DNA from: an uncultured bacterium
GTDB lineage: Bacteria; Spirochaetota; Spirochaetia; Sphaerochaetales; Sphaerochaetaceae
Direction of reading: 5' to 3'
Assembly (NCBI GenBank): GCA_905215015.1
Contig: CAJMOS010000004.1
Coordinates: forward strand, 1,050 to 65,049
DNA: 64,000 nt
Shown here: piece after piece, positions 1 to 64,000 of the stretch
Position numbering within the stretch: the first letter of the stretch is position 1
Layout of the letters: the number at the start of each line of letters is the position of its first letter
Notes under the pieces: model-generated
Seen by the model: the letters and a program-made list of their open reading frames with translations, nothing else
Database searches by the model: none
Told to the model about the DNA's origin: nothing
Made by a program: the position numbers and the translations under genes

Positions 1-47
1 CCAAAGAATATGGCTTCGATCCAAAGTCTGTCGTGAGGGAGTTCTGA
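1..47 (+). CDS. 3' end of an unidentified upstream CDS (partial)
   Basis: An open frame runs into the window (...KEYGFDPKSVVREF). Its stop TGA at 45-47 overlaps the next ATG as ATGA. It is too short to assign a product. Confidence 0.3.
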   Translation, partial: KEYGFDPKSVVREF

Positions 48-388
48 TGCTGAACAAGGAAGTGGAAGAGAAGATCAGGCAGTTTGTCCACGAGCGGGAT
101 TGGGAGCAGTTCCATACCCCGAAGGATCTGGCCATTTCGATCAGCCTGGAAGCCGCCGAGCTGCTGGAGAAATTCCAGTGGTCCGGCTCCGACCTGGTGG
201 TGGAGAAGAAGCGGGGAGAGATGGCGGATGAGCTCGCCGACGTGATGCTGTACTGCCTGATGATGGCGCATACGCTTGGGCTCGACGCAAAGGAAATCAT
301 CCTCGCCAAATTGCGGCAGAACGAGCGGAAATACGATATCGCCCACGCCAAAGGCAACGCGAAGAAGTACACGGAGTTTCAAAGATGA
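47..388 (+). CDS. MazG-like all-alpha nucleoside triphosphate pyrophosphohydrolase
   Basis: 113-aa ORF. The acidic helix motifs SLEAAELLE and EMADELADVMLY are typical of small MazG/dCTPase-type NTP-PPases. It is translationally coupled to the next gene by an ATGA overlap. Confidence 0.75.
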   Translation: MLNKEVEEKIRQFVHERDWEQFHTPKDLAISISLEAAELLEKFQWSGSDLVVEKKRGEMADELADVMLYCLMMAHTLGLDAKEIILAKLRQNERKYDIAHAKGNAKKYTEFQR

Positions 389-1161
389 AGGGAATCCTCT
401 TTTGCGACATCGACGGCACCCTGATTCCCTACGGGGAGAAGGAGATGAGGCCCAGCCTGCTCTCCACCCTGCAGGAGGCGATCCGGAAGGACTGGATGCT
501 CTGCATCACCACCGGGCGGGTATACGAGTCGGTCAGACAGACCCTTCCCATGCTGGAGGAGAGCGCCTATTTCAGTTGTTCCAGCGGTGCCTGCCTCTAC
601 TACCAGGGACGCGAAGCGATGCCGAGCCAGTTTCTCGACAGGAAGACGCTAGACGAGCTTGTCCAGACCGCCAACGAATTCCATTGCACGGTCATTTTCT
701 CCGTTCCCGAGGGAATGTATTCGATTGGTCTGCTCTATCCTTATACTGACAATTTGTTCAGGAAACAACATACAATTCCGAAACCGGTAGGAAATCTGCA
801 TCAATTTCCATCCGACCGCGTCTGTGTCTGCACGTTCCAGTTTCCGCAGGATCGGGAAATCCCGATGGATGAGCTGCGTGGCCGCTGGAAGGGAAGGCTG
901 TTCTGGGGGCAGGGAGGCCCCTGCCTGGTGGATGCCGGACGCTCGGACAAGGGTATGGCGGTAGGGCGGGTGCTGGACTATTTCCACATCCCCCGCGAGC
1001 ATTCCTATGCCTTCGGCGACTATGACAACGACATTCCGATGTTGCGCGCCGTGGGGCACGGGTACTTGATGTCGGATACCGGGAGAAAGGAGCTTCTCGA
1101 TGTCTTTCCCCGCCATTGCGACGACATCGAGGCGGCCATCCGCGAGATTATTTCCCGATAG
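385..1161 (+). CDS. HAD-superfamily (Cof-type, IIB) phosphatase
   Basis: It has N-terminal motif I DxDGT (FCDIDGTL), the cap-domain length of the Cof subfamily, and motif IV GDYDNDIPM. Confidence 0.75.
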   Translation: MKGILFCDIDGTLIPYGEKEMRPSLLSTLQEAIRKDWMLCITTGRVYESVRQTLPMLEESAYFSCSSGACLYYQGREAMPSQFLDRKTLDELVQTANEFHCTVIFSVPEGMYSIGLLYPYTDNLFRKQHTIPKPVGNLHQFPSDRVCVCTFQFPQDREIPMDELRGRWKGRLFWGQGGPCLVDAGRSDKGMAVGRVLDYFHIPREHSYAFGDYDNDIPMLRAVGHGYLMSDTGRKELLDVFPRHCDDIEAAIREIISR

Positions 1162-1202
1162 ATTCCGCCTTGTATGCTATCATTACCGTGGAGAGCAGGG
1201 AT

Positions 1203-1952
1203 ATGAACGAGCGTCAGAAAGCAATCGTCGATTTGGTGAACCAGGAAGGGAAGGTGTCTTTCCAGGAATTGAAGGAACGTTTCGCTTCGGTGTCCGAGAT
1301 GACCATCCGGCGGGATCTGGAGTCGCTCGACCAGATGCGGCTTCTGATCCGTATCCACGGGGGAGCCAAATCCTTCGAGACGGTGATGGCGCAGGATGAT
1401 TTGTTCCAGCGGCGCATGGTGACCAACACCCAGGCTAAGGAGACCATCGCCCGCAAGGCGCTGCCCTTGGTCAAGAGCGGCATGACCATATACCTGGACT
1501 CGGGGAGCACGGTGACCTCGCTTGCCCGCGTCCTGCCTGACGAACCCTATCTGATCTTCACCGCCAGCCTCAGCGTCGCAATCGAGCTGACACGGTTGAA
1601 GAAGAGCGAGACCAACGTTCTTGGTGGAAGGCTGAACAGCCAGAGCTTCTGCATGAATGGAACCCGTAGCCTCGAGTGGCTGAAAGACGTGAACCTCGAC
1701 CTTGCCATCTTCGGAACTACCGGCTACAGCCTGGAGAACGGGTTCACCTGCGGTGACGGCAATGAGTATGAGCTGAAACGGACGCTCGCGTCCCGCTCCA
1801 CGAAGAACGTGGTGCTGATGGACGCGAGCAAGGTGGGGACGGTCAGTCCGTTCACCTTCGCGACTCTCGAGGATATCGACGTGGTGGTGGCGGACAGCCT
1901 CCCGCAGGCGGTGGCGCAGCGCTTTTTGGAGCACGACATCACCGTCCTGTAA
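1203..1952 (+). CDS. DeoR-family transcriptional regulator
   Basis: I moved the start to ATG 1203 (MNERQKAIVDLV...). It has an N-terminal wHTH (VSFQELKERFASVSEMTIRRDLESL) and the DeoR C-terminal sugar-phosphate sensor signature (IYLDSGST). It is a paralogue of the regulator at 7987-8739. Confidence 0.85.
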   Translation: MNERQKAIVDLVNQEGKVSFQELKERFASVSEMTIRRDLESLDQMRLLIRIHGGAKSFETVMAQDDLFQRRMVTNTQAKETIARKALPLVKSGMTIYLDSGSTVTSLARVLPDEPYLIFTASLSVAIELTRLKKSETNVLGGRLNSQSFCMNGTRSLEWLKDVNLDLAIFGTTGYSLENGFTCGDGNEYELKRTLASRSTKNVVLMDASKVGTVSPFTFATLEDIDVVVADSLPQAVAQRFLEHDITVL

Positions 1953-1956
1953 TCTG

Positions 1957-3018
1957 TTATTTCGCTACGTACATCGCCTTGCAGATGGAAATCTCCTTCC
2001 GGTAGATTTTCCCGCAAAGCTCAGGAAGACCCTCCAGGTCGGTCGTGTGGGTGACCAGATCCTTGAAGTGGATGTTTCCCTCTCCGAGCATCTTGACCGT
2101 GTAGTTCCACTCGTTGATCGGCTGGCTGCTGTACATCGAGTTCCATACCCCATGGATCGTCAGCTCCTTGCGCAGGATGCTGGAGTGCTGCTTCATGCCC
2201 AGCTTCGCGTCCGTGGACGGGTTGCCCACCAGCGTGACCGTGCCGAAGGAGCGGACGCAGTCGATGCACTGGTCAAGCACGGGGCCGGCTCCGGTGCCTT
2301 CGATGACGATGTCGGCGAGCCTGCCGTCGAAGGCGGCCTTGACTGCCTCGACAGGGGATTCCTTCATGCTGTTGACCGCATGTTCTCCGTGGGCGATGGC
2401 GAAGGCCACCTTCTCGTCCTGGACATCGAAGAGCAATACGCTTCCGGCTCCGAAGAGATGTGCCCACCGTGCCATCATGAGGCCGATTGGTCCGGCGCCG
2501 AAGATCACGACGTTGGCTCCGGCGTACATCCTGCTGCTCCTCACGGCATGCTGGGCGACGCAGGCCGGTTCGGTCATGGCCAGCTGGACCATGTCCGGGT
2601 GATCTCCCTTGGCCTCGACGAAGTTCCAGGCGCTGGGGACCAGCACGTATTCGGCGAAACCGCCATCACGGCGGCTGCCCATGTAATCGTAGTCGACGCA
2701 CTCGGCATAGTGTCCGGTCAGGTCGTTCTCGCAGTGCCCGCAGGGAATGAGCGGGAAGAAGGCACCCTGCTTCCCCACCAAGGCGGGGTCCGCGTCAGGG
2801 CCTGTCTTGACGATGGTGCCGCTGAACTCATGGCCGATGGTCAGGGGGTATTTCTGCTTGCTGGTCCCCAACAGGAAAATACGGGGAATGTCGCTGCCGC
2901 AGATGCCGCACGCGGCGATCTTTACCAAGAGTTCCTTCCCTTTCGGCTGGGGGATCTCGATAGTATCTACACGGAAGTCTCCAATCGCGTGTAGCCGTGC
3001 TGCCATCATGGTGTTCAT
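1957..3018 (-). CDS. Zn-dependent polyol/alcohol dehydrogenase (MDR family, sorbitol or galactitol-1-P dehydrogenase-like)
   Basis: It has a Zn ligand block CGICGSD...GHEFSG, structural-Zn cysteines (CGHCENDLTGHYAEC) and a Rossmann motif GAGPIG. It overlaps the upstream epimerase gene by 4 nt, so they form an operon. Confidence 0.85.
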   Translation of the reverse strand: MNTMMAARLHAIGDFRVDTIEIPQPKGKELLVKIAACGICGSDIPRIFLLGTSKQKYPLTIGHEFSGTIVKTGPDADPALVGKQGAFFPLIPCGHCENDLTGHYAECVDYDYMGSRRDGGFAEYVLVPSAWNFVEAKGDHPDMVQLAMTEPACVAQHAVRSSRMYAGANVVIFGAGPIGLMMARWAHLFGAGSVLLFDVQDEKVAFAIAHGEHAVNSMKESPVEAVKAAFDGRLADIVIEGTGAGPVLDQCIDCVRSFGTVTLVGNPSTDAKLGMKQHSSILRKELTIHGVWNSMYSSQPINEWNYTVKMLGEGNIHFKDLVTHTTDLEGLPELCGKIYRKEISICKAMYVAK

Positions 3019-3680
3019 TGCAATAACTCCTTTATGCGGGCGATGTTCTCTGCAAGGGTCGCTCCGCTATGGAAGACGCTCGAGGTGCCGCCGACGAAGA
3101 TGTTCGCCCCGGCATCCCGCATCTTCGGGATGTTTTCGAAACTGACGTTTCCGTTAACCTCGATTTCGCAGTCTTTCCGACCATTGGTGTCCAGATAGGT
3201 TCTCAGGTCGGTGATTTTCCTCAGGGTGGAGGGTACCAGCTTCTGGCCGGCGAATCCCGGGTTGACGGTCATGACGAGCACTCCGTCAATGACGTCAAGC
3301 AGATAGTCCAGGACGTTGAACGGGGTTGCCGGATTGAGGGCGACAAAGGCCTTGGCGCCATAGCCCTTGATCTGGGTGAGCAGCCGTTGCATGTGGTTGG
3401 TGCTCTCCCAGTGGACGCTGACGATCTCTCCTTGCTGGGGGGCGAACCAATCCAGTTTTTCTTCCGGTCTTTCGACCATCAGATGCAGGTCGAGCGGAAT
3501 CGCGCACGCCTTCCGGATTTTCCTGCAGAAATCGGTTCCCAACGCGAAGTTCGGAACGAATTGTCCGTCCATGACATCCATATGCAAGAAGGAAATTCCC
3601 TGTTGCGCGAACGTGCTCAGGGTCTTTTCGAGACTCAGGTAATCGACGCACATCATCGACGGGGATAACTTTCTGTCCAT
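3015..3680 (-). CDS. Ribulose-phosphate 3-epimerase family protein (possibly a ketohexose-6-P 3-epimerase)
   Basis: Motifs are HMDVMDGQFVPN, HLMV and VMTVNPGFAGQ. The start is set at ATG 3680, which is preceded by AAGGAG 9 nt upstream. The longer ORF start at 3713 lacks an SD. Confidence 0.8.
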   Translation of the reverse strand: MDRKLSPSMMCVDYLSLEKTLSTFAQQGISFLHMDVMDGQFVPNFALGTDFCRKIRKACAIPLDLHLMVERPEEKLDWFAPQQGEIVSVHWESTNHMQRLLTQIKGYGAKAFVALNPATPFNVLDYLLDVIDGVLVMTVNPGFAGQKLVPSTLRKITDLRTYLDTNGRKDCEIEVNGNVSFENIPKMRDAGANIFVGGTSSVFHSGATLAENIARIKELLQ

Positions 3681-3752
3681 AACTGATAGCTCCTTATGGA
3701 GTAGCGTACGCAAAAAGGAAGGAAAGTCAAGGGGAAAACGAGCAAAACAAAC

Positions 3753-3768
3753 ATTTAAACGGTTAAAT
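3753..3768. promoter_or_regulatory. Inverted repeat ATTTAA-N4-TTAAAT upstream of the epimerase-dehydrogenase operon (candidate operator)
   Basis: Read directly as atttaaacggttaaat. It lies in the AT-rich 3681-3861 spacer, about 75-90 nt upstream of ATG 3680 on the minus strand. Confidence 0.25.
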
Positions 3769-3818
3769 CAAACAGAATATTAAAAAATTATATTGAAAAT
3801 GTGTGCGTTATACACAAA

Positions 3819-3846
3819 CTCCAGTCCCGCATGCACGAGACTGGAG
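3819..3846 (-). terminator. Rho-independent terminator after the ABC permease operon
   Basis: An 8-bp stem, CTCCAGTC (3819-3826) with GACTGGAG (3839-3846), is followed on the minus-strand RNA by UUUGUGU. It sits 16 nt downstream of the stop of the CDS at 3862-4725. Confidence 0.45.
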
Positions 3847-3861
3847 GGAAAAACATCACCA

Positions 3862-4725
3862 TCAGCCCTTTATGCCGGAGGACATGAATGCGTCGATGAT
3901 GTTCCGTTGCATGAACAAGTAGATGAGGATGATCGGCAGCGAGGCGAGCGTGCTGGTCGCCATGAAGGGGCCCCAGTTGTTGCCCATCTCGAAATCCAGG
4001 AACTGCTGCAGGCCGATCGTCAATGTCTGCTTCTTCGAACTTGTCAGGACAAGCAGAGGCCAGAAGTACTGGTTCCACCCGTCAATGCAGCAGAGGATGA
4101 ACATCGAGGAAATGGAGCTCTTGCAGAGGGGGACGACCACCCGGTGGAAAATCCAGAGGGAGGAAGCGCCCTCCACCCGTGCCGCTTCGTAGTAGGTCGT
4201 CGGCACTCCACGGAAGTGTTGGTAGACGAAGAAGAAGGCGGATGCGGAGGCCAACGGGGGGACTACGACGGCTGTCAGCGTGTTCAGCAGATGGAACTTG
4301 CTGACCAGGATGTAGTTTGGAATCATCGTGACCTGAAAGGGTATGACCATCGTCGTCATCAGCGTCAGAAATACCGCCTTGTTCCATTTTGTCTTGAAAT
4401 AGACGAGGCCGAAAGCCGCGAGCACGCCAATCAGAATCTGGCCGAATCCAATGAGGATGGTGGAGATCGCCGAGTTTTTCAGCCAGTCGAAGAAGTCGTA
4501 CTTCTCGAAGACGATGCGGAAGTTGTCCAGCGTGGGGTGGTTGGGAACGAAGCTGATCCGGTTGCTGAACAGTTCTGCCGGCAACTTGAAAGCGGAACCC
4601 ACCATCCAGAACAGGGGGAAGATGTTGCAGAAGACAAGCAGGAACAGGAATACGATCAACAAGACATATCCGGGGGTGATCCGCTTTTTCTCCCGATAGG
4701 AAGCAGGATTTCCGTTAGTTCTCAT
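3862..4725 (-). CDS. Carbohydrate ABC transporter permease (MalG/UgpE-like)
   Basis: It has six predicted hydrophobic segments and the EAA loop YEAARVEGAS. It overlaps the upstream permease gene. Confidence 0.85.
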   Translation of the reverse strand: MRTNGNPASYREKKRITPGYVLLIVFLFLLVFCNIFPLFWMVGSAFKLPAELFSNRISFVPNHPTLDNFRIVFEKYDFFDWLKNSAISTILIGFGQILIGVLAAFGLVYFKTKWNKAVFLTLMTTMVIPFQVTMIPNYILVSKFHLLNTLTAVVVPPLASASAFFFVYQHFRGVPTTYYEAARVEGASSLWIFHRVVVPLCKSSISSMFILCCIDGWNQYFWPLLVLTSSKKQTLTIGLQQFLDFEMGNNWGPFMATSTLASLPIILIYLFMQRNIIDAFMSSGIKG

Positions 4726-5647
4726 AATAGCCGAATCCTCCAGAGGTTTTCATCATGGCGATGGTGATGGCGAGGAACAGCGCCGAAGTGAAGATGGCGG
4801 CTGCCGAGGCGAGCCCGATATTGAAGAAGTTGAAGCCGAAGACATAGATCATGTGGGCGAGGTTGGTCGTCGCCTCGTCGGGTCCGCCCTGGGTCAGGAT
4901 GTTGATGGGGATGAACGCCTTGTCGGTGGAGTAGTTGACCGCAGTGATCAGGTTGTAGATGGTCGTCGGGGCGAGCAACGGCCATTTGATTTTCCAGAAG
5001 ATGGTCCATTGGGATGCTCCATCGAGCGTCGCAGCCTCGATGTAGTCCTTGTTGATCATCATCAATCCCGCGGCGTAGAGGATCATGTTCGAGCCAAGGA
5101 TCTTCCAGCCGGTGACCATGACAATGGAAGGAAGGGCGGTACGCAGGTCGGTCAGCCAGCTGTAGGGTCCCAGCCCGACGACCTTCAGGATGTTGTTGAA
5201 CAGTCCGAAGTTCGGGTTGTACATCCACATCCAGACCAAACAGACGATGGAGAAGGCCAGGATGGTGGGGATGAAGAGCAACGCCCGGAAGAAGGACTGC
5301 AGGCGGGAGTGGACCACGTAGCTGAGCAGCAATGCGAAAAGCAACGGCAGGATCACGAAAAAGGGGAACAGTTCCACGATATAGACGAAGGTATGGACGA
5401 ACGCCTTCTGGAAGTTCTGGTGGGTGAAAAGCCTTGCGTAATTGGTTAGTCCGATGAACTTCCTGGCCGAGACGAAGTTCCATTTCTCGAAGCTGAGGAA
5501 GAAACTGTAGACGATCGGCCACCATTTGAACAGCACGAAGAGGACCAGGGCGGGAAGCACGAACAGGAAAAAGCTCAGGAGCGTGACCCGTGCATGTTTC
5601 CTTGCGATGGGACTTGGCCTTGTTGCCGCCTTGTCTTTTGCACTCAT
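4715..5647 (-). CDS. Carbohydrate ABC transporter permease (MalF/UgpA-like)
   Basis: Polytopic membrane protein with the EAA loop IEAATLDGAS. It shows 4-nt start/stop coupling with the upstream gene. Confidence 0.85.
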   Translation of the reverse strand: MSAKDKAATRPSPIARKHARVTLLSFFLFVLPALVLFVLFKWWPIVYSFFLSFEKWNFVSARKFIGLTNYARLFTHQNFQKAFVHTFVYIVELFPFFVILPLLFALLLSYVVHSRLQSFFRALLFIPTILAFSIVCLVWMWMYNPNFGLFNNILKVVGLGPYSWLTDLRTALPSIVMVTGWKILGSNMILYAAGLMMINKDYIEAATLDGASQWTIFWKIKWPLLAPTTIYNLITAVNYSTDKAFIPINILTQGGPDEATTNLAHMIYVFGFNFFNIGLASAAAIFTSALFLAITIAMMKTSGGFGYYEN

Positions 5648-6483
5648 CTGTCACCTCCTTCGCCGAACAAGGCTCCGATGGCATCCATCCGTTCCCACGG
5701 ATTGTCGTAACCGCAGATTTCCAGGACGAACTGGCCTTGGAAACCACGGCTCCTGATCAGGTCGTGCCACTTGGGCCAGTCGATGATTCCGTCGTCAGGC
5801 AGTTTGTGCCCGTCGCATGTGCCGTCGTTGTTGTGGATATGGAATGTGACCAGCCGGTCGGCAGGTATCGCCAGAATCTCGCTTTCCATGTCGTTGCTGG
5901 TGATGGTGACATGTCCGATATCCAGGCAGAAGAAAAGGCTCTTGATGTCCCCGAACCAGGTGTACTGGTTTGCCATCGTGCAGAAAAGCTCGTCTTGGAG
6001 CTTCGGAGAACTGCTGGGTATGTTCTCGAGCGCGAGCTTGACGCCACGCTCCAGCGCGTACTCGCTGAGTTCCGAGAGCATGCCATGGAGATAGGGAATG
6101 TCCTTCGTGTACATGTTGTATTCAGCGCGGTTGCATGCATGGATGACCGCGATGGGGATGGAGAACCGCTGGCAGAAATCGATGGTCTGCTTCCAGACGG
6201 CAAGACGGTATGCTCTGCCGTCCTTGGCGTCCGCATAGGGACGGAACCTGCGGAATGGGGTGTGCAGGGCATGGACGTGCATCCGGTAGGCTTCCAAAAG
6301 ACTTCGGATTTTCCGCTCATCGGGATTGATGCGGGGATCCACATGGGCCAGTTTGTCCGCCCAGAGTTCGACCGAGTGGAATCCGTGCGCGCAAATGCTC
6401 TGCAGGGCTGACTCCAGATCCCAATCCTCGAAGAGGAAAGTGGAAATGGCATATTCTTCTTTACGGGAATAAAAGGTTCGCAT
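5644..6483 (-). CDS. Sugar phosphate isomerase/epimerase (xylose-isomerase-like TIM barrel)
   Basis: 279 aa with the typical AP-endonuclease-2/TIM-barrel blocks (VELW, ALENIP, LDIGH, HIHNNDG). It is embedded in the ABC operon. Confidence 0.7.
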   Translation of the reverse strand: MRTFYSRKEEYAISTFLFEDWDLESALQSICAHGFHSVELWADKLAHVDPRINPDERKIRSLLEAYRMHVHALHTPFRRFRPYADAKDGRAYRLAVWKQTIDFCQRFSIPIAVIHACNRAEYNMYTKDIPYLHGMLSELSEYALERGVKLALENIPSSSPKLQDELFCTMANQYTWFGDIKSLFFCLDIGHVTITSNDMESEILAIPADRLVTFHIHNNDGTCDGHKLPDDGIIDWPKWHDLIRSRGFQGQFVLEICGYDNPWERMDAIGALFGEGGDR

Positions 6484-6553
6484 GATTGCTGTGATCCTGG
6501 GAAAAGGGAGGAAGAGAGCCAGGGTCCTTTGAACCCCGGCTCTCTCCGGATGG

Positions 6554-7807
6554 TCAGAGCAGCTTGTTGCAGTCTGCTTCCAGTTTCTTCAAGGTCTCCA
6601 AGACAGGAGCACCCTGGAGCACGATGCGGCCACGGGCGTCAAGATAGAGTCTCTCGATCTCCATGCTCTCGGATCCGCCCGGCCAGTTCGGCCACATGAT
6701 GGCCAGCGGTTCCTGCTCGTAGGCGGGAATCTGGTACTCGGACTTCGGCACGTCGTCCTTGGTGACGCAGAGGTAACCGGTCTTGGTGAAGATCGTCATG
6801 CCTTCCTTGGAGGCGATGAAATCCATGAACTTCCAGACGGCGTCTTTCTTCGCCTTGTCTTTGGAGAAGGAGATGATGGCGCTTCCGCCTGCCGCCAGCT
6901 TGTTGGTCTTGCCGGCGAAAGACGGCAGCTTCGCGGTCTTCAGGTCAAACGTTGCCTGGGACTTGTATCCGTTGATCTTCATAATCGTGGTCGGCCGCAT
7001 GGCAAGGTTGCCGGCGGCGAAATTGCTTTCTGATTCGGCGTCGGTCTCAATCGGCGCGATGCCCTCCTTGACGAGGTTCTGCCACATCGTCAGCGCGTCG
7101 ATGGCACCCTGGTTGGTCAGGTCGACTTTCTTGCCGTCCGGAGTCTTGATGGTGCCTCCAGCGGAGTAAATCAGCGAGCAGTCGGCCCAAGTGTCCGGCA
7201 ACTGGATGGCGATGCCGTACTTTCCGGTCTTTTCCTTGATGATCCTTCCGACGCGGAACACGTCATCCCAGCTCTGAGGGATGTCCGCTTCGGTCAATCC
7301 CGCCGCCCGGAAGATGTCCATGTTCACATAATTGATCATGTTGGAGAGTGCGAACGGAAGGCCGATTTGCTTGCCATCGATGTTGGTGATGTTGTAGACG
7401 GGTTCATCGAAACGGCTCTTCATCTCCTGCAACGCCTCGGGACTTGGTGCCAGATCCTTCAGCTGGGTCGGCTCAAGCTCGTTGGCGACATAGTTCAGCA
7501 TGTTGTATCCACCGACGAACATGTCCGGCGGATTGTTGCCTGCGGCGAGGTCCGCGACCATGGCCTGCAGAAGCTGGATGTACTCGCCTGGCTTTGCGAC
7601 GATGGTGATCTGGATGTCAGGGTTTTTTGCCTCGAACGCTTCGACTACCTGCTTGAGATAGTCGGCGTTGGCTCCGGACCAGCGGTGCCACAGGGTAAGC
7701 TGTACGGGTCCGCTCTGTGGCGGTGCTTTCTCCGAAGAACCGTTTGCAAAAGCCAAAGACGGCATCAACATCATGGCGCTTGCAAGTGCGATAGCTAGTT
7801 TTTTCAT
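6554..7807 (-). CDS. Extracellular solute-binding protein, family 1 (sugar ABC)
   Basis: It has a signal peptide MKKLAIALASAMMLMPSLAFA and the length and composition of family-1 sugar binding proteins. It is the first gene of the permease operon. Confidence 0.85.
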   Translation of the reverse strand: MKKLAIALASAMMLMPSLAFANGSSEKAPPQSGPVQLTLWHRWSGANADYLKQVVEAFEAKNPDIQITIVAKPGEYIQLLQAMVADLAAGNNPPDMFVGGYNMLNYVANELEPTQLKDLAPSPEALQEMKSRFDEPVYNITNIDGKQIGLPFALSNMINYVNMDIFRAAGLTEADIPQSWDDVFRVGRIIKEKTGKYGIAIQLPDTWADCSLIYSAGGTIKTPDGKKVDLTNQGAIDALTMWQNLVKEGIAPIETDAESESNFAAGNLAMRPTTIMKINGYKSQATFDLKTAKLPSFAGKTNKLAAGGSAIISFSKDKAKKDAVWKFMDFIASKEGMTIFTKTGYLCVTKDDVPKSEYQIPAYEQEPLAIMWPNWPGGSESMEIERLYLDARGRIVLQGAPVLETLKKLEADCNKLL

Positions 7808-7986
7808 GCAGTCCTCCTTATTGTGCGCACGAAAAGTTCTTTTTATTCAACATATATCACGTGGCTTGTTTGTCAAGAAAAACAAAAAAGCTCAAAAACA
7901 GTCAAATTATTTAGTTGATTTGAAAAAATATTGCATTGAAACAAAAGCAATGGCTCTGAGAGCGAAATAATGCTACAGTGGGGACT

Positions 7987-8739
7987 ATGAAAGAACGGAG
8001 AAACCAAATCGTCGAACTGGTGAACGAGCAGGGGGCGGTGAGCTTCGCCCTCCTGAAGAGCCGCTTTCCCAATGTTTCGGAAATGACGCTTCGCAGCGAC
8101 CTGAAGGCACTGGACGAGCAACGGCTGATCGTGCGGGTCCATGGGGGAGCGAAATCCGTAGAACGGGTGATCGGCACCGACGACCTGTTCCATAAGCGGG
8201 CGGTGCGGAACGTGGAGGGCAAGCGGCTGATTGCGGCAAAGGCAACCAAATTGATCGTCCCGAACAGCGCGATCTATCTGGATTCCGGTTCAACCCTTAC
8301 CGAACTTGCCACGGTTTTCCCTGAAGTCCCCTGCGAGCTTTTCACTACCGGACTTCCCGGCGCGATGGCCTTGGCTGCCAGGGAGAAGGTGACCGTCCAT
8401 GTCCTGGGAGGAACGCTGGATGTCCCGAGCTTGAGCCTGGCCGGCTCGACGTGCTGCGAGCTGGTGGACAGACTTCACTTCGACATCGCGTTCATGGGGG
8501 TCACCGGGTTCCTTCCGGAGACAGGCTTTACCTGCGGTTCCAGCGACGAGAGCGCCCTGAAGAGGGCGGTGATCGCCCACTCGGAGCGGGTGGTGCTGCT
8601 GATGGATGGGTCGAAGGTGGGTGTTCCCAATACGTTTTCGTTTGCCAAGGCCAACCAGATCGATACACTGATCAGTGACGGGACGCTGGACGACGAGACG
8701 CTTGCCTATTTCGAACGCATGCGCGTGCACGTCCTGTAA
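7987..8739 (+). CDS. DeoR-family transcriptional regulator (FruR-like position)
   Basis: The start is ATG 7987 (MKERRNQIVELV). It has a wHTH VSFALLKSRFPNVSEMTLRSDLKAL and the sensor block IYLDSGST. It lies divergent from the ABC operon and upstream of the PfkB kinase. Confidence 0.85.
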   Translation: MKERRNQIVELVNEQGAVSFALLKSRFPNVSEMTLRSDLKALDEQRLIVRVHGGAKSVERVIGTDDLFHKRAVRNVEGKRLIAAKATKLIVPNSAIYLDSGSTLTELATVFPEVPCELFTTGLPGAMALAAREKVTVHVLGGTLDVPSLSLAGSTCCELVDRLHFDIAFMGVTGFLPETGFTCGSSDESALKRAVIAHSERVVLLMDGSKVGVPNTFSFAKANQIDTLISDGTLDDETLAYFERMRVHVL

Positions 8740-8783
8740 CAGGACCGGACATGACCCAATGCCCTACCTTGTAGGAGGAAAAG

Positions 8784-9707
8784 ATGATCGCTACCGTAAC
8801 CTGTAATCCGTCGCTTGATTACCATATGCGCCTTACCGGAGCGCTGAAGATAGGCACGCTGAACCGTGCGGACGAAACGATGATCCGCGTGGGCGGCAAG
8901 GGCATCAATGTCACCCAGGTCCTGACCAATCTGGGCTTGCCCAACATGGCCTACGGGTTTGTCGCGGGGAAGACCGGGCAGATGTTGTGCTCGATGGTCG
9001 AGGAGGCAGGATTGCCCTTCACCCCAATCCGTGTGGGGCGTGGTTCTACCCGCATCAACGTCAAGATCCATGGGTTGCGCGAGACCGAGATCAACGGAGA
9101 CGGCCCCACCATCGGGCAGAGCGAGGTCTCTGCTTTGGTCGAGAAGCTTGCGACCCTGCAGAAGGGTGATACGGTGGTGCTTTCCGGAAGCCTTGCCCCC
9201 GGTCTGAGCCCTACCTGGTATGCGGCGCTCCTCGAGGAGCTGACGGGAAAGGGAATCCGCTTCGTGGTGGACGCGGCCGGCCAGAGCCTGACCAGCACGC
9301 TCTGCTGTCGTCCCTTCCTGATCAAGCCCAATGCGAAAGAACTGGGGGATTTGTTCGACGTGGAGATCAGGACGGTGGAGGACGCAGCCCATTACGGCAA
9401 ACGGCTCGTGGAGATGGGAGCCCGCTACGTTCTGGTAAGCCGGGGTGGAGATGGTGCGGTGCTTGTAGGGCCAAAGGGTGACTATTGGTCCTCTTCGGCC
9501 CCGCAGGGGATGGTGGTGGATACCATTGGCAGTGGCGACTCGATGGTCGCCGGTTTCCTCTATGGCTTCGAGCAGGGAAGTGAACCCGAGGTCGAGGCGC
9601 TCCGCTGGGGCACCGCCTGTGGCAGCGCCAGCGCCTTCTGCGACCATCTGGCCACCAGAAGTGAGGTCGAGACGGTGCTGGGCCGGGTCCGGGTCACTCG
9701 CTGGTAA
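8784..9707 (+). CDS. 1-phosphofructokinase / tagatose-6-P kinase family (PfkB) sugar-phosphate kinase
   Basis: PfkB signatures are GGKGINV near the N-terminus and DTIGSGDSMVAGF near the C-terminus. The start MIATVTCNPSLDY is typical of FruK/LacC. GGAGG lies 6 nt upstream of the ATG. Confidence 0.8.
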   Translation: MIATVTCNPSLDYHMRLTGALKIGTLNRADETMIRVGGKGINVTQVLTNLGLPNMAYGFVAGKTGQMLCSMVEEAGLPFTPIRVGRGSTRINVKIHGLRETEINGDGPTIGQSEVSALVEKLATLQKGDTVVLSGSLAPGLSPTWYAALLEELTGKGIRFVVDAAGQSLTSTLCCRPFLIKPNAKELGDLFDVEIRTVEDAAHYGKRLVEMGARYVLVSRGGDGAVLVGPKGDYWSSSAPQGMVVDTIGSGDSMVAGFLYGFEQGSEPEVEALRWGTACGSASAFCDHLATRSEVETVLGRVRVTRW

Positions 9708-10506
9708 GCTGCTTTTCCTTTACCTTTTTTGCCCGATACTGCAGGGGGCTGAGTCCCTCCTGCTTTTTGAATGTCCACATGAAGTAATTGGGATCGGAGT
9801 ACCCGACCCGGAAGGCGACGAGCTTCACCGGCTCGGTGGTCAGTTCGAGCAGCTCTTTCGCCTTCTCCATCCGGTAATGGATCAGAAAGGAGACGACGGT
9901 GTCTCCCGTCTGGGCCTTGAAGATCTTGGCGATGGTGAACTTGCTGTAGCCGAGGTCCAAGGCAATCTCGTCCAGTCCAATCCGCTCGCTGTAGTGCTGG
10001 GCGATATAGTTCTTGATCTGGGCTACCGGGTTCTCCGCCTCGGCTCCCTGCCGGACCACCTGAAGCCGGTCTTCGCGCACCTTCAGGTAATCGCCCATCC
10101 GCTTCAGTTCGCTACGTGATGCCGCTTCCTTGTCCAGCCGGTCGATGGTCTTCTCGAGGCTGGCGACCAGCTGTTCCTCCGACAGTGGCTTGACCAGGAA
10201 ATCGAGCGCTCCGTTCTGCAACGCCTTGACCGCGTACTCGAACTGGGAGTAGGCGGTGGAAATCAGCACTTTGGCGGTGTTCCCCTCACTCCTGATGGTG
10301 TCCAGGAAGTCCAGGCCGTTCATGCCTGGAAGGTTGATGTCCAAGGTGATGATGTCGATGTGCCGCTGGTGGCAGATGGCGAGCGCTTGCGAGGCGTTGC
10401 CCGCCTCGTAGACCGAGGCCAGGGGCAACTGGTGCTTGGAGAGGAAGAACCGGAGCGCCTCCCGCTCGATCTTCTCGTCGTCGACAATCAGCAGATTGTA
10501 CATCAC
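9694..10506 (-). CDS. Response regulator, REC + AraC-type HTH (YesN-like)
   Basis: It has a receiver domain (LIVDDE...DIITLDINLPGMNG) and a C-terminal AraC HTH (GYSDPNYFMWTFKK). There is a 4-nt overlap with the kinase gene. Confidence 0.88.
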   Translation of the reverse strand: MMYNLLIVDDEKIEREALRFFLSKHQLPLASVYEAGNASQALAICHQRHIDIITLDINLPGMNGLDFLDTIRSEGNTAKVLISTAYSQFEYAVKALQNGALDFLVKPLSEEQLVASLEKTIDRLDKEAASRSELKRMGDYLKVREDRLQVVRQGAEAENPVAQIKNYIAQHYSERIGLDEIALDLGYSKFTIAKIFKAQTGDTVVSFLIHYRMEKAKELLELTTEPVKLVAFRVGYSDPNYFMWTFKKQEGLSPLQYRAKKVKEKQLTSE

Positions 10507-11933
10507 ACCTCCTCCTTCAAATGCAAGATCACCATCGTCCCCCGCCCTTTGCGGCTGATGATTTCCATCACGTTTTTCGAGTCGTAGAAGAGCTCGAGCC
10601 GCTTGTGGGTGTTGGCGACTCCGATGCGCTTGCTCTTGTAGGTGCGTAGGAGGACAAGACGTTCCGGGGCGATGCCGACACCGTCGTCGGCAATCCGGAC
10701 CACGACCCCGCTTTTCCTTTTCTTGATATCGATGACCAAATGTCCGCCTTCTTCCAATGGCGAGATTCCATGGATGATCGCGTTTTCCACCAGCGGCTGC
10801 AGGGTGAAGCGTGGAATCATCACGCTTTCCATAACCAGCGGGTCGGCGTGGACGCTCCAGGAGAGTCTCTCCCCAAAGCGCATTGCCTGGATCTGCAGGT
10901 ATTCCTCGGTAATCCCGACTTCCTCTTCAAGAAGAGCCGGCTCGCTGGGATCGGTCAGGTTATACCGCATCAAGCTGGAAAGACTGGAGAGCATGCGCTG
11001 GGCGGCTTGGTTTTTCCCGAGGGTGATCGTGCGGCTGATCGAGTTGAGGGTGTTGAAGAGAAAGTGCGGGTTTGTCTGGCTTTGCAGCACTGCCAGGGTC
11101 GCCTTGTCGATGGCTGCCTGGTATTCGGCGTTTTTTTGCCTCGCCATGGCGAGGTTCTGTTCGGCCTCGACCTTCTCCTTGATTTCCTCCTGCATGCTGT
11201 TGAAGGCTTCCACCAGCTGGGCTACGCTTGTGTCGGTGTGGGGCAGATGGACCGGCTGTCCAAAGCCTCCTTGGCTGATGGTCTTGGCCTTGGAGGCGAA
11301 GAGTTCCAGCGGGCGTTTGATCCAGGTGGAGAAGAAATAGAGGATGATGAGGGTGATGGCGAGGAATGCGGCGGCGTAGAGCCCGATGACCGCGGTCATG
11401 CGGGCCAGCATCTCCTGCTCGCTCCGTTGCCGGTCCAGGCTCTGCTCGATGATGATGCCTAGCAGCTCGTCGCAGTACCTGGTCAGGTAACTGGCGATGA
11501 TGGTCGCCTGGTCCCGGTTCTGGTAGCTGGCCTCGTTGTTCTCCATCTTCAAGGTGTAGGTCCGCCTGCAAGCTTCCTCGAAAGCCTGGTAGGCGCTACG
11601 GATGGCCGCCAGCAGATACGGGGTCCGCTCGTTGTCTGCCAACGGGGCCTGCAGGTTGTCCAGGTGTCTATCTCCCGTTTCAAGGCTTCCGGTGTGGTCT
11701 GCCAGTTTCTGTACGTTTCCCGATTCCATGTACCGGTTGAGGGATTCGGCGCTTTGGGCAAGACTTTGTTTGAAAGCCTGCACCTGGTCCAGCGTGAAGG
11801 TGTAGCGTCTCTGGCTCCGATAGTTTCCGGAAAGACGTACGAAGAAGGTCACGGTAAAGAGAATGAAGGCCCCGAGAAGCAAAAGGAGCCCTGTGGTGAT
11901 GACGGCAGAGACGGATCGAGCCTTCGTCCGCAT
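10503..11933 (-). CDS. Sensor histidine kinase (YesM/LytS-type His_kinase + HATPase)
   Basis: It has an N-terminal TM segment, a periplasmic or extracytoplasmic segment, a second TM segment, then HAMP. The H-box is NPHFLFNTLNSISR and the ATPase blocks are ENAIIHG and DDGVGI. Confidence 0.88.
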   Translation of the reverse strand: MRTKARSVSAVITTGLLLLLGAFILFTVTFFVRLSGNYRSQRRYTFTLDQVQAFKQSLAQSAESLNRYMESGNVQKLADHTGSLETGDRHLDNLQAPLADNERTPYLLAAIRSAYQAFEEACRRTYTLKMENNEASYQNRDQATIIASYLTRYCDELLGIIIEQSLDRQRSEQEMLARMTAVIGLYAAAFLAITLIILYFFSTWIKRPLELFASKAKTISQGGFGQPVHLPHTDTSVAQLVEAFNSMQEEIKEKVEAEQNLAMARQKNAEYQAAIDKATLAVLQSQTNPHFLFNTLNSISRTITLGKNQAAQRMLSSLSSLMRYNLTDPSEPALLEEEVGITEEYLQIQAMRFGERLSWSVHADPLVMESVMIPRFTLQPLVENAIIHGISPLEEGGHLVIDIKKRKSGVVVRIADDGVGIAPERLVLLRTYKSKRIGVANTHKRLELFYDSKNVMEIISRKGRGTMVILHLKEEV

Positions 11934-12793
11934 TACCAGCCTCCTTCCACCAGTTGCTTTTCCTTGCGCGCCTGCTCCAGCCAGTCTGCCTGTGCCCGCT
12001 CGATCAACGTGTCCCCGTAGAGAGCGGCTTTTCTCGCCGCTTCCACAAGCAACGCTTTCTGCCGTTCGTCCAGCGAATCCCAGATCCGGCTGCTGACCAC
12101 CAGCAGGGAAGGGAGACTTTCCTGGTCGTTGACCCGGAGGGTGCGGGCGAAGGCCCAGTTGGGCGAAAGGCAGAAATCAAGGAAACCGTCCTCGACCGCA
12201 TCGACTTGGTGGTTGGAGAGCAACGAGGAAAAGTCGTTGGGATCGCTGGAGAAGGGAATGGCCCCCCAGCGCTGGATCCGCTCTTGGGAATAGCTGCCGC
12301 TCCTTACCCCGATCGTGGCTCCCTGCATCATCTCGGTGTGCGAGGTTCCGTTGGTATAGAGACAGCGCATTTCCGGCTCAATGACGGCAAGGGGATGGAT
12401 TTCCCTGGTCTCGAGCGCGGAGACCAGGCTCGCCCAGTGGGAAAGACAATAAGGTTTCCGTTCGTTCGCTTCAAGTTGCCGGAGCATCTCGACCATATGC
12501 TTCAGTGAGGGAACAGCGTCGCAGAGCGTCTCCATCCGGGCTGCCATCATCGAGATTCCTCCGAAGCGGAGCTGAAGGAGCACCTCGCTTTCGTTGCCCA
12601 GTTCCGATCCCGCCACCTGCAGGTGCAGGTCGGCGTCGGGTTCCCAGTCGCACTGGTGGGAAAGGTAGATGGATGCTTTCCCGATCGGGTGCTTCTCTCC
12701 ACTGGGGACTGCAAGACGCAGATAGGCCGTCTCCGCACCCAAGGTGGAGGTGCAGCATACGAGGAGAACGAGGAACAACCGGAAACTGCTCAT
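11933..12793 (-). CDS. DctP-like (TRAP-type) periplasmic solute-binding protein, orphan, co-transcribed with the kinase
   Basis: It has a signal peptide MSSFRLFLVLLVCCTSTLGA and DctP-like blocks (GSELGNESEVLLQLRFGGISMM; GVRSGS...RWGAIPF...LLSNHQVDAVEDG; WDSLDERQKALLVEAARKAA). Its stop overlaps the kinase start by 1 nt. No DctQ/M is nearby. Confidence 0.6.
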   Translation of the reverse strand: MSSFRLFLVLLVCCTSTLGAETAYLRLAVPSGEKHPIGKASIYLSHQCDWEPDADLHLQVAGSELGNESEVLLQLRFGGISMMAARMETLCDAVPSLKHMVEMLRQLEANERKPYCLSHWASLVSALETREIHPLAVIEPEMRCLYTNGTSHTEMMQGATIGVRSGSYSQERIQRWGAIPFSSDPNDFSSLLSNHQVDAVEDGFLDFCLSPNWAFARTLRVNDQESLPSLLVVSSRIWDSLDERQKALLVEAARKAALYGDTLIERAQADWLEQARKEKQLVEGGW

Positions 12794-12833
12794 ATCGCGA
12801 AGTGTACCATATTTACGGAGGCAACTCTAAAAT

Positions 12834-12862
12834 ATTGGCAAGTCACTTGAATAAATTGGCAA
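12834..12862. promoter_or_regulatory. Direct repeat ATTGGCAA x2, 21 bp start-to-start, in the divergent sensor-operon/liv-operon spacer
   Basis: Read directly: ATTGGCAA at 12834-12841 and again at 12855-12862. The spacing is two helical turns. The repeats lie 65-93 nt upstream of livH ATG 12927. Confidence 0.3.
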
Positions 12863-12926
12863 TCTCGATTTTTCGCTTTCGCGTTGCAAAAGGCGATGGT
12901 AGGGTGAATCCGAAAAAGGGGTCGAG

Positions 12927-13790
12927 ATGGAAATATTCCTGCAAGCAGTGGTCAACGGCCTGCTGATCGGGGGCTTCTACTCATTGATGGGTATGGGCCA
13001 GAACATCATCTTCGGCGTGATGAAGATCATCAACTTCTGTCACGGCGAGATGCTGATGATCGGCATGTACCTGACATTCGTCTTTTATTCAGTTTTCGGC
13101 ATTGATCCGTATGTGGCGCTTCCTCTGGTGGCTCTTGGATGCTTTGCCATCGGGGCCTTGGTGCAGCACACGCTGATTACTCCGTCGTTAGGGACGAAAA
13201 GCTTCACCAACCTGCTCTTTCTGACGGTCGGCCTTGGACTGCTCTATCAGAACCTTGCGCTGGTCATCTTCTCCTCCTTGAACCGCACGATTGTCACTCC
13301 GTACAGCGGCAAGATCATGCACATGGGGCCGATCACGCTGGCGCTTCCCAAACTGGTCAGCCTGATCATGCTGGTGTTCATCACCATCGCGTTGTTCCTC
13401 TTCTTGAAGTACACGCAGACAGGCAAGGAGATTCGTGCCGTGTCGCAGAACTCGGTGGGTGCCGAAGTGGTAGGCATCAACGTCAAGCGGATCTACATCC
13501 TCACCTATGGCCTTGGTTGTGCGCTCGCCGGCATCGCCGGTGACCTGTTGACCCTTTTCTATGTCATCAACCCGACAGTCGGCTCGCAGTTCAGCTTCAA
13601 GGCCTTGATCGTCGTCGTGGTTGGTGGTTTCGGTTCAATCCAGGGCGCCTTTGTCGCCGGTATTTTCCTCGGTTTGATGGAGACGATGAGTAGCTTGATC
13701 ATCGGACCCACCTACCGGGACCTGACCGTATTCGTTTCATTCATCATCATCCTGGTTGTCCGCCAGATGCTGATCCTGAGGAGGCGCTGA
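12927..13790 (+). CDS. livH: Branched-chain amino acid ABC transporter permease
   Basis: 287-aa polytopic protein with the LivH-type start MEIFLQAVVNGLLIGGFYSLMGMG and conserved NFCHGE. It is the first gene of a five-gene operon. Confidence 0.88.
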   Translation: MEIFLQAVVNGLLIGGFYSLMGMGQNIIFGVMKIINFCHGEMLMIGMYLTFVFYSVFGIDPYVALPLVALGCFAIGALVQHTLITPSLGTKSFTNLLFLTVGLGLLYQNLALVIFSSLNRTIVTPYSGKIMHMGPITLALPKLVSLIMLVFITIALFLFLKYTQTGKEIRAVSQNSVGAEVVGINVKRIYILTYGLGCALAGIAGDLLTLFYVINPTVGSQFSFKALIVVVVGGFGSIQGAFVAGIFLGLMETMSSLIIGPTYRDLTVFVSFIIILVVRQMLILRRR

Positions 13791-13791
13791 G

Positions 13792-14799
13792 ATGAGCCTG
13801 AGAACAACCTACCAGAAGCGCTGTCTGACCGCCCTGTTGCTGTTTGTCGCATTGCTGGTTGCCCTGCCTCTGCTTTTGAAGGGGAGCCCCTATATCGTCA
13901 ACGTCCTGATCGTGATTTTCTACACGACGACGATGAGCTTGGCGTGGAACCTGCTGGGCGGCATGACGGGACAGAACTCGCTGGGCCACGCAGCCTACAT
14001 GGGCTTGGGTGCCTATATCGGCGCTCTGCTGATCACCAAAGGCGGTTGGAATCCATGGCTCACCATTCCAGTCGCCATGCTGATTGTCGGTCTGATCGCT
14101 GGCGTGGTCTTCTATCCCTGCTTCCTGCTGAAAGGTCCGTATTTCACGTTGGTCTCGATTGCTTTTGGCGAGACGATCCGCCAGTTCATGCTGAACTGGG
14201 ATTTCGCCGGCAAGGCGATGGGTATCCCGCTCGCCTATGGAAAGCCCTCGTTCCTCGAGTTCCGTTTCCACAGCAAGACTCCCTACTACTACATCGCTCT
14301 GGTGATGGTGGTGTGCGTCTATCTGCTGATGCGGAAGATCAACAAGTCGAAGCTCGGCTTCGCCTTGAAGACCATCCGCGAGGATGAGGATGTCGCCAGC
14401 GCCATCGGCATCAAGCCGATGAAATACAAGGTCATCGCCTTGGTCATCAGCGCGATGATCGCCGCGATGGTGGGCTGCTTCTACGCCAACTACAACCGCT
14501 ATATCGACTGTGATTTGATGTTGCAGTCCTTCTCGACCGAGTTCGTCCTGCCTGCCATCGTCGGTGGCGCGGCTTTTGTCGAAGGACCGCTGGTCGGTGG
14601 CGTGATCCTGCTCTGTCTGAGCGAGTGGCTTCGCAACCAGTTCGGCGGCATCCTGCCCGGCATCAACCTGATCCTCTACGCGATCGTGCTGCTGTGCGTC
14701 ATCCGCTTCAAGCCTGTCGGCCTGCTCGGCTGGTATGAGAAGAGCAAGGCCAAGGACTGGGTCGACCACAAGATCCTGGGAAAGAAGGACAAGGAGTGA
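13792..14799 (+). CDS. livM: Branched-chain amino acid ABC transporter permease
   Basis: 335-aa polytopic protein with LivM-type blocks (GQNSLGHAAYMGLGAY; REDEDVASAIGI). It starts 1 nt after the livH stop. Confidence 0.88.
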   Translation: MSLRTTYQKRCLTALLLFVALLVALPLLLKGSPYIVNVLIVIFYTTTMSLAWNLLGGMTGQNSLGHAAYMGLGAYIGALLITKGGWNPWLTIPVAMLIVGLIAGVVFYPCFLLKGPYFTLVSIAFGETIRQFMLNWDFAGKAMGIPLAYGKPSFLEFRFHSKTPYYYIALVMVVCVYLLMRKINKSKLGFALKTIREDEDVASAIGIKPMKYKVIALVISAMIAAMVGCFYANYNRYIDCDLMLQSFSTEFVLPAIVGGAAFVEGPLVGGVILLCLSEWLRNQFGGILPGINLILYAIVLLCVIRFKPVGLLGWYEKSKAKDWVDHKILGKKDKE

Positions 14800-14803
14800 G
14801 GCG

Positions 14804-15544
14804 ATGAGCGAACCTATCATCAGAGTCGAGCATATTACCAAGAACTTCCGTGGCCTGAAGGCGGTCAATGATCTTTCTTTGACGGTGGAAGAGGGCGGCA
14901 TCACCGGCATGATCGGGCCAAATGGAGCCGGCAAGAGCACCACCTTCAACATGATCTGTGGCTTCTATCCTCCCTCTTCGGGACATATCTTCTATCGGGG
15001 GAAGGAGATCACCAACTGCAAACCCTACGAGTACACGGCGATGGGAATCGCCCGTACCTTCCAGATCATGAAGCCGCTCGGCAACCTGACGGTGTTGGAC
15101 AATATCGTCCCCAGCGCCTTCTTCGGACGCAGGCATGCGAGAAGCCTTGCCGAGGCGCGTGAAATCGCCAAGGAAATCCTGGAGTTCACCGGACTGTACG
15201 CGAAGAAGGATGTCTTGGCCAAGGAAATGGGGACGCCGGACCAGAAGCGGCTGGAGATGGCGCGTGCCTTGGCAACCAAGCCGGAGATGCTGTTCCTCGA
15301 CGAGGTCATGGCGGGCTTGAACCCGACGGAAACCGACCAGGCCATCGAGCTGATCAACAAGATCAACCAGAGCGGGGTGACGATTTTCCTGATCGAGCAC
15401 ATCATGCGCGCGGTGGTCAGCCTGTGCGGCAAGGTCATCGTGTTGCACCATGGCGAGAAGATCGCAGAGGGTACTCCGCGGCAGGTGATGAACGACCCGT
15501 ATGTCGAGGAAGTCTACCTCGGAAAGAAAAAGGAGAATGGCTGA
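14804..15544 (+). CDS. livG: Branched-chain amino acid ABC transporter ATP-binding protein
   Basis: The start is set at ATG 14804 (MSEPIIRVEHITKNF). It has Walker A GPNGAGKST and Walker B LLFLDEVMAGL. Confidence 0.9.
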   Translation: MSEPIIRVEHITKNFRGLKAVNDLSLTVEEGGITGMIGPNGAGKSTTFNMICGFYPPSSGHIFYRGKEITNCKPYEYTAMGIARTFQIMKPLGNLTVLDNIVPSAFFGRRHARSLAEAREIAKEILEFTGLYAKKDVLAKEMGTPDQKRLEMARALATKPEMLFLDEVMAGLNPTETDQAIELINKINQSGVTIFLIEHIMRAVVSLCGKVIVLHHGEKIAEGTPRQVMNDPYVEEVYLGKKKENG

Positions 15545-16251
15545 TGTTCACCGTAACGAATCTCAATGCGGGGTATGGCTCCATCCAGGTGCTCTGGGAC
15601 ATCTCCTTCGAGGTGAAAGACGGGGAGGTGGTTGCCATCCTCGGGTCCAACGGAGCGGGAAAGACGACGACGGTGCGTGCCATTACCGGCATGATCAAGC
15701 CGACCAGCGGGTCCGAGCGGTTCAACGGCACCGAACTGGTGGGCAAGTCCAGCCGTTTCATCCTTGACGAGGGCATCATCCAGGTTCCCGAGGGAAGACA
15801 GCTGTTCACCAACATGACGGTCTACGAGAACCTTGGAATGGGGGCCTTCAGCAAGGCCGCCAAGGCGAAGATGAAGGAGAGCGAGGAGTTCATCTACCAG
15901 TGGTTTCCCAAGCTGAAGGAGCGTCGCGGCCAGATTGCGGGCACTTTGAGCGGCGGCGAACAGCAGATGGTGGCGGTGGCCCGTGCTTTGATCGGCCTTC
16001 CCCGGTTGCTGATTCTCGACGAGCCTTCCCTGGGCCTTGCCCCGAACATCGTCGACGAGATCCTGGATGTGGCGAGCCACCTTGCCAAGGAGCAGGGGGT
16101 GAGCGTGATTTTGGTCGAGCAGGATATCACCAAGGCTCTGGCCGTCGCCGACCGGGGTTACGTGATCGAGAACGGGCGTGTCGTCCTTTCGGACACCGCT
16201 GATGCCTTGAGCAGGAACGAGCACGTCAAGAAGGCGTATCTCGGAATTTGA
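15544..16251 (+). CDS. livF: Branched-chain amino acid ABC transporter ATP-binding protein
   Basis: The start is set at ATG 15544, overlapping the livG stop. It has Walker A GSNGAGKTT, signature LSGGEQQ and Walker B LLILDEPS. Confidence 0.9.
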   Translation: MFTVTNLNAGYGSIQVLWDISFEVKDGEVVAILGSNGAGKTTTVRAITGMIKPTSGSERFNGTELVGKSSRFILDEGIIQVPEGRQLFTNMTVYENLGMGAFSKAAKAKMKESEEFIYQWFPKLKERRGQIAGTLSGGEQQMVAVARALIGLPRLLILDEPSLGLAPNIVDEILDVASHLAKEQGVSVILVEQDITKALAVADRGYVIENGRVVLSDTADALSRNEHVKKAYLGI

Positions 16252-16288
16252 ATACGATTTCATACGACCGATACAAGGAGGAACAAGT

Positions 16289-17551
16289 ATGAAGAAAGTT
16301 ATTGCCGCATTGCTGGTAGCATCTGTCGCGATGGGCGCGATGTTCGCCAACGGCACGAAGGAATCCGCAAGCAGTGCGGACGCTTCGAAGGAACCGATTC
16401 GGATTGGCGCCATGTACGCCCTTTCCGGTGACAAGGCCGCCATTGGCAACAACATCATGCGCGGTGTTGATTTCGCCGCCGAGATGATCAATGCGCAGGG
16501 TGGTGTCAACGGCCGCATGATCGAGGTTGTCCGTGGTGATACCCAGGGCGACCCGAAGGTCGGACGCTCCGTCGCCGAGAGACTGGTCACCCAGGACCAC
16601 GTCAATGCGATTCTTGGCTGCCACCAGTCCACCATTACCCAGATTGCCGCCCAGGTCTGCGAGCAGTATCAGATTCCTGAGCTGACCGCAATCTCCACCG
16701 TCGACAACCTGTCCAGCCAAGGCTACGAGTACTTCTTCCGCATGTGCCCGATGAACAGTGTCTATGTCGAGGACCAGTTCAAGTTCATCGCCGACCTCGG
16801 CAAGCAGAACAACATCCCGATGAAGCGGATCGCCATCTTCGCCGACAACTCCAACATCGGCCAGGAACTGATCCGTTGCGCCAAGATCTGGGCTCCGAAG
16901 TACAACATGGAGCTGGTTGCCGAGGTGCAGTACAGCGGCGGGACCACCGACCTTACCAGCGAGGTCCTGAAGCTGCGTGACTCCAATCCTGATGCGGTCC
17001 TCTGCGAGAGCTACATCGCCGACGCCATTCTCTTCACCAAGACCCTGCGCGAGCAGAATGCCCACCCGCCGGTAATCGTCGCCAAGGCCAATGGTTTCGC
17101 CGATCCTTCCTTCATTCCCGCCACTCCTGGTATCTCCAACGGTATCGCCAGCGTCGTCGAGTGGAACGCCGACCTGACCAAGGGCAAGGAAATCAACGCC
17201 AAGTACAAGGAGAAGTACGGTATCGACATGAACGGCCACTCCGCCGAGTCCTTCACCGCCATGTGGATCCTGAAGACTGCTTTCGAGCAGGCTGGAACCA
17301 CCGACGGAACCAAGGTCCGCGACGCCCTGCTTGCCATGGATATCCAGGGCAGCTTCCCCGGTGGCCCGGAAATCATCCTGCCGTATGACCGTATCAAGTT
17401 CGGCGACATGGAAGTCGAGGGTGTGAAGCATACCCACAACAACCTGTACGCCTCTGTCGCCATCGCGCAGATTCAGGATGGTGCCTGGAAGACCGTGTGG
17501 CCGTTCGAGGTCGCAGGTACTCCGGTACAGTATCCTGCCAAGCTTCAGTAG
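16289..17551 (+). CDS. Branched-chain amino acid ABC transporter substrate-binding protein (LivJ/K family)
   Basis: It has a signal peptide MKKVIAALLVASVAMGAMFA and the type-I periplasmic binding fold pattern (IRIGAMYALSGDKAAIG). AAGGAGG lies upstream. Confidence 0.88.
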   Translation: MKKVIAALLVASVAMGAMFANGTKESASSADASKEPIRIGAMYALSGDKAAIGNNIMRGVDFAAEMINAQGGVNGRMIEVVRGDTQGDPKVGRSVAERLVTQDHVNAILGCHQSTITQIAAQVCEQYQIPELTAISTVDNLSSQGYEYFFRMCPMNSVYVEDQFKFIADLGKQNNIPMKRIAIFADNSNIGQELIRCAKIWAPKYNMELVAEVQYSGGTTDLTSEVLKLRDSNPDAVLCESYIADAILFTKTLREQNAHPPVIVAKANGFADPSFIPATPGISNGIASVVEWNADLTKGKEINAKYKEKYGIDMNGHSAESFTAMWILKTAFEQAGTTDGTKVRDALLAMDIQGSFPGGPEIILPYDRIKFGDMEVEGVKHTHNNLYASVAIAQIQDGAWKTVWPFEVAGTPVQYPAKLQ

Positions 17552-17584
17552 TCTCGGGCAGTGCACCAGTTTTGCCCAGCTTCT

Positions 17585-17623
17585 CCATCCCGGTAGGTTC
17601 CCTATCGGGATGGTCTGTTTGTT
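17585..17623 (+). terminator. Possible rho-independent terminator of the liv operon
   Basis: The stem is CCATCCCG (17585-17592) with CGGGATGG (17606-17613), with a 13-nt loop, followed by tctgtttgtt. Confidence 0.4.
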
Positions 17624-17913
17624 GGCTCAATACAGATGTTTGCAGGAAGAAGCGGAAACACAAGGGATGGGGGAAATGAAGTCTCATGATTGAACTACCC
17701 AAACAAGGAGAGAGATCATTCCCATGAGCGGCAGCATCATGGCAAGCATCGACGTGACCGTCCTGGTTTTCGGGAATTTCCTCTTGCTGGCGCGCAATGG
17801 GGGTCGGACAGCGTCCAGCGGTTACAGGTTTTGGCAATTCCCCGGAAATACAGAAAAGGTTGCCTTGCATCTCTGCTCGGCAACCTTCTTCTTGTGAAAA
17901 CGTCGTACCGTAT

Positions 17914-17985
17914 AGGTGCAGGCTGGATTCGAACCAGTGTATGACAGTTTTGCAGACTGTTCCCTAACCGCTTGGGTACTGCACC
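17914..17985 (-). tRNA. tRNA-Cys (anticodon GCA)
   Basis: The minus-strand read folds as a cloverleaf: acceptor GGTGCAG/CTGCACC, D-arm CCCAAGCGGTTAGGG, anticodon stem ACAGT/ACTGT with loop CTGCAAA, and T-arm ACTGG-TTCGAAT-CCAGC. No CCA is encoded. Confidence 0.9.
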
Positions 17986-18099
17986 ATGAAGCAGTTAGAA
18001 TCTATCAGATTTTCTTCTGCAAATCAAGGGTATTCGCGCAATCAGCGCACTCTTGCGCATTTCCGCTTGCCTGGACGATAATTTCGAAAGGAGTTCTCT

Positions 18100-18702
18100 A
18101 TGAAACGAATCGTGACGATTGTGCTCTGCTCGCTGTGCTTCCTTTCCGGGGTGGGCGCGGTAAGTGACGAGTGGGTCGACTGCAGTTCCGTGCTGCAGCT
18201 GGATACCAAATACCCGTACGGAAACACCACCAGCCTGGGCGTCTCGCTTGGGTACAGCCAGTACCTCGGATACATACTGGGCTACGCCACCTATACCGAC
18301 ATCATCTATGCGCCATGGAAGTCCGGCAGGCCGCTCTTCGCTTCCGAGACGGTAGGCCTTTCCGGACAGGTGCCTCTTTCCAGCACGTGGTCCCTTTTCA
18401 CCACGGTCGGGCCGACCTTGGAGGTGAGCGTGGTCGACCAGGAAGGATCTTCCTCTTCCTCCTCCCTGGACACGAAATCGGTCGTCCAGTTCGGTCTCGG
18501 CACCGTCTTCGGGGCGCGCGTGACCTTTCCAAGCGACATCGGCATGGTCTTCGGCCTGAAGGGCTCCTGGTACTTCCTCAACGATGCGGATGGGAGGGAC
18601 GCCGAGAAGAACGCCTTCTCGGTCGCCGGGTTCGTGGGCGCCACGCTCGGGATCGGGTCCTCGTATGACCCGGGATCGGGTTCCGCGTCGCCCTACTATT
18701 GA
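18100..18702 (+). CDS. Hypothetical secreted protein, possibly a small outer-membrane beta-barrel
   Basis: It has a signal peptide MKRIVTIVLCSLCFLSGVGA, alternating aromatic/Gly-rich segments (GYSQYLGYILGYATYTD; VFGLKGSWYF) and a C-terminal aromatic residue (..SPYY). AAGGAG lies upstream. Confidence 0.55.
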   Translation: MKRIVTIVLCSLCFLSGVGAVSDEWVDCSSVLQLDTKYPYGNTTSLGVSLGYSQYLGYILGYATYTDIIYAPWKSGRPLFASETVGLSGQVPLSSTWSLFTTVGPTLEVSVVDQEGSSSSSSLDTKSVVQFGLGTVFGARVTFPSDIGMVFGLKGSWYFLNDADGRDAEKNAFSVAGFVGATLGIGSSYDPGSGSASPYY

Positions 18703-18704
18703 GG

Positions 18705-19295
18705 TCAGGCCTGGAAAAGGGCCTTGAGCTGGCTCTTGAAGCGTGTCAAGGCTCCCATGTACTGGGCGTCGAGCTTCTTCAGGGTCGCATCCAGCATCTT
18801 GAGGAAATCGGGGTCCTGTTCCGGTTGCAGGGTGATGTCCTGCCCGTACTGCTGGCGTAGCTGCGCCTGCTTCTGCTCGAGACGCGGGGCGTACTGTTGC
18901 TTGACCTGGTCGGTGATATCGTCCTGCTGTTGCAGGTACTGGTCGAAAAACTGGCCGATCTGCTCCAGCCCTTGGTCGAGGCCCGGATTGCCGAGGACGC
19001 TGGCCAGCTGGCGTACCCTCTGGAAGGGTTGCTGGTAGTCCTTCGTCATCGGAAGGCTGATGTTGTCCAGGATGACGGCAAGTACCCCTTCAAGCGTAGT
19101 GTCCTTGTCCTTCGCCGGAATCTTGTCCAGCTCTGCTGCCAGGTCTTTGGGACTCTGCTGATAATCGGAAAGGAAGTTCGCGGCAAGTTTTCTGCCTGCC
19201 TGCACTTTCTCGTCATGTGCTATTTTCTCGGTATCGACCTGGATGTCCTTGGTCTTTTCCAGGGCGAGTTCCCATGCGGATTTGATGCGTGCCAT
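18705..19295 (-). CDS. Hypothetical protein (helical, Q/K/D/L-rich)
   Basis: The start is moved to ATG 19295 (MARIKSAWELALEK), which is preceded by AAGAGG 5 nt upstream. The sequence has coding-like composition, and I recognise no family. Confidence 0.55.
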   Translation of the reverse strand: MARIKSAWELALEKTKDIQVDTEKIAHDEKVQAGRKLAANFLSDYQQSPKDLAAELDKIPAKDKDTTLEGVLAVILDNISLPMTKDYQQPFQRVRQLASVLGNPGLDQGLEQIGQFFDQYLQQQDDITDQVKQQYAPRLEQKQAQLRQQYGQDITLQPEQDPDFLKMLDATLKKLDAQYMGALTRFKSQLKALFQA

Positions 19296-19369
19296 AATTG
19301 CCTCTTTTGTCAAAGATAGGAAGAAACTCTCCCTTGGACAAGTGGTTTGATTCTGCTAGCATTGCCGGT

Positions 19370-20053
19370 ATGGATATCGCTCAGAACATCATTTACCTGT
19401 TCGATTTGTTCGGCACCGTCATCTTCGCGATCACCGGTGCGGTGAAAGGGGTTCGGTGCAAACTGGATTTCCTTGGCGTCATCGTCTTCGCCTGCACGGT
19501 AGGTTGCGGGGGAGGGATGCTTCGCGACGTGCTGATTGGCTGTACCCCGGTCGCAGCCTTCTCCAATGGCGCCTACATCACCGTCAGCGCCCTGACCGGC
19601 TTGGTCGTCTTCTTTTGCGCGCCAAAGATCGTCAACCGCTGGAACATCATCGTCTACTGTGACGCACTTGGCCTTGGGGTCTTCACTGCCATCGGAGTCG
19701 CCAAGGGCGCCCAGTATGGCATCGGGCCTGTAGGGCAGCTCCTCTGCGGAGTCTTTACCGCGGTTGGGGGAGGAGTGATCCGTGATATCATGAGCAAGTC
19801 GGTACCGGTGGTGCTGACCAGCGATTTCTATGCTACGGCGAGCCTGGTCGGAGGTCTCCTCTACCTGTTGCTGGAGAAAACCCCGCTTCCCCTGTTCGCC
19901 AATTTCCTGATTTGTACGGTGACGGTGGTCACCCTGCGCATTCTTGCCGTCGCCAACCACATCCATCTGCCGGTGGCAAACGTCCGTCTGCCTGACGAGG
20001 ACGACTGGCGCCTGTTCCACGGACACTCGAGGAGAGAACAACATGGAAACTGA
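19370..20053 (+). CDS. Trimeric intracellular cation channel-like membrane protein (UPF0126/YadS family)
   Basis: The start is ATG 19370 (MDIAQNIIYLFDLFGTVIFAITGA). It contains two repeats of the glycine-rich UPF0126 motif (GCGGGMLRDVLIG and AVGGGVIRDIM). Confidence 0.75.
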   Translation: MDIAQNIIYLFDLFGTVIFAITGAVKGVRCKLDFLGVIVFACTVGCGGGMLRDVLIGCTPVAAFSNGAYITVSALTGLVVFFCAPKIVNRWNIIVYCDALGLGVFTAIGVAKGAQYGIGPVGQLLCGVFTAVGGGVIRDIMSKSVPVVLTSDFYATASLVGGLLYLLLEKTPLPLFANFLICTVTVVTLRILAVANHIHLPVANVRLPDEDDWRLFHGHSRREQHGN

Positions 20054-21203
20054 GCAAGTGTACTATGCATACCCATATCAGAAGGAAATCGATGCCAGGG
20101 TGCTTGCCGTTGACGGCCTCGAGGTAATCCTCGACCGGACGATCTGCTATCCCGAAGGGGGTGGACAGCCGGGAGACCGCGGCACCATGGGAGAAAGCAG
20201 GATCCTCGACACCCGCAAGAGCGGGGAAGGCGCAATCCTCCACAAAGTCGACCGCGTCACCTTCCAGGTGGGCGATACCGTACGGGTGAAGCTGGACTGG
20301 AACCATCGCCACTTCTACATGCAAGCCCATACCGCCCAGCACATGATAAGCGGCATCCTTTTCTCTAGGCACCAAATCGGCACTGTCGCCATCCATGAAG
20401 GCGAAGAAATCCTGACGGTGGAGACCGACAGCGGCAGGGTGGATGCGTCGCTCTGCCTTCAGCTGGAGGATGAGGTGAACCGTGCGGTCCTCGAAGGCCA
20501 CGATGTCCATTACGAGCAACTTTCCCGTGCCGAGGCGTTGGAGCGCAACCTGCGCCGGTCAATCAAGGTGGAAGGTGACGCCATCCGGCTGGTGGTGATC
20601 GAGGGTGTGGACGAAATCGCCTGCGGGGGCTTGCATGTGGCGAACACCCGCGAGGTGGAGCTGGTCCAGTATGTGGGGCAGGAGGTGATCCGGGGCCATG
20701 TCAGGCTGATTTTCCGGGTTGCCGCGCGAGCCAGAGAGGAAATCCGTCACAACCGTGCTCTGGTAGGCCAACTGGGCACGCTGTTCAGCGCCCAGAGCGA
20801 TACCCTATTGCAGGCGGCTGAGGATGCCATGCATGCATACCACCAGCTGAAAGCTGACATGAACCATCTCCGAGAGCAGGTTGCCAAGGCCGACTGGGCC
20901 GCGTTGCCTGGCGGGGTGGTGACCCTCGATATTACCGGGAAACCTTACGAGCTGAAGGATCTGGCGGGTGCCGTCGACGGCGGTCGGGACATGGCCCTCT
21001 TGGCTGTGAAGAGGGAAGGCGGCGCGCTCAAGTGGCTGGTCGCCTGCACCGGCACATACCGGGACTTTGACTTCAACGCCCATCGGGCCGAGTTGCTTGC
21101 GCCGGTCTCTGGCAAGGGAGGGGGAAGGGCGCCACTGTACCAAGGCTCTGCCTTGGGGGAACGGGAAACGTTCTTCAGGCTCTTCCGCGGGCTTTTCTCA
21201 TGA
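20043..21203 (+). CDS. AlaX-type alanyl-tRNA editing protein (AlaRS second additional domain)
   Basis: The start is ATG 20043 (METEQVYYAYPY). It has the zinc-binding editing motifs HTAQH (HxxxH) and CGGLHV (CxxxH), and a C-terminal DHHA1-like tail with GGGRAPLYQG. Confidence 0.72.
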   Translation: METEQVYYAYPYQKEIDARVLAVDGLEVILDRTICYPEGGGQPGDRGTMGESRILDTRKSGEGAILHKVDRVTFQVGDTVRVKLDWNHRHFYMQAHTAQHMISGILFSRHQIGTVAIHEGEEILTVETDSGRVDASLCLQLEDEVNRAVLEGHDVHYEQLSRAEALERNLRRSIKVEGDAIRLVVIEGVDEIACGGLHVANTREVELVQYVGQEVIRGHVRLIFRVAARAREEIRHNRALVGQLGTLFSAQSDTLLQAAEDAMHAYHQLKADMNHLREQVAKADWAALPGGVVTLDITGKPYELKDLAGAVDGGRDMALLAVKREGGALKWLVACTGTYRDFDFNAHRAELLAPVSGKGGGRAPLYQGSALGERETFFRLFRGLFS

Positions 21204-21787
21204 AGCATTCCTACGTGGGCGAGGATGGCAAGCTGGACTTCAAGGGGTTGCTTTTCAGCACACTCTTCTGGATTCCCCTCACCATCCTTCTGATTTGGAT
21301 TGAGGTGGTCGTGGTACGCCACAGCGGCATCCAGGACAATCCCAGGGTCGACGCCTTTTTGAACACGTACGGCCTGTTCGGCATCGGCATCTTCGTCTGG
21401 CTCGTCGACATGCTGATCGTCCCGTTGACAGTCGACGTCGTCTGGCCTTTTGTGCTCGGGTATCCGGCTTGGCAGGCGGTGCTGATTCTTGCCATCCCTT
21501 CAGCCTGTGGAGGGTATTGCGGCTACTGGATCGGCCGTCTCTTGCAACATATTCCCTTGGTCGGACGGATTGCCGGCAAGTTGACCCATTCCAAATGGGG
21601 ACCGGTGATGGTGCGCTATGGCGCCTTCGGTGTCTTTCTCGGGGCGCTGACCCCGATTCCTTTCACCACCGTCAGCTGGACGGCGGGGATGCTCCATGTC
21701 GACCCGAAGAGCACGCTGGCGGCCTGCTTCATCGGCAGGCTGCTCAGGATGGTGGTCTATCTGGTCTTTGTCTATTTAGTCGCCTAA
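21200..21787 (+). CDS. Small polytopic membrane protein (YqaA/DedA-VTT-like)
   Basis: 195 aa with about 5 hydrophobic helices. It is coupled to the alaX-like gene by an ATGA overlap. The family call rests on topology and size only. Confidence 0.5.
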   Translation: MKHSYVGEDGKLDFKGLLFSTLFWIPLTILLIWIEVVVVRHSGIQDNPRVDAFLNTYGLFGIGIFVWLVDMLIVPLTVDVVWPFVLGYPAWQAVLILAIPSACGGYCGYWIGRLLQHIPLVGRIAGKLTHSKWGPVMVRYGAFGVFLGALTPIPFTTVSWTAGMLHVDPKSTLAACFIGRLLRMVVYLVFVYLVA

Positions 21788-23179
21788 GGCCTGCCTGCAG
21801 AGGGCGATGATGCTTTCCGTGCGCTGGGGCGCCAGGCCCACGTAATCGTCGGCATTGAGGAAGGCGGCGATTTTCGCCGGATCCATGAACCGCAGGATCC
21901 GCGGGTCGCTTTCCAGCAGCCGGGCGAGCGGGTTTGCCTTTCCGTTCTGTACCTCGTCCCAGGCTTTCAGGGAGTTTTCCCTGATGACCTCGTGCATCTC
22001 CTGTCGGTCTGCCCCGGCGCGGCCAAGCTCCATCAGCAACCGCTCGCTGGCGGCGAAGATCCCGTAGGTCTGCATGTTCCGCCTGACCGCCGGCATGTGG
22101 ATGACCATGCCGGAAAGAAGCTTGCTGGCTGTCTTGACCATCTCGTCGCTGGCGAGGAACAGGGCAGGGATGATCATGCGGCGGTTTGCCGAGTCATCCA
22201 GTGTCCGTTCCAGAATCATCGCGGAATTGTTCTGCCACAGGGCGTTGACCTGGCTTTCCACGTAGCGCGCGAGGCTGTCGATCTTTTCGTTGTTGATCGG
22301 GTTGCGCTTGAACGGCATGGCGCTGGAGCCCACCTGCTTCTTGCCGAAGGGCTCGGACCACTCGCCGATGGGGGGCGACATCAGAAGCCGGAAGTCCAGC
22401 GAGAAACGGCTCAGCGTGGTCGCGAGGTTCATGATCGCCTCCCCGACGCGCAGGTCCTGCTTGCGGGGATATACCTGGGTGGCTGCCGGGAATGCAGGGA
22501 TGCCAAGGCGGTCCATGATCCTGTCTTCCAGCTTCTGTGCGTCCATCGCGCATCCCTTCATCAGTTCCACATAGCTTGCCGATGTGCCGACCGCCCCCTT
22601 CATCCCCTTGCCCTTGATGTCGTCCCTGACCCGCCTCAGGTCGTCAAGGTCATGGAGCAGATCCTGGGCGGTCTGGGCGAAGCGGTAGCCGATGGTGGTG
22701 GGCTCGGCGGGCTGGATGTGGGTGAACGCCATGCAGGGTACAGCCTTGTACTCCTCCATCTTGTCGACGAAGAGGGAAAGCAGGGACTCGACCTTGCGGG
22801 TCAAGAGCCCGAGCGCTTCCTTCAGACGGATGGCATCGGCATTGTCCTCGATGTCCATGCTGGTGGCCCCAAGGTGGATGATCGCTCCGGCGGTGGGGCA
22901 CTGCGCGGCGTACGTCTTGATTTCCGCCATCAGGTCGTGATGCAGCTCGGCCTCCCACTTCGCGGCAGTGTCGATGTCGATGTCCTCGGCATGTTCCCTG
23001 AGCTCGGCGACCTGGCTTTTCCTGACCAGTCCTGCCTCGCACTCGGTTTGCGCCAAGGCGATCCAGACCTTGCGGAACAGGATGCGTCTATGCCTCTCGC
23101 TGAAAAGGGCTCGCATCTCCTCGCTGCCGTAACGCCAGGTCAGCGGAGAAATAAAAGTGTCGTGGGTAAACGTGGCCAT
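21776..23179 (-). CDS. purB: Adenylosuccinate lyase
   Basis: 467 aa with the fumarate-lyase signature GSSAMPFKRNP, and N-terminal SPLTWRYGSEEM typical of PurB. Confidence 0.9.
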   Translation of the reverse strand: MATFTHDTFISPLTWRYGSEEMRALFSERHRRILFRKVWIALAQTECEAGLVRKSQVAELREHAEDIDIDTAAKWEAELHHDLMAEIKTYAAQCPTAGAIIHLGATSMDIEDNADAIRLKEALGLLTRKVESLLSLFVDKMEEYKAVPCMAFTHIQPAEPTTIGYRFAQTAQDLLHDLDDLRRVRDDIKGKGMKGAVGTSASYVELMKGCAMDAQKLEDRIMDRLGIPAFPAATQVYPRKQDLRVGEAIMNLATTLSRFSLDFRLLMSPPIGEWSEPFGKKQVGSSAMPFKRNPINNEKIDSLARYVESQVNALWQNNSAMILERTLDDSANRRMIIPALFLASDEMVKTASKLLSGMVIHMPAVRRNMQTYGIFAASERLLMELGRAGADRQEMHEVIRENSLKAWDEVQNGKANPLARLLESDPRILRFMDPAKIAAFLNADDYVGLAPQRTESIIALCRQALGD

Positions 23180-23229
23180 CGAAAGCCTCCTCGCTCATGG
23201 GCATTGTAGCAGGTTGTCGTGCCTATCGG

Positions 23230-24300
23230 CTACTCGTTGTAGCGGATCGACTCCCAGGCGGTGTTGTAGTCGTAGATGGTCTCGCCCAGGTCTTCCTTCA
23301 GCTCGCAGTTCTTCAGCTGGTCGACCGTGTAGAAGGGGGTGGTGGTACGGTACTTGTCCGCCTCCTGGTTGACGCTTGCCGGGAAATGGAAACGGTCGAG
23401 GAATTGGGCGTAGTTGGCCGGGTCGTGGAAGTAGTTGATGAACTTCATGGCAAGGTCGTAGTGCTTCGCCCCCTTGGGAATGCAGAAGTTGTCGATGTAC
23501 ATGGGCCCCCCTTCTTCGGGGATGAAGAAGTCGACCTCGTCCCATTTCTCCTCGGGAATCTCCTCGAAGACCCCTTCGGCATAGCCCTGCACGACGGCGA
23601 ACTCTCCTTGCTGGAAGCTTTTGGCATAGCCCTCTGCGTCGAACTTGGTCAGGTTGGGCTTCCATTGCTCGTTGACGAGTCTCCGCGCATCTTCCAGTTG
23701 TCCGGGATCCTTGGTGTTGACCGAGTACCCCAGGTACTTCAGGGCGTCACCGAGCACCTCGCGCATGTCGTCCATCATGCACATCCTTCCGGCAAGCCGC
23801 TTGTCTGCGAAGATGCTCCAGTCATGGGGATAGCCGCTGACCTGGTTCCTGTTGACGGCGATGCCGGCAGCACCCATGAAATAGGGGACGCTGTAGTGCA
23901 TGGCATGGTCGTACGTGGCCTTCTCGCGGACCAGGGAGGTGATGTACTGCTGGTTCGGAAAGCGCTCCAGGTCGATTGGTTCCAGCATGTCCTGCATCAT
24001 CATGATCGAGACGTAGTCGCCCGAAGGGACGACCAGGTCGTAGCCGCTTCCGGTGCCGGATGCCTTCATCTTGGCGTACATCTCCTCGTTCGATGCGAAG
24101 TAGTCGAGGATGACGGTGCAGCCGTACTCCTTCTCGAAGGCCTCGATGACTCCTTCGGGGGTATAGTAGGACCAGTTGTAGATGTAGAGCTTCTTGTCCT
24201 TCTCGCTTCGGTCCTCGACCGGACCGCTTGCGCGCGAGCAGGAGGCGAGGGAGAGCAGGGCCGCCGCCAACAGGACGGCAAGTCGTGGTTTTGCAAACAT
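23230..24300 (-). CDS. potD: Spermidine/putrescine-type ABC substrate-binding protein (PotD/PotF family), orphan
   Basis: It has a lipoprotein-like signal (LLSLASCS) and PotD-like blocks (LYIYNWSYYTPEGVIEAFEKEYG; DLVVPSGDY). No potABC genes are adjacent. Confidence 0.75.
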   Translation of the reverse strand: MFAKPRLAVLLAAALLSLASCSRASGPVEDRSEKDKKLYIYNWSYYTPEGVIEAFEKEYGCTVILDYFASNEEMYAKMKASGTGSGYDLVVPSGDYVSIMMMQDMLEPIDLERFPNQQYITSLVREKATYDHAMHYSVPYFMGAAGIAVNRNQVSGYPHDWSIFADKRLAGRMCMMDDMREVLGDALKYLGYSVNTKDPGQLEDARRLVNEQWKPNLTKFDAEGYAKSFQQGEFAVVQGYAEGVFEEIPEEKWDEVDFFIPEEGGPMYIDNFCIPKGAKHYDLAMKFINYFHDPANYAQFLDRFHFPASVNQEADKYRTTTPFYTVDQLKNCELKEDLGETIYDYNTAWESIRYNE

Positions 24301-24388
24301 GGCAAAACCTCCTGACGGGAAATAGCCGGCACACTACGTGTGCGTACTCTGCATACCTATCCTATCAGGGGCGTTCAGTCAAGCGGTT

Positions 24389-25108
24389 TCATCCCCGGTT
24401 GTCGATGATCCACATGTTGGCCTTCTTCCAGCGCTGCATTTCCGCTTTGGTCAGCAGCAGCTGGCTCTTCCATTCCTCGGTCGGTTTCTGGGGGTTCAGC
24501 GTGATCAGGCACTTGATGGCGCAGGGGCAGAGGTCGGCAGAGGAGATGCTGCACAGGATTCCCTTGGTCACGTCGCGCACCTCAAGAGGGTTGAAGATGT
24601 ACAGCAGCGCCTCCTCCAGGGCGTTGTACTTGTTGGTGAAGGTGAAGCGGATCAGCATGTCGCTGTACATGACCTTGCCGGTATAGTAGAGCATGCTGTT
24701 GCGCCCGGTCTGGGTGACCGCGCTGATGGCGAGGGTGGCGTCGTAGGTGCCTTGGTTCTCGCCGGTCCGGTGGATGTCGATGATGCCGTCCTTCAGCCGG
24801 TTGTAACGTCCGTCGAAGAAATAGAAATACATCCGGTCAGCTTGGTAGAAGGAGCTGGTGGTCACCCGCTGTGCGGCGAGCAGTGCGGGTTCTGCGGGGG
24901 GCGATTCCGCCAATTGGGAGATGGGGACATGGAGCACCTCGCTTATCTTTGTCAGGGTCTCGATATCGATGACGATTTCACCGCTCTCGTACTTGCTGAC
25001 TGTCGCCCTGCTCTTGTAGATTTGGTCTGCAAGTTCTTGCAGGGTCATGCCTTGTTCTTTACGGAAACTCCGGATTCTTCCCCCAATCACGCTACTCAGA
25101 GTACTCAT
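24389..25108 (-). CDS. XRE-family HTH regulator with an uncharacterised C-terminal domain
   Basis: It has an N-terminal Cro/C1 HTH (IRSFRKEQGMTLQELADQIYKSRATVSKYESGE) followed by about 160 aa with no motif I recognise. It is divergent from brnQ. Confidence 0.75.
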   Translation of the reverse strand: MSTLSSVIGGRIRSFRKEQGMTLQELADQIYKSRATVSKYESGEIVIDIETLTKISEVLHVPISQLAESPPAEPALLAAQRVTTSSFYQADRMYFYFFDGRYNRLKDGIIDIHRTGENQGTYDATLAISAVTQTGRNSMLYYTGKVMYSDMLIRFTFTNKYNALEEALLYIFNPLEVRDVTKGILCSISSADLCPCAIKCLITLNPQKPTEEWKSQLLLTKAEMQRWKKANMWIIDNRG

Positions 25109-25120
25109 ACGCCCTCAAAA

Positions 25121-25232
25121 AGTTTCGTATAACTATCCATTCGAGGAGTTTTTCACCTGCAAGGTTCTTACTTCCTCGGATTTCCTGTGAAAATTCTACC
25201 AATAAGAAATTTTTTCCGTCAATAGTTTCGTA
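25121..25232. promoter_or_regulatory. Two copies of AGTTTCGTA in the XRE/brnQ divergent spacer (candidate operator half-sites)
   Basis: Read directly: AGTTTCGTA at 25121-25129 and 25224-25232. A second imperfect repeat is AAGAAATTT..CGTC / AAGAAATTTATCGGTC at about 25204 and 25235. Confidence 0.3.
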
Positions 25233-25306
25233 AAAAGAAATTTATCGGTCCGGCAGGGAAATGGCCGGGGTGATAAGATTGCCAAGCTTGCAAAAAGGAT
25301 GTGGAA

Positions 25307-26689
25307 ATGAAACAAAGACTGAGCGCTCGTGAATATCTCTCGCTGACCAGCATGTTGTTTGGTCTTTTCTTCGGTGCCGGAAACCTGATTTTCCCCGTGT
25401 CGATGGGGCAGTTGGCCGGAAACCAGATCGGACATGCGCTGGTAGGGTTCCTGATTACGGGTGTCGGTCTTCCGTTGCTTGCCGTCATCTCCCTCGGGTT
25501 GACCCGTAGCGAGGGTGTGCTCGACCTTTCCAGCAAGATTGGCCGAAGGTACGGGCTTTTCTTTTCTTGCGCCCTCTATCTGACCATCGGACCCTTCTTC
25601 GCCATCCCTCGTTGCGTCACCGTCCCCTTCGAGGTGGGTGTCGCCCCGCTGCTTCCCCAGTCGGCCAATCCGAAAATGGCGCTTCTGCTGTTCTCGCTGG
25701 TCTATTTTTTGGCCATGCTCTTCTTCTCGCTCAAGCCGGGGAAAATCCTCACGTGGGTCGGCAAGTTCCTCAACCCGCTTTTCCTGGTGGCGATGGGGAC
25801 GCTGGTCGTCACCGCGCTGGTCCATCCCGCGGCCCCGATCTCTTCCATCGCGCCCGAGGCTGCCTATGCCGCCGGTGCCGGGGCCAAGGGTTTTCTGGAA
25901 GGATATAACACGATGGACGCCCTGGCAGGGCTCGCGTTCGGTATCGTCGTGGTCAACGTGATCCGGAGTCTGGGGGTGAAGGAGCCTGAGCATGTGGCCA
26001 CCTGTACCGTCAAGGCAGGTTTGTTCAGTTGCCTGCTGATGGGGGCCATCTACGTTGCTGTCGCCATCATGGGGGCCCAGAGCAGGGGTGTGCTCCCCGC
26101 CGCCGCCAACGGTGGTGCCGCCCTTGGCATGATTGCCCGCTACTATTACCCCGGCTTTGGTTCCACCCTGCTCGCCCTGACGGTCTGCCTCTGCTGCCTG
26201 AAGACGGCCGTCGGCCTGATCACCAGCTGCGCCGAGGCTTTCGGGGAGATGTTTCCCAAGGCAAGGCTCAGCTATCGTGCCTGGGCCATCCTTTTCTGCG
26301 TGGTCACCTTCCTCATTGCCAATTTCGGGCTTTCGACCATCATCAGCTTCTCGTTGCCGGTACTGATGTTCCTCTATCCGCTTTCCATGACCTTGATCAT
26401 CCTGGCTCTGGGAGGACGCTTTTTCCTGAAGGACAAGGTGACGCTCCGCATGGTGACCGGCTTCACGCTGGCTGCCGCGCTTTTCGATTTGGTCGCGGCG
26501 CTTCCCGCCGGACTCCAGAACCCGCTCTTCGGTGCCATGACCGGCTTCGCCCGGCAGTACCTGCCGCTGACTTCCCTTGGATTGGGCTGGCTGCTTCCCG
26601 CCGCTGTTGGCATGGCCATCGGCCAAATCCACCGGCTGTTCGCTTCCAAACGCGCTCTCGAGGCGGAAGAGATTGCGACTGCTGACTGA
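25307..26689 (+). CDS. brnQ: Branched-chain amino acid transport system II carrier
   Basis: The start is set at ATG 25307, with AAAGGA 8 nt upstream. It is a 12-TM protein with the BrnQ/LIVCS start LFGLFFGAGNLIFP. Confidence 0.85.
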   Translation: MKQRLSAREYLSLTSMLFGLFFGAGNLIFPVSMGQLAGNQIGHALVGFLITGVGLPLLAVISLGLTRSEGVLDLSSKIGRRYGLFFSCALYLTIGPFFAIPRCVTVPFEVGVAPLLPQSANPKMALLLFSLVYFLAMLFFSLKPGKILTWVGKFLNPLFLVAMGTLVVTALVHPAAPISSIAPEAAYAAGAGAKGFLEGYNTMDALAGLAFGIVVVNVIRSLGVKEPEHVATCTVKAGLFSCLLMGAIYVAVAIMGAQSRGVLPAAANGGAALGMIARYYYPGFGSTLLALTVCLCCLKTAVGLITSCAEAFGEMFPKARLSYRAWAILFCVVTFLIANFGLSTIISFSLPVLMFLYPLSMTLIILALGGRFFLKDKVTLRMVTGFTLAAALFDLVAALPAGLQNPLFGAMTGFARQYLPLTSLGLGWLLPAAVGMAIGQIHRLFASKRALEAEEIATAD

Positions 26690-26713
26690 TTCTGCTTGCC
26701 ATCTTTCCCTCTT

Positions 26714-26738
26714 AGCCACCGGAAACGGTGGCTTTTTC
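26714..26738 (+). terminator. Rho-independent terminator of brnQ
   Basis: A perfect 8-bp stem AGCCACCG / CGGTGGCT with a GAAA tetraloop, followed by a T-run. Confidence 0.75.
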
Positions 26739-27214
26739 GTGTGTTCGCATGAGCGGTCAACTGGTATTCCGGATTAGTGGTTTCCATATCCCGACCTGGT
26801 GGTGCGGAAAAACCCGGAATCTTCAGCAAGGTGAAAATGCTCTTTAGAGATCTCCCCTTTAGCGTAGCTCTTGTCGATTCTGACTGGTTCCTGGCAGGTG
26901 CCGTTGACGCGATAGACGAAAAAAACCTCTTGCACTGCATGTCAGAGGCGAAGGTCATGAACAACGGTTTCCACCGCCTTGGCGACATTCGCCGTCGGAT
27001 GTCTAATGGCGTCCCAAGTGGATATCAGGGCAAACATGGTTTCCTCCTCCTCCGACGTATGGAATCTCTTGGAGAAGGAGAGGAATCTGTCATCGAGCCA
27101 AGGCCACTCTTCGCCGGCACCTTCACCGACCTGATTTTTCCTAGTCTTGTGTTTTCCACGATGAATGCGCGCATCCTTATGATTGACTCCTTTGTGCGAT
27201 GTTGTTGAAGCGGG

Positions 27215-30200
27215 GAGGGGTTTCCCAAAGGAAAGATAGAGATTTCTCGCGAAGGGTTGAATAGAAAAGTAAACTGGAACGATTCTAGGGCTAGGGCTGG
27301 AGAATAATTGCGATTTAGATTAGTAGGTGTGCTATTATTTGCATTTAAGAGATTATGTTGGAGATTATGATGGAAAAAGAGGACGAGATGATTGCCAAGG
27401 AAGCTAATTGTTTTTCAGATCAGAATCTTAACGATGACGAATCACAATCTGTTCTACTTGATGTAGATGTCAACCCAATTGAACTCAGTTATGCATCTTT
27501 TCGGGGCAATGTATCTTTATCGATTGAAGTACTGATTGAGAATGATACCGATACTCCTTTGAAAGGTTGCCAATTGGTCGTGAAAACATACACTTCTCTT
27601 CTCTCGGAACTGGATAGACAAATCCCTGTTTCCACCACAATTCGGGATCGTTCTTCTGCTTCAAATACATATAAAACAAGAATTAAATGCAAGATTAATC
27701 CTGAATTGTTTCGGGGATTGAGCGAAGATGAATTACAGACAATAACTATTTCCCTCATTGATCCAGTTAAGAACTTGACACTCCAGTCTAAGGATGTATC
27801 CCTTACTATTAAACCTGCCAAATATAGGAATGAAGATCCCAACACTGTCGCAGTATTTATTCAGCGTAACAATGATGCCATTTCAAAACTTGCCTCGTCC
27901 GTTGGTGAGGTGCTTAAACAATATTGCGGATCATCCGCACTTTGCGGTTATCAAAAGAATGATCCTACGCATGTGAGGCAACAATGCGCGGCGATTTATG
28001 CAGTACTTCAAAAGCAAGAGATTTTATATTCTGAGCCTATAGTTTCGGATGAATTTCAGGGCCAACGGATTCGCTCTGCAAATGAAATACTTTCAGAGAA
28101 AACTGCAACTTGCCTTGATTTGGCTTTACTTTATTGTTCTCTAGCTGAACATATCGGCCTTCATCCAATTGTCTGCTTGGTTCCTCAACATGCATTCCCA
28201 GGGGTGTTGCTTGATGAGAAGAGATCTTTAGACCATGTTGTCTTTGATGACCCCTCTATCATTTCTCAGGATGCAGGAAATCATATTTGCGTTGTTGAAT
28301 CTACATCCTTCACAAAGGACACATCTAAAGATTTCAACCAAGCTTGCGCGTCGGCGTTGCAAAACGCACAGCAAGCGGAACAAATGCAAATCATTGATGT
28401 TCATTTTGCCAGATTGTCCCGAATTTTGCCTCTTCCTGAAAGGAAATTAGATGAGAATGGCGTTCCTGTCTATGTGGAAGATTGTGGTTTTGACATAGAA
28501 GGAAACCAGGCTTCTCATGATGAATCTGTTGCAGAAATTGATCTAACAAAAAAAGAAATAGCAGATAATACTCCAAAGGGAAGATTTGAACAGTGGCAAA
28601 GAAAATTGTTGGATTTCTCTTATCGCAATCCATTGATGGATATGCGTATGGGAGGATCCTTCATCCAGATTCTTTGTCCAAATGTGGGTGAATTCGAAAA
28701 TGCATTGAGTTCGGGCGCATCTTTTTCTCTTAGTGAGGATGACAGAGCCACGGAGCCCAAAGCAGATTTATCAGAAGCTGCGATAGCCGCAAACAGCAAT
28801 GATCAGGCTTTGCGTTCGTTGCTTCAACACAACATAATGAGAACTTCTGAGACAAAAGCGAACCTCAAACGAAAACTTGGTTCCATTTATCGTAAAACCC
28901 AAAAAAACTTGAGCGAGTCAGGAGTTTATACTCTCTATTTGACGCTTGGTCATATTGAATACTATGAGAAAGAACAAGCATATCGAGCGCCTGTACTGCT
29001 TTATCCTGTAGAGCTTATTCGGAAAAACGGTGAATATACTTTGCAGATGAGGGATGACGAGGATCCCCAGCTTAATTTCAGTGTCTTCGAAAAATTTCGT
29101 AATGATTTGCAATATGCAACTTGTTTGAGTTACCAGAATTTACCTACAGATGAGTCTGGATTGAATATTACGGAGATTTTCGCAATTCTTCGAGCTGAGT
29201 TGAAAGAAATACCCCGTTGGAAATTGATCGAGTCATGTTCCTTGGGCATTTATTCTTTCGATCAGTTTGTCATGTACAATGATTTGAAAGGCCATTCTGA
29301 TGCACTGTTGAATAACAAGATAATAAAAAGCCTTGTGAACCGTGAACTCGCATTCCAACAACCAGATCTTCCCAAAGTGGAGGATATTGATTTTATTAAG
29401 CAGATAGTACCTGTGCCATGCGATGAAAGTCAGTTGAAGGCAGTAAAGGCAGCTGCAGAAGGATACAGTTTCATCCTTCAAGGCCCTCCTGGAACCGGTA
29501 AGTCGCAGACCATCACTTCCATAATTGTCAATGCAATGGCTCATGGGAAAAAAGTGCTCTTCGTAGCAGAAAAAATGGCAGCGTTGCAGGTTGTGTATCG
29601 TAATCTTCACAAGGTGGGAGTGAGCAGCCATCTGTTGGAGCTGCATTCAGTGAAAGCTACAAGGGCTCATTTCCTTGAGCAATTGAGTGCTGCACTGGAA
29701 CAGTCAGAAGAAACTGTTTCTGACAATAAGGATGCTGAAGAACGGATTGAAGGCATTAGCAACGAACTGCATGCCTACATTCATGAACTTCATTCCCTTC
29801 GGCGTTGTGGAGAAAGCCTTTATCAATTAATGGATTCCTATATAAGGCATCGAAATGTACCGATTACCCAAATACCTTTTTCTGATATAGAAACGGTTCA
29901 ACAAGAAGATTTGGAAGCTTGTAACAGCCATTTGCAGGAGTATTCTACAAATCTGAAGAGGTTCAGGCCTCTTGCTGTATCACCTTTCCAAGGATTGCAT
30001 TTCACTGCCTATGATGATGAGACAAGAACGGAAGTGGTAGGACTTTCAAGACAACTCAAGACCCTATTGGAAAAAGCTTTGGGGATGGGAAATGTTCTTG
30101 CCGGACATATGCGGGGAAATGGGTTTATTCTCTCTTCTGTTTCCTGCGATGAGCTTGTTGTTCTGAATGGTTTGATTGAGGAGTTAAAAAATGACGATCT

Positions 30201-33200
30201 TCCCAAGCAGTTCCTTTCAATAGAATCTTCTTCATTGCGAGATGGACTTTCTGCTCTGGAGCATTACTTCAAATTGAAGAGTGATACGGATACGTCTCAT
30301 GGCTGGAGTCCTGAGATTTTCCAAGAAAGTATTCCTGGGTTGATTCAGCAATGGGACTCAGTAAAAAAAGGCTTCTTCAAAGGAAAACAACGTGCTGCCC
30401 TTATTTCCAAGGTCAATTCCATGGCCCCATCCGGCATTGTCGTAACAGAACAGAATATTGTCGAAGAATTGAAAAAACTCAATAGTCTGATTTCTGACTT
30501 ACGCAAACTTCAACAAGAAGAGTTGAAAATCCCCGAAAACATTCGTTTCCTTTGTACGAAAAATCTGGCAGTTGCACAAAAAGTAGTGAAAGATGTCAGT
30601 TTGTATCGTCAAGAAACTGCAAATGTCTTGAAGAAATTGGAATATGCTTCAACGGGATGGGAAAACCTTCAGATTGCATTAGATTGGTTTGAGAGTACCG
30701 ATTTTACTAAGGAGTTGCATGCTTTCAGTGATATTCAAAAGGAAATCCATACGTGTTTGGATGCTTTATTCGCTTTACTGAAAGCAGACAGTACCATCTC
30801 TGCATTACCCTATAGCGAATTAGCCAAGCGTTGTGAGTGCTGGATGATGCAGAATAACGACATGAGCGCATGGGCTCATTGCAACGATTTGGGTTCATGG
30901 TTCGATGACAAGCCATATGCAAAGCCTTTTGTGCAAAAGCTCCTTGAGGGTAATGATGTCCAGGACGTTTCCCTCCAGCTTGTTGCTTCTTGGGAAAAAT
31001 CCTACATAGATGAAATTTTCCAGACGAGTTCTCTGTTGTTTCGGTACGAACAGAGCGGTTTTGATGAGCGCATACAGATGCTTATGCAAGCAGAGGAAGA
31101 GTACCGGAATCATGTGAAAAAATCATTGCCAATGTTATTGTCCAAACAGATTCCTGAGGATGGACAAGCGGGTAGACCTTTACAAAGATATGTGGCTACA
31201 AAAGGTAAAAAACAGTCCGTGCGGCAATTTCTAGCAAAATATATTCATGAAGTTCTTGCCTATTTCCCCTGCTTCCTCATGAGCCCGATGTCTGTTGCCC
31301 AATACCTTGATCCGGAAATTCATCCATTCGATCTTGTGGTCTTCGACGAGGCTTCGCAGATACCTACATGCAAGGCGGTAGGTCCGATTGCACGTGGTAG
31401 GAATCTCATTGTTGTCGGAGATACGAAACAAATGCCTCCTACAAGTTTCTTCCAAAAGGGTTCCTCTGTAGACGAGGATAGTGATGATTTGTACGCTGAT
31501 GATTTAGACAGCATTCTTGCCGATTGCATCGACATACTTCCTCAAACGAGTTTGAATTGGCATTACCGAAGTGCTAACGAAAGTCTTATTGCCTTTAGCA
31601 ATAGTCATTATTACCATAACGGTCTCAAGACATATCCTTCTGTTGATTCTCTCCATTCCAAAGTTTTTCTTCGTAAAGTGGCAGGTTACTATCAAGCTGG
31701 AAATAAAGAGCCTAATCCCGCTGAAGCTGAAGCCATAGTGAAAGAGATACGACAACGGCTTGAAGATCCAAAAACACAAAATGAATCTATTGGAGTCATC
31801 ACCTTTGGTGAAAAGCAGCAAAATCTCATACAGGATAAATTGGACGAATTGTTTGCAAGAAGAAGGAAGTTGGCAAAACTCGCCAAATGGGACCAAAGTG
31901 AAATCGACTGTCCTGATCGTCTGATTGTCAAAAACCTTGAGAATATTCAGGGCGATGAGAGGGACGTCATTCTTCTCTCGGTTACCTATGGCAAAACCAA
32001 GGAGGGAAGGTTTTCTACCAATTTTGGGCCGGTGAGTTCGGTTGGTGGGGAAAATAGGCTTAACGTTGCTTTCAGTAGAGCAAAAAAAGAGATGGTGGTT
32101 TTTACTATCATTGACCTCGGTGAATTTTCCAGCAAGCAGATACCCTCAAAGGGTGGAAATGACTTAAAAAGTTTCCTTCAGTTTGCAAGTCAGTCGAACA
32201 ATGTACTCTTACCGTCAAAACGGCAAGACCAACAAGTGCACATGACGAGAGAGATATTACAAATGCTTGAAACTCACGGGTATGAGGGAGACTTGAACAT
32301 AGGGCTCTCTGATTTCCGGGTGGATATTGCATTGAAGAATCCAAAGAGGCCGGACACATTCTTCTGTGGGATTCTGCTCGATGGGGAAAGCATGGAACTT
32401 TCGTCTCTATCCAATGATCGTTTCATCCTTCGTGCGAACCTGCTCAAAGCTCGAGGGTGGAATATTGTTTTGGTACGTACGATTGACTGGTTTAATTCTC
32501 CAGAGCAAGAGAGTGCCTATATCCTGGATCAGGTAGAGAAATATAAAGACAATCTGACCGATGTTCAGCAAGAACTGGATGCTACCTTAGAATCTCCCAT
32601 TGACTCACCTACAGCCGATGGTTCTCGGATTGGCCTTGATTACCAAGCGTATGAGTTTGAAGTAGTGGATAAAATTACTTCGGATGAGTTTCTCGATCTC
32701 CCAGAAACCCAATTGATTGCTCGGTATAAGGATGTGATTGAAGGGGAAGGTCCAATCCTTGAGGATCTACTTGAGCAGCGTGTTCTTAAATCTTTTGGAT
32801 TGAAGCGACGGGGTCAAAACATAAAACCAATTCTTGATAATGCATTGCTGCATGGCAACTTTGTTGCTACTCAACAGGTTGATCTTGAAGGACATTCCCA
32901 ACGCGTATATTGGCCGGAAAAATGGAGAAATGTGGAAGGCATAGAATCAACATACAAACAATTTCGAAGAAATCGAGAAGACGCTTCAGCAGAAGGCAAA
33001 CGTCAGGTATTCGAAATACCGCAGGTTGAAATTCTGAATGCATTTCTGTCAACCATTGAAAGTAATGGATCGACGATGAAAGAAGAACTTGTTCGAAAGA
33101 CGGTCGAATCCTTAGGGTTTAAGTCCAAAGGTGCAAATATTCATGGCATTATGGATATGGTGTTGCGCAACGGAATTAGTGCGAAAAGATTGAGAATAGA

Positions 33201-33410
33201 TGAATTGGGACGGTTTGATATAGTACCAACAATGGGTGAACCACAAGATGCAGGTGAGATGGAGAACCCGTTGAACGCGGAAAATTCAAAAATTCCTCTC
33301 GAAAAAAAATGAGTTGTCCACTGAGATTGTCGAAAAATGTAAACCATTAGAATAGCCTGTTGAACAAAAAGTTCAGGTTGAAAGGAGTTTGCAGGCTTTT
33401 CACGTTTTCT
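27215..33410. other. AT-rich genomic island of about 6.2 kb carrying a single giant gene
   Basis: Base composition shifts abruptly by eye at about 27.2 kb and back at about 33.4 kb. AT-rich codons run throughout the ORF at 27355-33312, while the flanks are G+C-rich. I recognised no integrase, tRNA or clear direct repeats at the borders. Confidence 0.7.
27355..33312 (+). CDS. 1985-aa multidomain helicase-nuclease (Hhe-like architecture): N-terminal extension with a transglutaminase/papain-like Cys-His core, DUF4011-like region, SF1 Upf1-like helicase (AAA_11/AAA_12) with a long insertion, Vsr/DUF559-like endonuclease, duplicated DUF3320-like tail
   Basis: An uninterrupted 5958-nt ORF. The N-terminal extension has C253 (28111-28113) in TATCLDLALLY and H279 (28189-28191) in VPQHAFPGV. 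The DUF4011-like region starts with RFEQWQRKLLDFSYRNPLMDMR at aa 410 (nt 28582). Walker A GPPGTGKS is aa 710-717 (29482-29505). Motif II is VVFDEASQ with D1331-E1332 (31345-31350), followed by VVGDTKQMPP. Helicase C-half motifs are GVITFGEKQ, QGDERDVILLS and RLNVAFSRAK. The nuclease blocks are FRVDIAL (D1657 at 32323-32325), GILLDGES and ARGWNIVLVR. The start is uncertain: ATG 27355, or ATG 27367/27370, which follow GGAG. Confidence 0.85.
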   Translation: MLEIMMEKEDEMIAKEANCFSDQNLNDDESQSVLLDVDVNPIELSYASFRGNVSLSIEVLIENDTDTPLKGCQLVVKTYTSLLSELDRQIPVSTTIRDRSSASNTYKTRIKCKINPELFRGLSEDELQTITISLIDPVKNLTLQSKDVSLTIKPAKYRNEDPNTVAVFIQRNNDAISKLASSVGEVLKQYCGSSALCGYQKNDPTHVRQQCAAIYAVLQKQEILYSEPIVSDEFQGQRIRSANEILSEKTATCLDLALLYCSLAEHIGLHPIVCLVPQHAFPGVLLDEKRSLDHVVFDDPSIISQDAGNHICVVESTSFTKDTSKDFNQACASALQNAQQAEQMQIIDVHFARLSRILPLPERKLDENGVPVYVEDCGFDIEGNQASHDESVAEIDLTKKEIADNTPKGRFEQWQRKLLDFSYRNPLMDMRMGGSFIQILCPNVGEFENALSSGASFSLSEDDRATEPKADLSEAAIAANSNDQALRSLLQHNIMRTSETKANLKRKLGSIYRKTQKNLSESGVYTLYLTLGHIEYYEKEQAYRAPVLLYPVELIRKNGEYTLQMRDDEDPQLNFSVFEKFRNDLQYATCLSYQNLPTDESGLNITEIFAILRAELKEIPRWKLIESCSLGIYSFDQFVMYNDLKGHSDALLNNKIIKSLVNRELAFQQPDLPKVEDIDFIKQIVPVPCDESQLKAVKAAAEGYSFILQGPPGTGKSQTITSIIVNAMAHGKKVLFVAEKMAALQVVYRNLHKVGVSSHLLELHSVKATRAHFLEQLSAALEQSEETVSDNKDAEERIEGISNELHAYIHELHSLRRCGESLYQLMDSYIRHRNVPITQIPFSDIETVQQEDLEACNSHLQEYSTNLKRFRPLAVSPFQGLHFTAYDDETRTEVVGLSRQLKTLLEKALGMGNVLAGHMRGNGFILSSVSCDELVVLNGLIEELKNDDLPKQFLSIESSSLRDGLSALEHYFKLKSDTDTSHGWSPEIFQESIPGLIQQWDSVKKGFFKGKQRAALISKVNSMAPSGIVVTEQNIVEELKKLNSLISDLRKLQQEELKIPENIRFLCTKNLAVAQKVVKDVSLYRQETANVLKKLEYASTGWENLQIALDWFESTDFTKELHAFSDIQKEIHTCLDALFALLKADSTISALPYSELAKRCECWMMQNNDMSAWAHCNDLGSWFDDKPYAKPFVQKLLEGNDVQDVSLQLVASWEKSYIDEIFQTSSLLFRYEQSGFDERIQMLMQAEEEYRNHVKKSLPMLLSKQIPEDGQAGRPLQRYVATKGKKQSVRQFLAKYIHEVLAYFPCFLMSPMSVAQYLDPEIHPFDLVVFDEASQIPTCKAVGPIARGRNLIVVGDTKQMPPTSFFQKGSSVDEDSDDLYADDLDSILADCIDILPQTSLNWHYRSANESLIAFSNSHYYHNGLKTYPSVDSLHSKVFLRKVAGYYQAGNKEPNPAEAEAIVKEIRQRLEDPKTQNESIGVITFGEKQQNLIQDKLDELFARRRKLAKLAKWDQSEIDCPDRLIVKNLENIQGDERDVILLSVTYGKTKEGRFSTNFGPVSSVGGENRLNVAFSRAKKEMVVFTIIDLGEFSSKQIPSKGGNDLKSFLQFASQSNNVLLPSKRQDQQVHMTREILQMLETHGYEGDLNIGLSDFRVDIALKNPKRPDTFFCGILLDGESMELSSLSNDRFILRANLLKARGWNIVLVRTIDWFNSPEQESAYILDQVEKYKDNLTDVQQELDATLESPIDSPTADGSRIGLDYQAYEFEVVDKITSDEFLDLPETQLIARYKDVIEGEGPILEDLLEQRVLKSFGLKRRGQNIKPILDNALLHGNFVATQQVDLEGHSQRVYWPEKWRNVEGIESTYKQFRRNREDASAEGKRQVFEIPQVEILNAFLSTIESNGSTMKEELVRKTVESLGFKSKGANIHGIMDMVLRNGISAKRLRIDELGRFDIVPTMGEPQDAGEMENPLNAENSKIPLEKK

Positions 33411-33869
33411 TCGTGGATGGGGAGCCGGGATCAGGGATGGAAATGTAACGGATTGTGGTGAAGAAGTAATCGTCGTCACGAATAGCCGTAGCCGATCTGC
33501 TTCGCCACCTTATAAGGCCATCCCTTCCATGTCCACAAGGATGTGCTGTTGGTAACGGGCGGAAAGGGCAGTTCCGCTACCAATGACCGGCTTGTCATCG
33601 CCGACATGCTGGCAGTACAGCCAGATGATATTCCGGAACTCAGAGGGTATCCGTGGCGTTTCATAATTCCCGAGAAGACCCCATCAGAAGATGTGGATGA
33701 TAGACTCCGAGAGATAATGGATAATCGGTATGGTGTCTGAGATAGATGAAATGTGCGGGCATTGCTTTCTTATCCACGGGCATACCGTCAGGACTGGATG
33801 ATTCCTTGGGCTGATTGAAGCAGGTGGCGTGCTTTTGCCATTCGCGCATGGCTGTGGTATGCTTGAGGC

Positions 33870-35543
33870 ATGCAGGCTACAGGACAGAAAATCACGACGT
33901 CGTACAGTTCCTTCGAGACGGTTAGGAAGGAAGGATACCTGTACGTGGACAAGACCGCGTATCTGTATGGCCTCGTGACGGGGGCGGACATGTATTTTCT
34001 CTCCCGACCCCGCCGTTTCGGGAAGACGCTGACGGTATCCACCTTGGAGGCAATCTTCCAAGGCAGGAGGGAGCTGTTCAAGGGTCTAGCCATCGACAAG
34101 ACAGACTACGACTGGAAGACCTATCCGGTGGTTCATATTGATTTTGGGAGCTGTGAGGAGAAGACAGCGGAAGGCCTCAATACCTGGCTTTGCGAAAGGC
34201 TTTCCGTCATCGCGCGGAAGTATGGCGTTGTCCTCCAAGGACGGGAGAAAAGTAGCGTCCGTTTCACCCAGCTTCTGGAAAGCCTGTCCGCGCAAGGCAA
34301 GGTTGTCATCCTGGTTGATGAGTACGACAAGGTGCTGTCGGACCATGCGCTTAGCGACAACGTGCTCGAGCTAAGAGACACACTCAAAGGGTTCTATGAT
34401 GTAATCAAGACGGAAAGCAGCCTGCTTCGCTTTGCCTTCATCACGGGAGTGACGAAGTTCTCGAAGGTGGGTGTTTTCTCCGGCATGAACAATCTCTATG
34501 ACGCAACATTCGATCTGGATTATGGGACGATGCTGGGTTACACCCAGGAGGAACTGGAAACATATTTTGCCGGCTACATCGACCAAGGCGTCAAGGACAC
34601 CGGAATGGAGAGGGCAACCTACCTTGCCAGGATCAAGGGGATGTACGACGGCTACAGGTTCGCTCTGGATACGGAGACCGTGTACAACCCTGTTTCCGTT
34701 GGATTGTTTTTCACCCGAGGACACGGCCGGGATTTCGATGACTACTGGATTGAGACGGGAAACATGAAGCTGGTCATGGACATGGCCCAGTCGGTGGACC
34801 TTGATGTCATCCGCGACCTGAAGGACGGCATGGACAGGGATGCGCTTGGTTCATTCGACATCACCCTTCTGAAAGGAATGGAGGGAGACGTCAACAAGGT
34901 GCAGGCCTTCCTGCTGCAGACAGGCTATCTGACCATCGACTCCAAGGACGGAGACCTGTTCATGCTGCGCTTCCCGAATGCAGAGGTGAGGAATGCGTAC
35001 AGCAAGGCGTTCTTGAACCGCCTTTACCAAGGGAGAAGCCAGAACATCATCACGCAGATGGAGAACGAGCTGAAGAAGGGGAATACAGAAGGGTTCATGG
35101 ACCTGTTCGTCGGATACCTCGCGAAGATTCCGTACAGGCAGGCGAAGAAGGAAGCGGACTTCGCCCAACTTGCCGTCGCCATCACCTCGGCGATGAGCGA
35201 GGATGTGTGGACGGTGGCCGAAGACATGACGAGCGAAGGAAGGATCGATCTTTCGCTTACCATGCAGAGGCAGATTTACGTGGTGGAGTTCAAGGTGGAC
35301 ACGGGCGCGGATGCCGCATTGAAGCAGATCAAGGACAAGCACTATGCAGACAAGTTCCGTCTGGAGAGGGGGAAGGCCATACACCTCTTGGGCATCGCCT
35401 TCAGCTCGACCGGACACACGGTGCAGGACTGGAAGGAAGAGGTGCTGGATCAGTACCATGCGGATACAAGCGTCTGCCAAAACCTGCAAACAAACGCATC
35501 ACAAGCAGGTTCTGTTGACAGGTCATCGTCTCCCTTGGATTGA
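33870..35543 (+). CDS. AAA-ATPase_like domain + PD-(D/E)XK nuclease (PDDEXK_9-type) protein
   Basis: The N-terminus SFETVRKEGYLYVDKT and the degenerate P-loop RPRRFGKT (G51-K52-T53 at 34020-34028) are hallmarks of the predicted AAA-ATPase family. The C-terminal nuclease core is GRIDLSL (D460, 35247-35249) ... VVEFK (E473/K475, 35286-35294). Its base composition resembles the backbone, not the island. Confidence 0.8.
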   Translation: MQATGQKITTSYSSFETVRKEGYLYVDKTAYLYGLVTGADMYFLSRPRRFGKTLTVSTLEAIFQGRRELFKGLAIDKTDYDWKTYPVVHIDFGSCEEKTAEGLNTWLCERLSVIARKYGVVLQGREKSSVRFTQLLESLSAQGKVVILVDEYDKVLSDHALSDNVLELRDTLKGFYDVIKTESSLLRFAFITGVTKFSKVGVFSGMNNLYDATFDLDYGTMLGYTQEELETYFAGYIDQGVKDTGMERATYLARIKGMYDGYRFALDTETVYNPVSVGLFFTRGHGRDFDDYWIETGNMKLVMDMAQSVDLDVIRDLKDGMDRDALGSFDITLLKGMEGDVNKVQAFLLQTGYLTIDSKDGDLFMLRFPNAEVRNAYSKAFLNRLYQGRSQNIITQMENELKKGNTEGFMDLFVGYLAKIPYRQAKKEADFAQLAVAITSAMSEDVWTVAEDMTSEGRIDLSLTMQRQIYVVEFKVDTGADAALKQIKDKHYADKFRLERGKAIHLLGIAFSSTGHTVQDWKEEVLDQYHADTSVCQNLQTNASQAGSVDRSSSPLD

Positions 35544-35652
35544 ACCTATTCCAGGGAAGCACCATTGGCCCATCCCGGTCAGTAGGTACAAAAGAGGGGG
35601 GTGTCCGGAATCAAGTTCCTTCTTCCCCCCTTCCTGTCATGCGGGTGTCTCT

Positions 35653-36921
35653 TTAGCGGATAATGATCTGGTTGCGCTCCGGTCCGACCGAGACGTACTT
35701 GATCGGGGCTCCGGAAAGCTTCTCCAGGGCAAGGACGTACTCCTGCGCCTTCTTGGGAAGTTCCTCCCACTTGCGGCAGGAGGTGATGTCGCAGTTCCAG
35801 CCCTCGAACTCCTCGTAGATCGGCTTGGCCTTCGCCTGCCCCTGGGTGTCCGGCAGCTCGGTGACGCGCTTGCCGTCGATCTCGTAGGCGACGCAGACCT
35901 TGATCGTCTTGAAGGTGTCCAGGACGTCCAGCTTGGTCAGGGCGATGGCGGTGAAGCCGTTGACCCACGAGCCAAACTCGACGGCCACGGCGTCGAACCA
36001 GCCGCAGCGGCGGGGACGGCCTGTGGTCACCCCGAACTCGCCGCCGATTCTGCGCAGCTTCTCGCCGTCCTCGTCGAACAGCTCGGTCGGGTAGGGCCCG
36101 CCGCCGACGCAGGTGGAGTACGCCTTGGCGACTCCGATGACCTCGCTGATCCGGTTGGGGGCGATGCCGGCACCGGTGCAGGCGCCACCGGCGGTCGGGT
36201 TGCTGCTGGTGGTGTAGGGGTAGATGCCCCAGTCAAGGTCTCGGGCGATGCCGAGCTGGCCTTCGAGCAGGACGTTCTGTCCTTCTCTGATCGCCTTGCG
36301 GACGATGGGCAGGGTGTCCTTGATGCGGCAGCCGAACTCGGCTTTCCAGGCGTCGCACTTTTCGAGCAGCTCCTCCAGGGTGTAGGTGGGCAGGCCGTAG
36401 TACTCGAGCTCGCGGTTCTTCAGCGGAAGGACCATCGCCAGACGGGTCTTCAGCCACTCGGGGTCGAGCAGGTCTCCGGCGCGCAGGCCGCTGCGGGCGC
36501 TCTTGTCGCTGTAGCAGGGACCGATGCCGCACTTGGTGGTGCCGATCTTCTGGCTGGAGCTGCGCTTGTTCTCCTCGGCGCCGTCCAGAGCCTTGTGGTA
36601 GGGCATGATCAGGTGGGCCCTGGTGTCGATGAAGAGGTTACGGGTGTCGACGCCCTTGGCCTCCAGGTTGGACAGCTCGTCGTGCATGCGGTCGAAGTTG
36701 ACCACGGCTCCCGCATCGACGATGTTGATCGTGTCGGGGTTGAAGATGCCGCTGGGAATGATGTGCAGGCCGAACTTGCCCTTCTCGTTGACGACGGTGT
36801 GTCCGGCGTTGTCGCCACCCTGGTAGCGGATGGCGACCTGGCAGTTTTGGGCGATATAGTCGACGATGCGGCCCTTGCCCTCATCGCCCGACTGGGCTCC
36901 AATCACGGAAATGACGCTCAT
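35653..36921 (-). CDS. purA: Adenylosuccinate synthetase
   Basis: It has the P-loop GAQSGDEGKGRIVD, GTTKCGIGPCY and GVTTGRPRRCGW. It is 422 aa long. Confidence 0.92.
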   Translation of the reverse strand: MSVISVIGAQSGDEGKGRIVDYIAQNCQVAIRYQGGDNAGHTVVNEKGKFGLHIIPSGIFNPDTINIVDAGAVVNFDRMHDELSNLEAKGVDTRNLFIDTRAHLIMPYHKALDGAEENKRSSSQKIGTTKCGIGPCYSDKSARSGLRAGDLLDPEWLKTRLAMVLPLKNRELEYYGLPTYTLEELLEKCDAWKAEFGCRIKDTLPIVRKAIREGQNVLLEGQLGIARDLDWGIYPYTTSSNPTAGGACTGAGIAPNRISEVIGVAKAYSTCVGGGPYPTELFDEDGEKLRRIGGEFGVTTGRPRRCGWFDAVAVEFGSWVNGFTAIALTKLDVLDTFKTIKVCVAYEIDGKRVTELPDTQGQAKAKPIYEEFEGWNCDITSCRKWEELPKKAQEYVLALEKLSGAPIKYVSVGPERNQIIIR

Positions 36922-37466
36922 GTTCTAGCCTCCTGAGCACGTTGCTCGCGTTCTTTGCGGTTATGCTCGTCGATGTCGGCGGCATCCCACGGATAGCCGA
37001 TCCAGATGTCGGGGATTTCCTCTCCGGCGAAATACCGCTTGACCTCGACCGGCATCTCCACGTCTTTTTTCTTGAGTTTGTTGTGCAGCACCAGCACGGC
37101 GACCTCTTCGGGCTTGTACTTGAGAAGTTCTCCGACGCAATAAGCCAAGGTGGCGCGGGTGTCGTCCACCTCGTCGATCAGCAGGATCTTCTTGCCGGTC
37201 AGCTGGGACTGGACCTCGTCGATCCACTGGATCTTGTGCGGGTGGTCGGCATGGGAGTGGTCGGTCCCGTAGTAGGAGATGCCGACGGCGTAGATCGGGC
37301 GATGGATGAAGGTTTTCAGGATGCGGGCAGGGATGAAGCCGCCGCTGCCGATGGCGACGATGACATCAGGGTCGTAGCCGCTCTTCTCCACACGCTCGGC
37401 CAATCCCTTGACCAGTTTGTGCACCGTCTCATAGCTGACGTAATACTTTTGTTCGTTCATTGCCAT
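36918..37466 (-). CDS. Phosphoribosyltransferase (xanthine/guanine PRT-like, Gpt-type layout)
   Basis: It has the PRPP-binding motif KILLIDEVDDTRATL and N-terminal VAIGSGGFIPARIL. There is a 4-nt overlap with purA. Confidence 0.7.
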   Translation of the reverse strand: MAMNEQKYYVSYETVHKLVKGLAERVEKSGYDPDVIVAIGSGGFIPARILKTFIHRPIYAVGISYYGTDHSHADHPHKIQWIDEVQSQLTGKKILLIDEVDDTRATLAYCVGELLKYKPEEVAVLVLHNKLKKKDVEMPVEVKRYFAGEEIPDIWIGYPWDAADIDEHNRKEREQRAQEART

Positions 37467-37471
37467 GCTCC

Positions 37472-38029
37472 TTATTTCTGGGGATACATCTCGGCGATAT
37501 AAGGAAGCGTGCGATGCTTCTCGTTGTAATCCAGGCCATATCCGACCACCCAGACATCGGGGATGGTGAAACCGCAGTAGTCGATCTCGACAGGGACGAT
37601 ATGGCGGTCCGGCTTGTCCAGAAGCACGGCGGTCTTGACGGACAGCGGCTTGCGGGTCTTGAAGGTGCGGATCAGGTAGTCCAGCGTATAGCCGGAGTCC
37701 AGAATATCCTCGACGATCAGCACGTGCTTGTTCTCCATGTTCTGGCGGGTGTCCATCAAGAGCCTGACGTTGCCGGTGGTCTTGTCTCCCGTGTAGGAGG
37801 AGAGGGCGATGAAATCGACGACGTGCTCCTTGGTCAGGGCCCTGGTCAGGTCTGCGGTGAAGATGAAAGCGCCTTTGAGCACTCCCACAATCAGCAACTC
37901 GCCTTTTCCTGCATAGTCTTTATCGATTTGGCGGGCCAGGTCGGCGACCCGCTTCCGGATGGTGTCGGCGTCGATGAGAACGCCTTTGAGATCCTCGGTC
38001 AAAGCGGGGATCGTGAGAGATGCGGTCAT
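37472..38029 (-). CDS. hpt: Hypoxanthine-guanine phosphoribosyltransferase
   Basis: The start is set at ATG 38029, with GAGGAG 6 nt upstream. It has the PRPP motif VLIVEDILDSGYTL, KGAFIFTADL and C-terminal VVGYGLDYNEKHRTLPYI. Confidence 0.88.
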   Translation of the reverse strand: MTASLTIPALTEDLKGVLIDADTIRKRVADLARQIDKDYAGKGELLIVGVLKGAFIFTADLTRALTKEHVVDFIALSSYTGDKTTGNVRLLMDTRQNMENKHVLIVEDILDSGYTLDYLIRTFKTRKPLSVKTAVLLDKPDRHIVPVEIDYCGFTIPDVWVVGYGLDYNEKHRTLPYIAEMYPQK

Positions 38030-38147
38030 GCACAACTCCTCTCTGCAATCATAGATGATTCGGATATGTATAGAGGTACCCTAAAAGGCTTCCACCTGTC
38101 AATTGAACGGGCTGGACAGGAAAGGCCTCTTTCAGAACAATGGGTGC

Positions 38148-39095
38148 ATGGCCTATCTGGTATTCAGACAATTGATTGTCATGACGTTGATTTGCGTCAT
38201 CGGTTATCTTCTCGCCAAGTGGAAGCATTTCGGCGAGAAGGAGAGCCAGTTCCTTTCGTATCTGCTTCTGTATGTGGTGACTCCCTGCCTGATCATCGAC
38301 ACGTACAACGTGCCTTTTGACGGCGAGAAACTGACCCATTTCCTCATCATGCTGGGTCTTTCGACCCTGACGTTCATGCTGTTGATTCTCTTTTCGTCAT
38401 TGCTTTTCGGCAAGCCCAAGAGCGAGGCGGACGACCGGACCCGCAGCCTGGACAAGATGATCATCGTCTATTCCAATGCCGGCTATATCGGCATCCCGAT
38501 CATCAGTGCCGTCCTGGGACAGGAGGCCGTCTTTTACCTGATGGTCTATATTCTGATATTCAACACCGTCCTCTGGATCCACGGCCAGTATCTGATGACC
38601 CGCACCATTTCGCTCAAGGCGGTCTTGACCAAGCCGGCGGTGCTGGCGAGCGCCTTCTCGATTCTTCTGTTCCTGAGTCCTTGGAAGCTGCCCTATGTGG
38701 TAGGCAGTACCGTACACTTGTTCGCCACGCTCAACACCCCGGTCTCCATGGTGGTGCTCGGCATCGTCTTCGCCTGCTTCAAGAAGCCCGATGAGCCACT
38801 GCCTATCAAGCATCTTGTCCGGATTACCTTTCTGCGCCTGATTGCCGTGCCGATGGTGGTGCTCGTCTTGCTTTACTTGTCCAAGCCCTTCTTCTCCATC
38901 CACCCGACGCTGCAGATGATTTCCATCATCCTGCTGATCGTCTCGGCCTGCCCGGCCGGGCTGGTGGCGACCAATTTCGCCCTGCTGTACAAGAAAGACT
39001 ATACCTATGCCAGTTTCGCCATCGCCGTCACCACGGTACTGTGCGTCGCCACACTTCCGCTGTGCACCGCTTTGGGCGAGACTTTGCTGCTATAA
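38148..39095 (+). CDS. AEC-family (auxin efflux carrier-like) membrane transporter
   Basis: The start is set at ATG 38148 (MAYLVFRQLIVM). It has about 10 TM segments in two halves and an AEC-like block (YSNAGYIGIPII). Confidence 0.72.
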   Translation: MAYLVFRQLIVMTLICVIGYLLAKWKHFGEKESQFLSYLLLYVVTPCLIIDTYNVPFDGEKLTHFLIMLGLSTLTFMLLILFSSLLFGKPKSEADDRTRSLDKMIIVYSNAGYIGIPIISAVLGQEAVFYLMVYILIFNTVLWIHGQYLMTRTISLKAVLTKPAVLASAFSILLFLSPWKLPYVVGSTVHLFATLNTPVSMVVLGIVFACFKKPDEPLPIKHLVRITFLRLIAVPMVVLVLLYLSKPFFSIHPTLQMISIILLIVSACPAGLVATNFALLYKKDYTYASFAIAVTTVLCVATLPLCTALGETLLL

Positions 39096-39119
39096 TATTC
39101 CATAAAAAGGGGGACCATC

Positions 39120-39629
39120 ATGTTGCAGGAAATCTCGATTGATTCGATCGAACTGGATCCGTTTGCCACCATCGGCAAGGATACGATGCTGATTACCGCC
39201 ACCAGTGCCAAAGGCTGGAACACCATGACGGCCTCGTGGGGTGGCATGGGCCATCTGTGGAATCGGAACGTCATGTTCATCTTCGTCCGCAAGAGCCGCT
39301 ACACCCACACCTTCCTCGAGGAAGGAAGCCGTTTCACCTGCAGTTTCTTTCCCGAGGAGCAGAAGCGGGCTCTTGGGTATCTGGGAAACCATTCGGGCAG
39401 GGATGGGGACAAGGTCAAGGCGAGCGGGCTGAACGCCGAAGCGCTGGATGACGGGTGCGTCTCCTTCAAGGAGGCCAACCTGGTTTTCGCCTGCACCAAG
39501 ATCGCGGAATCGGAGATGGTGCCCGAGGCCTTCCACCTTCCCGATGATATTGTCCGGGACATCTACCGGGACGGAGACTGGCATACCCTGTATATCGGCT
39601 CGATCGACAAAGTCTACGTGCAGTGCTGA
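39120..39629 (+). CDS. Flavin reductase-like (FMN-binding split-barrel) protein
   Basis: 169 aa. The pattern LITATSAKGWNTMTASWGGMGHLWNRNVMFIFVRKSRYT matches the flavin reductase/flavoredoxin domain. Confidence 0.62.
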   Translation: MLQEISIDSIELDPFATIGKDTMLITATSAKGWNTMTASWGGMGHLWNRNVMFIFVRKSRYTHTFLEEGSRFTCSFFPEEQKRALGYLGNHSGRDGDKVKASGLNAEALDDGCVSFKEANLVFACTKIAESEMVPEAFHLPDDIVRDIYRDGDWHTLYIGSIDKVYVQC

Positions 39630-39748
39630 GCAAGCGTTGCTTTTTGCCCGATAAGCTGGTATGACTGCATACGACGACACATCAACCTGGACGGGACAAG
39701 AGTTCCGTCTTGAGTCTCCGACTGCACATCGGAGCGAAGGAAGAGCGC

Positions 39749-41710
39749 ATGATCTTGACAAATGACCAGGCCAAGAAGGCCCTCGGGATGATGGAGTGCT
39801 CCCGCCACTTTGAGAAGCGTCTCCAACAGTATTTCCAACAGAAGGCCATGCATGGCACCACTCATCTTTCCATCGGCCAAGAGGCCGCCCAGGAGGGGCT
39901 CGCCCTTGCCTTGGACGAAGGGGATTGGATTGTTCCGACCCACCGCCATCACGGCCACACCATCTGCCGGGGTACCGACATGCGGGCCATGTTCAGCGAG
40001 ATGTGGGGTTCCCGGTATGGCATCTGCAAGGGCCTTGGCGGGTCGATGCACATGACCGACATCTCCCGCTGGAACGCTGGATCGAGCGCTGTCGTCGGCA
40101 GCGGAATCCCCATCGCCATGGGCCTTGCCTTGGGTCTGAAGAAACACCAAAGCCGGTCCATCTCCGTCGCCATCTTCGGCGATGGCGCCACCAGCAGGGG
40201 GACGCTCCACGAGTGCATGAACCTGTCCAGTGTCTGGAACCTGCCCCTCCTCTTGTATCTGGAAAACAATGGATATGGCATGAGCGCCAGCGTGAAGGAT
40301 GCTGTCGCCACCGACAATATCGCCAAACGTTCCGAAGGCTACCGGATACCTTGGGCCCAGGCCGACGGCAATGATGTGGAGGATGTCTACGCCAAGGCGA
40401 AGGTGGCGGTGGATACCATCCGGGCCACCGGCCGTCCCTATTTCCTGGAGGTCTTCACCTATCGCGAGAACGGCCATAGCAAAAGCGACCATTGCGTCTA
40501 CCGGAGCCGGGCCGAAGAAGAGGCTTGGAGGAAGAAGGACCCGATCAAGCGTTTCTGCCATCGCCTGATTGAGGAAAAGGTCTGTTCCGAGGATGAGGTG
40601 CGGGCAATCCTGGAAGGGGCGGACCAGCAGGTCGACGAGGCGGCCCGCCAGGCCGAAACGACCAAGGACCAGGTGTTGTCCCTGGATGAGGCGAAGGGTT
40701 TCGTCTACGCCGACCCGGTAACCACCAAAAGGACGGAAGGACAGGTCCACCGTGCCAGCTATCGGTGTGCGGTCCGCGAGGCGCTGGACGAGGAGATGGG
40801 CAGGTCGCAGAGCGTGCAGCTGTGGGGGGAGGACATCGGCACCTATGGTGGTTGTTTCGGGGTCACCGGAGACCTTTGCAGACGCCATCCCGGGCAGGTG
40901 CGGGAGACTCCGGTCAGCGAGGAGAGCTTCACCGGCATGGCGGTCGGGGCCTCGATTCTCGGCATCAGGCCCGTCGTCGAGATCATGTACGGGGACTTCG
41001 TCACGCTTGCCAGCGATCCGTTGGTCAACCATGCCTCGAAACTGCGGTTCATGAGCGCGGGACAGCTGAAGTGCCCGATGGTGCTCCGCACTCCGCTAGG
41101 AAGCGGGACCGGACACGGCAGCCAGCATACCCAAAGCCTGGAGGGGATGTTCAGCGGGATTCCCGGACTGGTGGTGGTCGCCCCCTCGACGCCCCACGAT
41201 GCCAAGGCGCTGCTGAAGAGCGCCATCCGCAGCGACAACCCGGTCATCTTCTTCGAGCACAAGCTGCTCTATGCCGTCGAGGGCGATGTGGGGGACGAGA
41301 CGAGTCTCATGCCCCTTGGCAGATGCGATATCAAGGAAGAGGGCGAAGACGTGACGATCGTCGCCTACAGCCGCGCGGTGCTGACCGCCCTTGAGGCAAG
41401 CGCGCGGTTGGCCGGGGAGGGTATTTCCTGCGAGGTGGTCGACCTGTGCACGCTGAGTCCGCTGGATATCGGGACGGTGCTGCGCTCTGTCCGGAAGACC
41501 GGTCGTCTGGTGATGGTGGAGGAGAGCAACCCCCACGGCAGCTATGGCCAGGACGTGGTCGGGCAGGTGGCGGTCAGCGGGCTGAAGCTGAAGGCGCCGA
41601 TGCGGATGGTGGCGGGCAAGGAGCTCTGCATCCCCTTCTCCAAGCGCCTGGAAGAGCAGATGGTTCCCCATGCGGATGATGTGGTGAGGGCGGTACACGA
41701 GATCCTGTAA
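39749..41710 (+). CDS. Fused alpha-beta E1 component of a TPP-dependent 2-oxo acid / acetoin dehydrogenase
   Basis: The start is set at ATG 39749 (MILTNDQAKKALGMM). The alpha half has the TPP motif GDGATSRGTLHECMNLSSVWNLPLLLYLENNGYGMS. The beta half has WGEDIG..GG.FGVT and ETPVSEESFTGMAVGA, plus a transketolase-C-like tail. Confidence 0.8.
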   Translation: MILTNDQAKKALGMMECSRHFEKRLQQYFQQKAMHGTTHLSIGQEAAQEGLALALDEGDWIVPTHRHHGHTICRGTDMRAMFSEMWGSRYGICKGLGGSMHMTDISRWNAGSSAVVGSGIPIAMGLALGLKKHQSRSISVAIFGDGATSRGTLHECMNLSSVWNLPLLLYLENNGYGMSASVKDAVATDNIAKRSEGYRIPWAQADGNDVEDVYAKAKVAVDTIRATGRPYFLEVFTYRENGHSKSDHCVYRSRAEEEAWRKKDPIKRFCHRLIEEKVCSEDEVRAILEGADQQVDEAARQAETTKDQVLSLDEAKGFVYADPVTTKRTEGQVHRASYRCAVREALDEEMGRSQSVQLWGEDIGTYGGCFGVTGDLCRRHPGQVRETPVSEESFTGMAVGASILGIRPVVEIMYGDFVTLASDPLVNHASKLRFMSAGQLKCPMVLRTPLGSGTGHGSQHTQSLEGMFSGIPGLVVVAPSTPHDAKALLKSAIRSDNPVIFFEHKLLYAVEGDVGDETSLMPLGRCDIKEEGEDVTIVAYSRAVLTALEASARLAGEGISCEVVDLCTLSPLDIGTVLRSVRKTGRLVMVEESNPHGSYGQDVVGQVAVSGLKLKAPMRMVAGKELCIPFSKRLEEQMVPHADDVVRAVHEIL

Positions 41711-41787
41711 CTTGTGGTTCTACCTTTTCTTTTTCCCTCACGTTCGGTACACTAGGTACCACTTAGTACTGAGGAGAAAAGAACAGC

Positions 41788-43323
41788 ATGGACATCGATG
41801 TGAAAAATCTGCATCCGCTGGAAGTCCGTCTGCTCAGACATGTGAAAGCCGGCGAGCCGATTACCGCCGAACGCATTGTCTCCGAGCTGGGCTTCAACGT
41901 CGGGCAGTGCAACCAGGCTTTCTCGTGGCTGTGCGCCAAGAACTATCTGGTCGAGAAGAGCCGTACGACCCATACGCTGTATGAGATCACCGACCTGGGC
42001 AAGAAGGACGAGAAGGAAGGCCTGCCGGCCCAGCGCATCTACAACTACCTGAAAGAGCAGGGTGCCCATACGCTGCCGGAGATCGCCGAGGCTCTCGGGC
42101 TGGAGAAGAGCGAGGTCGGCTCCGCGTTCGGCCAGCTTTCCAAAGGCAAGATCGCCAGGATGGACGAGCTCCATCGCGCCTTCGTCGAGAAGCAGGAGAT
42201 GTTGCGCGATGTCCTGATCGCCGGCAAGTTGCTGAGCAGGGCGCTGAAGGCCCCGCTGGATGACGCGACACTGAACGACGAGGAGAAGCGCGTCATCTCC
42301 ACAATCAGCAAGAAACGCGGGAGCGATTCCCCCCTCAAGGTGACCGAGAAGGAAGACGTGGTCTACGGGCTGACCGATCTCGGTGTCCAGGCAAAGGAGG
42401 CCGTCATCAAAAGCGGTATCTCCGGCGAGGAGTTCAACGCCGTCACTCCGGAGCTTCTGGAAAGCGGCAAGTGGAAGAACGGTTCTTTCCGTCCCTATTC
42501 CCTCAACGCTCCGATCAGCAAGATCATCCCGGGTCGCCTGAACCCCTATGGGGCCTATATCCAGTGGGTCAAGGACAAGCTGGTCTCCCTTGGTTTCGAG
42601 GAGTTCGACGGGCCGCTTGTGGAGGACAACTTCTGGAATGGCGACGCGCTGTTCATGCCGCAGTTCCATGCTGCGCGCGATATCCATGATGTCTATTACC
42701 TGAAGGATCCCGTCCATGCGAAGACGATTGAGGAGCCTTGGTTCAGCCAGGTCCGCGAGACCCACGAGAATGGGTGGAAGACCGGCAGCCGGGGATGGGG
42801 ATACGAGTTCAGCGAGGAATTCACCAAACGGCAGTTGCTCCGTAGCCAGGGCACGGTCCTTTCCGCCCATACCCTGACCCACGCGAAGGTTCCCGGCAAG
42901 TATTTCGGCGTCGTCCGCTGTTTCCGCTTTGACGAGGTCAACGCCACCCACGGCGCCGATTTCTACCAGACCGAGGGCATCATGCTGGGCAAGGATGTCA
43001 ACCTGAAGACGTTGCTCGGCTTGCTGAAGATGTTCGCCACCGAGATCGCCGGTGCGGAAGAGGTCAAGTATGTACCCAGCTATTTCCCGTTCACCGAGCC
43101 ATCGATCGAGGTCCACGTGAAGCACCCGGTCCTTGGCTGGATCGAGCTGGGCGGCAGCGGTATCTTCCGTCCCGAGGTCACCAGGCCGCTGGGCATCGAT
43201 GTGCCGGTGCTTGCCTGGGGCATGGGTATCGACCGTATGGCCCTGATGCACTTGGGTCTGAACGACATCCGCGAGCTGTTCACGCCGAACGTCGATAGCG
43301 TCCGTACGAGGAGGGGAAACTGA
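41788..43323 (+). CDS. pheS: Phenylalanine--tRNA ligase alpha subunit, archaeal/eukaryal-type (long N-terminal wHTH region)
   Basis: 511 aa. The class II core has FMPQFHAARD (motif 2 region), FRFDEVNATHGADFYQTEG and motif 3 GWIELGGSGIFRPEV...AWGMGIDR. Confidence 0.88.
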   Translation: MDIDVKNLHPLEVRLLRHVKAGEPITAERIVSELGFNVGQCNQAFSWLCAKNYLVEKSRTTHTLYEITDLGKKDEKEGLPAQRIYNYLKEQGAHTLPEIAEALGLEKSEVGSAFGQLSKGKIARMDELHRAFVEKQEMLRDVLIAGKLLSRALKAPLDDATLNDEEKRVISTISKKRGSDSPLKVTEKEDVVYGLTDLGVQAKEAVIKSGISGEEFNAVTPELLESGKWKNGSFRPYSLNAPISKIIPGRLNPYGAYIQWVKDKLVSLGFEEFDGPLVEDNFWNGDALFMPQFHAARDIHDVYYLKDPVHAKTIEEPWFSQVRETHENGWKTGSRGWGYEFSEEFTKRQLLRSQGTVLSAHTLTHAKVPGKYFGVVRCFRFDEVNATHGADFYQTEGIMLGKDVNLKTLLGLLKMFATEIAGAEEVKYVPSYFPFTEPSIEVHVKHPVLGWIELGGSGIFRPEVTRPLGIDVPVLAWGMGIDRMALMHLGLNDIRELFTPNVDSVRTRRGN

Positions 43324-43324
43324 C

Positions 43325-45025
43325 ATGCCAAAGATTGAAGTATCGGAAAAGAGCTTTTTCCATTTTCTCGGAAGGGAACTCAGCGACGCGGAGATGCAGG
43401 ACGTCTTCCCGGTTGCCAAGGCCGAGCTTGACGGCCACGAGGATGGCGTCCTGAAGATCGAGCTGAACGACACCAACCGTCCGGACTTGTGGTCTGCCGC
43501 CGGGTGTGCGCGCCAGCTGAAGTCCTACTGGGGCGAGGGGGCCATGTACGACTTCTTCTCCACCGAGGACGAGGTCGTGGACAACGAGGGGCGCGAGATG
43601 ATTGTCGAGCCTTCCGCCGCCGAGACGGGCAGGCCTTTCTCCATCGGTTTCGCCGCCAAGGGACATGCGGTCACCGAGGAGGACCTGGTCAGCTTGATCC
43701 AGAGTCAGGAGAAGCTCTGCGAGGGATACGGGCGCAAACGCAAGGCGGTCGCTGTCGGCATCTATCGCCAGAACCTGATCCATTTCCCGGTCCACTACCG
43801 GGGTGCCGACCCGGACAAGACTTCCTTCGTTCCGCTTGGTCTGGACGAGAAGCTGACGCTCCGTCAGATTCTTGAGAAGCATCCCAAGGGGAAGGAGTAC
43901 GGGGCTATCGTCGCCGACAAGCCGAAGTTCCCCTACCTGGTTGACGACAACGGGGACACGCTGAGTTTTCCCCCGGTCATCAACAGCGCCGCAAGCGGTG
44001 CCGTCCAGGTGGGCGACGACGAGTTGTTTGTCGAGATGAGCGGTCCCGCGCTGAAGCCGGTCCTGCTGGTCGCAGCCATCTTGGCCTGCGATATGGCTGA
44101 CATGGGCTTCACCATCCAGCCGGTCAGGGTCCATTTCCCCGAGCCGACCGAGTTTGGCAGCGAGATCACCGTTCCGTTCTATTTCCAGGAACCGGTCACC
44201 TGTCCGCTGTCCTTGGTCGAGAAGACTCTTGGCGAGAAGCTTTCCGCCGACGACTGCATCGCCAGCCTGAAGCGGATGGGCATCTACGCCATCGCCGACG
44301 AGGAGAACCTGTACGTCACCGTGCCGGAATACCGTAACGACTTCCTGCATCCGGTCGACGTCGTCGAGGATGTGATGATCGGCCATGGGCTGGGCAACTT
44401 CGTTCCCGAGTCTCCCCATGACTTCACCATCGGCCGTCTTTCCCCTGCGGAGGAGTTCGGACGCAAGGTGAAGCTGGTGTTGGTCGGCATGGGCTTCCAG
44501 GAGATGATGTACAACTATCTGGGAAGCAAGCGCGAGTACATCGACAACATGCACATCGACGGCAAGGACTGTGTCTTCATCGCCAATCCGATGAGCGAGA
44601 ACTACGAGGTGGTGCGTCCCTCGGTCATCCCGTCCCTGATGGAGAGCGAGAGCGTCAGCGGCCATGCCGCCATCCCACACAAGATTTTCGAGGTGGGCAA
44701 GGTCTGCTACAAGGATCCGAGCGAGAACAGCGGCACCACGACCCGCAACCACCTGGGCTTCTCGGTCACCGACAACGCCGTCGGGTACAACGAGGTTTCC
44801 TCCATCGTCTACACGCTGATGTTCTTCCTGAAGAAGGAGTACACCCTTGGCGAGGTAGCGGAGGATCCGCGTTTCATCCCCGGCCGTTGCGCCTACATCC
44901 TCGTGGGAGGCAAGGCTGTCGGCATTTTCGGTGAGATCCATCCACAGGTCCTTGAGAGCTGGGGTGTCGGCTATCCCACCGTCGCCTGCGAGATCGACCT
45001 GGACTTGCTACGCCAGGCAAACTAA
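43325..45025 (+). CDS. pheT: Phenylalanine--tRNA ligase beta subunit, archaeal-type (short form)
   Basis: 566 aa, starting 2 nt after the pheS stop. The N-terminus MPKIEVSEKSFFHFLG and the B3/4 and B5-like blocks are typical of archaeal PheT. It lacks the bacterial ~800-aa layout. Confidence 0.85.
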   Translation: MPKIEVSEKSFFHFLGRELSDAEMQDVFPVAKAELDGHEDGVLKIELNDTNRPDLWSAAGCARQLKSYWGEGAMYDFFSTEDEVVDNEGREMIVEPSAAETGRPFSIGFAAKGHAVTEEDLVSLIQSQEKLCEGYGRKRKAVAVGIYRQNLIHFPVHYRGADPDKTSFVPLGLDEKLTLRQILEKHPKGKEYGAIVADKPKFPYLVDDNGDTLSFPPVINSAASGAVQVGDDELFVEMSGPALKPVLLVAAILACDMADMGFTIQPVRVHFPEPTEFGSEITVPFYFQEPVTCPLSLVEKTLGEKLSADDCIASLKRMGIYAIADEENLYVTVPEYRNDFLHPVDVVEDVMIGHGLGNFVPESPHDFTIGRLSPAEEFGRKVKLVLVGMGFQEMMYNYLGSKREYIDNMHIDGKDCVFIANPMSENYEVVRPSVIPSLMESESVSGHAAIPHKIFEVGKVCYKDPSENSGTTTRNHLGFSVTDNAVGYNEVSSIVYTLMFFLKKEYTLGEVAEDPRFIPGRCAYILVGGKAVGIFGEIHPQVLESWGVGYPTVACEIDLDLLRQAN

Positions 45026-45043
45026 GCACTGGTTGCTTGTTTT

Positions 45044-45080
45044 AGACGGGGTTCCCTCGGGGACCCCGTCTGGTTTTTCT
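45044..45080 (+). terminator. Rho-independent terminator after pheT
   Basis: The stem is AGACGGGGT (45044-45052) with ACCCCGTCT (45063-45071), followed by GGTTTTT. It coincides with the composition break. Confidence 0.72.
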
Positions 45081-45206
45081 GTTGGGATTCCCATGGTTTT
45101 TCCCTTATCAGAATCAGAGAGCTGAGGTTGACGTCCTTTGCCTTCTCGTTCAGTGGAAAGGCATGGCCAAAAGAGAGAAAACCGTGCTTGGAGAAGGAGA
45201 GGCCTG

Positions 45207-45941
45207 TCAATCTCGTATCGTGATTGTTTGTGAGAAAGTCACGGATTTTCCCGCCTTAAGGATTCTTGCAAACATTTGTTTTTTCTCTTCGAGGAACGCG
45301 TCGATACGGGGTTCAATGCAGATGACTTTATCCTTTCCATTCTTTGGAGACCAGAGAACGAGCGTGGTGCAGGGATCATAAGAAATGGTGAAATGATGAC
45401 TTTTGTCGCGTACCTCGACAGGTTGCGATGGTGCGGGAAAGAGAAGTGCGGGGAACAGCGGGGATTCATCGAAATTGAATGTCTTTTTCCCGGTACGGAG
45501 AATCCCTCCTTCAAGAAGATAACCAGTATGAAACCCGAGCGCATATGGCATTGGAGATGTTCCCAGATTCTTGATTGTCAGTTCCTGTCGGACGGACATT
45601 CTGTCGATTCTGTAGGACACTGTGGCACGGAAGGGAAATGGGTATAGCTGCATTGTTTCTTTATCGCTCTCCCAGGTAAATACTCCGTCCTTTTCCGAGA
45701 AGTCCTGGTCTCGTAGGAATCCGTGCTGGGGAAGTACATATCGCTTTTCCCTAAATACGAAACCTTCGGGGAAATTGCCACAGACAGGAAAAAGCAAGGG
45801 GGCATGCCATTCCCAGACGTCCGGATTGCCGGTCCATAGATATTCCGTCTTTTTCCGCTTATCCATAAGAGATATCGGTTCAGCTCCCCTGTTGGAGACC
45901 GTCAAGGACAAAAAATCGTTTTCATAGCGATGATTGCTCAT
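45207..45941 (-). CDS. Aldose 1-epimerase family protein (galactose mutarotase-like)
   Basis: 244 aa with blocks GAEPISL, YLWTGNPDVWEWHAPLLFPVCG and GFHTGY, which are typical of the YphB/LacX-like mutarotase fold. Confidence 0.68.
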   Translation of the reverse strand: MSNHRYENDFLSLTVSNRGAEPISLMDKRKKTEYLWTGNPDVWEWHAPLLFPVCGNFPEGFVFREKRYVLPQHGFLRDQDFSEKDGVFTWESDKETMQLYPFPFRATVSYRIDRMSVRQELTIKNLGTSPMPYALGFHTGYLLEGGILRTGKKTFNFDESPLFPALLFPAPSQPVEVRDKSHHFTISYDPCTTLVLWSPKNGKDKVICIEPRIDAFLEEKKQMFARILKAGKSVTFSQTITIRD

Positions 45942-46149
45942 CAGATACCCCTTTCCAAGTGCGGATTATCCATCAGGCGCTTTCTTGGAAGCAGTATATC
46001 CCAAAGTTGTCACAGATGTCTGGAAAGTGCCATTGGAAGATTTGGTCCGGAAGAGATTTCCGGATGGAAAGTAGCATAAAAAATGCTACTTACGGATTCA
46101 GAAAACCACCCCTATTCTTGGAATACATATCGGAGAAACATTAAACATT

Positions 46150-46944
46150 ATGGAAAAAGAAAAAGACAAATCCGTATTTGTATTCCGTATACCTCAATGG
46201 GGGTGGACTCTCCTTTCGTTCGTTTTGACCATTCTCGTATGGCAGCTGATTTCTATGACACCGAATGGAGGAAAAGTCTTTGCGTCTCCTAGTGTAACGC
46301 TGCAGGAATTTCTCAAATCTATCGGAAACCATCAGCTCGGCAAACATTTCTTTGCAAGCCTCAAACGGATTATCATCGGCTTTGCGTTAGCTTTTGTCTG
46401 TTCCGTCCCTATGGCTTTTCTTCTCGGTTGGTACAAAGTGCTTTGCAGGTTGGTTGAGCCGTGGATCCAGTTCATGAAAAACATCCCGCCAATCTCTTAT
46501 ATCCCTCTTGTCGTCGTGGCCGCCGGTGTCGGAGAGGAGAGCAAGATTGTCGTTATTTTCATCGCCTGTTTCTTGACCATGACCATCACGATTTTCCAAG
46601 GGGTGAAGAACGTGGACAACACATTAATCAAAGCTGCGAGAGTTCTCGGTGCGAACAACAAAGTCATTTTCATGCATGTCGTCGTCCCCGCCTCGTTTCC
46701 TTTTATCATCACTGCCATGCGTCTTGGCCTTTCGTCTGCCTTGACTACTCTGATTGCCGCAGAGATGACCGGTGCTGCGAAGGGTATGGGAGTTCTTATT
46801 CAATCCGCCAGTCAGTATTTCCGGATGAGTACCGTTCTCATGGGAATCGTGGTAATTGGTGTTCTCGGATTGCTTTTGCAGAAGCTCGTCCGGCTTCTGG
46901 AGAAAGAAGCGATGAAATGGCAGGACACTATTTCCGAGGAATAG
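46150..46944 (+). CDS. ABC transporter permease, NitT/TauT (nitrate/sulfonate/taurine) family
   Basis: It has six TM segments and a BPD_transp_1 EAA-like loop (IKAARVLGANNKVIFMHVVVPASFP). Confidence 0.8.
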   Translation: MEKEKDKSVFVFRIPQWGWTLLSFVLTILVWQLISMTPNGGKVFASPSVTLQEFLKSIGNHQLGKHFFASLKRIIIGFALAFVCSVPMAFLLGWYKVLCRLVEPWIQFMKNIPPISYIPLVVVAAGVGEESKIVVIFIACFLTMTITIFQGVKNVDNTLIKAARVLGANNKVIFMHVVVPASFPFIITAMRLGLSSALTTLIAAEMTGAAKGMGVLIQSASQYFRMSTVLMGIVVIGVLGLLLQKLVRLLEKEAMKWQDTISEE

Positions 46945-46948
46945 ACAG

Positions 46949-47767
46949 ATGAACGACAATGTGAAAGTCCATATTGAAAACGTCAAGAAAACATACCAGA
47001 CGAAAAAAGGCCAGGTTGTTGCTCTAAATGGGGTTTCCCTTGACATCCATGACAATGAGTTTGTCTGCATTATCGGACCGTCGGGATGCGGAAAGTCGAC
47101 GTTGTTGAATATCGTTGCCGGGCTGTTCCCGCCGACCAGCGGAAATGTCACCTGCAATGGACAGATTGTCCATGGCACGGGGGTGGATCGTGGCGTTGTT
47201 TTTCAGCAGTACGCGCTGTTTCCTTGGCTAACGGTGAAGAAAAACATTCTTTTCGGTCTGAAACTCCGGTTTATTCCTGATGAAAACCGTCCGGGAAAAA
47301 TGCGGAAACTGACAAAGGCCGAGATGGAGAACACCGCCGAGAAATATATCAAGATGGTTCAATTGGAAGACTTTGTGAATTCCTACCCAAAGGAACTTTC
47401 TGGAGGTATGAAGCAGAGAGTGGCTATCGCGCGTGCCTATGCTGTTCAGCCGCAGATATTGTTGATGGACGAGCCGTTCGGGGCACTCGATGCGCAGACT
47501 CGCACCCAGTTGCAGAGTGAACTTCTCAAGACTTGGGAGCAGGAACAGAAAACCTGCATGTTCATCACCCACGACATCGAAGAGGCGATTATCCTTGCCC
47601 AGCGTGTCGTCATCATGAGTGCCCGACCCGGCCGTATCAAGGAAATCGTGCCGATTGATATCCCGTATCCGAGAGATCAGAGCACCAAGATGACAGAGAA
47701 GTTCATCGCAATCAAAAACCACATTTGGAGCCAGGTTTACGAGGAATACCTCGAAGTCAGGAAATAA
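46949..47767 (+). CDS. ABC transporter ATP-binding protein, NitT/TauT family
   Basis: It has Walker A GPSGCGKST, signature LSGGMKQR and Walker B ILLMDEPFGALD. Confidence 0.88.
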   Translation: MNDNVKVHIENVKKTYQTKKGQVVALNGVSLDIHDNEFVCIIGPSGCGKSTLLNIVAGLFPPTSGNVTCNGQIVHGTGVDRGVVFQQYALFPWLTVKKNILFGLKLRFIPDENRPGKMRKLTKAEMENTAEKYIKMVQLEDFVNSYPKELSGGMKQRVAIARAYAVQPQILLMDEPFGALDAQTRTQLQSELLKTWEQEQKTCMFITHDIEEAIILAQRVVIMSARPGRIKEIVPIDIPYPRDQSTKMTEKFIAIKNHIWSQVYEEYLEVRK

Positions 47768-47778
47768 AAGGAGTCGAC

Positions 47779-48804
47779 ATGAAAAAGATTATTGCAACAA
47801 TGATGGCTGTATGCCTTGGATGTACCCTAGCATTTTCCAATGGGGCGAAAGAACAGAATACCGGCGTAGCGTCGCCTACTCAAGCGCTGACGAAAGTGAA
47901 AGTTGCCCACCATATGGGATATTCTGGAGCGGCTGTTGTCGCCATCGGGACCAAGATGGGATACTTCAAGGATGCTGGGCTTGATGTCGAGCTTGTACCT
48001 TTTACATCCGGTCCGTCCGAAGTCGCGGCTCTTGTGTCCGGCGATTTGCAGTTTGGGTATATCGGTTCTGGCGCAACAACTTTGGCCGTCAAAGGGGACG
48101 TCGAGGTCATCTATTTCCAGAACCTTGGCGATGCGGAAGCAATCGTGGTGAACAAGGATTCTGGCATCACTTCGGTTAAGGATTTGAAAGGGAAGACCAT
48201 CGCCACGACGCTTGGAACGTCCGGTGAAAATGTCGTCAACCTCGCGTTGGCGGCAGCCGGAATGACGGCGGATGACGTAAATCTGATCAACATGGATATG
48301 GGTGGATGTGTTACGGCAATACTGGCCGGCAAAGTCGATGCTGTCTGCGTCTGGGGATCTTATCTCGTGACTGTACGCAAGCAGTTCGGTGAAAAATATG
48401 TTGTCCTCGCTCGGACTTCCGATTTTTCCGACCGGTATGCCTCGGTTTCCAGCTGGCTGACGACGCAAAGCTATATTGATGGACATCCGGACACCGTGCA
48501 GGCTTTTGCGAATGCCCTGGCCAAGTGCTTTGATTACTGGAAAGACAACGAGGAGCAGACTGCCGTCTGGGTTGCGGAATTGATTGACAGTGACGAGCAG
48601 ACCATCAAGGACCAGATTGGAACGGTCTTCTTTATGAACACGGCGGAGCTGAAAAAAGCTCTTGCCGACGGAACGGTTCGTCAATACTACGAAATTCAAC
48701 AGCAGAGCATGCTTGATTCCGGCAAGATTGATGCATTGGTTCCCGTCGACACATATGTGCACTGGAACTTCATGGAAGATGCGATTAAAGCCGACAACAA
48801 ATAA
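47779..48804 (+). CDS. ABC substrate-binding protein, NMT1/SsuA-like
   Basis: The start is set at ATG 47779 (MKKIIATMMAVCLGCTLAFS, a lipoprotein-like signal). It has the SsuA/NMT1-type pattern (FTSGPSEVAALVSGDLQFGYIG). Confidence 0.78.
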   Translation: MKKIIATMMAVCLGCTLAFSNGAKEQNTGVASPTQALTKVKVAHHMGYSGAAVVAIGTKMGYFKDAGLDVELVPFTSGPSEVAALVSGDLQFGYIGSGATTLAVKGDVEVIYFQNLGDAEAIVVNKDSGITSVKDLKGKTIATTLGTSGENVVNLALAAAGMTADDVNLINMDMGGCVTAILAGKVDAVCVWGSYLVTVRKQFGEKYVVLARTSDFSDRYASVSSWLTTQSYIDGHPDTVQAFANALAKCFDYWKDNEEQTAVWVAELIDSDEQTIKDQIGTVFFMNTAELKKALADGTVRQYYEIQQQSMLDSGKIDALVPVDTYVHWNFMEDAIKADNK

Positions 48805-48827
48805 GCCAGATTCCATATGGTATAATT

Positions 48828-48857
48828 GAGAGGGGAGGGAATCCTCCTCTCTTTTTG
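48828..48857 (+). terminator. Rho-independent terminator after the NitT/TauT operon
   Basis: The hairpin GAGAGGGGAGG-GAAT-CCTCCTCTC is followed by TTTTT (48852-48856). Confidence 0.55.
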
Positions 48858-48873
48858 CTGGGGGTGACAGACT

Positions 48874-50403
48874 GTGCTTTTCCTGCTTTTTGTCGTCTTG
48901 TTTCTCACCTGTGTCTTTGCCTGCCTATTCTCACCTTGGAAAAGGGCGCTTTTTGTCTGTGCCATGTACCTTTCTTTTGCAGTGATGCTCTTCGGTATCT
49001 ATACGTTTTTTATCAAAACAGGCGGTTTCACTCTCCCGGAGAAGAAAATTCTTTTGGGGGGGTCTTTCCTTTTCAAGCGTATTGGTAGAGCCCCGATTCG
49101 ATTCTCGACCCTTGCCCTGTTCATTGCCTTTGGACGTATCGCGTTTGCCGGGCTTTTCTTCTTTGAGGGTTGCCTGAAAAACCTGAGGATTCGAAACACT
49201 TTTTCTCTCCACCCTAGGCTTTGCCTGCTTGCGCTCATGCCAGCTGTCGTTTTGGCCAGCCTGATGGTGCCTAAGATCTTCTCGACTCTTTTTGCGTATG
49301 ATTTTTCTAGACAGAGACAGGTGTCAGATTTCGTGTATTTCTGCTTGGTTTGCTATGTGGCTCTTGGACTGATTGCCCGTCTGTCTGAATATCACGACAC
49401 GATGCTTTCTTGGTACCGAAAAAGACAGAGGAGTCTTGTCTTATCCCGTTTTCTCCTTGCAGTCCAATATCTTTTCTATGCCTATTTTGACCCAATCATG
49501 GTATTTCAAAATTATAGTTCTGTGAAAATATCCCGAAATTTCTTCCCATTCTCCCAGAATAAAAACATTCAAATCTGGGCGGTCCTCTTTGCTTTGACAC
49601 TACTTTCTTCGGTAATTATGGCCATGCAGGATTGGCGGTATTTCCGCTATGAATATGACCGGTCTCGGAAGGAGCTCACAATCCGTCAGAAGGTGGACGA
49701 TGCGGCTCTTGTCTCCTCTGCGCTGATTCATGGATTGAAAAACCAACTTTTGGTCGCTGAAATCCTCATCCGAGACCTTAGAGGAGAGGTCGCCAGGACT
49801 GGATGTGGGGAATGTCTCCGGTCGGTCGATGCCATCGAGATGACAGCGATGGATATACAAAAAAGGATTGATATCGTCTACCGTTCGTTCGTCAAAGTCA
49901 CGACAGTTTTCTCTTCGTGTCCAAGCCAGGCGCTCATGACATTGGTCCGGAACAAGGTTGAAGCGCAGAAAGGACAGGGCCTTCCTGTTTCCTATCAGGT
50001 AACTGACGGATACCTGCTTGCGGACAAGGAACTGTTGTCTGAAGCGGTCTCCAATGTTGTCTGTAATGCCATCGAGGCCGTCGGGACCAAGGTGGACGGG
50101 AACGTGAAGGTTTCCTTGTCGTTCACTCGAGCAAAAACGGTCATTCGCGTCGAGGACAATGGGATGGGAATCTCGGCAGCAGTCAGGAACAAGCTGTTTA
50201 CGCCTTTCACGTCGACGAAGAACAGCCTCACCAACTGGGGTATGGGGCTCTGCTATGCCAACATCATTATCCGGAAACATCAGGGAGAGATTGTGTGCGA
50301 GAAGTCCAATTCTTCAGGGACGACATTCATGATTCTGCTTCCTCGCTTTTTTACAAGGAGGGAAGAAGGGGCTTTGTCCCGGGAGTGTGGGTATGGCGAT
50401 TGA
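48874..50403 (+). CDS. Membrane sensor histidine kinase (multi-TM N-terminal sensor)
   Basis: It uses a GTG start. It has about 7 hydrophobic segments, then an H-box-like SALIHGLKNQL and HATPase_c blocks (NAIEA; VEDNGMGI; GMGLCYA). Confidence 0.7.
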   Translation: MLFLLFVVLFLTCVFACLFSPWKRALFVCAMYLSFAVMLFGIYTFFIKTGGFTLPEKKILLGGSFLFKRIGRAPIRFSTLALFIAFGRIAFAGLFFFEGCLKNLRIRNTFSLHPRLCLLALMPAVVLASLMVPKIFSTLFAYDFSRQRQVSDFVYFCLVCYVALGLIARLSEYHDTMLSWYRKRQRSLVLSRFLLAVQYLFYAYFDPIMVFQNYSSVKISRNFFPFSQNKNIQIWAVLFALTLLSSVIMAMQDWRYFRYEYDRSRKELTIRQKVDDAALVSSALIHGLKNQLLVAEILIRDLRGEVARTGCGECLRSVDAIEMTAMDIQKRIDIVYRSFVKVTTVFSSCPSQALMTLVRNKVEAQKGQGLPVSYQVTDGYLLADKELLSEAVSNVVCNAIEAVGTKVDGNVKVSLSFTRAKTVIRVEDNGMGISAAVRNKLFTPFTSTKNSLTNWGMGLCYANIIIRKHQGEIVCEKSNSSGTTFMILLPRFFTRREEGALSRECGYGD

Positions 50404-51079
50404 GAAGATTGACGTTCTTGTTGCCGACGACCAGGATGTTTTCCGGAACCGTCTGGTCCGGATGCTGTCCGGGGAGAATGATATCCGGATTGTCGGTTCG
50501 GTCTCCACGGGGAGGGAAGCCGTTGACTTGGCACTGACGGTGAATCCAGAAATCATCCTGATGGACGTGGAAATGGAGGATGCAAAGGCAGGGATAAACG
50601 CCGCAATGAAGATTCTCTCTGTCAACCCGGAAATAAAAATCATTTTCCTGACAGTCCATGAGGACGAGAGAACCATTATCGAAGTCTTTGACACCGGTGC
50701 TGTTGACTATGTCGTGAAAACAGTGGATTGCAACGGTGTGCTTGACCATGTTCGGAAGGCTCACAAAGATATCGTTCAAATGGATGCGGCAATCCAGAGG
50801 GTTCTCCGATCCGAATACATGCGATTGTCCCATGGCAGGCAGGACAATCTTGCGTTCATTCGGTGTTTTGCGCGTTTCACTCAGGCGGAGCGAGAGATTG
50901 TTAGTTTCCTTCTGCAGGGAAAGAAGACGGTGGAAATCGCAAAAGAGCGTTATGTGGAGCCTGTTACAATAAAGAAACAAATCGGGCAGATATTGAAAAA
51001 GAGCGGATGCAAACGAACCAAGAATCTCTGCCAGAGAATACGTGATTTACAGGTGACCGCTCTGTTCGATGCAGAGTAG
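50393..51079 (+). CDS. Response regulator, REC + LuxR/NarL-type HTH
   Basis: The ATG at 50393 overlaps the kinase 3' end. It has a receiver domain (VLVADDQ...IILMDVEMEDAKAG) and a LuxR HTH (FTQAEREIVSFLLQGKKTVEIAKERYVEPVTIKKQI). Confidence 0.85.
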   Translation: MAIEKIDVLVADDQDVFRNRLVRMLSGENDIRIVGSVSTGREAVDLALTVNPEIILMDVEMEDAKAGINAAMKILSVNPEIKIIFLTVHEDERTIIEVFDTGAVDYVVKTVDCNGVLDHVRKAHKDIVQMDAAIQRVLRSEYMRLSHGRQDNLAFIRCFARFTQAEREIVSFLLQGKKTVEIAKERYVEPVTIKKQIGQILKKSGCKRTKNLCQRIRDLQVTALFDAE

Positions 51080-51271
51080 TTTGAGTAGAAACAAAGAATC
51101 TTCCTTGTCAATGCGAAAGATACTTATGTGAACCATGAAAAACTTTCCATGCACGCACAACCGAGCTACTTGCCAGGTCTTGATATTGGACCGATGGAGA
51201 TTTATGGCAAGAGCCACAAAATCAATTCAACAAACTCGTAAGGAGTCGTCCTTTCTATAAAAGTTAAAAAA

Positions 51272-51300
51272 GCCTTGCGTTATCTGCAAGGTCTGTTATT
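51272..51300 (+). terminator. Possible terminator after the two-component operon
   Basis: The stem is GCCTTGC (51272-51278) with GCAAGGT (51286-51292, one G-U pair), followed by a U-rich tail ctgttatt. Confidence 0.35.
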
Positions 51301-51310
51301 ATGGAAATAT

Positions 51311-51327
51311 AATTAAATTATTTAATT
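51311..51327. promoter_or_regulatory. Perfect 8-1-8 palindrome AATTAAAT-T-ATTTAATT overlapping a TATAAT box (candidate operator, copy A)
   Basis: Read directly. TATAAT lies at 51308-51313 and cTGCAA at 51284-51289. The centre is 58 nt upstream of ATG 51377. A 17/18-identical copy lies at 60307-60324. Confidence 0.45.
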
Positions 51328-51376
51328 AATTTATTTATTGAGCTTTTGACCCTGTCACCTACAAAAGGAGAAAATT

Positions 51377-52951
51377 ATGAGAAAGACGATGGCGGTAGTT
51401 CTTATGGTCGCCCTTTCGCTTTTTGTTTCATGCGGAAAGAAAGAGGCTCAGCCCAATGGCACAACTGCAACTCCAGTAAAGACTGAAACCGCAACCAAAC
51501 CCATTGAAATCGATGTTGGTATCAATACAGGGTGGGATACTCTCTCTCCGTTCAGATCAAATGTGGGAAATAACCTTCCTGTCATATCCACCATCACCTA
51601 TGAGACCCTCGGTTATCTTGATGGTGACAACAAACTTGTGCCATGGGTTGCGAAGGAATGGAAAACCGAGGATAACGGTACTTCTTACGATATCACCATT
51701 TGGGACTACATCACGGATAGTGAGGGAAACAAGATTACCTCTGAAGACATCGTATGGGTGGTTGAAGAGGCCAAGGCAAAGGCGCTGAAGCCGAACTTCA
51801 AATATGTCGATGCTATTGAGGCTACCGGTGAATACTCGGTCAAGGTGACCTTCAATAACAATCTCGTTGGTGTTTTCGAGACATTCATGACCGATGTCCT
51901 AGTCTGTTCGAAAACTGCATACGAGAAAGCCGGGGATGAGTTCGTCAACCAGTGCGTGACTACGTCTGTCTACAAGATTACAGAATTTGTGTCCAATTCC
52001 ATCATGGCCTACGAAAAGAGGAATGATTATTGGCAGAAGGATGAACTGCTTCCTCCGCAACTGAGGGCAACGGTTGACAAAGTTACTGTCCATGTCATTC
52101 CCGAGGCTGCACAGCTCGGAATCGCTCTTGAGACGGGTGTCGTGGATTTCGTCATGAATTTCCCTGCTTCCACAGCAGTCCAATTCGACGAAGATCCCGC
52201 ATACACACTTCAGAAGGCAAAATCAAGAAATGGAATGCAAATATATTTCTCTGGTGCGGAAGGGAAACCGGTCGCAAACGACAAGTATCTCAGGCAGGCA
52301 ATCTGCTATGCCATCAACAACCAGCTTCTAATCAACGCGGTGCTTGAGGGATTTGGCGAAGAGATGCATGATTCTGCAGCCACCTATGCAATCGGTTACC
52401 AGGAGGCATGGCTGAAGGAAGAGTATTATCCCTATTCCGTGGAGAAGGCAAAGGAATGTCTCGCAAAGTCCAACTACAAGGGCGAAGAGTTGGTTCTCCT
52501 TGGGTCTTCCACCACGAAGACAGTTGCGGAAATCATCCAGAATTGTTGCGCAGCTGTGGGAATCAAGGTCAAACTTGATTTAAGGCAGATGGCGCTCATC
52601 ACTGCTATCAGGCTTGATGGAACACAGTATGACATGTTCATCAATCAGGTAGGCGGAATCACGCTCGCAAACCACTGGAACACGAGATATGATGCAAGGT
52701 CTTATAAGACCGGTGATGCGACGAGCAGACACGATATGACTCTCGCGGACATGCTCTCCGAAGCGTACACTGTAAACGGTTTTACTCCGGAGAATATCAA
52801 CAAGATTCACAACTACATCAAGGATGAGGCTTACGGATACGGTATGTACCAGCCTAACATGCTGGCGGCATGGAAGAATGACTTGGGCATCACAGAGGTC
52901 GTGAGCGACAACATCAAGATGGTCGTTCCGACTGCATGCAAATACAACTGA
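51377..52951 (+). CDS. ABC substrate-binding protein, family 5 (peptide/oligosaccharide/nickel type)
   Basis: It has a lipoprotein signal (LSLFVSCG), is 524 aa long and has family-5 blocks. AAGGAG lies upstream. Confidence 0.85.
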   Translation: MRKTMAVVLMVALSLFVSCGKKEAQPNGTTATPVKTETATKPIEIDVGINTGWDTLSPFRSNVGNNLPVISTITYETLGYLDGDNKLVPWVAKEWKTEDNGTSYDITIWDYITDSEGNKITSEDIVWVVEEAKAKALKPNFKYVDAIEATGEYSVKVTFNNNLVGVFETFMTDVLVCSKTAYEKAGDEFVNQCVTTSVYKITEFVSNSIMAYEKRNDYWQKDELLPPQLRATVDKVTVHVIPEAAQLGIALETGVVDFVMNFPASTAVQFDEDPAYTLQKAKSRNGMQIYFSGAEGKPVANDKYLRQAICYAINNQLLINAVLEGFGEEMHDSAATYAIGYQEAWLKEEYYPYSVEKAKECLAKSNYKGEELVLLGSSTTKTVAEIIQNCCAAVGIKVKLDLRQMALITAIRLDGTQYDMFINQVGGITLANHWNTRYDARSYKTGDATSRHDMTLADMLSEAYTVNGFTPENINKIHNYIKDEAYGYGMYQPNMLAAWKNDLGITEVVSDNIKMVVPTACKYN

Positions 52952-53086
52952 TTCCCTTTGTATTGCAGACAACCTGCCTCTCCCGGTTTTCTGGGTGGGG
53001 CGGGTAGTTCCTCCAACGATTAGACATGAAGAGGAATTCTTTCAGGGAGCATCTTCCCTGGGAGAAAGGAAATAAGGAGAAAAAGG

Positions 53087-54046
53087 ATGCTTCGATATTT
53101 TCTCAAGCGGCTTTTTTGGATGATTCCCATCATACTTGCAGTCGCCATTGTCGTGTTTACGTTGATGACTTTTTGCCCTGGAGACCCTGCGGAAATCATT
53201 CTTGGTTCGGAAGCCACGGAAGAGTTCTTGGAGGCGAAGCGGGCTGAGCTTGGTCTTAACGATCCCTATCTCGTGCGTGTTGCAAGGTTTCTCAGCGATA
53301 CATTCATCCATTTCGACCTCGGTGTCGCATGGAAGACAGGAATTCCGATTGCTGATTCTATCAAAGAAAGATTGCCGAGAACCATGCTGCTTTCTGGTAT
53401 CACTCTTATCCTTTCCTTCGGAATCGGAGTTCCTCTTGGTGTCATGGCCGCAGTCAACCAAAACAAGTGGCAAGACTCTCTGTGCATGGTTCTTGCTTTG
53501 ATTGGCGTCTCTATGCCCAACTTCTGGCTGGCGTTGCTTTTGGTCATTCTTTTCGCGGTAAAGCTTAAATGGTTGCCTGCCCTTGGCATTGGTGGAATAA
53601 AGTACTACATCCTGCCTGCCATCTCTGCTTCCGCAGGACACATTGCCTCTGCTGCCCGGCAGTCGAGATCCTCCATGCTTGACGTCATAAGGTCCGACTA
53701 TATCACTACCGCACGAGCAAAGGGTGTCCCGGAACGCAAGGTTATCACCAAGCATGCACTGAAAAACGCCTTGATTCCGATTATTACCATGATGGGGACG
53801 CAGTTTGGAAAGATGCTTGGTGGTGCAATGATCATCGAGACCATTTTCTCTATCCCTGGCATGGGTACGCTCATCATCACCGCAGTGAACAACAGAGACT
53901 ATCCCGTAGTTCAGACGGGCTCGATTTTCCTTGCAATCGTGTTCTCCTTCAGCATGCTTTTGGTGGATATGCTTTATGCAGCTGTTGATCCGAGAATTAA
54001 GGCTCAATATCAGAGAGTTGGCAAGACTAGGGGAAAGGAAAAATGA
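53087..54046 (+). CDS. ABC permease, DppB/OppB-like
   Basis: The N-terminus MLRYFLKRLFWMIPIILAVAIVVF is typical of the family. It has the EAA loop (YITTARAKGVPERKVITKHALKNAL). Confidence 0.88.
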   Translation: MLRYFLKRLFWMIPIILAVAIVVFTLMTFCPGDPAEIILGSEATEEFLEAKRAELGLNDPYLVRVARFLSDTFIHFDLGVAWKTGIPIADSIKERLPRTMLLSGITLILSFGIGVPLGVMAAVNQNKWQDSLCMVLALIGVSMPNFWLALLLVILFAVKLKWLPALGIGGIKYYILPAISASAGHIASAARQSRSSMLDVIRSDYITTARAKGVPERKVITKHALKNALIPIITMMGTQFGKMLGGAMIIETIFSIPGMGTLIITAVNNRDYPVVQTGSIFLAIVFSFSMLLVDMLYAAVDPRIKAQYQRVGKTRGKEK

Positions 54047-54903
54047 AGAAGATTAAGAAAGGGCAGTCTGAATTCTCTAGATTCGTCTATCAACTGAGCA
54101 AAAACAAATTGGCGATGGTGGGTCTGGTCATCCTTGCCTTTGAAATCCTCATCGCTCTCTTTGCAACTCAGATTGCCCCATATGGATATCAGGAAATCGA
54201 TCCCAATGCCCTGAGGCAGGGACCGTCAGCCGCCCATTGGTTCGGCACAGATGAAATCGGTAGAGACATTTTCTCCCGGGTAGTCGTAGGGACGCGATAC
54301 TCCCTTTCGATGGGTATCATCGCAACAGCGATTAGTTCAGGTATCGGCATTGTCATTGGTGCCATCGCAGGCTTTGCTGGCGGGTGGACGGACAACATCA
54401 TCATGCGGTTCTTGGATGTCATCCAGTCTCTCCCAGGATTACTGTTGACTATCGTCATGTCGGCAGTGTTGGGCTCTGGTTATTTCAACACAATTCTTGC
54501 ACTTTCAGTGGGTGGTATACCTGGAGCAGCAAGAATGCTCCGAGCCAACATGCTCAAGCAGAGGAAAGCCGAGTACATCGAGGCCGCCTATTCAATCAAC
54601 TGTAGCCCGCTTAGGATTATTTTTGCGCATCACGTGCCCAATTCTATTTCTGCCAATATCGTCGGGATGACTATGGGTGTGGCCCATACCATCATCCAGG
54701 CTGCTGCTCTTTCATTCATTGGTCTGGGTGTGCAACCACCCACTCCTGACTGGGGCGCGATGCTTTCCGGCGCAAGAGCCTTCATCAGAAAGAGTCCTCA
54801 TATGGTCATTTTTCCGGGGCTTGCAATTGCAATCACAGTTCTTGCCGTCAATATGCTGGGAGACGGAATCCGAGACGCAATGGATCCGAAGCTCAAGAAA
54901 TAA
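54043..54903 (+). CDS. ABC permease, DppC/OppC-like
   Basis: It has the N-terminal OppC_N-like GTDEIGRDIFSRVV and the EAA loop (YIEAAYSINCSPLRIIFAHHVPN). There is an ATGA overlap with the preceding gene. Confidence 0.88.
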   Translation: MKKIKKGQSEFSRFVYQLSKNKLAMVGLVILAFEILIALFATQIAPYGYQEIDPNALRQGPSAAHWFGTDEIGRDIFSRVVVGTRYSLSMGIIATAISSGIGIVIGAIAGFAGGWTDNIIMRFLDVIQSLPGLLLTIVMSAVLGSGYFNTILALSVGGIPGAARMLRANMLKQRKAEYIEAAYSINCSPLRIIFAHHVPNSISANIVGMTMGVAHTIIQAAALSFIGLGVQPPTPDWGAMLSGARAFIRKSPHMVIFPGLAIAITVLAVNMLGDGIRDAMDPKLKK

Positions 54904-54913
54904 GGGGAAAAAG

Positions 54914-55915
54914 ATGGCAGAAGAAACTATCAACAAAGGTTATCTCGAGGTCAAAGACCTGAAGGTCGAGTATTTCTCCGGAAAGACCATCGTCCATGCA
55001 GTTAATGGTGTTACCTTCAAAATGGAGAAAGGCAAAACCCTTGGACTTGTTGGCGAAACGGGTGCGGGTAAGACCACCATCGCAAAATCTATTCTCAGGA
55101 TTCTTCCCGACGTTGGCGCACGGATCGTGAACGGCGAGATTACCCTCGACGGAACCAATCTTCTTGAGATGAAAGAGCATGACATGCGAAAAATCCGAGG
55201 TAACGAGATTTCCATGATTTTCCAAGACCCCATGACTGCTCTTAATCCGGTGCAACGGGTTGGCGAGCAGATTGCGGAAACTGTCAGGCTCCATTCGGAT
55301 CTTTCCAAGGAAGAGTGTGACGAACGGGCGAAGGAAATGCTCAAGATGGTCGGTATTACCGAAGATCGCTTTTATGAGTATCCCCACCAGTTTTCTGGCG
55401 GCATGAAACAGCGGGTCGTAATCGCCATAGCTTTGGCATGCAACCCACAGGTTCTGCTTGCCGACGAACCGACCACTGCTTTGGATGTGACCATCCAAGC
55501 CCAGGTTCTGGAACTCATCAAGGGCCTGCAGCGGAAGTTCAATACGTCGATGCTTCTGATTACCCATGATATGGGAGTCGTTGCAACGGTGTGTGATGCA
55601 GTGGCAATCATCTATGCGGGCAAAATTGTCGAGTATGGGACAAAAGCACAGATTTTCCATCATCCTTCCCATCCGTATACGCTTGGCCTTTTTGGCGCGA
55701 TTCCTGACATGTCCGAGGACGACCAGTGGTTGCATCCCATCGAAGGGTTGCCTCCGGACCCGACAAAGGAGATTGCCGGCTGTCCTTTTGCTCCTCGTTG
55801 CAAGTATGCCAATGATGTCTGTCTGAAGCATGAAATCAAGACAATCCTGACTCCCGATGGTCATGAATGTGCTTGTATCAACTTGAACGAAGTCCTTGCG
55901 AAGGAGGGTAGATAA
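54914..55915 (+). CDS. ABC ATP-binding protein, DppD/OppD-like
   Basis: The start is set at ATG 54914 ([13 protein letters not shown]). It has Walker [10 protein letters not shown], signature FSGGMKQR, Walker [12 protein letters not shown] and a C-terminal oligo_HPY Cys-rich tail. Confidence 0.88.
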
Positions 55916-55917
55916 CC

Positions 55918-56871
55918 ATGCCTGAGACAATGGTCAGAGTCGAAGGACTCAAAAAGTATTTCTCTACCGCCAGAGGTCTTCTCCATGCCGTGGATGATGT
56001 GACCATGAGCATCGAGAAAGGGCATACAGTGGGTATTGTCGGGGAATCCGGGTGTGGAAAGTCCACACTGGGAAGAACCATCATCCATCTTCTAGAGAAG
56101 ACGGGCGGTAAGATTTATCTCGAAGGAAATGATATCTCCGATGTAAAAGGGAAGGACTTGAAGCGGGTGCGGGAGCAGATGCAGATTATTTTCCAAGATC
56201 CCTATTCCTCCATCGATCCCAAGAAATCAATTCGTGACACGGTCAAGGAGCCACTCAAGGTCGCCAAGAAGTTCTCAAAAGCTGAGATTGAGGAAAGGAC
56301 TGACATGCTCATGGATTTGGTGGGCATTGACGAGCGGCTCAAATATGCCTATCCCCACGAGCTTGACGGAGGAAGGAGGCAAAGGGTCGGCATCGCAAGG
56401 GCGCTTGCTTTGGATCCGAAGTTTGTTGTCTGTGACGAGCCGGTCTCCGCCCTTGACGTGTCCATTCAGGCCCAGGTGCTGAATTTGCTGAAGAGACTCC
56501 AGTTGGATAGGAACCTCACCTACATGTTTGTTACTCACGACATGTCCGTGGTGCGGCATATCTCGGACGAAATCTGCGTGATGTATCTTGGACAGGTGGT
56601 CGAGAAATGTCATGCGAAGGAACTATTCCAAATGCCACTTCATCCTTATACGAAGGCTCTTCTTTCCGCCATTCCAAGTATCGATATCGACCATCCCACC
56701 AAACGGGAGATTCTCAAGGGCGAACTCTCTTCCCCCATCAATCCGAAACCTGGGTGCAGATTCGCTGCTCGATGTAGATTTGCTACCGATGCGTGTCACC
56801 AGCCACAAGTGCAGACAGAGGTGTCTCCGGGACATTTCGTGCGATGTTGCAGGGTCAACGAGTTGGGTTGA
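55918..56871 (+). CDS. ABC ATP-binding protein, DppF/OppF-like
   Basis: It has Walker A GESGCGKST, an atypical signature region LDGGRRQR, Walker B VVCDEPVSALD and a C-terminal PGCRFAARC tail. Confidence 0.88.
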   Translation: MPETMVRVEGLKKYFSTARGLLHAVDDVTMSIEKGHTVGIVGESGCGKSTLGRTIIHLLEKTGGKIYLEGNDISDVKGKDLKRVREQMQIIFQDPYSSIDPKKSIRDTVKEPLKVAKKFSKAEIEERTDMLMDLVGIDERLKYAYPHELDGGRRQRVGIARALALDPKFVVCDEPVSALDVSIQAQVLNLLKRLQLDRNLTYMFVTHDMSVVRHISDEICVMYLGQVVEKCHAKELFQMPLHPYTKALLSAIPSIDIDHPTKREILKGELSSPINPKPGCRFAARCRFATDACHQPQVQTEVSPGHFVRCCRVNELG

Positions 56872-56881
56872 GGAGAAAGCC

Positions 56882-58345
56882 ATGAAGGATATTTGTCTGT
56901 TCTTTTCGGACCAGCATGCGTATCTTCAGCAGGGATATGCCGGAGACAAAATCGTTCGGACTCCTAATCTTGACAGATTGGCGGCGGATGGCGTTGCCTT
57001 CGACAATAACTATACCACGTACCCCCTTTGTGTCCCTGCACGCATGTCTCTGATGTCGGGACAACTTGCGTCGAAGTGTGGAGTCATGGGAAATTTCGAT
57101 ATCCTGGGGTCTGCTCGTCCGACATTCGCTCATTGTCTCAATTCCATCGGCTATGAAACCGTGCTTTGCGGAAGAATGCATTTCGTGGGGCCCGACCAAA
57201 GGCATGGTTTTTCCAAACGGATAGCTGGCGACATCACTCCTCTGTATACAAACAGGCCTGTGGAGGCGTTCATCAAGGAAAGGGGAGTACACCTCAATAC
57301 TCCGACCGGGGGGGCTCACTGCGTCTCCATTATCGGTGCTGGGAATTCTCCGACGCTGGAATTTGACCGATATGTTGTGGAGCATGCGCTGGACTATCTC
57401 AAAGACTCCTACGAGAAGCCTCAGTTCCTCTGTGTGGGAACGTATGCGCCCCATCATCCTTACGTAGCGCCGAAAGAGCTCTACGACTATTATTATGGAA
57501 AGGTTGGAGAAGCGGGCGCGGAATACCCCCTCCCCAGTTTCTATTCTGCGCTCTTCAACGATCGGGATCCGGAAGTAGTCAGGGCTGTCAGGGCCGCATA
57601 TTACGCAATGTGCGAATTTACCGACAGAGAAGTCGGTGTTGTCTATGATGCATTCCAAGAATACCTCGGGCGCACAGGGCATGAGGGTATCTTCATCTAT
57701 GCATCTGATCATGGTGACCAGATTGGAAACAGGGGATTGTACGGCAAACAGACCTTTTTCGAGGAATCCGTCCATACGCCATTGATTGTTGTCGGAGATG
57801 GAATCAAGAAAGGGGTTAGGATTAAAGGGGCAACTAGCTTGATGGATCTCGGGCCCACACTTTGCGCATTGACGGGGGCTCCCCTTGTGGAGGATACCGA
57901 TGGCGTAAGTTTGGTAGCCCAGTTGCAAGAAGGCGCTGAGGACAAGGAGCGGATGGTCATTTCAGAGCTTGGTGGAAGCATCGACAGGAAGAGCGGAAAT
58001 GTGCCGTACGCCCAGATGGTCAAGAGGGGAAATCTCAAGTTTGTCCACTATGACGGGTTGGACGAGGATGGCGTATTCGATATCGCAGCGGATCCCTTTG
58101 AAGAACACAATTTGATTGGGAGCAAGCGTGATTTTGCGCAAGAGGCCATGTCCTTTCTTCGCGAGAAGTGTGCGTCCAAGGAACAAATTGTCGCGAACGC
58201 ATGCAAGAACGCCGCATATCTCCGAATCACCCAAAACTGTTCTTTTGACTCATCAGAGCGGTGGCGTGCGCCAGATGCCGCAAGGCACTATCCAGAAGAA
58301 ATGGTATCCAGTAAGAAGAAACCGGGAAAATTGCTTGGTTTTTGA
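56882..58345 (+). CDS. Cys-type sulfatase (no signal peptide)
   Basis: The start is set at ATG 56882 (MKDICLFFSDQHA). The formylglycine motif C-V-P-A-R is at 57029-57043, followed by MSLMSGQ. It has the later blocks ASDHGD and GKQTFFEESVHTPL. Confidence 0.82.
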   Translation: MKDICLFFSDQHAYLQQGYAGDKIVRTPNLDRLAADGVAFDNNYTTYPLCVPARMSLMSGQLASKCGVMGNFDILGSARPTFAHCLNSIGYETVLCGRMHFVGPDQRHGFSKRIAGDITPLYTNRPVEAFIKERGVHLNTPTGGAHCVSIIGAGNSPTLEFDRYVVEHALDYLKDSYEKPQFLCVGTYAPHHPYVAPKELYDYYYGKVGEAGAEYPLPSFYSALFNDRDPEVVRAVRAAYYAMCEFTDREVGVVYDAFQEYLGRTGHEGIFIYASDHGDQIGNRGLYGKQTFFEESVHTPLIVVGDGIKKGVRIKGATSLMDLGPTLCALTGAPLVEDTDGVSLVAQLQEGAEDKERMVISELGGSIDRKSGNVPYAQMVKRGNLKFVHYDGLDEDGVFDIAADPFEEHNLIGSKRDFAQEAMSFLREKCASKEQIVANACKNAAYLRITQNCSFDSSERWRAPDAARHYPEEMVSSKKKPGKLLGF

Positions 58346-58525
58346 CGAAGAGATTTGACAAACATGCTCTCCCGATGAGGCGTGAGAAATCCGGGGAAGC
58401 AGTGGAAAAAGGGATTCCCATGGATGGATGCGGCACTTATGGCAACTTGTATGTTCCTGGTGAAGGAGTAGTGAAGAAAGATTTCCTGCGAGGTATACTT
58501 TGTTTCTACTGTCAGAGGATGAAAG

Positions 58526-59752
58526 ATGGATATGTCGATAGGCAATAATTTGCCACGAGTAAAAGTTCAGAACCAGTATGCGATTAAAGAAATCGTATAT
58601 AAGTTCGGCCCAATTTCCCGGATCGAGATTGCAGACCGACTTGGCCTTACCTTGCCCACCATCACAACAAGCGTCAGCACAATGATTAAAAATGGGTTGC
58701 TGAAGGAAGTGGAACTCTCTCCCGACATCAAGACCCTCGGGCGACGTACCATGTTAGTGGATATTAATGAGAACTCTCGCCGGTTTCTCGGGATTGAAAT
58801 CCGGGGATTTGCACGAAGCGCGGTAATCATCGACACGAGGGGACGCGTGCTTGCTTCCCTTCGGGACGAGAGGCATGTGGTGGATTACATGGATGCAATC
58901 ACAAGTGCTTCTTCCCTCGCGGTTCAGGTTGTACGAAAGGCCGGGTTGGATTTCTCTGCGATCGATGGTATTGGCCTGACCTCTCCTGGCATTATCGATA
59001 ACCTCAAAGGAATGTTGGTAATCCATCCTGGCTACAAATGGTCCAGTAGGGAGATGGTGGCGGACTTCGTCCATCTTTCCGGCTATCAAGGGGAAACAAA
59101 CCTCGAGAACAACGCTATCGCCAGGGCTTTTGGTTTTAGCATGTTCGAGGGGAATGTGTTAGGAGATGTCGACTCCATGGCATACATGTTCATTTCCTCC
59201 GGCATTGGCTGTCCGCTTCTCAATAATGTGAAATCCCATTTCGGAATCGTGACAGGCGATGGAGAGGTAGGCCATATGGTCATGAATCCCGAAGGGCCAG
59301 TCTGTGCTTGCGGAAACCGAGGCTGTCTTGAGGCCTATACGAGCGAAAGTGCTATTGTCAGTAAGGCGATGGATGCGGTGAAGAATGGCAGATCGAGTAC
59401 AATGGCCGCCCTCGTTACTCAAGGCCATGACCTTTCAGTGGAGGATGTTTTGAAGGCCTCTGAAAAGGGGGACAAAGAAGCGCGCGCCATCATCGATGAC
59501 GCTATCCGCTACCTTGGCCTTGCCATTGCCAACATTGAGAACTTTGTCAGGCCGGAATGCATGGTTATCGAGTGCAAGCTTTTCGATAACGAACAAAACC
59601 GGGCGGCTCTGCTTGCTACAATTCATGCCAATCTGTATCGTGCGGCGTTCTCAGACCTTCGGGTATATTTCAAGAAGAGCGACGAGTTCAGCGGAGCCAA
59701 AGGTGCCGCTGCGACTGCCCTGAAACGGAACTTGGAACTGTTCTTGGAGTAG
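58526..59752 (+). CDS. ROK-family transcriptional regulator (NagC/XylR-like, N-terminal wHTH)
   Basis: It has an N-terminal HTH (ISRIEIADRLGLTLPTITTSVSTMIKNGLL) and the ROK sugar-kinase fold with the zinc motif GHMVMNPEGPVCACGNRGCLE. Confidence 0.82.
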   Translation: MDMSIGNNLPRVKVQNQYAIKEIVYKFGPISRIEIADRLGLTLPTITTSVSTMIKNGLLKEVELSPDIKTLGRRTMLVDINENSRRFLGIEIRGFARSAVIIDTRGRVLASLRDERHVVDYMDAITSASSLAVQVVRKAGLDFSAIDGIGLTSPGIIDNLKGMLVIHPGYKWSSREMVADFVHLSGYQGETNLENNAIARAFGFSMFEGNVLGDVDSMAYMFISSGIGCPLLNNVKSHFGIVTGDGEVGHMVMNPEGPVCACGNRGCLEAYTSESAIVSKAMDAVKNGRSSTMAALVTQGHDLSVEDVLKASEKGDKEARAIIDDAIRYLGLAIANIENFVRPECMVIECKLFDNEQNRAALLATIHANLYRAAFSDLRVYFKKSDEFSGAKGAAATALKRNLELFLE

Positions 59753-59756
59753 GACG

Positions 59757-60251
59757 ATGGGAAAAGCGAAGAAGTACTTAGTAAACAACACGATGTTCGT
59801 GTTTGCGCTTTGCTATATCGGCATCCTCATTCCAATTGCAATCGTGCTTTTTGACATGGGACGGTATCTTTCGTCCGTGGTGTTCGCAGTGCTTTCCATC
59901 CCATTTTGCATCATCCTTTTCCGATATGGTTCCATGGTGAGGGTAGGCAATGAAGGTGTTTTCCTGTCATTCCTCGGTGTCGAGCGGAAGAGCATGTCCT
60001 GGGACGAAATTGTGGAAGTTGACGTTATTGGTTCCCGGGTGCTCAACCGATTCAACACAAAAAAATGTGGTACACTCTACCTGGTGTTTTCCTTGGAAAA
60101 GTTAGATGACACCAAACGGTTCCAGATGATGCTCAAGTGGCCTCCCAAAGACAAAATCTATGTGAAATTTACCAAAGAGAGACTCATGGAAATCCAGTGG
60201 TACTATGCCTCTCCGGTAGAGAAATACAATATCGGGATGTTGGATATCTAG
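59757..60251 (+). CDS. Hypothetical membrane protein (two N-terminal TM helices + small soluble domain)
   Basis: 164 aa with hydrophobic segments FVFALCYIGILIPIAIVLF and VVFAVLSIPFCIILF. It starts 5 nt after the ROK stop. I recognise no family. Confidence 0.5.
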   Translation: MGKAKKYLVNNTMFVFALCYIGILIPIAIVLFDMGRYLSSVVFAVLSIPFCIILFRYGSMVRVGNEGVFLSFLGVERKSMSWDEIVEVDVIGSRVLNRFNTKKCGTLYLVFSLEKLDDTKRFQMMLKWPPKDKIYVKFTKERLMEIQWYYASPVEKYNIGMLDI

Positions 60252-60304
60252 GGATAGGTTTCCCCAAAAAAGACTTGCAAAGAGACTACAATGGGGTATT
60301 ATTT

Positions 60305-60321
60305 AGTTAAATAATTTAATT
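60305..60321. promoter_or_regulatory. Palindrome AGTTAAAT-A-ATTTAATT just downstream of a TTGCAA-N16-TATTAT promoter-like element (candidate operator, copy B)
   Basis: Read directly. TTGCAA is at 60275-60280 and TATTAT at 60297-60302. The palindrome centre at 60313 is 32 nt upstream of ATG 60345. Confidence 0.45.
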
Positions 60322-60344
60322 AATATGGATGAAAGGAGCTTCTC

Positions 60345-61820
60345 ATGACCCGTCCAAATGTACTCATGCTGGTGGCTGATGATCTCAATTACAATTCCAT
60401 TGGCTGTTTCGGCTGCCCCGTCGATGACATCTCTCCGAATCTCGACAGGTTGGCAAAGGAGGGAATCTGCTTCGATAACGCACATGTATCCATCGCCGTG
60501 TGCCAGCCATCCCGGGAATGCCTTCTTACCGGACTGTATCCGCATAAGAATGGGGCTCCTGGTTTCATGCCCATCAGCGATGAGATTCCTACCTTGACCG
60601 AGACCCTTCATGCAAACGGCTATTTCAACGGAATCATTGGAAAGCTGAAGCATGCCGTTCCGATGGACAAGTTCGCATGGGATTATGCATCCAGAATGAT
60701 GGAGCCGGAGTCAAACTATGGAAGAAGTCCTGAATTGTATCGGTCGCGATCGAAGGAATTTTTCGCAAAGGCAAAGGAGGCAGGGAAGCCGTTTTTTCTA
60801 ATGGCCAACTCCCATGACCCCCACAGACCGTTCGCGGGGTCTGATGACGAGGTGAAGAAATTCTACGGATACCATATCTATGCGGAGCGGTTCTATCGGC
60901 CTGAAGAGGCTTGGGTTCCCCCGTTTCTTCCGGATATTCCTGATGTGAGGAAAGAACTGGCACAATACTATTCTTCGGTCCACCGGTGTGATCAGTCTAT
61001 GGGAGCGGTACTGGATTCTCTGAAGGAAGCAGGTTTGGAAGATGATACACTGGTCATCTTTATGTCGGACAATGGTATGGCGTTCCCGTTTGCAAAGGCC
61101 AATTGTTATCTCAATTCGACAAAGACGCCGTTTATTGCGAAGTGGCCTGGCCATATCACTCCCGGTACCAGAAACGACAAGGACCTGATTTCCGGAGTTG
61201 ATTTTACTCCTACGGTGCTCGAGGCATGTGGGCTTTCAGGGTCAATGATTACGGACGGAAAAAGTTATTTGGGGCTTCTCGAAGGTGAAGCCCAGAAAGA
61301 GAGAGATGAATATGTCTATACCCAATTTAATCTCACCTCAGCTTTCAATGCATTCCCAATGCGATGTGTTCAGAACGTACATTACGGCTATATTTTCAAC
61401 AGTTGGTCCGATGGAGAGAAAGTATTCAAGAATGAGTCCCAGTCTGGTCTCACGTTCAAGGCGATGGTTGAGGCAGGAAAAAACAATATAGGTATCCAAA
61501 AGAGAGTGGATTTCTTCCAACATCGGATTCCTGAAGAGTTCTACGATTTGGAACATGACCCAGATGCCCTTCACAATCTCATTGACAATCCGGAGTACAG
61601 GGCATTGGTGGACGAGTTCAGAAATGTGCTGAAGGGCTTTATGGAGAAATACCAAGATCCTCTCTTGAAGGAATACCACACCGAAGCATACGACTTGAGG
61701 ATTGATGAGTGCAGAAAGCAATTCTTGGAACGGCTCAGGACGGTGGGGAACGAGTCCATGAACTATCGGAATGTCGTGAATCCTTGGAAAGACGCCCATC
61801 CTGTCAGAAAAGGCAACTGA
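60345..61820 (+). CDS. Cys-type sulfatase (N-sulfoglucosamine sulfohydrolase / heparan N-sulfatase-like; no signal peptide)
   Basis: The N-terminus is PNVLMLVADDLNY. The formylglycine motif C-Q-P-S-R is at 60501-60515, followed by ECLLTGLYPHKNG. It also has MSDNGMAFPFAKANCY. Confidence 0.85.
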   Translation: MTRPNVLMLVADDLNYNSIGCFGCPVDDISPNLDRLAKEGICFDNAHVSIAVCQPSRECLLTGLYPHKNGAPGFMPISDEIPTLTETLHANGYFNGIIGKLKHAVPMDKFAWDYASRMMEPESNYGRSPELYRSRSKEFFAKAKEAGKPFFLMANSHDPHRPFAGSDDEVKKFYGYHIYAERFYRPEEAWVPPFLPDIPDVRKELAQYYSSVHRCDQSMGAVLDSLKEAGLEDDTLVIFMSDNGMAFPFAKANCYLNSTKTPFIAKWPGHITPGTRNDKDLISGVDFTPTVLEACGLSGSMITDGKSYLGLLEGEAQKERDEYVYTQFNLTSAFNAFPMRCVQNVHYGYIFNSWSDGEKVFKNESQSGLTFKAMVEAGKNNIGIQKRVDFFQHRIPEEFYDLEHDPDALHNLIDNPEYRALVDEFRNVLKGFMEKYQDPLLKEYHTEAYDLRIDECRKQFLERLRTVGNESMNYRNVVNPWKDAHPVRKGN

Positions 61821-61835
61821 GTTGGAGGGGTACCT

Positions 61836-62645
61836 GTGCTGAGCAGACCGTCCCCAAGGACAAGGCGCCCTGGGAAAAAGAAGGAACAATATGCGTCTTC
61901 TATCTTCGGGAAGCAACGTTCTTTTGAGTTGCCTTCCAATGTTCGGCATGAGTTTTTGAAGACGAAGTTTGGAGAGATCGAAAAAATTGCTTTTCCCTTT
62001 TCTCGCCCTGAGCGAGCCCTTGTCTATATCCATGGTGGGGAGCAGGAAAATGGATTATTGCTTTGTACGGAGGTGGCCAGAAACACGTGTCAGACCGTCT
62101 ACGCGATCCATTACCGGCAGACTCCCGAATATCCCTATCCAACGGCGATGTTGGATTGTGTGTTTGCATGGAAATGGATGCTCCGTAATGGAATCAACCC
62201 CTATGGCTCCTCCTTTGTCGGTGCATTTCGGGGGAGTGATTTCGCTCTCTCCTCCGGACTTTGGTGCAGGGACCATGGCATTCCGCTTCCTTCCTCTTTC
62301 ATTCTTTTCTTTCCTGATTTTGGTAAGGCGGAGAGGTCGATGGCTTCGGATGAGGAATGTGCGTATTCCAGGAATGCGGATTGCGATGACCCATATGCTC
62401 ATCCTCTTCTTGGTACGTATGTTGGTTTCCCCAGCATCAAGTTGTTTGCCGAGGATGCAAGAGAGAGTGCATTGCTGGATGCGGTGCTCTCTAGGGATGG
62501 CATACCGCATTCCTTTACCTTGGATATTGGGATGTGGCACGGGGATGAACCTGTGAATGAACTATATGTGACGGAAATGCAGAAGATGATTCTGGAAACT
62601 TGCTGGTTCCAGAGGTCACGGACCTGGATGCATGAAGATGATTGA
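61836..62645 (+). CDS. Alpha/beta hydrolase fold-3-like protein with a degenerate nucleophile elbow
   Basis: The GTG start is 7 nt after GGAGG. It has the oxyanion-like block VYIHGGE, an Abhydrolase_3-like YRQTPEYPYPTAMLD, an Asp block AEDARESALLD and a His block GMWHGD. RGSDFA stands where GDSAG is expected. Confidence 0.6.
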   Translation: MLSRPSPRTRRPGKKKEQYASSIFGKQRSFELPSNVRHEFLKTKFGEIEKIAFPFSRPERALVYIHGGEQENGLLLCTEVARNTCQTVYAIHYRQTPEYPYPTAMLDCVFAWKWMLRNGINPYGSSFVGAFRGSDFALSSGLWCRDHGIPLPSSFILFFPDFGKAERSMASDEECAYSRNADCDDPYAHPLLGTYVGFPSIKLFAEDARESALLDAVLSRDGIPHSFTLDIGMWHGDEPVNELYVTEMQKMILETCWFQRSRTWMHEDD

Positions 62646-62661
62646 CAACCAAGGAGCAATA

Positions 62662-63927
62662 ATGGCAAGACTGGCCTTTTCTTATCTTGACAACAGTGGA
62701 CTTTTCGATAGGGCGGAATTCGAGAAAAAAGTAGCCTCGAACCTTCCGATTCTCCGCATCGTCCGGAACGGAGAAGCGAGGTATTCCGGATCGCTAGGCT
62801 GGCATGAGGTGGAAAAGTGGGCTGGCGATGGACGTCTGAGAGAATATGAGTATCTTGCGGATGAAGTCAAGGCCAATGCCGATGCTTTGGTAGTAATCGG
62901 AATCGGTGGTTCCAACCAAGCAGCAAGAGCCGTTTATGAGGCTCTCGGACGGAAAAGCGGCACCGAAATCATCTGGGCAGGAAATACAATTTCCCCTGCC
63001 TCCATAAATGCCGTGCTTCAATCCTTGGAGGACAAGAAGAACATTTATATTGATTGCATTGCAAAGAACTTCGAGACTCTGGAGCCGGGAATTACTTTCC
63101 GGGTGATGCGAGATTTCCTAAGAAAGAGATATGGAAAGGATTATGCCTCCCATGTAATCGTCACTTTTACAGAAGGAACTGCCGCATGGAAGATGGCTCT
63201 AGAGAAAGAGTATTCGATTCTTCCATTTCCTTCGGACATTGGTGGGAGATATACCGCACTGTCTCCAGTTGGTCTATTTCCTCTTGCGGTCGCAGGTCTT
63301 GACATCAGGGCGATTGCGGAAGGTTCAGCCGAGATGGAGAAGTTTCTTAAAAATGACATTTCTTCTTCCAACATCGCCCTCCGATATGCAACGGCAAGAA
63401 CTGAATTGTATGCAAAAGGAAAGGTGGTGGAGCTTCTTTCGTATTTCGAACCTAGATTTTTCCGGTTTGCCAAATGGTGGAAGCAACTTTTTGGAGAAAG
63501 CGAAGGAAAGGATGGCAAGGGACTCCTTCCCATGGACACCTGTTATTCTGAAGATCTCCATTCCTTAGGGCAATTTGTCCAAGACGGTACGCCAATGCTT
63601 TTCGAGACATTCCTTGATGTTGGCAGGAAGGACTCTTCCTATGTGCTTCACAACGATGATGTGGAGGATGGTTTTTCCTATCTCGATGGGAAAGATTTCT
63701 GGGAAATCAACAAAGCCGCCTACAAGGCAACCCTTTCCGCCCACTCCCGGAGATTTCCTTGTCTCGTCATTGACGTCCCTTCTTTGGATGAGAAGAACTT
63801 TGGGGCGCTGTTTTATTTCTTCCAGTTTGCCTGCTACATTTCCTGCAACATTACCGGAGTGAATCCGTTCGACCAGAACGGAGTTGAAGCTTACAAGCGC
63901 GACATGTTCAGGCTTTTGGGAAAATGA
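62662..63927 (+). CDS. pgi: Glucose-6-phosphate isomerase (short bacterial type)
   Basis: The start is set at ATG 62662, with AGGAG 8 nt upstream. Blocks are LGWHEV, VVIGIGGSNQAARAV, DIGGRYTALSPVGLFP, WWKQLFGESEGKDGKG and LHSLGQFVQDG. Confidence 0.88.
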   Translation: MARLAFSYLDNSGLFDRAEFEKKVASNLPILRIVRNGEARYSGSLGWHEVEKWAGDGRLREYEYLADEVKANADALVVIGIGGSNQAARAVYEALGRKSGTEIIWAGNTISPASINAVLQSLEDKKNIYIDCIAKNFETLEPGITFRVMRDFLRKRYGKDYASHVIVTFTEGTAAWKMALEKEYSILPFPSDIGGRYTALSPVGLFPLAVAGLDIRAIAEGSAEMEKFLKNDISSSNIALRYATARTELYAKGKVVELLSYFEPRFFRFAKWWKQLFGESEGKDGKGLLPMDTCYSEDLHSLGQFVQDGTPMLFETFLDVGRKDSSYVLHNDDVEDGFSYLDGKDFWEINKAAYKATLSAHSRRFPCLVIDVPSLDEKNFGALFYFFQFACYISCNITGVNPFDQNGVEAYKRDMFRLLGK

Positions 63928-63956
63928 AGATTGCCGATAGGAGGAGAAGAATTCTG

Positions 63957-64000
63957 ATGGAAAAATACAAAAATTCCTTGTTGCCAGTGGAAGAGAGAGT
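63957..64000 (+). CDS. 5' end of an unidentified CDS (partial); the N-terminus resembles glycoside hydrolase family 3 leaders
   Basis: An ATG at 63957 is preceded by AGGAGG. The peptide MEKYKNSLLPVEER... runs off the window. The product guess rests on only 14 residues. Confidence 0.3.
   Translation, partial: MEKYKNSLLPVEER

Follow-up and report, generated by a model that had tools for sequence, protein, structure and literature searches.

The window, that is, the whole analysed stretch of 64 kb, comes from a gut spirochaete and contains between brnQ and purA a wider variable gap (26716–35650) in which a low-GC segment is nested. In 500-nt windows, the GC content fell from 0.51–0.65 to 0.37–0.44 at ∼27.0–33.4 kb and returned to 0.52–0.56 after it, which agreed with the abrupt composition change at ∼27.2 kb and reversal at ∼33.4 kb described in a first-pass annotation of the sequence. 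The site was compared with three related genomes or contigs, namely a second strain (L001), a conspecific MAG (L002) and a congeneric genome (L003). The features of the gap are:

26714–26733, + strand: terminator hairpin of brnQ, marking the left boundary of the variable gap (terminator scan; similarity to L002 stops at 26715)
27100–33320, no strand: low-GC segment, apparently recently acquired, comprising the gene and ∼250 bp upstream (GC, identity to L001, absence from L002 and L003)
27355–33312, + strand: ProA-like/PDC-S37-like helicase-nuclease ORF, 1985 aa (ORF list, PDC-S37 and ProA matches, dN/dS of 0.32)
33870–35543, + strand: neighbouring gene with AAA-ATPase_like and PDDEXK_9 domains (Pfam), in the variable gap and outside the acquired gene

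The large gene is a single intact ORF and the only long one of the interval in the ORF list, as had been proposed. Its true start is probably the ATG at 27370, judging from a GGAG at 27360–27363. The segment at ∼27.1–33.3 kb has a GC content of 0.41 compared with 0.58 for the genome, and the gene itself differs in composition from its host (0.416 versus 0.576 for positions 1–26715). Its GC3 is 0.381, whereas brnQ has 0.762, the downstream AAA gene 0.728 and purA 0.905. Identity to L001 stepped up from 0.91–0.93 to 0.97–0.99 at ∼27.1 kb and fell again at ∼33.2–33.3 kb; because of these steps at both edges, the young segment was delimited to ∼27.1–33.3 kb.

Alignment of the brnQ-to-purA interval with relatives, which the first-pass annotation had suggested as a check, showed that the gene was absent from the orthologous site in both L003, where brnQ and purA are spaced by 185 bp, and L002, whose flank is 92% identical. 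The dS value against L001 was 0.068 for the large gene and 0.27–0.36 for the flanking genes, making the gene five-fold younger than its flanks by this measure. The dN/dS values between the same two strain copies were 0.32 for the gene and 0.02–0.07 for the flanking housekeeping genes. Foreign GC3, absence from the site in relatives and low dS together suggest horizontal acquisition, which is well supported from the sequence comparison and in line with what had been claimed. No integrase, att site, flanking repeat or adjacent tRNA was found at the junctions, likewise as claimed: the repeat search around the segment gave only short matches at chance level, and the sole tRNA of the window is a tRNA-Cys at 17914–17985. 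With no such mark at the junctions, the acquisition route given here is a proposed one. After strain divergence, the gene probably entered the brnQ-purA gap of this Spirochaetales lineage, and exchange among strains is likely to have occurred by recombination through the conserved flanking sequences.

Domains were assigned by Pfam, structure prediction and a conservation alignment of 121 proteins (the query and 120 homologues):

27445–27819, + strand: N-terminal beta-sandwich (Ig-like), aa ∼31–155 (AlphaFold2 pLDDT ∼90, strands within residues 33–152; Foldseek)
27832–28479, + strand: putative transglutaminase-like (papain-fold) domain, aa ∼160–375, with Cys253, His279 and Asp298/Asp299 (conservation, Pfam, Foldseek)
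28603–29091, + strand: DUF4011, aa 417–579 in Pfam, structural unit ∼aa 410–690 (PF13195, E 5.4e-31)
29422–29967, + strand: SF1 Upf1-like helicase, RecA1 first half (AAA_11), with Walker A GPPGTGKS at 29482–29505 (PF13086, E 8.5e-19)
29968–31254, + strand: ∼430-aa insertion within the helicase core, aa ∼872–1300, poorly conserved
31255–32109, + strand: helicase second half with Walker B DEAS at 31345–31356, motif III VVGDxKQMPP, RecA2 (AAA_12), QGDERD and RLNVAxSRA (PF13087, E 1.9e-17)
32248–32529, + strand: Vsr-like/MTES_1575 restriction-endonuclease-fold nuclease, aa 1632–1725 (PF18741, 52.6 bits against a cut-off of 38.2)
32683–33189, + strand: two C-terminal winged-helix (DUF3320) repeats, aa ∼1777–1824 and ∼1880–1945 (PF11784, conservation profile)

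All five Pfam families named in the first-pass annotation scored above their gathering cut-offs in the order given there (DUF4011, 108 bits; AAA_11, 68.8; AAA_12, 63.9; MTES_1575, 52.6; DUF3320, 30.8). The motifs and residues it had listed, including K716 and D1657, were also located where it had placed them, with GPPGTGKS at aa 710–717 and the DE of VFDEASQ at aa 1331–1332 (31345–31350). Walker A (121/121), Walker B and motifs III, V and VI do not vary across the alignment, and the nearest solved structures to the helicase core are IGHMBP2 and Sen1. The ∼430-aa insertion had no Pfam match; its family consensus is mostly variable and its dN/dS is 0.42. The nuclease carries D1657 (conserved in 120/121), D1676 (116/121), D1689-R1690, W1702 and D1711-W1712. 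The first DUF3320 repeat matched PF11784 with 30.8–34.9 bits (cut-off of 25), and the conservation profile reveals its motif L..r.l...G(f/i).r.G again in the second. In DUF4011, WxRKLLD, G532 and AP..LP show no or almost no variation among the 121 sequences. This unit was modelled confidently (pLDDT 86), with no neighbour found in the PDB (best E 0.22).

Foldseek matches of the beta-sandwich were Ig-like and accessory beta domains. In the domain that follows, the Cys and the His of the triad are each conserved in 120 of the 121 proteins and the Asp in 116–119. Transglut_core was matched by 14 of 24 family members (best E 4e-4, all below the Pfam cut-off) and DUF553 by 10 of 24, and Foldseek aligned the domain with human TG2 (E ∼1e-3, rmsd of 3.1 Å over 123 columns). 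Triad, Pfam and Foldseek thus agree on a predicted transglutaminase-like identity, each being modest alone. Judged from its sequence, the protein has an intact Upf1-like SF1 ATPase motor, Vsr-type endonuclease, two winged helices, and a beta-sandwich with a Cys-His-Asp transglutaminase-like domain.

Profile searches assigned the protein to a catalogued family. The best PADLOC match was PDC-S37 (E 2.4e-284), a significant, nearly full-length single-gene match of aa 409–1948 to profile positions 8–1540 of 1550. This profile begins at DUF4011 (aa 409) and leaves the N-terminal 400 aa unmodelled; PDC-S37 is a candidate entry of PADLOC, not a validated system, and no mention of it was found in the literature searched. 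The NCBIfam profile ProA (NF058533) matched with 1423.5 bits in one collinear stretch, aa 45–1923 to positions 1–1902 of 1903. The query shares with ProA the beta-sandwich, transglutaminase-like domain, DUF4011, split SF1 helicase, Vsr nuclease, both wHTH domains and the same catalytic residues, but it falls 76.5 bits short of the equivalog cut-off of 1500 bits. The sister-clade protein P0012 scored 1406 bits, so that both proteins of the divergent subclade P0001–P0014 (which includes the query lineage) compared with the cut-off lie below it, whereas P0060, P0069, P0018 and P0047, at 31–33% identity to the query, scored 2014–2272 bits. Members of the subclade apparently all come from gut metagenomes. 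Because its score is under the cut-off, the protein was filed as a ProA-like divergent clade and not as an equivalog. No publication behind the name ProA was found in the literature searched, and its anti-phage basis is NCBIfam's word. At E ≤ 1e-10 there were 660 homologues, and of the 120 listed, almost all have a length of 1900–2150 aa.

The N-terminal region, which had been regarded as an unusual extension, proved to be the norm of the family. Ahead of DUF4011, 100 of the 121 proteins in the alignment have 350–399 residues and the query has 413, and the ProA profile already covers this region from residue 45. The transglutaminase fusion was described by Anantharaman et al. in 2013 (PMC3710099), where the two wHTH domains, the giant-protein architecture and modification-free action were also described or proposed. 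Like these MTES_1575-type giant proteins, the query combines a transglutaminase-like domain, intact SF-I helicase motifs, the MTES_1575 REase (PF18741) and the DUF3320 wHTH (PF11784) in that order, without a modification subunit. It differs from them in having no N-terminal HEPN (Rx4-6H) domain, as only ∼30 residues precede the beta-sandwich; ∼10% of homologues keep an additional HEPN-like N-terminus of ∼170 aa (e.g. P0017, RNDAVH). ProA/PDC-S37 probably represents the HEPN-less, transglutaminase-bearing branch of a DUF4011-SF1 helicase-Vsr nuclease-wHTH superfamily that includes Hhe. Hna, Nhi, Hachiman HamAB and Mokosh MkoA/MkoC follow the same logic of a helicase motor or sensor with a nuclease effector, and the helicase half of the query gave weak MkoA/MkoC profile matches. 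However, they differ in helicase subfamily, nuclease fold and accessory domains, none has DUF4011 or a transglutaminase-like domain, and the resemblance is one of functional analogy only.

The gene had been described as self-contained, and the neighbourhoods of three homologues were consistent with this: they shared neither a partner gene nor a methyltransferase. One homologue adjoins an MmeI-type R-M gene. The neighbouring AAA gene has a host-like GC3 of 0.73 and gave no PADLOC match; it occurs in L002 without the large gene (60% aa identity) and is frameshifted there. Full-length relatives of ∼30% identity are found on plasmids of Paraburkholderia, Bacteroides, Rhizobium and Paracoccus, and one is on a gut 'bacteriophage' contig.

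The first-pass annotation had taken the domain order to be that of Hhe. Hhe (HheA) likewise unites DUF4011, an Upf1-like SF1 helicase, a Vsr-type nuclease and DUF3320 in one giant protein, and its profiles do match the query (PADLOC, E 4.9e-125; NCBIfam NF042953, E 1.4e-169), so that a true Hhe orthologue with an added N-terminal extension was considered. But the PADLOC match is partial and only second best, the NCBIfam score is 566.4 bits against a cut-off of 2000, and the best stretch covers only aa 1277–1743 (profile positions 1234–1696 of 1797), whereas PDC-S37 and ProA fit far better, end to end, and the N-terminal module is a family trait. Orthology is therefore very improbable, and Hhe is better regarded as a sister family. 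Of the PADLOC comparison that had been suggested, here done by profile search, the expected match to anti-phage libraries was obtained, but with PDC-S37 as the best match instead of Hhe. Hhe had also been credited to the PADLOC authors; it was reportedly introduced by Gao et al. in 2020, and its name in DefenseFinder is 'Gao_Hhe'.

A decaying, non-functional remnant of a past transfer would suit the remnant-like DNA without family matches at 26716–27100 and 33313–33869 and the frameshifted neighbour in L002, but is hardly credible for an ORF that is uninterrupted over 5958 nt, with intact catalytic motifs and a dN/dS well below 1. The likeness to IGHMBP2 and Sen1 raised the question of a housekeeping helicase-nuclease for nucleic-acid quality control or repair (Upf1/Sen1/IGHMBP2-like) that is merely odd in composition. 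In P. aeruginosa, a large DUF4011 gene is core, not accessory; defence need not be the role of all relatives. Against this, the gene is missing from the site in the conspecific and congeneric genomes, is much younger than its flanks, departs from its neighbours in GC3 (0.38 versus 0.73–0.90) and has a dN/dS above that of the flanking housekeeping genes, which makes a housekeeping role quite improbable. It is distinctly unlikely, though less so, that phage is not the main target and that the gene acts on mobile elements of another kind (plasmids, conjugative DNA) or is itself a selfish, addictive element. Conjugative or mobilizable plasmids account for 330 of the 464 plasmid records with matches, DNA recognition by this architecture needs no modification marks, and no phage of the host is known. 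However, the two profile libraries that match the protein draw on anti-phage systems or candidates, Hhe as its sister family restricts phages, and no antitoxin-like partner was found.

We conclude from the sequence that the gene most plausibly encodes a new divergent member of a catalogued single-gene anti-phage family (ProA/PDC-S37, sister to Hhe). The matches to anti-phage libraries support the immunity role proposed earlier; the gene is likely a stand-alone member of that family that serves immunity and was acquired horizontally, and its proposed mechanism is as follows. No solved structure of any family member was found in the PDB, and substrate, polarity and trigger are therefore inferred. 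The enzyme would need no DNA modification for its action. Loading onto nucleic acid would fall to the wHTH and DUF4011 modules, the ATP-driven motor would translocate on invader DNA or replication intermediates, and the Vsr-like nuclease would then nick or cleave the invader DNA. Hhe protects against lambda, T3, T7 and PhiV-1 and loses this defence with the nuclease-domain point mutation E1731A; its apparent triggers are T7 class II DNA-metabolism genes and Bas63 g40. By analogy with Hhe, the trigger would probably be phage DNA-metabolism activity and not a single phage protein. According to hints in a PhageMaP preprint, depletion of NAD+ or adenine may be involved in Hhe defence, which a simple motor-nuclease model does not account for.

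The beta-sandwich/transglutaminase-like module may serve as a sensor or regulator, or as an additional effector arm with proteolytic activity. Almost all members keep its triad, but the closest sister clade (P0002), although widespread, has lost the catalytic Cys and His. A bolder reading, speculative and unlikely, is that subclade P0001–P0014 forms a functionally distinct lineage, its N-terminal module being a dedicated phage-protein sensor and not an enzyme, as the loss in P0002 could indicate, or, where the triad is intact, a second proteolytic or cross-linking arm, and its DUF4011 a new loading fold. If this were true, DUF4011 would be a new nucleic-acid-loading fold without a solved relative; and if the triad-intact module were enzymatic, an effector arm would work beside the nuclease.

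Inspection of GC content in 500-nt windows bore out the abrupt composition change claimed in the first-pass annotation: the value dropped sharply from 0.51–0.65 to 0.37–0.44 between ~27.0 and 33.4 kb and then recovered. The ORF list likewise supported the claim that the interval is one gene, with a single long ORF (27355..33312, + strand, 1985 aa). This gene had a GC of 0.416 and a GC3 of 0.381; GC3 was higher in brnQ (0.762), the downstream AAA gene (0.728) and purA (0.905). A sigma-70 promoter scan 5' of the gene gave no site, and an exact-sequence look-up of the protein gave no record. The genes flanking the brnQ–purA gap, in which it lies, are housekeeping genes.

Genes around the brnQ–purA gap
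21776–23179, − strand, purB
23230–24300, − strand, PotD-like binding protein
24389–25108, − strand, XRE-type HTH protein, 239 aa
25301–26689, + strand, brnQ
35653–36921, − strand, purA
36918–37466, − strand, phosphoribosyltransferase

Two other features of composition were observed. The XRE-type HTH gene, just upstream of brnQ, lies in a local GC dip (0.48–0.49, 24.75–25.5 kb); it is conserved in the metagenome contig L001, and its HTH part alone resembles the PADLOC RmrA/CapH regulators. A second distinct block at ~45000–64000 (GC 0.47–0.51 vs 0.55–0.61 elsewhere) carries genes for ABC/Opp-type peptide transporter components, a histidine kinase, a ROK-family protein, a sulfatase and a PGI-like protein, and may be another acquired, metabolic region.

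The five Pfam families predicted for the window protein were all detected above the gathering cut-offs and in the expected order, and the motif coordinates were all correct on re-check.

Pfam families in the window protein (all above gathering cut-off)
aa 417–579, DUF4011
aa 690–871, AAA_11
aa 1397–1583, AAA_12
aa 1632–1725, MTES_1575
aa 1777–1824, DUF3320

When the protein was aligned with 120 homologues, Walker A, Walker B (DEAS), motif III, QGDERD and RLNVAxSRA were invariant in 121/121 sequences, and the nuclease residues D1657 and D1676 were found in 120/121 and 116/121, respectively. The helicase core is interrupted by a poorly conserved insertion of ~430 aa, for which no Pfam match was obtained. 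By sequence, the closest solved structures were the Upf1-like cores of IGHMBP2 (E 4e-9) and Sen1 (E 2e-6), and no family member was found among PDB structures. AlphaFold2 gave a confident fold for the DUF4011 region (aa 405–690, window 28567–29424; pLDDT 86), for which a Foldseek search against the PDB returned nothing below E 0.2, the best match having an E value of 0.22.

The gene had initially been labelled as Hhe, but this identity was ruled out by the profile searches. The top-ranking PADLOC profile was the single-gene candidate PDC-S37 (E 2.4e-284, aa 409–1948 vs profile positions 8–1540 of 1550), followed by Hhe with only a partial match (E 4.9e-125), and the NCBIfam Hhe model scored 566 bits, clearly below its equivalog cut-off of 2000 bits. 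The NCBIfam model NF058533, 'anti-phage protein ProA', gave one collinear match covering aa 45–1923 (profile 1–1902 of 1903) with 1423.5 bits, which is 76.5 below the curated equivalog cut-off of 1500 bits. The protein database search gave 660 homologues at E<=1e-10; of the 120 listed, nearly all were 1900–2150 aa long. Among the matches listed, identity to the window protein was 95% for the strain copy P0001, 55% for P0002, 39–43% for P0003–P0014 and ~30–33% for the bulk. Because four members of this bulk (P0060, P0069, P0018 and P0047) scored 2014–2272 bits with the ProA model, while P0012 of the 39–43% group scored 1406 bits, close to the window protein, the latter belongs to a divergent ProA-family subclade just under the NCBI equivalog line. 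By architecture and profile matches, the gene is thus classified as ProA-like / PDC-S37-type, with Hhe as a sister family. In full-text literature searches, no publication behind the name 'ProA' and no paper mentioning PDC-S37 were found; the experimental status of ProA consequently rests on the NCBIfam naming. The gene brings no new domain and no new arrangement, and is a divergent member of a known family.

The long N-terminus, which had been regarded as a departure from the family, turned out to be the rule in it: 350–399 residues precede the DUF4011 motif WxRKLLD in 100/121 aligned proteins, and 413 do so in the window protein. The AlphaFold2 model of aa 1–419 (pLDDT 85, pTM 0.81) showed a beta-sandwich at residues 33–152 and an alpha/beta domain at ~160–375. 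In the latter, the residues of a putative catalytic triad were highly conserved (Cys253 and His279 each in 120/121, Asp298/299 in 116–119/121). Pfam scans of single family members gave Transglut_core in 14/24 (best E 4e-4) and the transglutaminase-like DUF553 in 10/24, all of these matches being under the Pfam cut-offs. With Foldseek, the domain matched human transglutaminase 2 and protein 4.2 (E ~1e-3, rmsd ~3 Å, ~123 columns), and the beta-sandwich matched Ig-like accessory domains; a profile of the region searched against PDB sequences gave no match even at E 10. The triad, Pfam and Foldseek results are three modest lines consistent with the transglutaminase-like (TGase-like) domain of Anantharaman et al. 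2013 (PMC3710099).

With the N-terminal module alone as query, 1328 cluster representatives (50% identity) were retrieved at E<=1e-10, and most of the 150 listed clusters were proteins of ~1900–2300 aa in which the module is N-terminal. A longer N-terminus was observed in 12/121 aligned proteins. Six of these (P0015, P0017, P0021, P0024, P0036 and P0037) carry an extra ~170-aa HEPN-like region with an RNxxxH motif ahead of the beta-sandwich and match the HEPN-TGase-helicase-Vsr-wHTH architecture of the 2013 paper. In contrast to that MTES_1575 architecture, the window protein, like most of its relatives, contains no HEPN domain. P0002, the closest non-strain homologue among the matches listed (128 member sequences), has Pro in place of the triad Cys and Ile in place of the His, which leaves it with an inactive triad; every helicase and nuclease motif is retained.

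The history of the site was deduced from three informative related loci. At L003 (BrnQ 74% identical, flanks of ~80% nucleotide identity), brnQ and purA are only 185 bp apart, and this locus was therefore regarded as an empty site. The conspecific Spirochaetales MAG SUG1938 (L002) was 92% identical over 15294–26715, and the similarity ended exactly past the brnQ stop, at 26715; ~280 bp further lies a frameshifted AAA-ATPase_like/PDDEXK_9 homologue (60% amino acid identity), and the big gene is absent. L001 carries the big gene at the same site, with flanks 90.6% identical and the low-GC segment 96.8% identical, the identity switching at ~27.1 kb and ~33.2–33.3 kb. The dS between the window and L001 copies was 0.068 for the big gene, compared with 0.27–0.36 for brnQ, purB, the binding protein gene and the HTH gene, and the corresponding dN/dS values were 0.32 and 0.02–0.07 for the big gene and the flanking genes, respectively. 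The big gene is under purifying selection and ~five-fold younger than the split of its two hosts, which is consistent with a recent gain and subsequent spread via the conserved flanks. A search of metagenome contigs for further conspecific brnQ–purA loci was uninformative, the best BrnQ being only 60% identical. In agreement with the earlier observation, no integrase, tRNA or flanking direct or inverted repeat was found at the junctions.

The gap has other occupants. The AAA-ATPase_like (PF09820) and PDDEXK_9 (PF08011) gene at 33870–35543 (+ strand, 557 aa) showed 69.5% nucleotide identity to its frameshifted counterpart in L002 (11650–12990) despite the 92% identical flanks. It was ruled out as a partner, having host-like GC3, occurring in L002 in the absence of the big gene, giving no PADLOC match and not neighbouring the three homologues examined; it is a hypervariable gene that occupies the gap independently of the big gene. 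The low-GC segment is separated from the brnQ terminator by ~400 bp (26716–27100, GC ~0.5), which are present in L001 at 0.91–0.93 identity and absent from L002 and L003. This stretch contains only short ORFs, with no family matches, and is probably the remnant of an older insertion; 50 bp of it (26794–26843) are not in L001. A 143-aa ORF (26777–27208) was rejected as a gene for want of any family match in Pfam, NCBIfam or PADLOC, and was treated as non-coding or remnant DNA.

No conserved neighbour was found in three homologue neighbourhoods. One homologue follows azlCD with a transposase fragment downstream, another lies among cell-envelope genes, and P0003 (43% identical) is directly upstream of an MmeI-type R-M gene and near a Fic-domain gene; this setting, noted at L087 13936–16707, is typical of a defence island. 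Full-length relatives of ~30% identity were found on plasmids of Paraburkholderia, Bacteroides finegoldii, Gluconobacter, Rhizobium and Paracoccus; 464 plasmid records matched at E<=1e-20, many of them probably partial. One relative was on a gut 'bacteriophage' contig.

It was reported that Hhe defends against lambda, T3, T7 and PhiV-1, and that the nuclease point mutation E1731A abolishes defence. A knockout screen named seven T7 class II DNA-metabolism genes (g1.4–g2, g2.8) as potential triggers, which its authors read as Hhe sensing an activity, not a single protein, and the toxicity of Bas63 g40 expression was confined to Hhe-carrying cells. At the sequence level, the window protein has an intact SF1 motor and Vsr-type nuclease, two wHTH repeats and a TGase-like triad. 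It is accompanied by neither a modification enzyme nor any other partner. It may act as a modification-independent motor-nuclease, in which the wHTH and DUF4011 modules would load the protein onto nucleic acid, the motor would move along invader DNA or replication intermediates, and the Vsr-like domain would cut. The beta-sandwich/TGase-like module might serve as a sensor, a regulator or a second effector, and the dead triad of P0002 argues that its catalysis is not always needed. A hint from PhageMaP that NAD+-salvage genes counter Hhe is not explained by the motor-nuclease model.

The family is very large, and for its DUF4011 fold no structural relative was found among solved structures. The big gene and the triad-less P0002 form a natural intact/inactive pair for probing the role of the TGase-like domain; beyond this pair, the gene is the expected kind of find. 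The empty site in a relative and the dS 'clock' both support it as a natural case in which a gut spirochaete that has received little study recently gained a predicted defence consisting of one helicase-nuclease gene.

What the first reader, a model, noticed from the sequence alone, without database searches (positions are those of the whole stretch)
27355..28581. Unexplained ~400-aa N-terminal extension with a transglutaminase/papain-like Cys-His(-Asp) core fused ahead of the DUF4011-helicase
Seen: aa 1-409 precede the first DUF4011-like residues. Residues about 40-165 are rich in alternating beta-strand-like patterns (VSLSIEVLIENDTDTPLKGCQLVVKTY; TITISLIDPVKNLTLQSKDVSLTIKP). Residues about 200-300 contain QRIRSANEILSEKTATCLDLALLYCSLAEHIGLHPIVCLVPQHAFPGVLLDEKRSLDHVVFDD. 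This places a Cys (C253, 28111-28113) at the start of a hydrophobic helix, a His 26 residues later (H279, 28189-28191), and acidic residues shortly after (D286, D292, D296-D297). Established: this spacing and context (G/T-x-C-x-D/F-x-A ... GIP/GLH-P ... H-A/W) is characteristic of transglutaminase-like / papain-fold cysteine peptidase cores. Inference: the domain may act as a sensor (for example binding a phage protein) or as a second effector (protease or deamidase) coupled to the helicase-nuclease. I do not recall such a module being part of the described family, so it may mark a new subtype.
Basis: inference. Interest (0 to 1): 0.7.

Follow-up and report, generated by a model that had tools for sequence, protein, structure and literature searches.

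The report
Transglutaminase-like head of ProA-type antiphage helicase
The ~400-residue N-terminal extension is real and does look like a transglutaminase/papain-type cysteine enzyme domain, but it is the standard, already catalogued front end of a very large family of bacterial anti-phage helicase-nucleases (NCBI's "ProA"), not a new subtype.

Summary
ORF 27355-33312 (+) encodes a 1985-aa protein. The acidic residues were mis-numbered; they are D287, D293 and D298-D299.

- AlphaFold2 gives an Ig-like beta-sandwich (aa 33-153) followed by an alpha/beta core (aa ~160-360).
- The best Foldseek PDB matches of the core are nearly all transglutaminase-fold proteins (PNGase, Rad4/XPC, PeiP, LapG, menin).
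- 46-47 of 84 homologues individually hit Pfam Transglut_core or DUF553.
- Cys and His are invariant in 150/150 representatives.

The novelty claim fails.
- NCBIfam NF058533 "anti-phage protein ProA" covers aa 45-1923.
- The extension alone matches ProA profile positions 1-329 (E = 4e-65).
- An exhaustive profile search finds 7,267 50%-identity clusters.
- The transglutaminase + SF1 helicase + Vsr nuclease + wHTH architecture was listed in 2013 (PMC3710099).

The window gene is a divergent ProA-like member (1423 bits against a cut-off of 1500). It sits as a 41% GC insertion between brnQ and purA. I found no account of what the cysteine enzyme domain does in defence.

The parts
27355..33312 (+). 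Whole ORF, 1985 aa: divergent ProA-family anti-phage helicase-nuclease. Likely true start is ATG 27367.
   Evidence: NCBIfam NF058533 antiphage_ProA covers aa 45-1923 against profile 1-1902/1903, 1423.5 bits, cut-off 1500. PADLOC PDC-S37 covers aa 409-1948, E = 2.4e-284.
27451..27813 (+). Ig-like beta-sandwich domain, aa 33-153. It is the most variable part of the module.
   Evidence: AF2 strands at 33-40, 55-63, 73-80, 92-95, 105-112, 126-136 and 141-153. Foldseek hits to NPC2, UNC119, CARDB and glycosidase Fn3-like domains, E 3e-4 to 2e-3. 25% identity to the closest homologue against 49% for the core. Mean column conservation 0.41 against 0.55.
27832..28434 (+). Transglutaminase-like (papain-fold) cysteine enzyme core, aa ~160-360.
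   Evidence: AF2 core model pLDDT 80, pTM 0.83. Foldseek PDB hits: PNGase 2f4o/3esw/1x3w, BDI_1141 3kd4, Rad4/XPC, PeiP 8z4f, LapG 4u65, CPR-C4, menin. Pfam hits across family members. Weak direct Pfam hits: Transglut_core E = 0.025-0.07.
28060..28074 (+). GQRIR motif (aa 236-240), a family signature preceding the catalytic helix. Most relatives have GQKIR.
   Evidence: G236, Q237 and R240 are 149-150/150. Position 238 is K in 117 and R in 32.
28111..28113 (+). Cys253, predicted catalytic nucleophile (ATCLD motif, N-terminus of helix 253-266).
   Evidence: 150/150 conserved. Invariant in alignments A1 and A3. Helix position.
28189..28191 (+). His279, predicted general base (HAF motif, start of strand 279-285).
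   Evidence: 150/150 conserved. Strand position.
28297..28299 (+). Glu315, best candidate for the third triad residue (V-E-S-T; family motif ExT, just after strand 311-313).
   Evidence: E in 134, D in 14 and N in 1 of 150. E in 79 and D in 4 of 84. T317 is conserved in 141/150. Triad geometry was not checked because no coordinates were available.
28246..28248 (+). Asp298, a conserved acidic residue in the insert between the His strand and the ExT strand. Its role is unknown.
   Evidence: D in 120 and E in 24 of 150. D287 and D293 are not conserved.
28435..28581 (+). Low-confidence, acidic, variable linker (aa 361-409) between the N-terminal module and DUF4011.
   Evidence: pLDDT below 50 for aa 357-409. 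Gappy and variable in alignment A1.
28603..29091 (+). DUF4011 domain (aa 417-579).
   Evidence: Pfam PF13195, E = 5.4e-31.
29422..32103 (+). SF1 (Upf1/Dna2-like) helicase core: AAA_11 aa 690-871 and AAA_12 aa 1397-1583, with a long helical insert between them. Walker A is GPPGTGKS; Walker B is DEAS.
   Evidence: Pfam PF13086 E = 8.5e-19 and PF13087 E = 1.9e-17. Motifs read from the translation.
32248..32529 (+). Vsr-like restriction-endonuclease-fold domain (MTES_1575 REase, aa 1632-1725).
   Evidence: Pfam PF18741, E = 5.1e-14.
32683..32826 (+). DUF3320 / wHTH region (aa 1777-1824).
   Evidence: Pfam PF11784, E = 2.8e-7. Equated with wHTH in PMC3710099.
33870..35543 (+). Neighbouring gene encoding AAA-ATPase_like + PDDEXK_9. 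It is not a conserved partner of the ProA-like gene.
   Evidence: Pfam. A homologue lies next to the ProA-like gene in only 1 of 120 loci. GC is 52-56%.
25301..26689 (+). brnQ-like branched-chain amino-acid transporter, with a terminator-like hairpin at 26714-26733. This is the left chromosomal flank of the low-GC insertion.
   Evidence: Pfam PF05525, E = 1.6e-134. Terminator scan. GC profile.
35653..36921 (-). purA (adenylosuccinate synthetase), the right chromosomal flank.
   Evidence: Pfam PF00709, E = 5e-167.

Best explanation
Bases 27355-28581 encode the standard two-domain N-terminal head of a ProA-family, single-polypeptide anti-phage helicase-nuclease.

Shown:
- The head is an Ig-like beta-sandwich (aa 33-153) followed by a transglutaminase-like, papain-fold cysteine-enzyme core (aa ~160-360).
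- The core has an intact and universally conserved Cys253-His279 pair plus a conserved acidic residue, Glu315.
- The head is joined by a flexible acidic linker to DUF4011, an SF1 helicase, a Vsr-like endonuclease and a wHTH/DUF3320 tail.
- The module belongs to the described ProA family and is very widespread.

Inferred mechanism:
- The helicase-nuclease body acts on invading DNA. In the related Hhe protein, a Vsr-domain point mutant loses defence.
- Because the triad is invariant, the head is most likely a working thiol enzyme (peptidase, isopeptidase or amidase) rather than a scaffold.
- The fast-evolving beta-sandwich would supply substrate or partner recognition.
- The enzyme would then process a protein, either phage-encoded or DNA-bound, to sense infection or to license the nuclease.
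For: Family identity:
- NCBIfam ProA covers aa 45-1923.
- The N-terminus alone (aa 45-377) matches ProA profile positions 1-329 with E = 4.1e-65.
- Five independent representatives carrying the same head score 1827-2296 bits, above the 1500 cut-off, and align from profile position 1-2.

Spread:
- 7,267, 4,731 and 2,039 50%-identity clusters at E <= 1e-3, 1e-10 and 1e-30. The head lies at the N-terminus of mostly ~1,940-2,100-aa proteins.
- At least 120 GTDB species across many phyla carry the motif. All are homologous over the full length.
- Many plasmid copies exist.

Fold:
- AF2 core model has pLDDT 80 and pTM 0.83.
- Foldseek top hits are transglutaminase-fold proteins.
- TG2 (2q3z) aligns over sandwich plus core.
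- 46-47 of 84 members hit the Pfam transglutaminase families.

Catalytic residues and conservation:
- C253 and H279 are 150/150. E315 is E or D in 148/150.
- The core is more conserved than the sandwich.

Prior description and related systems:
- The Hhe E1731A Vsr mutant loses defence (bioRxiv 10.1101/2022.06.16.496414).
Against: - The window protein scores just under the ProA equivalog cut-off (1423.5 against 1500). It is only ~30% identical to the representatives.
- It carries substitutions at otherwise conserved head positions: W158R, P171R, P229I, F232D, W285L.
- Direct Pfam hits of the window sequence to transglutaminase models are below threshold.
- Foldseek E-values are modest (2e-3 to 0.2) with TM ~0.3-0.36.
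- There is no sequence-level PDB hit.
- Triad geometry could not be measured.
- No experimental data on the head's activity or role were found, and the paper that named ProA could not be located.
Confidence: 0.72

Rival explanations
1. The transglutaminase-like domain is a non-catalytic binding scaffold, as in Rad4/XPC or menin. It would dock DNA or a partner protein, and the Cys/His would be structural.
For: Rad4/XPC and menin, both catalytically dead transglutaminase-fold proteins, are among the Foldseek hits. Rad4's domain contacts DNA in a repair helicase context (established knowledge).
Against: Inactive transglutaminase-fold domains have lost the triad. Here Cys and His are 150/150 and the acidic residue 148/150, across sequences that are only ~30% identical overall.
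Confidence: 0.13
2. The cysteine peptidase acts on its own polypeptide. It would cleave the flexible linker (aa ~361-409) or another site after infection, to release or activate the helicase-nuclease.
For: A disordered, variable, acidic linker follows the core directly. The head also exists as a stand-alone protein ending right after the ILPLP motif (P0011/P0012), so the two parts can function as separate chains.
Against: There is no conserved cleavage motif in the linker. There is no experimental sign of processing. The stand-alone forms are not encoded next to a DUF4011 helicase.
Confidence: 0.12
3. One reading: the extension is a rare, recent acquisition that defines a new subtype of DUF4011 helicase defence proteins.
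For: The PADLOC PDC-S37 and Hhe models and the Pfam domains do not cover aa 1-408. GenBank names for homologues are only 'DUF3320/DUF4011 domain-containing protein'.
Against: The curated ProA model includes the head. Thousands of clusters carry it. The transglutaminase fusion was published in 2013.
Confidence: 0.02
4. The Cys...His pattern is a chance resemblance and the domain has an unrelated fold.
For: The window sequence alone gives only sub-threshold Pfam hits (E 0.025-0.11), and a DACNG hit of similar weight.
Against: Transglutaminase families are hit by 46-47 of 84 members, against at most 2 for any unrelated family. Foldseek hits are consistent. The secondary-structure placement of Cys and His is as expected.
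Confidence: 0.03

Closest known systems
NCBIfam NF058533 'anti-phage protein ProA' (equivalog model, 1903 positions)
   Same: End-to-end collinear match (aa 45-1923 against profile 1-1902). The same head, DUF4011, SF1 helicase, Vsr-like REase and DUF3320 order. The head alone matches profile positions 1-329 at E = 4e-65.
   Different: The score of 1423.5 bits is just below the curated 1500 cut-off, whereas typical members score 1800-2300. The window protein is ~30% identical to representatives and has several non-consensus residues in the head. I could not find the paper behind the name, so I do not know what was tested.
MTES_1575-type proteins (Anantharaman et al. 2013, Biol Direct 8:15, PMC3710099)
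   Same: The architecture Transglutaminase + SF-I helicase + Vsr-family REase + 2 wHTH (DUF3320). The window protein hits the Pfam family named after it (PF18741).
   Different: MTES_1575 also has an N-terminal Swt1/Abi2-type HEPN domain. The window protein has none. Actinobacterial homologues L031 and L104 do (HEPN_Swt1, E = 1.8e-16).
Hhe (Gao et al. 2020 single-gene defence; NCBIfam NF042953, PADLOC Hhe)
   Same: A DUF4011-type SF1 helicase with a C-terminal Vsr-like nuclease. The helicase C-terminal and nuclease parts align (aa ~1277-1743). In Hhe the nuclease is needed for defence.
   Different: Only a partial match (566 bits against a cut-off of 2000). The N-terminal ~1000 profile positions of Hhe do not match, and the head gives no hit to the Hhe models.
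PADLOC candidate system PDC-S37
   Same: Aa 409-1948 match profile 8-1540/1550 with E = 2.4e-284.
   Different: The model does not include the N-terminal head. It is only a candidate system.
Transglutaminase-like / papain-fold cysteine enzymes (Pfam Transglut_core and DUF553; PNGase, LapG-type BTLCPs, PeiW/PeiP, TG2)
   Same: Cys at a helix N-terminus, His on the following beta-hairpin and an acidic residue on the next strand. The motifs G-T-C-L-D, G-L-x-P, H-A-F and E-x-T parallel G-x-C-x-x-F, G-I-P, H-A-W and D-x-T. A beta-sandwich precedes the core, as in animal transglutaminases.
   Different: A ~25-residue insert separates the His strand from the acidic residue. The third residue is Glu rather than Asp. 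Family-specific GYQ and GQ(K/R)IR motifs are present. It is below the Pfam gathering thresholds. The substrate and reaction type are unknown.

Membership tests
NCBIfam NF058533 antiphage_ProA | Full-length collinear match to the 1903-position model, including its N-terminal ~330 positions | tested here: met
   Aa 45-1923 against profile 1-1902. Aa 45-377 alone against profile 1-329, E = 4.1e-65.
NCBIfam NF058533 antiphage_ProA | Whole-protein score at or above the curated equivalog cut-off (1500 bits) | tested here: not met
   1423.5 bits. Other head-bearing representatives score 1827-2296. The window protein is therefore best called a ProA-like, divergent member.
NCBIfam NF058533 antiphage_ProA | Confers phage resistance | not testable with these tools
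   Needs a plaque or efficiency-of-plating assay. The source publication was not found.
Transglutaminase-like / papain-fold superfamily | Nucleophilic Cys at the N-terminus of an alpha-helix and His on an adjacent beta-strand, both conserved | tested here: met
   Helix 253-266 and strand 279-285. C253 and H279 are 150/150.
Transglutaminase-like / papain-fold superfamily | Third triad residue (Asp/Asn/Glu) positioned to orient the His | tested here: inconclusive
   E315 is conserved (E/D in 148/150) and follows strand 311-313 in an ExT motif. No coordinates were available to measure distances.
Transglutaminase-like / papain-fold superfamily | Fold similarity to solved members | tested here: met
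   The top Foldseek PDB hits of the core are PNGase, BDI_1141, Rad4, PeiP, LapG, CPR-C4 and menin. Probabilities reach 0.94-0.98, E is 2.4e-3 to 0.2 and TM is 0.30-0.39. Support is modest but consistent.
Pfam PF01841 Transglut_core / PF04473 DUF553 | Score above the gathering threshold | tested here: not met
   For the window protein, Transglut_core scores 13.8-15.3 bits against 23 and DUF553 scores 12.3 against 20.5. Across the family, 46-47 of 84 members give weak hits, the best at E = 8e-5 and 1.3e-4. This indicates remote homology, not Pfam membership.
Hhe (NF042953 / PADLOC Hhe) | Full-length match above the cut-off | tested here: not met
   566 bits against 2000. Only aa ~1277-1743 align.
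MTES_1575-type architecture (PMC3710099) | Transglutaminase + SF1 helicase + Vsr REase + wHTH/DUF3320 | tested here: met
MTES_1575-type architecture (PMC3710099) | N-terminal Swt1/Abi2 HEPN domain | tested here: not met
   No HEPN hit in the window protein, which has only ~32 residues ahead of the sandwich. HEPN is present in homologues L031 and L104.

The most novel reading that the evidence does not exclude
The strictly conserved Cys-His-Glu centre of the ProA head is an active peptidase, isopeptidase or amidase whose action on a phage or DNA-bound protein is required for defence. ProA-type proteins would then couple protein processing to helicase-nuclease attack. I found no account of such a mechanism for any helicase-nuclease defence protein in the papers I could search. 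The fast-evolving beta-sandwich would set target specificity.
Probability: 0.35. Interest if true: 0.6.

Novelty: new member of a known kind. Interest (0 to 1): 0.3.

Why it matters
This window adds one more, rather divergent, horizontally acquired ProA-like defence gene.

The wider point is that a very large family of anti-phage helicase-nucleases carries an invariant cysteine-enzyme centre, and I could find no publication describing its role. The family spans thousands of 50%-identity clusters, many phyla and many plasmids. Public annotations call these proteins only 'DUF4011/DUF3320 domain-containing'.

Point mutants of C253, H279 and E315 would directly test whether defence needs a protein-modifying step in addition to DNA cleavage. 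That question concerns the ProA family as a whole, not this locus.

Tried and rejected
- Sequence searches of the head against PDB found nothing relevant. I tried a single sequence, a 9-sequence profile and an 84-sequence profile.
- The search for related loci with the family alignment failed because no stretch was conserved enough. I replaced it with a hand-made degenerate DNA motif, tested on the window first (1 hit, 0 expected). That motif forces Cys, His and GQRIR, so I did not use it to judge conservation. It also undercounts, because most members have GQKIR.
Both models therefore rest on 24 sequences.
- The search for homologous proteins returned only fragments of 668 aa or less. One checked, P0016, ends at its contig edge. 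I therefore took the architecture from genome loci and from the exhaustive search instead.
Seven tried different term combinations for the origin of 'ProA', or for any paper linking a transglutaminase domain to a defence helicase. None found the source.
- The neighbouring AAA-ATPase/PDDEXK_9 gene is not a conserved partner: 1 of 120 loci.
- I found no tRNA adjacent to the insertion, no convincing flanking direct repeats and no integrase among the flanking ORFs scanned. How the gene arrived is unexplained.
- The weak Pfam DACNG hit (E 0.0085-0.05) was rejected because only 1 of 84 members shows it.
Full report
**1. What is in the sequence.**

The window holds one long ORF, 27355-33312 (+), of 1985 codons.
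- Pfam places DUF4011 at aa 417-579, the SF1 helicase halves AAA_11 at 690-871 and AAA_12 at 1397-1583, the Vsr-like MTES_1575 REase at 1632-1725, and DUF3320 at 1777-1824.
- PADLOC's candidate system PDC-S37 matches aa 409-1948 (E = 2.4e-284). The Hhe model matches only in part.
- The acidic residues were mis-numbered by one or two. They are D287, D293 and D298-D299.
- A GGAG lies 5 nt before ATG 27367, so codon 5 is probably the true start.

**2. Genomic setting.**

- The gene is 41% GC. The surrounding chromosome is 55-65% GC and carries housekeeping genes: brnQ and a terminator-like hairpin on the left, purA on the right, and pheS/pheT further on.
- There is no adjacent tRNA, no convincing flanking repeats, and no integrase among the flanking ORFs scanned.
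- The downstream AAA-ATPase_like + PDDEXK_9 gene (33870-35543) has near-host GC. A homologue lies next to the ProA-like gene in only 1 of 120 loci.
- The locus therefore looks like a single-gene horizontal insertion.

**3. Structure of the extension.**

AlphaFold2 on aa 1-409 with 24 aligned sequences gave mean pLDDT 71. It predicts four parts:
- a short N-terminal helix;
- eight beta-strands between aa 33 and 153;
- an alpha/beta domain at aa ~160-358, with pLDDT mostly 80-96;
- a disordered acidic linker to aa 409.

Foldseek with the whole model returned Ig-like sandwiches (NPC2, UNC119, CARDB, glycosidase Fn3-like domains; E 3e-4 to 2e-3). It also returned human transglutaminase 2 (2q3z), aligned over 372 columns spanning both domains.

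A second model of aa 151-370 alone gave pLDDT 80 and pTM 0.83. Its top PDB hits are almost all transglutaminase-fold proteins:
- mouse and yeast PNGase;
- the BDI_1141 putative protease;
- Rad4/XPC;
- pseudomurein endoisopeptidase PeiP;
- Legionella LapG;
- the CPR-C4 protease;
- a Cytophaga putative cysteine protease;
- menin.

The scores are modest (E 2.4e-3 to 0.2, TM 0.30-0.39), but the hits are consistent. In both models Cys253 opens helix 253-266 and His279 opens strand 279-285. That is the canonical placement.

**4. Sequence-level support.**

- The window sequence alone hits Transglut_core, Transglut_core2 and DUF553 only below threshold, at E 0.025-0.12.
- When 84 family members were scanned one by one, 47 hit DUF553 (best E = 1.3e-4) and 46 hit Transglut_core (best E = 8e-5).
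- Of the unrelated families, none is hit by more than two members. This rules out chance.
- PDB sequence and profile searches found nothing. The relationship is remote.

**5. Conservation.**

I tested conservation on a set that was not selected on the catalytic residues. It consists of the 149 best cluster representatives from an exhaustive profile search, plus the window protein.

| Position | Residues seen (of 150) |
|---|---|
| C253 | C 150 |
| H279 | H 150 |
| E315 | E 134, D 14, N 1 |
| T317 | T 141 |
| D298 | D 120, E 24 |
| G236, Q237, E265 | 150 each |
| R240 | R 149 |
| Y199 | Y 150 |
| Y225 | Y 149 |
| D348 | D 146 |
| R353 | R 148 |

- D287 and D293 are not conserved.
- The best triad is therefore Cys253-His279-Glu315. 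E315 follows strand 311-313 in an 'ExT' motif that parallels the 'DxT' of classical transglutaminases.
- A ~25-residue insert containing D298 separates the His strand from E315.
- I could not measure the geometry.
- The core is better conserved than the sandwich. Mean column conservation is 0.55 against 0.41. Identity to the closest homologue (L056, a Sphaerochaetaceae MAG) is 49% against 25%. For comparison, DUF4011 is 52% and the Vsr-like domain 39%.
- The window protein has a few non-consensus residues: W158R, P171R, P229I, F232D and W285L.

**6. Is it new? No.**

- NCBIfam NF058533 'anti-phage protein ProA' is an equivalog model of 1903 positions. It matches aa 45-1923 end to end with 1423.5 bits, against a cut-off of 1500.
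- The extension alone (aa 45-377) matches profile positions 1-329 at E = 4.1e-65. The head is therefore part of the curated family definition.
- Five unrelated representatives that carry the same head score 1827-2296 bits and align from profile position 1-2.
- The exhaustive search counts 7,267, 4,731 and 2,039 50%-identity clusters at E <= 1e-3, 1e-10 and 1e-30. The listed hits have the head at the N-terminus of mostly 1,940-2,100-aa proteins.
They span Pseudomonadota, Bacillota, Bacteroidota, Actinomycetota, Planctomycetota, Lentisphaerota, Spirochaetota and others. All are homologous to the window protein through head, DUF4011, helicase and nuclease.
- That motif catches only the GQRIR minority. 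117 of 150 representatives have GQKIR.
- Plasmids carry many copies, annotated only as 'DUF3320/DUF4011 domain-containing protein'.
- Anantharaman et al. [quoted passage not shown]
- Actinobacterial homologues in my set do carry HEPN_Swt1 ahead of the head. The window protein does not.

**7. Relation to Hhe and PDC-S37.**

- The window protein shares only its helicase C-terminal and nuclease part with Hhe. It scores 566 bits against a cut-off of 2000.
- The head hits no PADLOC model.
- PDC-S37 covers everything but the head.
- For Hhe, a Vsr-domain mutation (E1731A) abolishes its weak defence against T7 (bioRxiv 10.1101/2022.06.16.496414). I use this only as an analogy for the body of the protein.

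**8. How it most likely works.**

Shown: the domain order, the fold class, the invariant triad candidates, the variable sandwich, the flexible linker and the family membership.

Inferred:
- The SF1 motor and Vsr-like nuclease attack invading DNA, with the wHTH tail binding DNA.
- The head is a working thiol enzyme, because dead transglutaminase folds such as Rad4 and menin have lost the triad, whereas here it is invariant at ~30% overall identity.
- The fast-evolving sandwich provides recognition.
- I commit, at about 35-40%, to the head processing a protein substrate (phage-encoded or DNA-bound) as a sensing or licensing step.

Rivals:
- a non-catalytic scaffold (~13%);
- self-cleavage at the linker (~12%);

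**9. Side observations.**

- Stand-alone proteins with a zinc ribbon, sandwich and transglutaminase-like core (P0011/P0012) end right after the ILPLP motif. They sit in operons without a DUF4011 helicase.
- Other homologues add VRR-NUC, or an unassigned helical region, ahead of the head.

**10. Verdict.**

- The fold assignment is supported, with a corrected third residue.
- The novelty claim is refuted.
- The window gene is a divergent, horizontally acquired member of a known and catalogued family.
- The role of the conserved cysteine centre is a family-level question. I found nothing published on it, and I could not find the paper behind the ProA name, so that question may already be answered there.

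Noticed in passing
P0011 / P0012 (metagenome contigs; L001 2991-4166, L002 2991-4166): These are stand-alone 384-391-aa proteins made of an N-terminal zinc ribbon, the same beta-sandwich and the same transglutaminase-like core, ending right after the ILPLP motif. They follow a 621-aa DZR zinc-ribbon protein and a 255-aa unknown protein. Xre/RES toxin-antitoxin genes and Pkinase+FGE-sulfatase genes lie nearby, and no DUF4011 helicase is adjacent.
   Followed up: partly
L031 and L104 (actinobacteria), L075 (Victivallis), L004 / L034 (Planctomycetota): Some ProA-like homologues carry an extra domain ahead of the beta-sandwich. L031, and by near-identical sequence L104, has HEPN_Swt1 (E = 1.8e-16); only L031 was scanned. 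L075 has VRR-NUC (E = 1.2e-7). L004 and L034 have an unassigned ~200-aa helical region.
   Followed up: partly
window 27200-33400: The ProA-like gene is 37-46% GC inside a 55-65% GC chromosome, between brnQ and purA. There is no adjacent tRNA or flanking direct repeat, and no integrase among the flanking ORFs scanned. How it was inserted is unexplained.
   Followed up: partly
window 33870-35543 (+): This gene encodes AAA-ATPase_like + PDDEXK_9 and lies directly downstream, with 52-56% GC. A homologue lies next to a ProA-like gene in only 1 of 120 loci (L121), so it is probably unrelated to the defence gene.
   Followed up: yes
window 27355-27372: GGAG lies 5 nt upstream of ATG 27367. The annotated-style start at 27355 is probably four codons too early.
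   Followed up: no
window 27826-28209 (aa 158, 171, 229, 232, 285): The window protein departs from residues that are otherwise more than 70-90% conserved in the head: W158R, P171R, P229I, F232D and W285L. It keeps every catalytic candidate. Its closest homologue, L056, shares only R171.
   Followed up: partly
window 26720-27350: About 630 bp lie between the brnQ terminator and the ProA-like start. GC is intermediate (46-54%), the only ORFs have no Pfam hits (26374-26988 on the minus strand, 26777-27208 on the plus strand), and no sigma-70-like promoter match was found.
   Followed up: partly
L040 (Pseudoalteromonas shioyasakiensis homologue), C-terminal linker: A long (EA)n dipeptide repeat is inserted between the Vsr-like nuclease and the wHTH tail.
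   Followed up: no
window 46000-64000: The right third of the window is 47-51% GC, against 55-61% on the left. It encodes transporters, a histidine kinase, two sulfatases, a ROK regulator and a PGI-like protein. It may be a second region of different origin.
   Followed up: no
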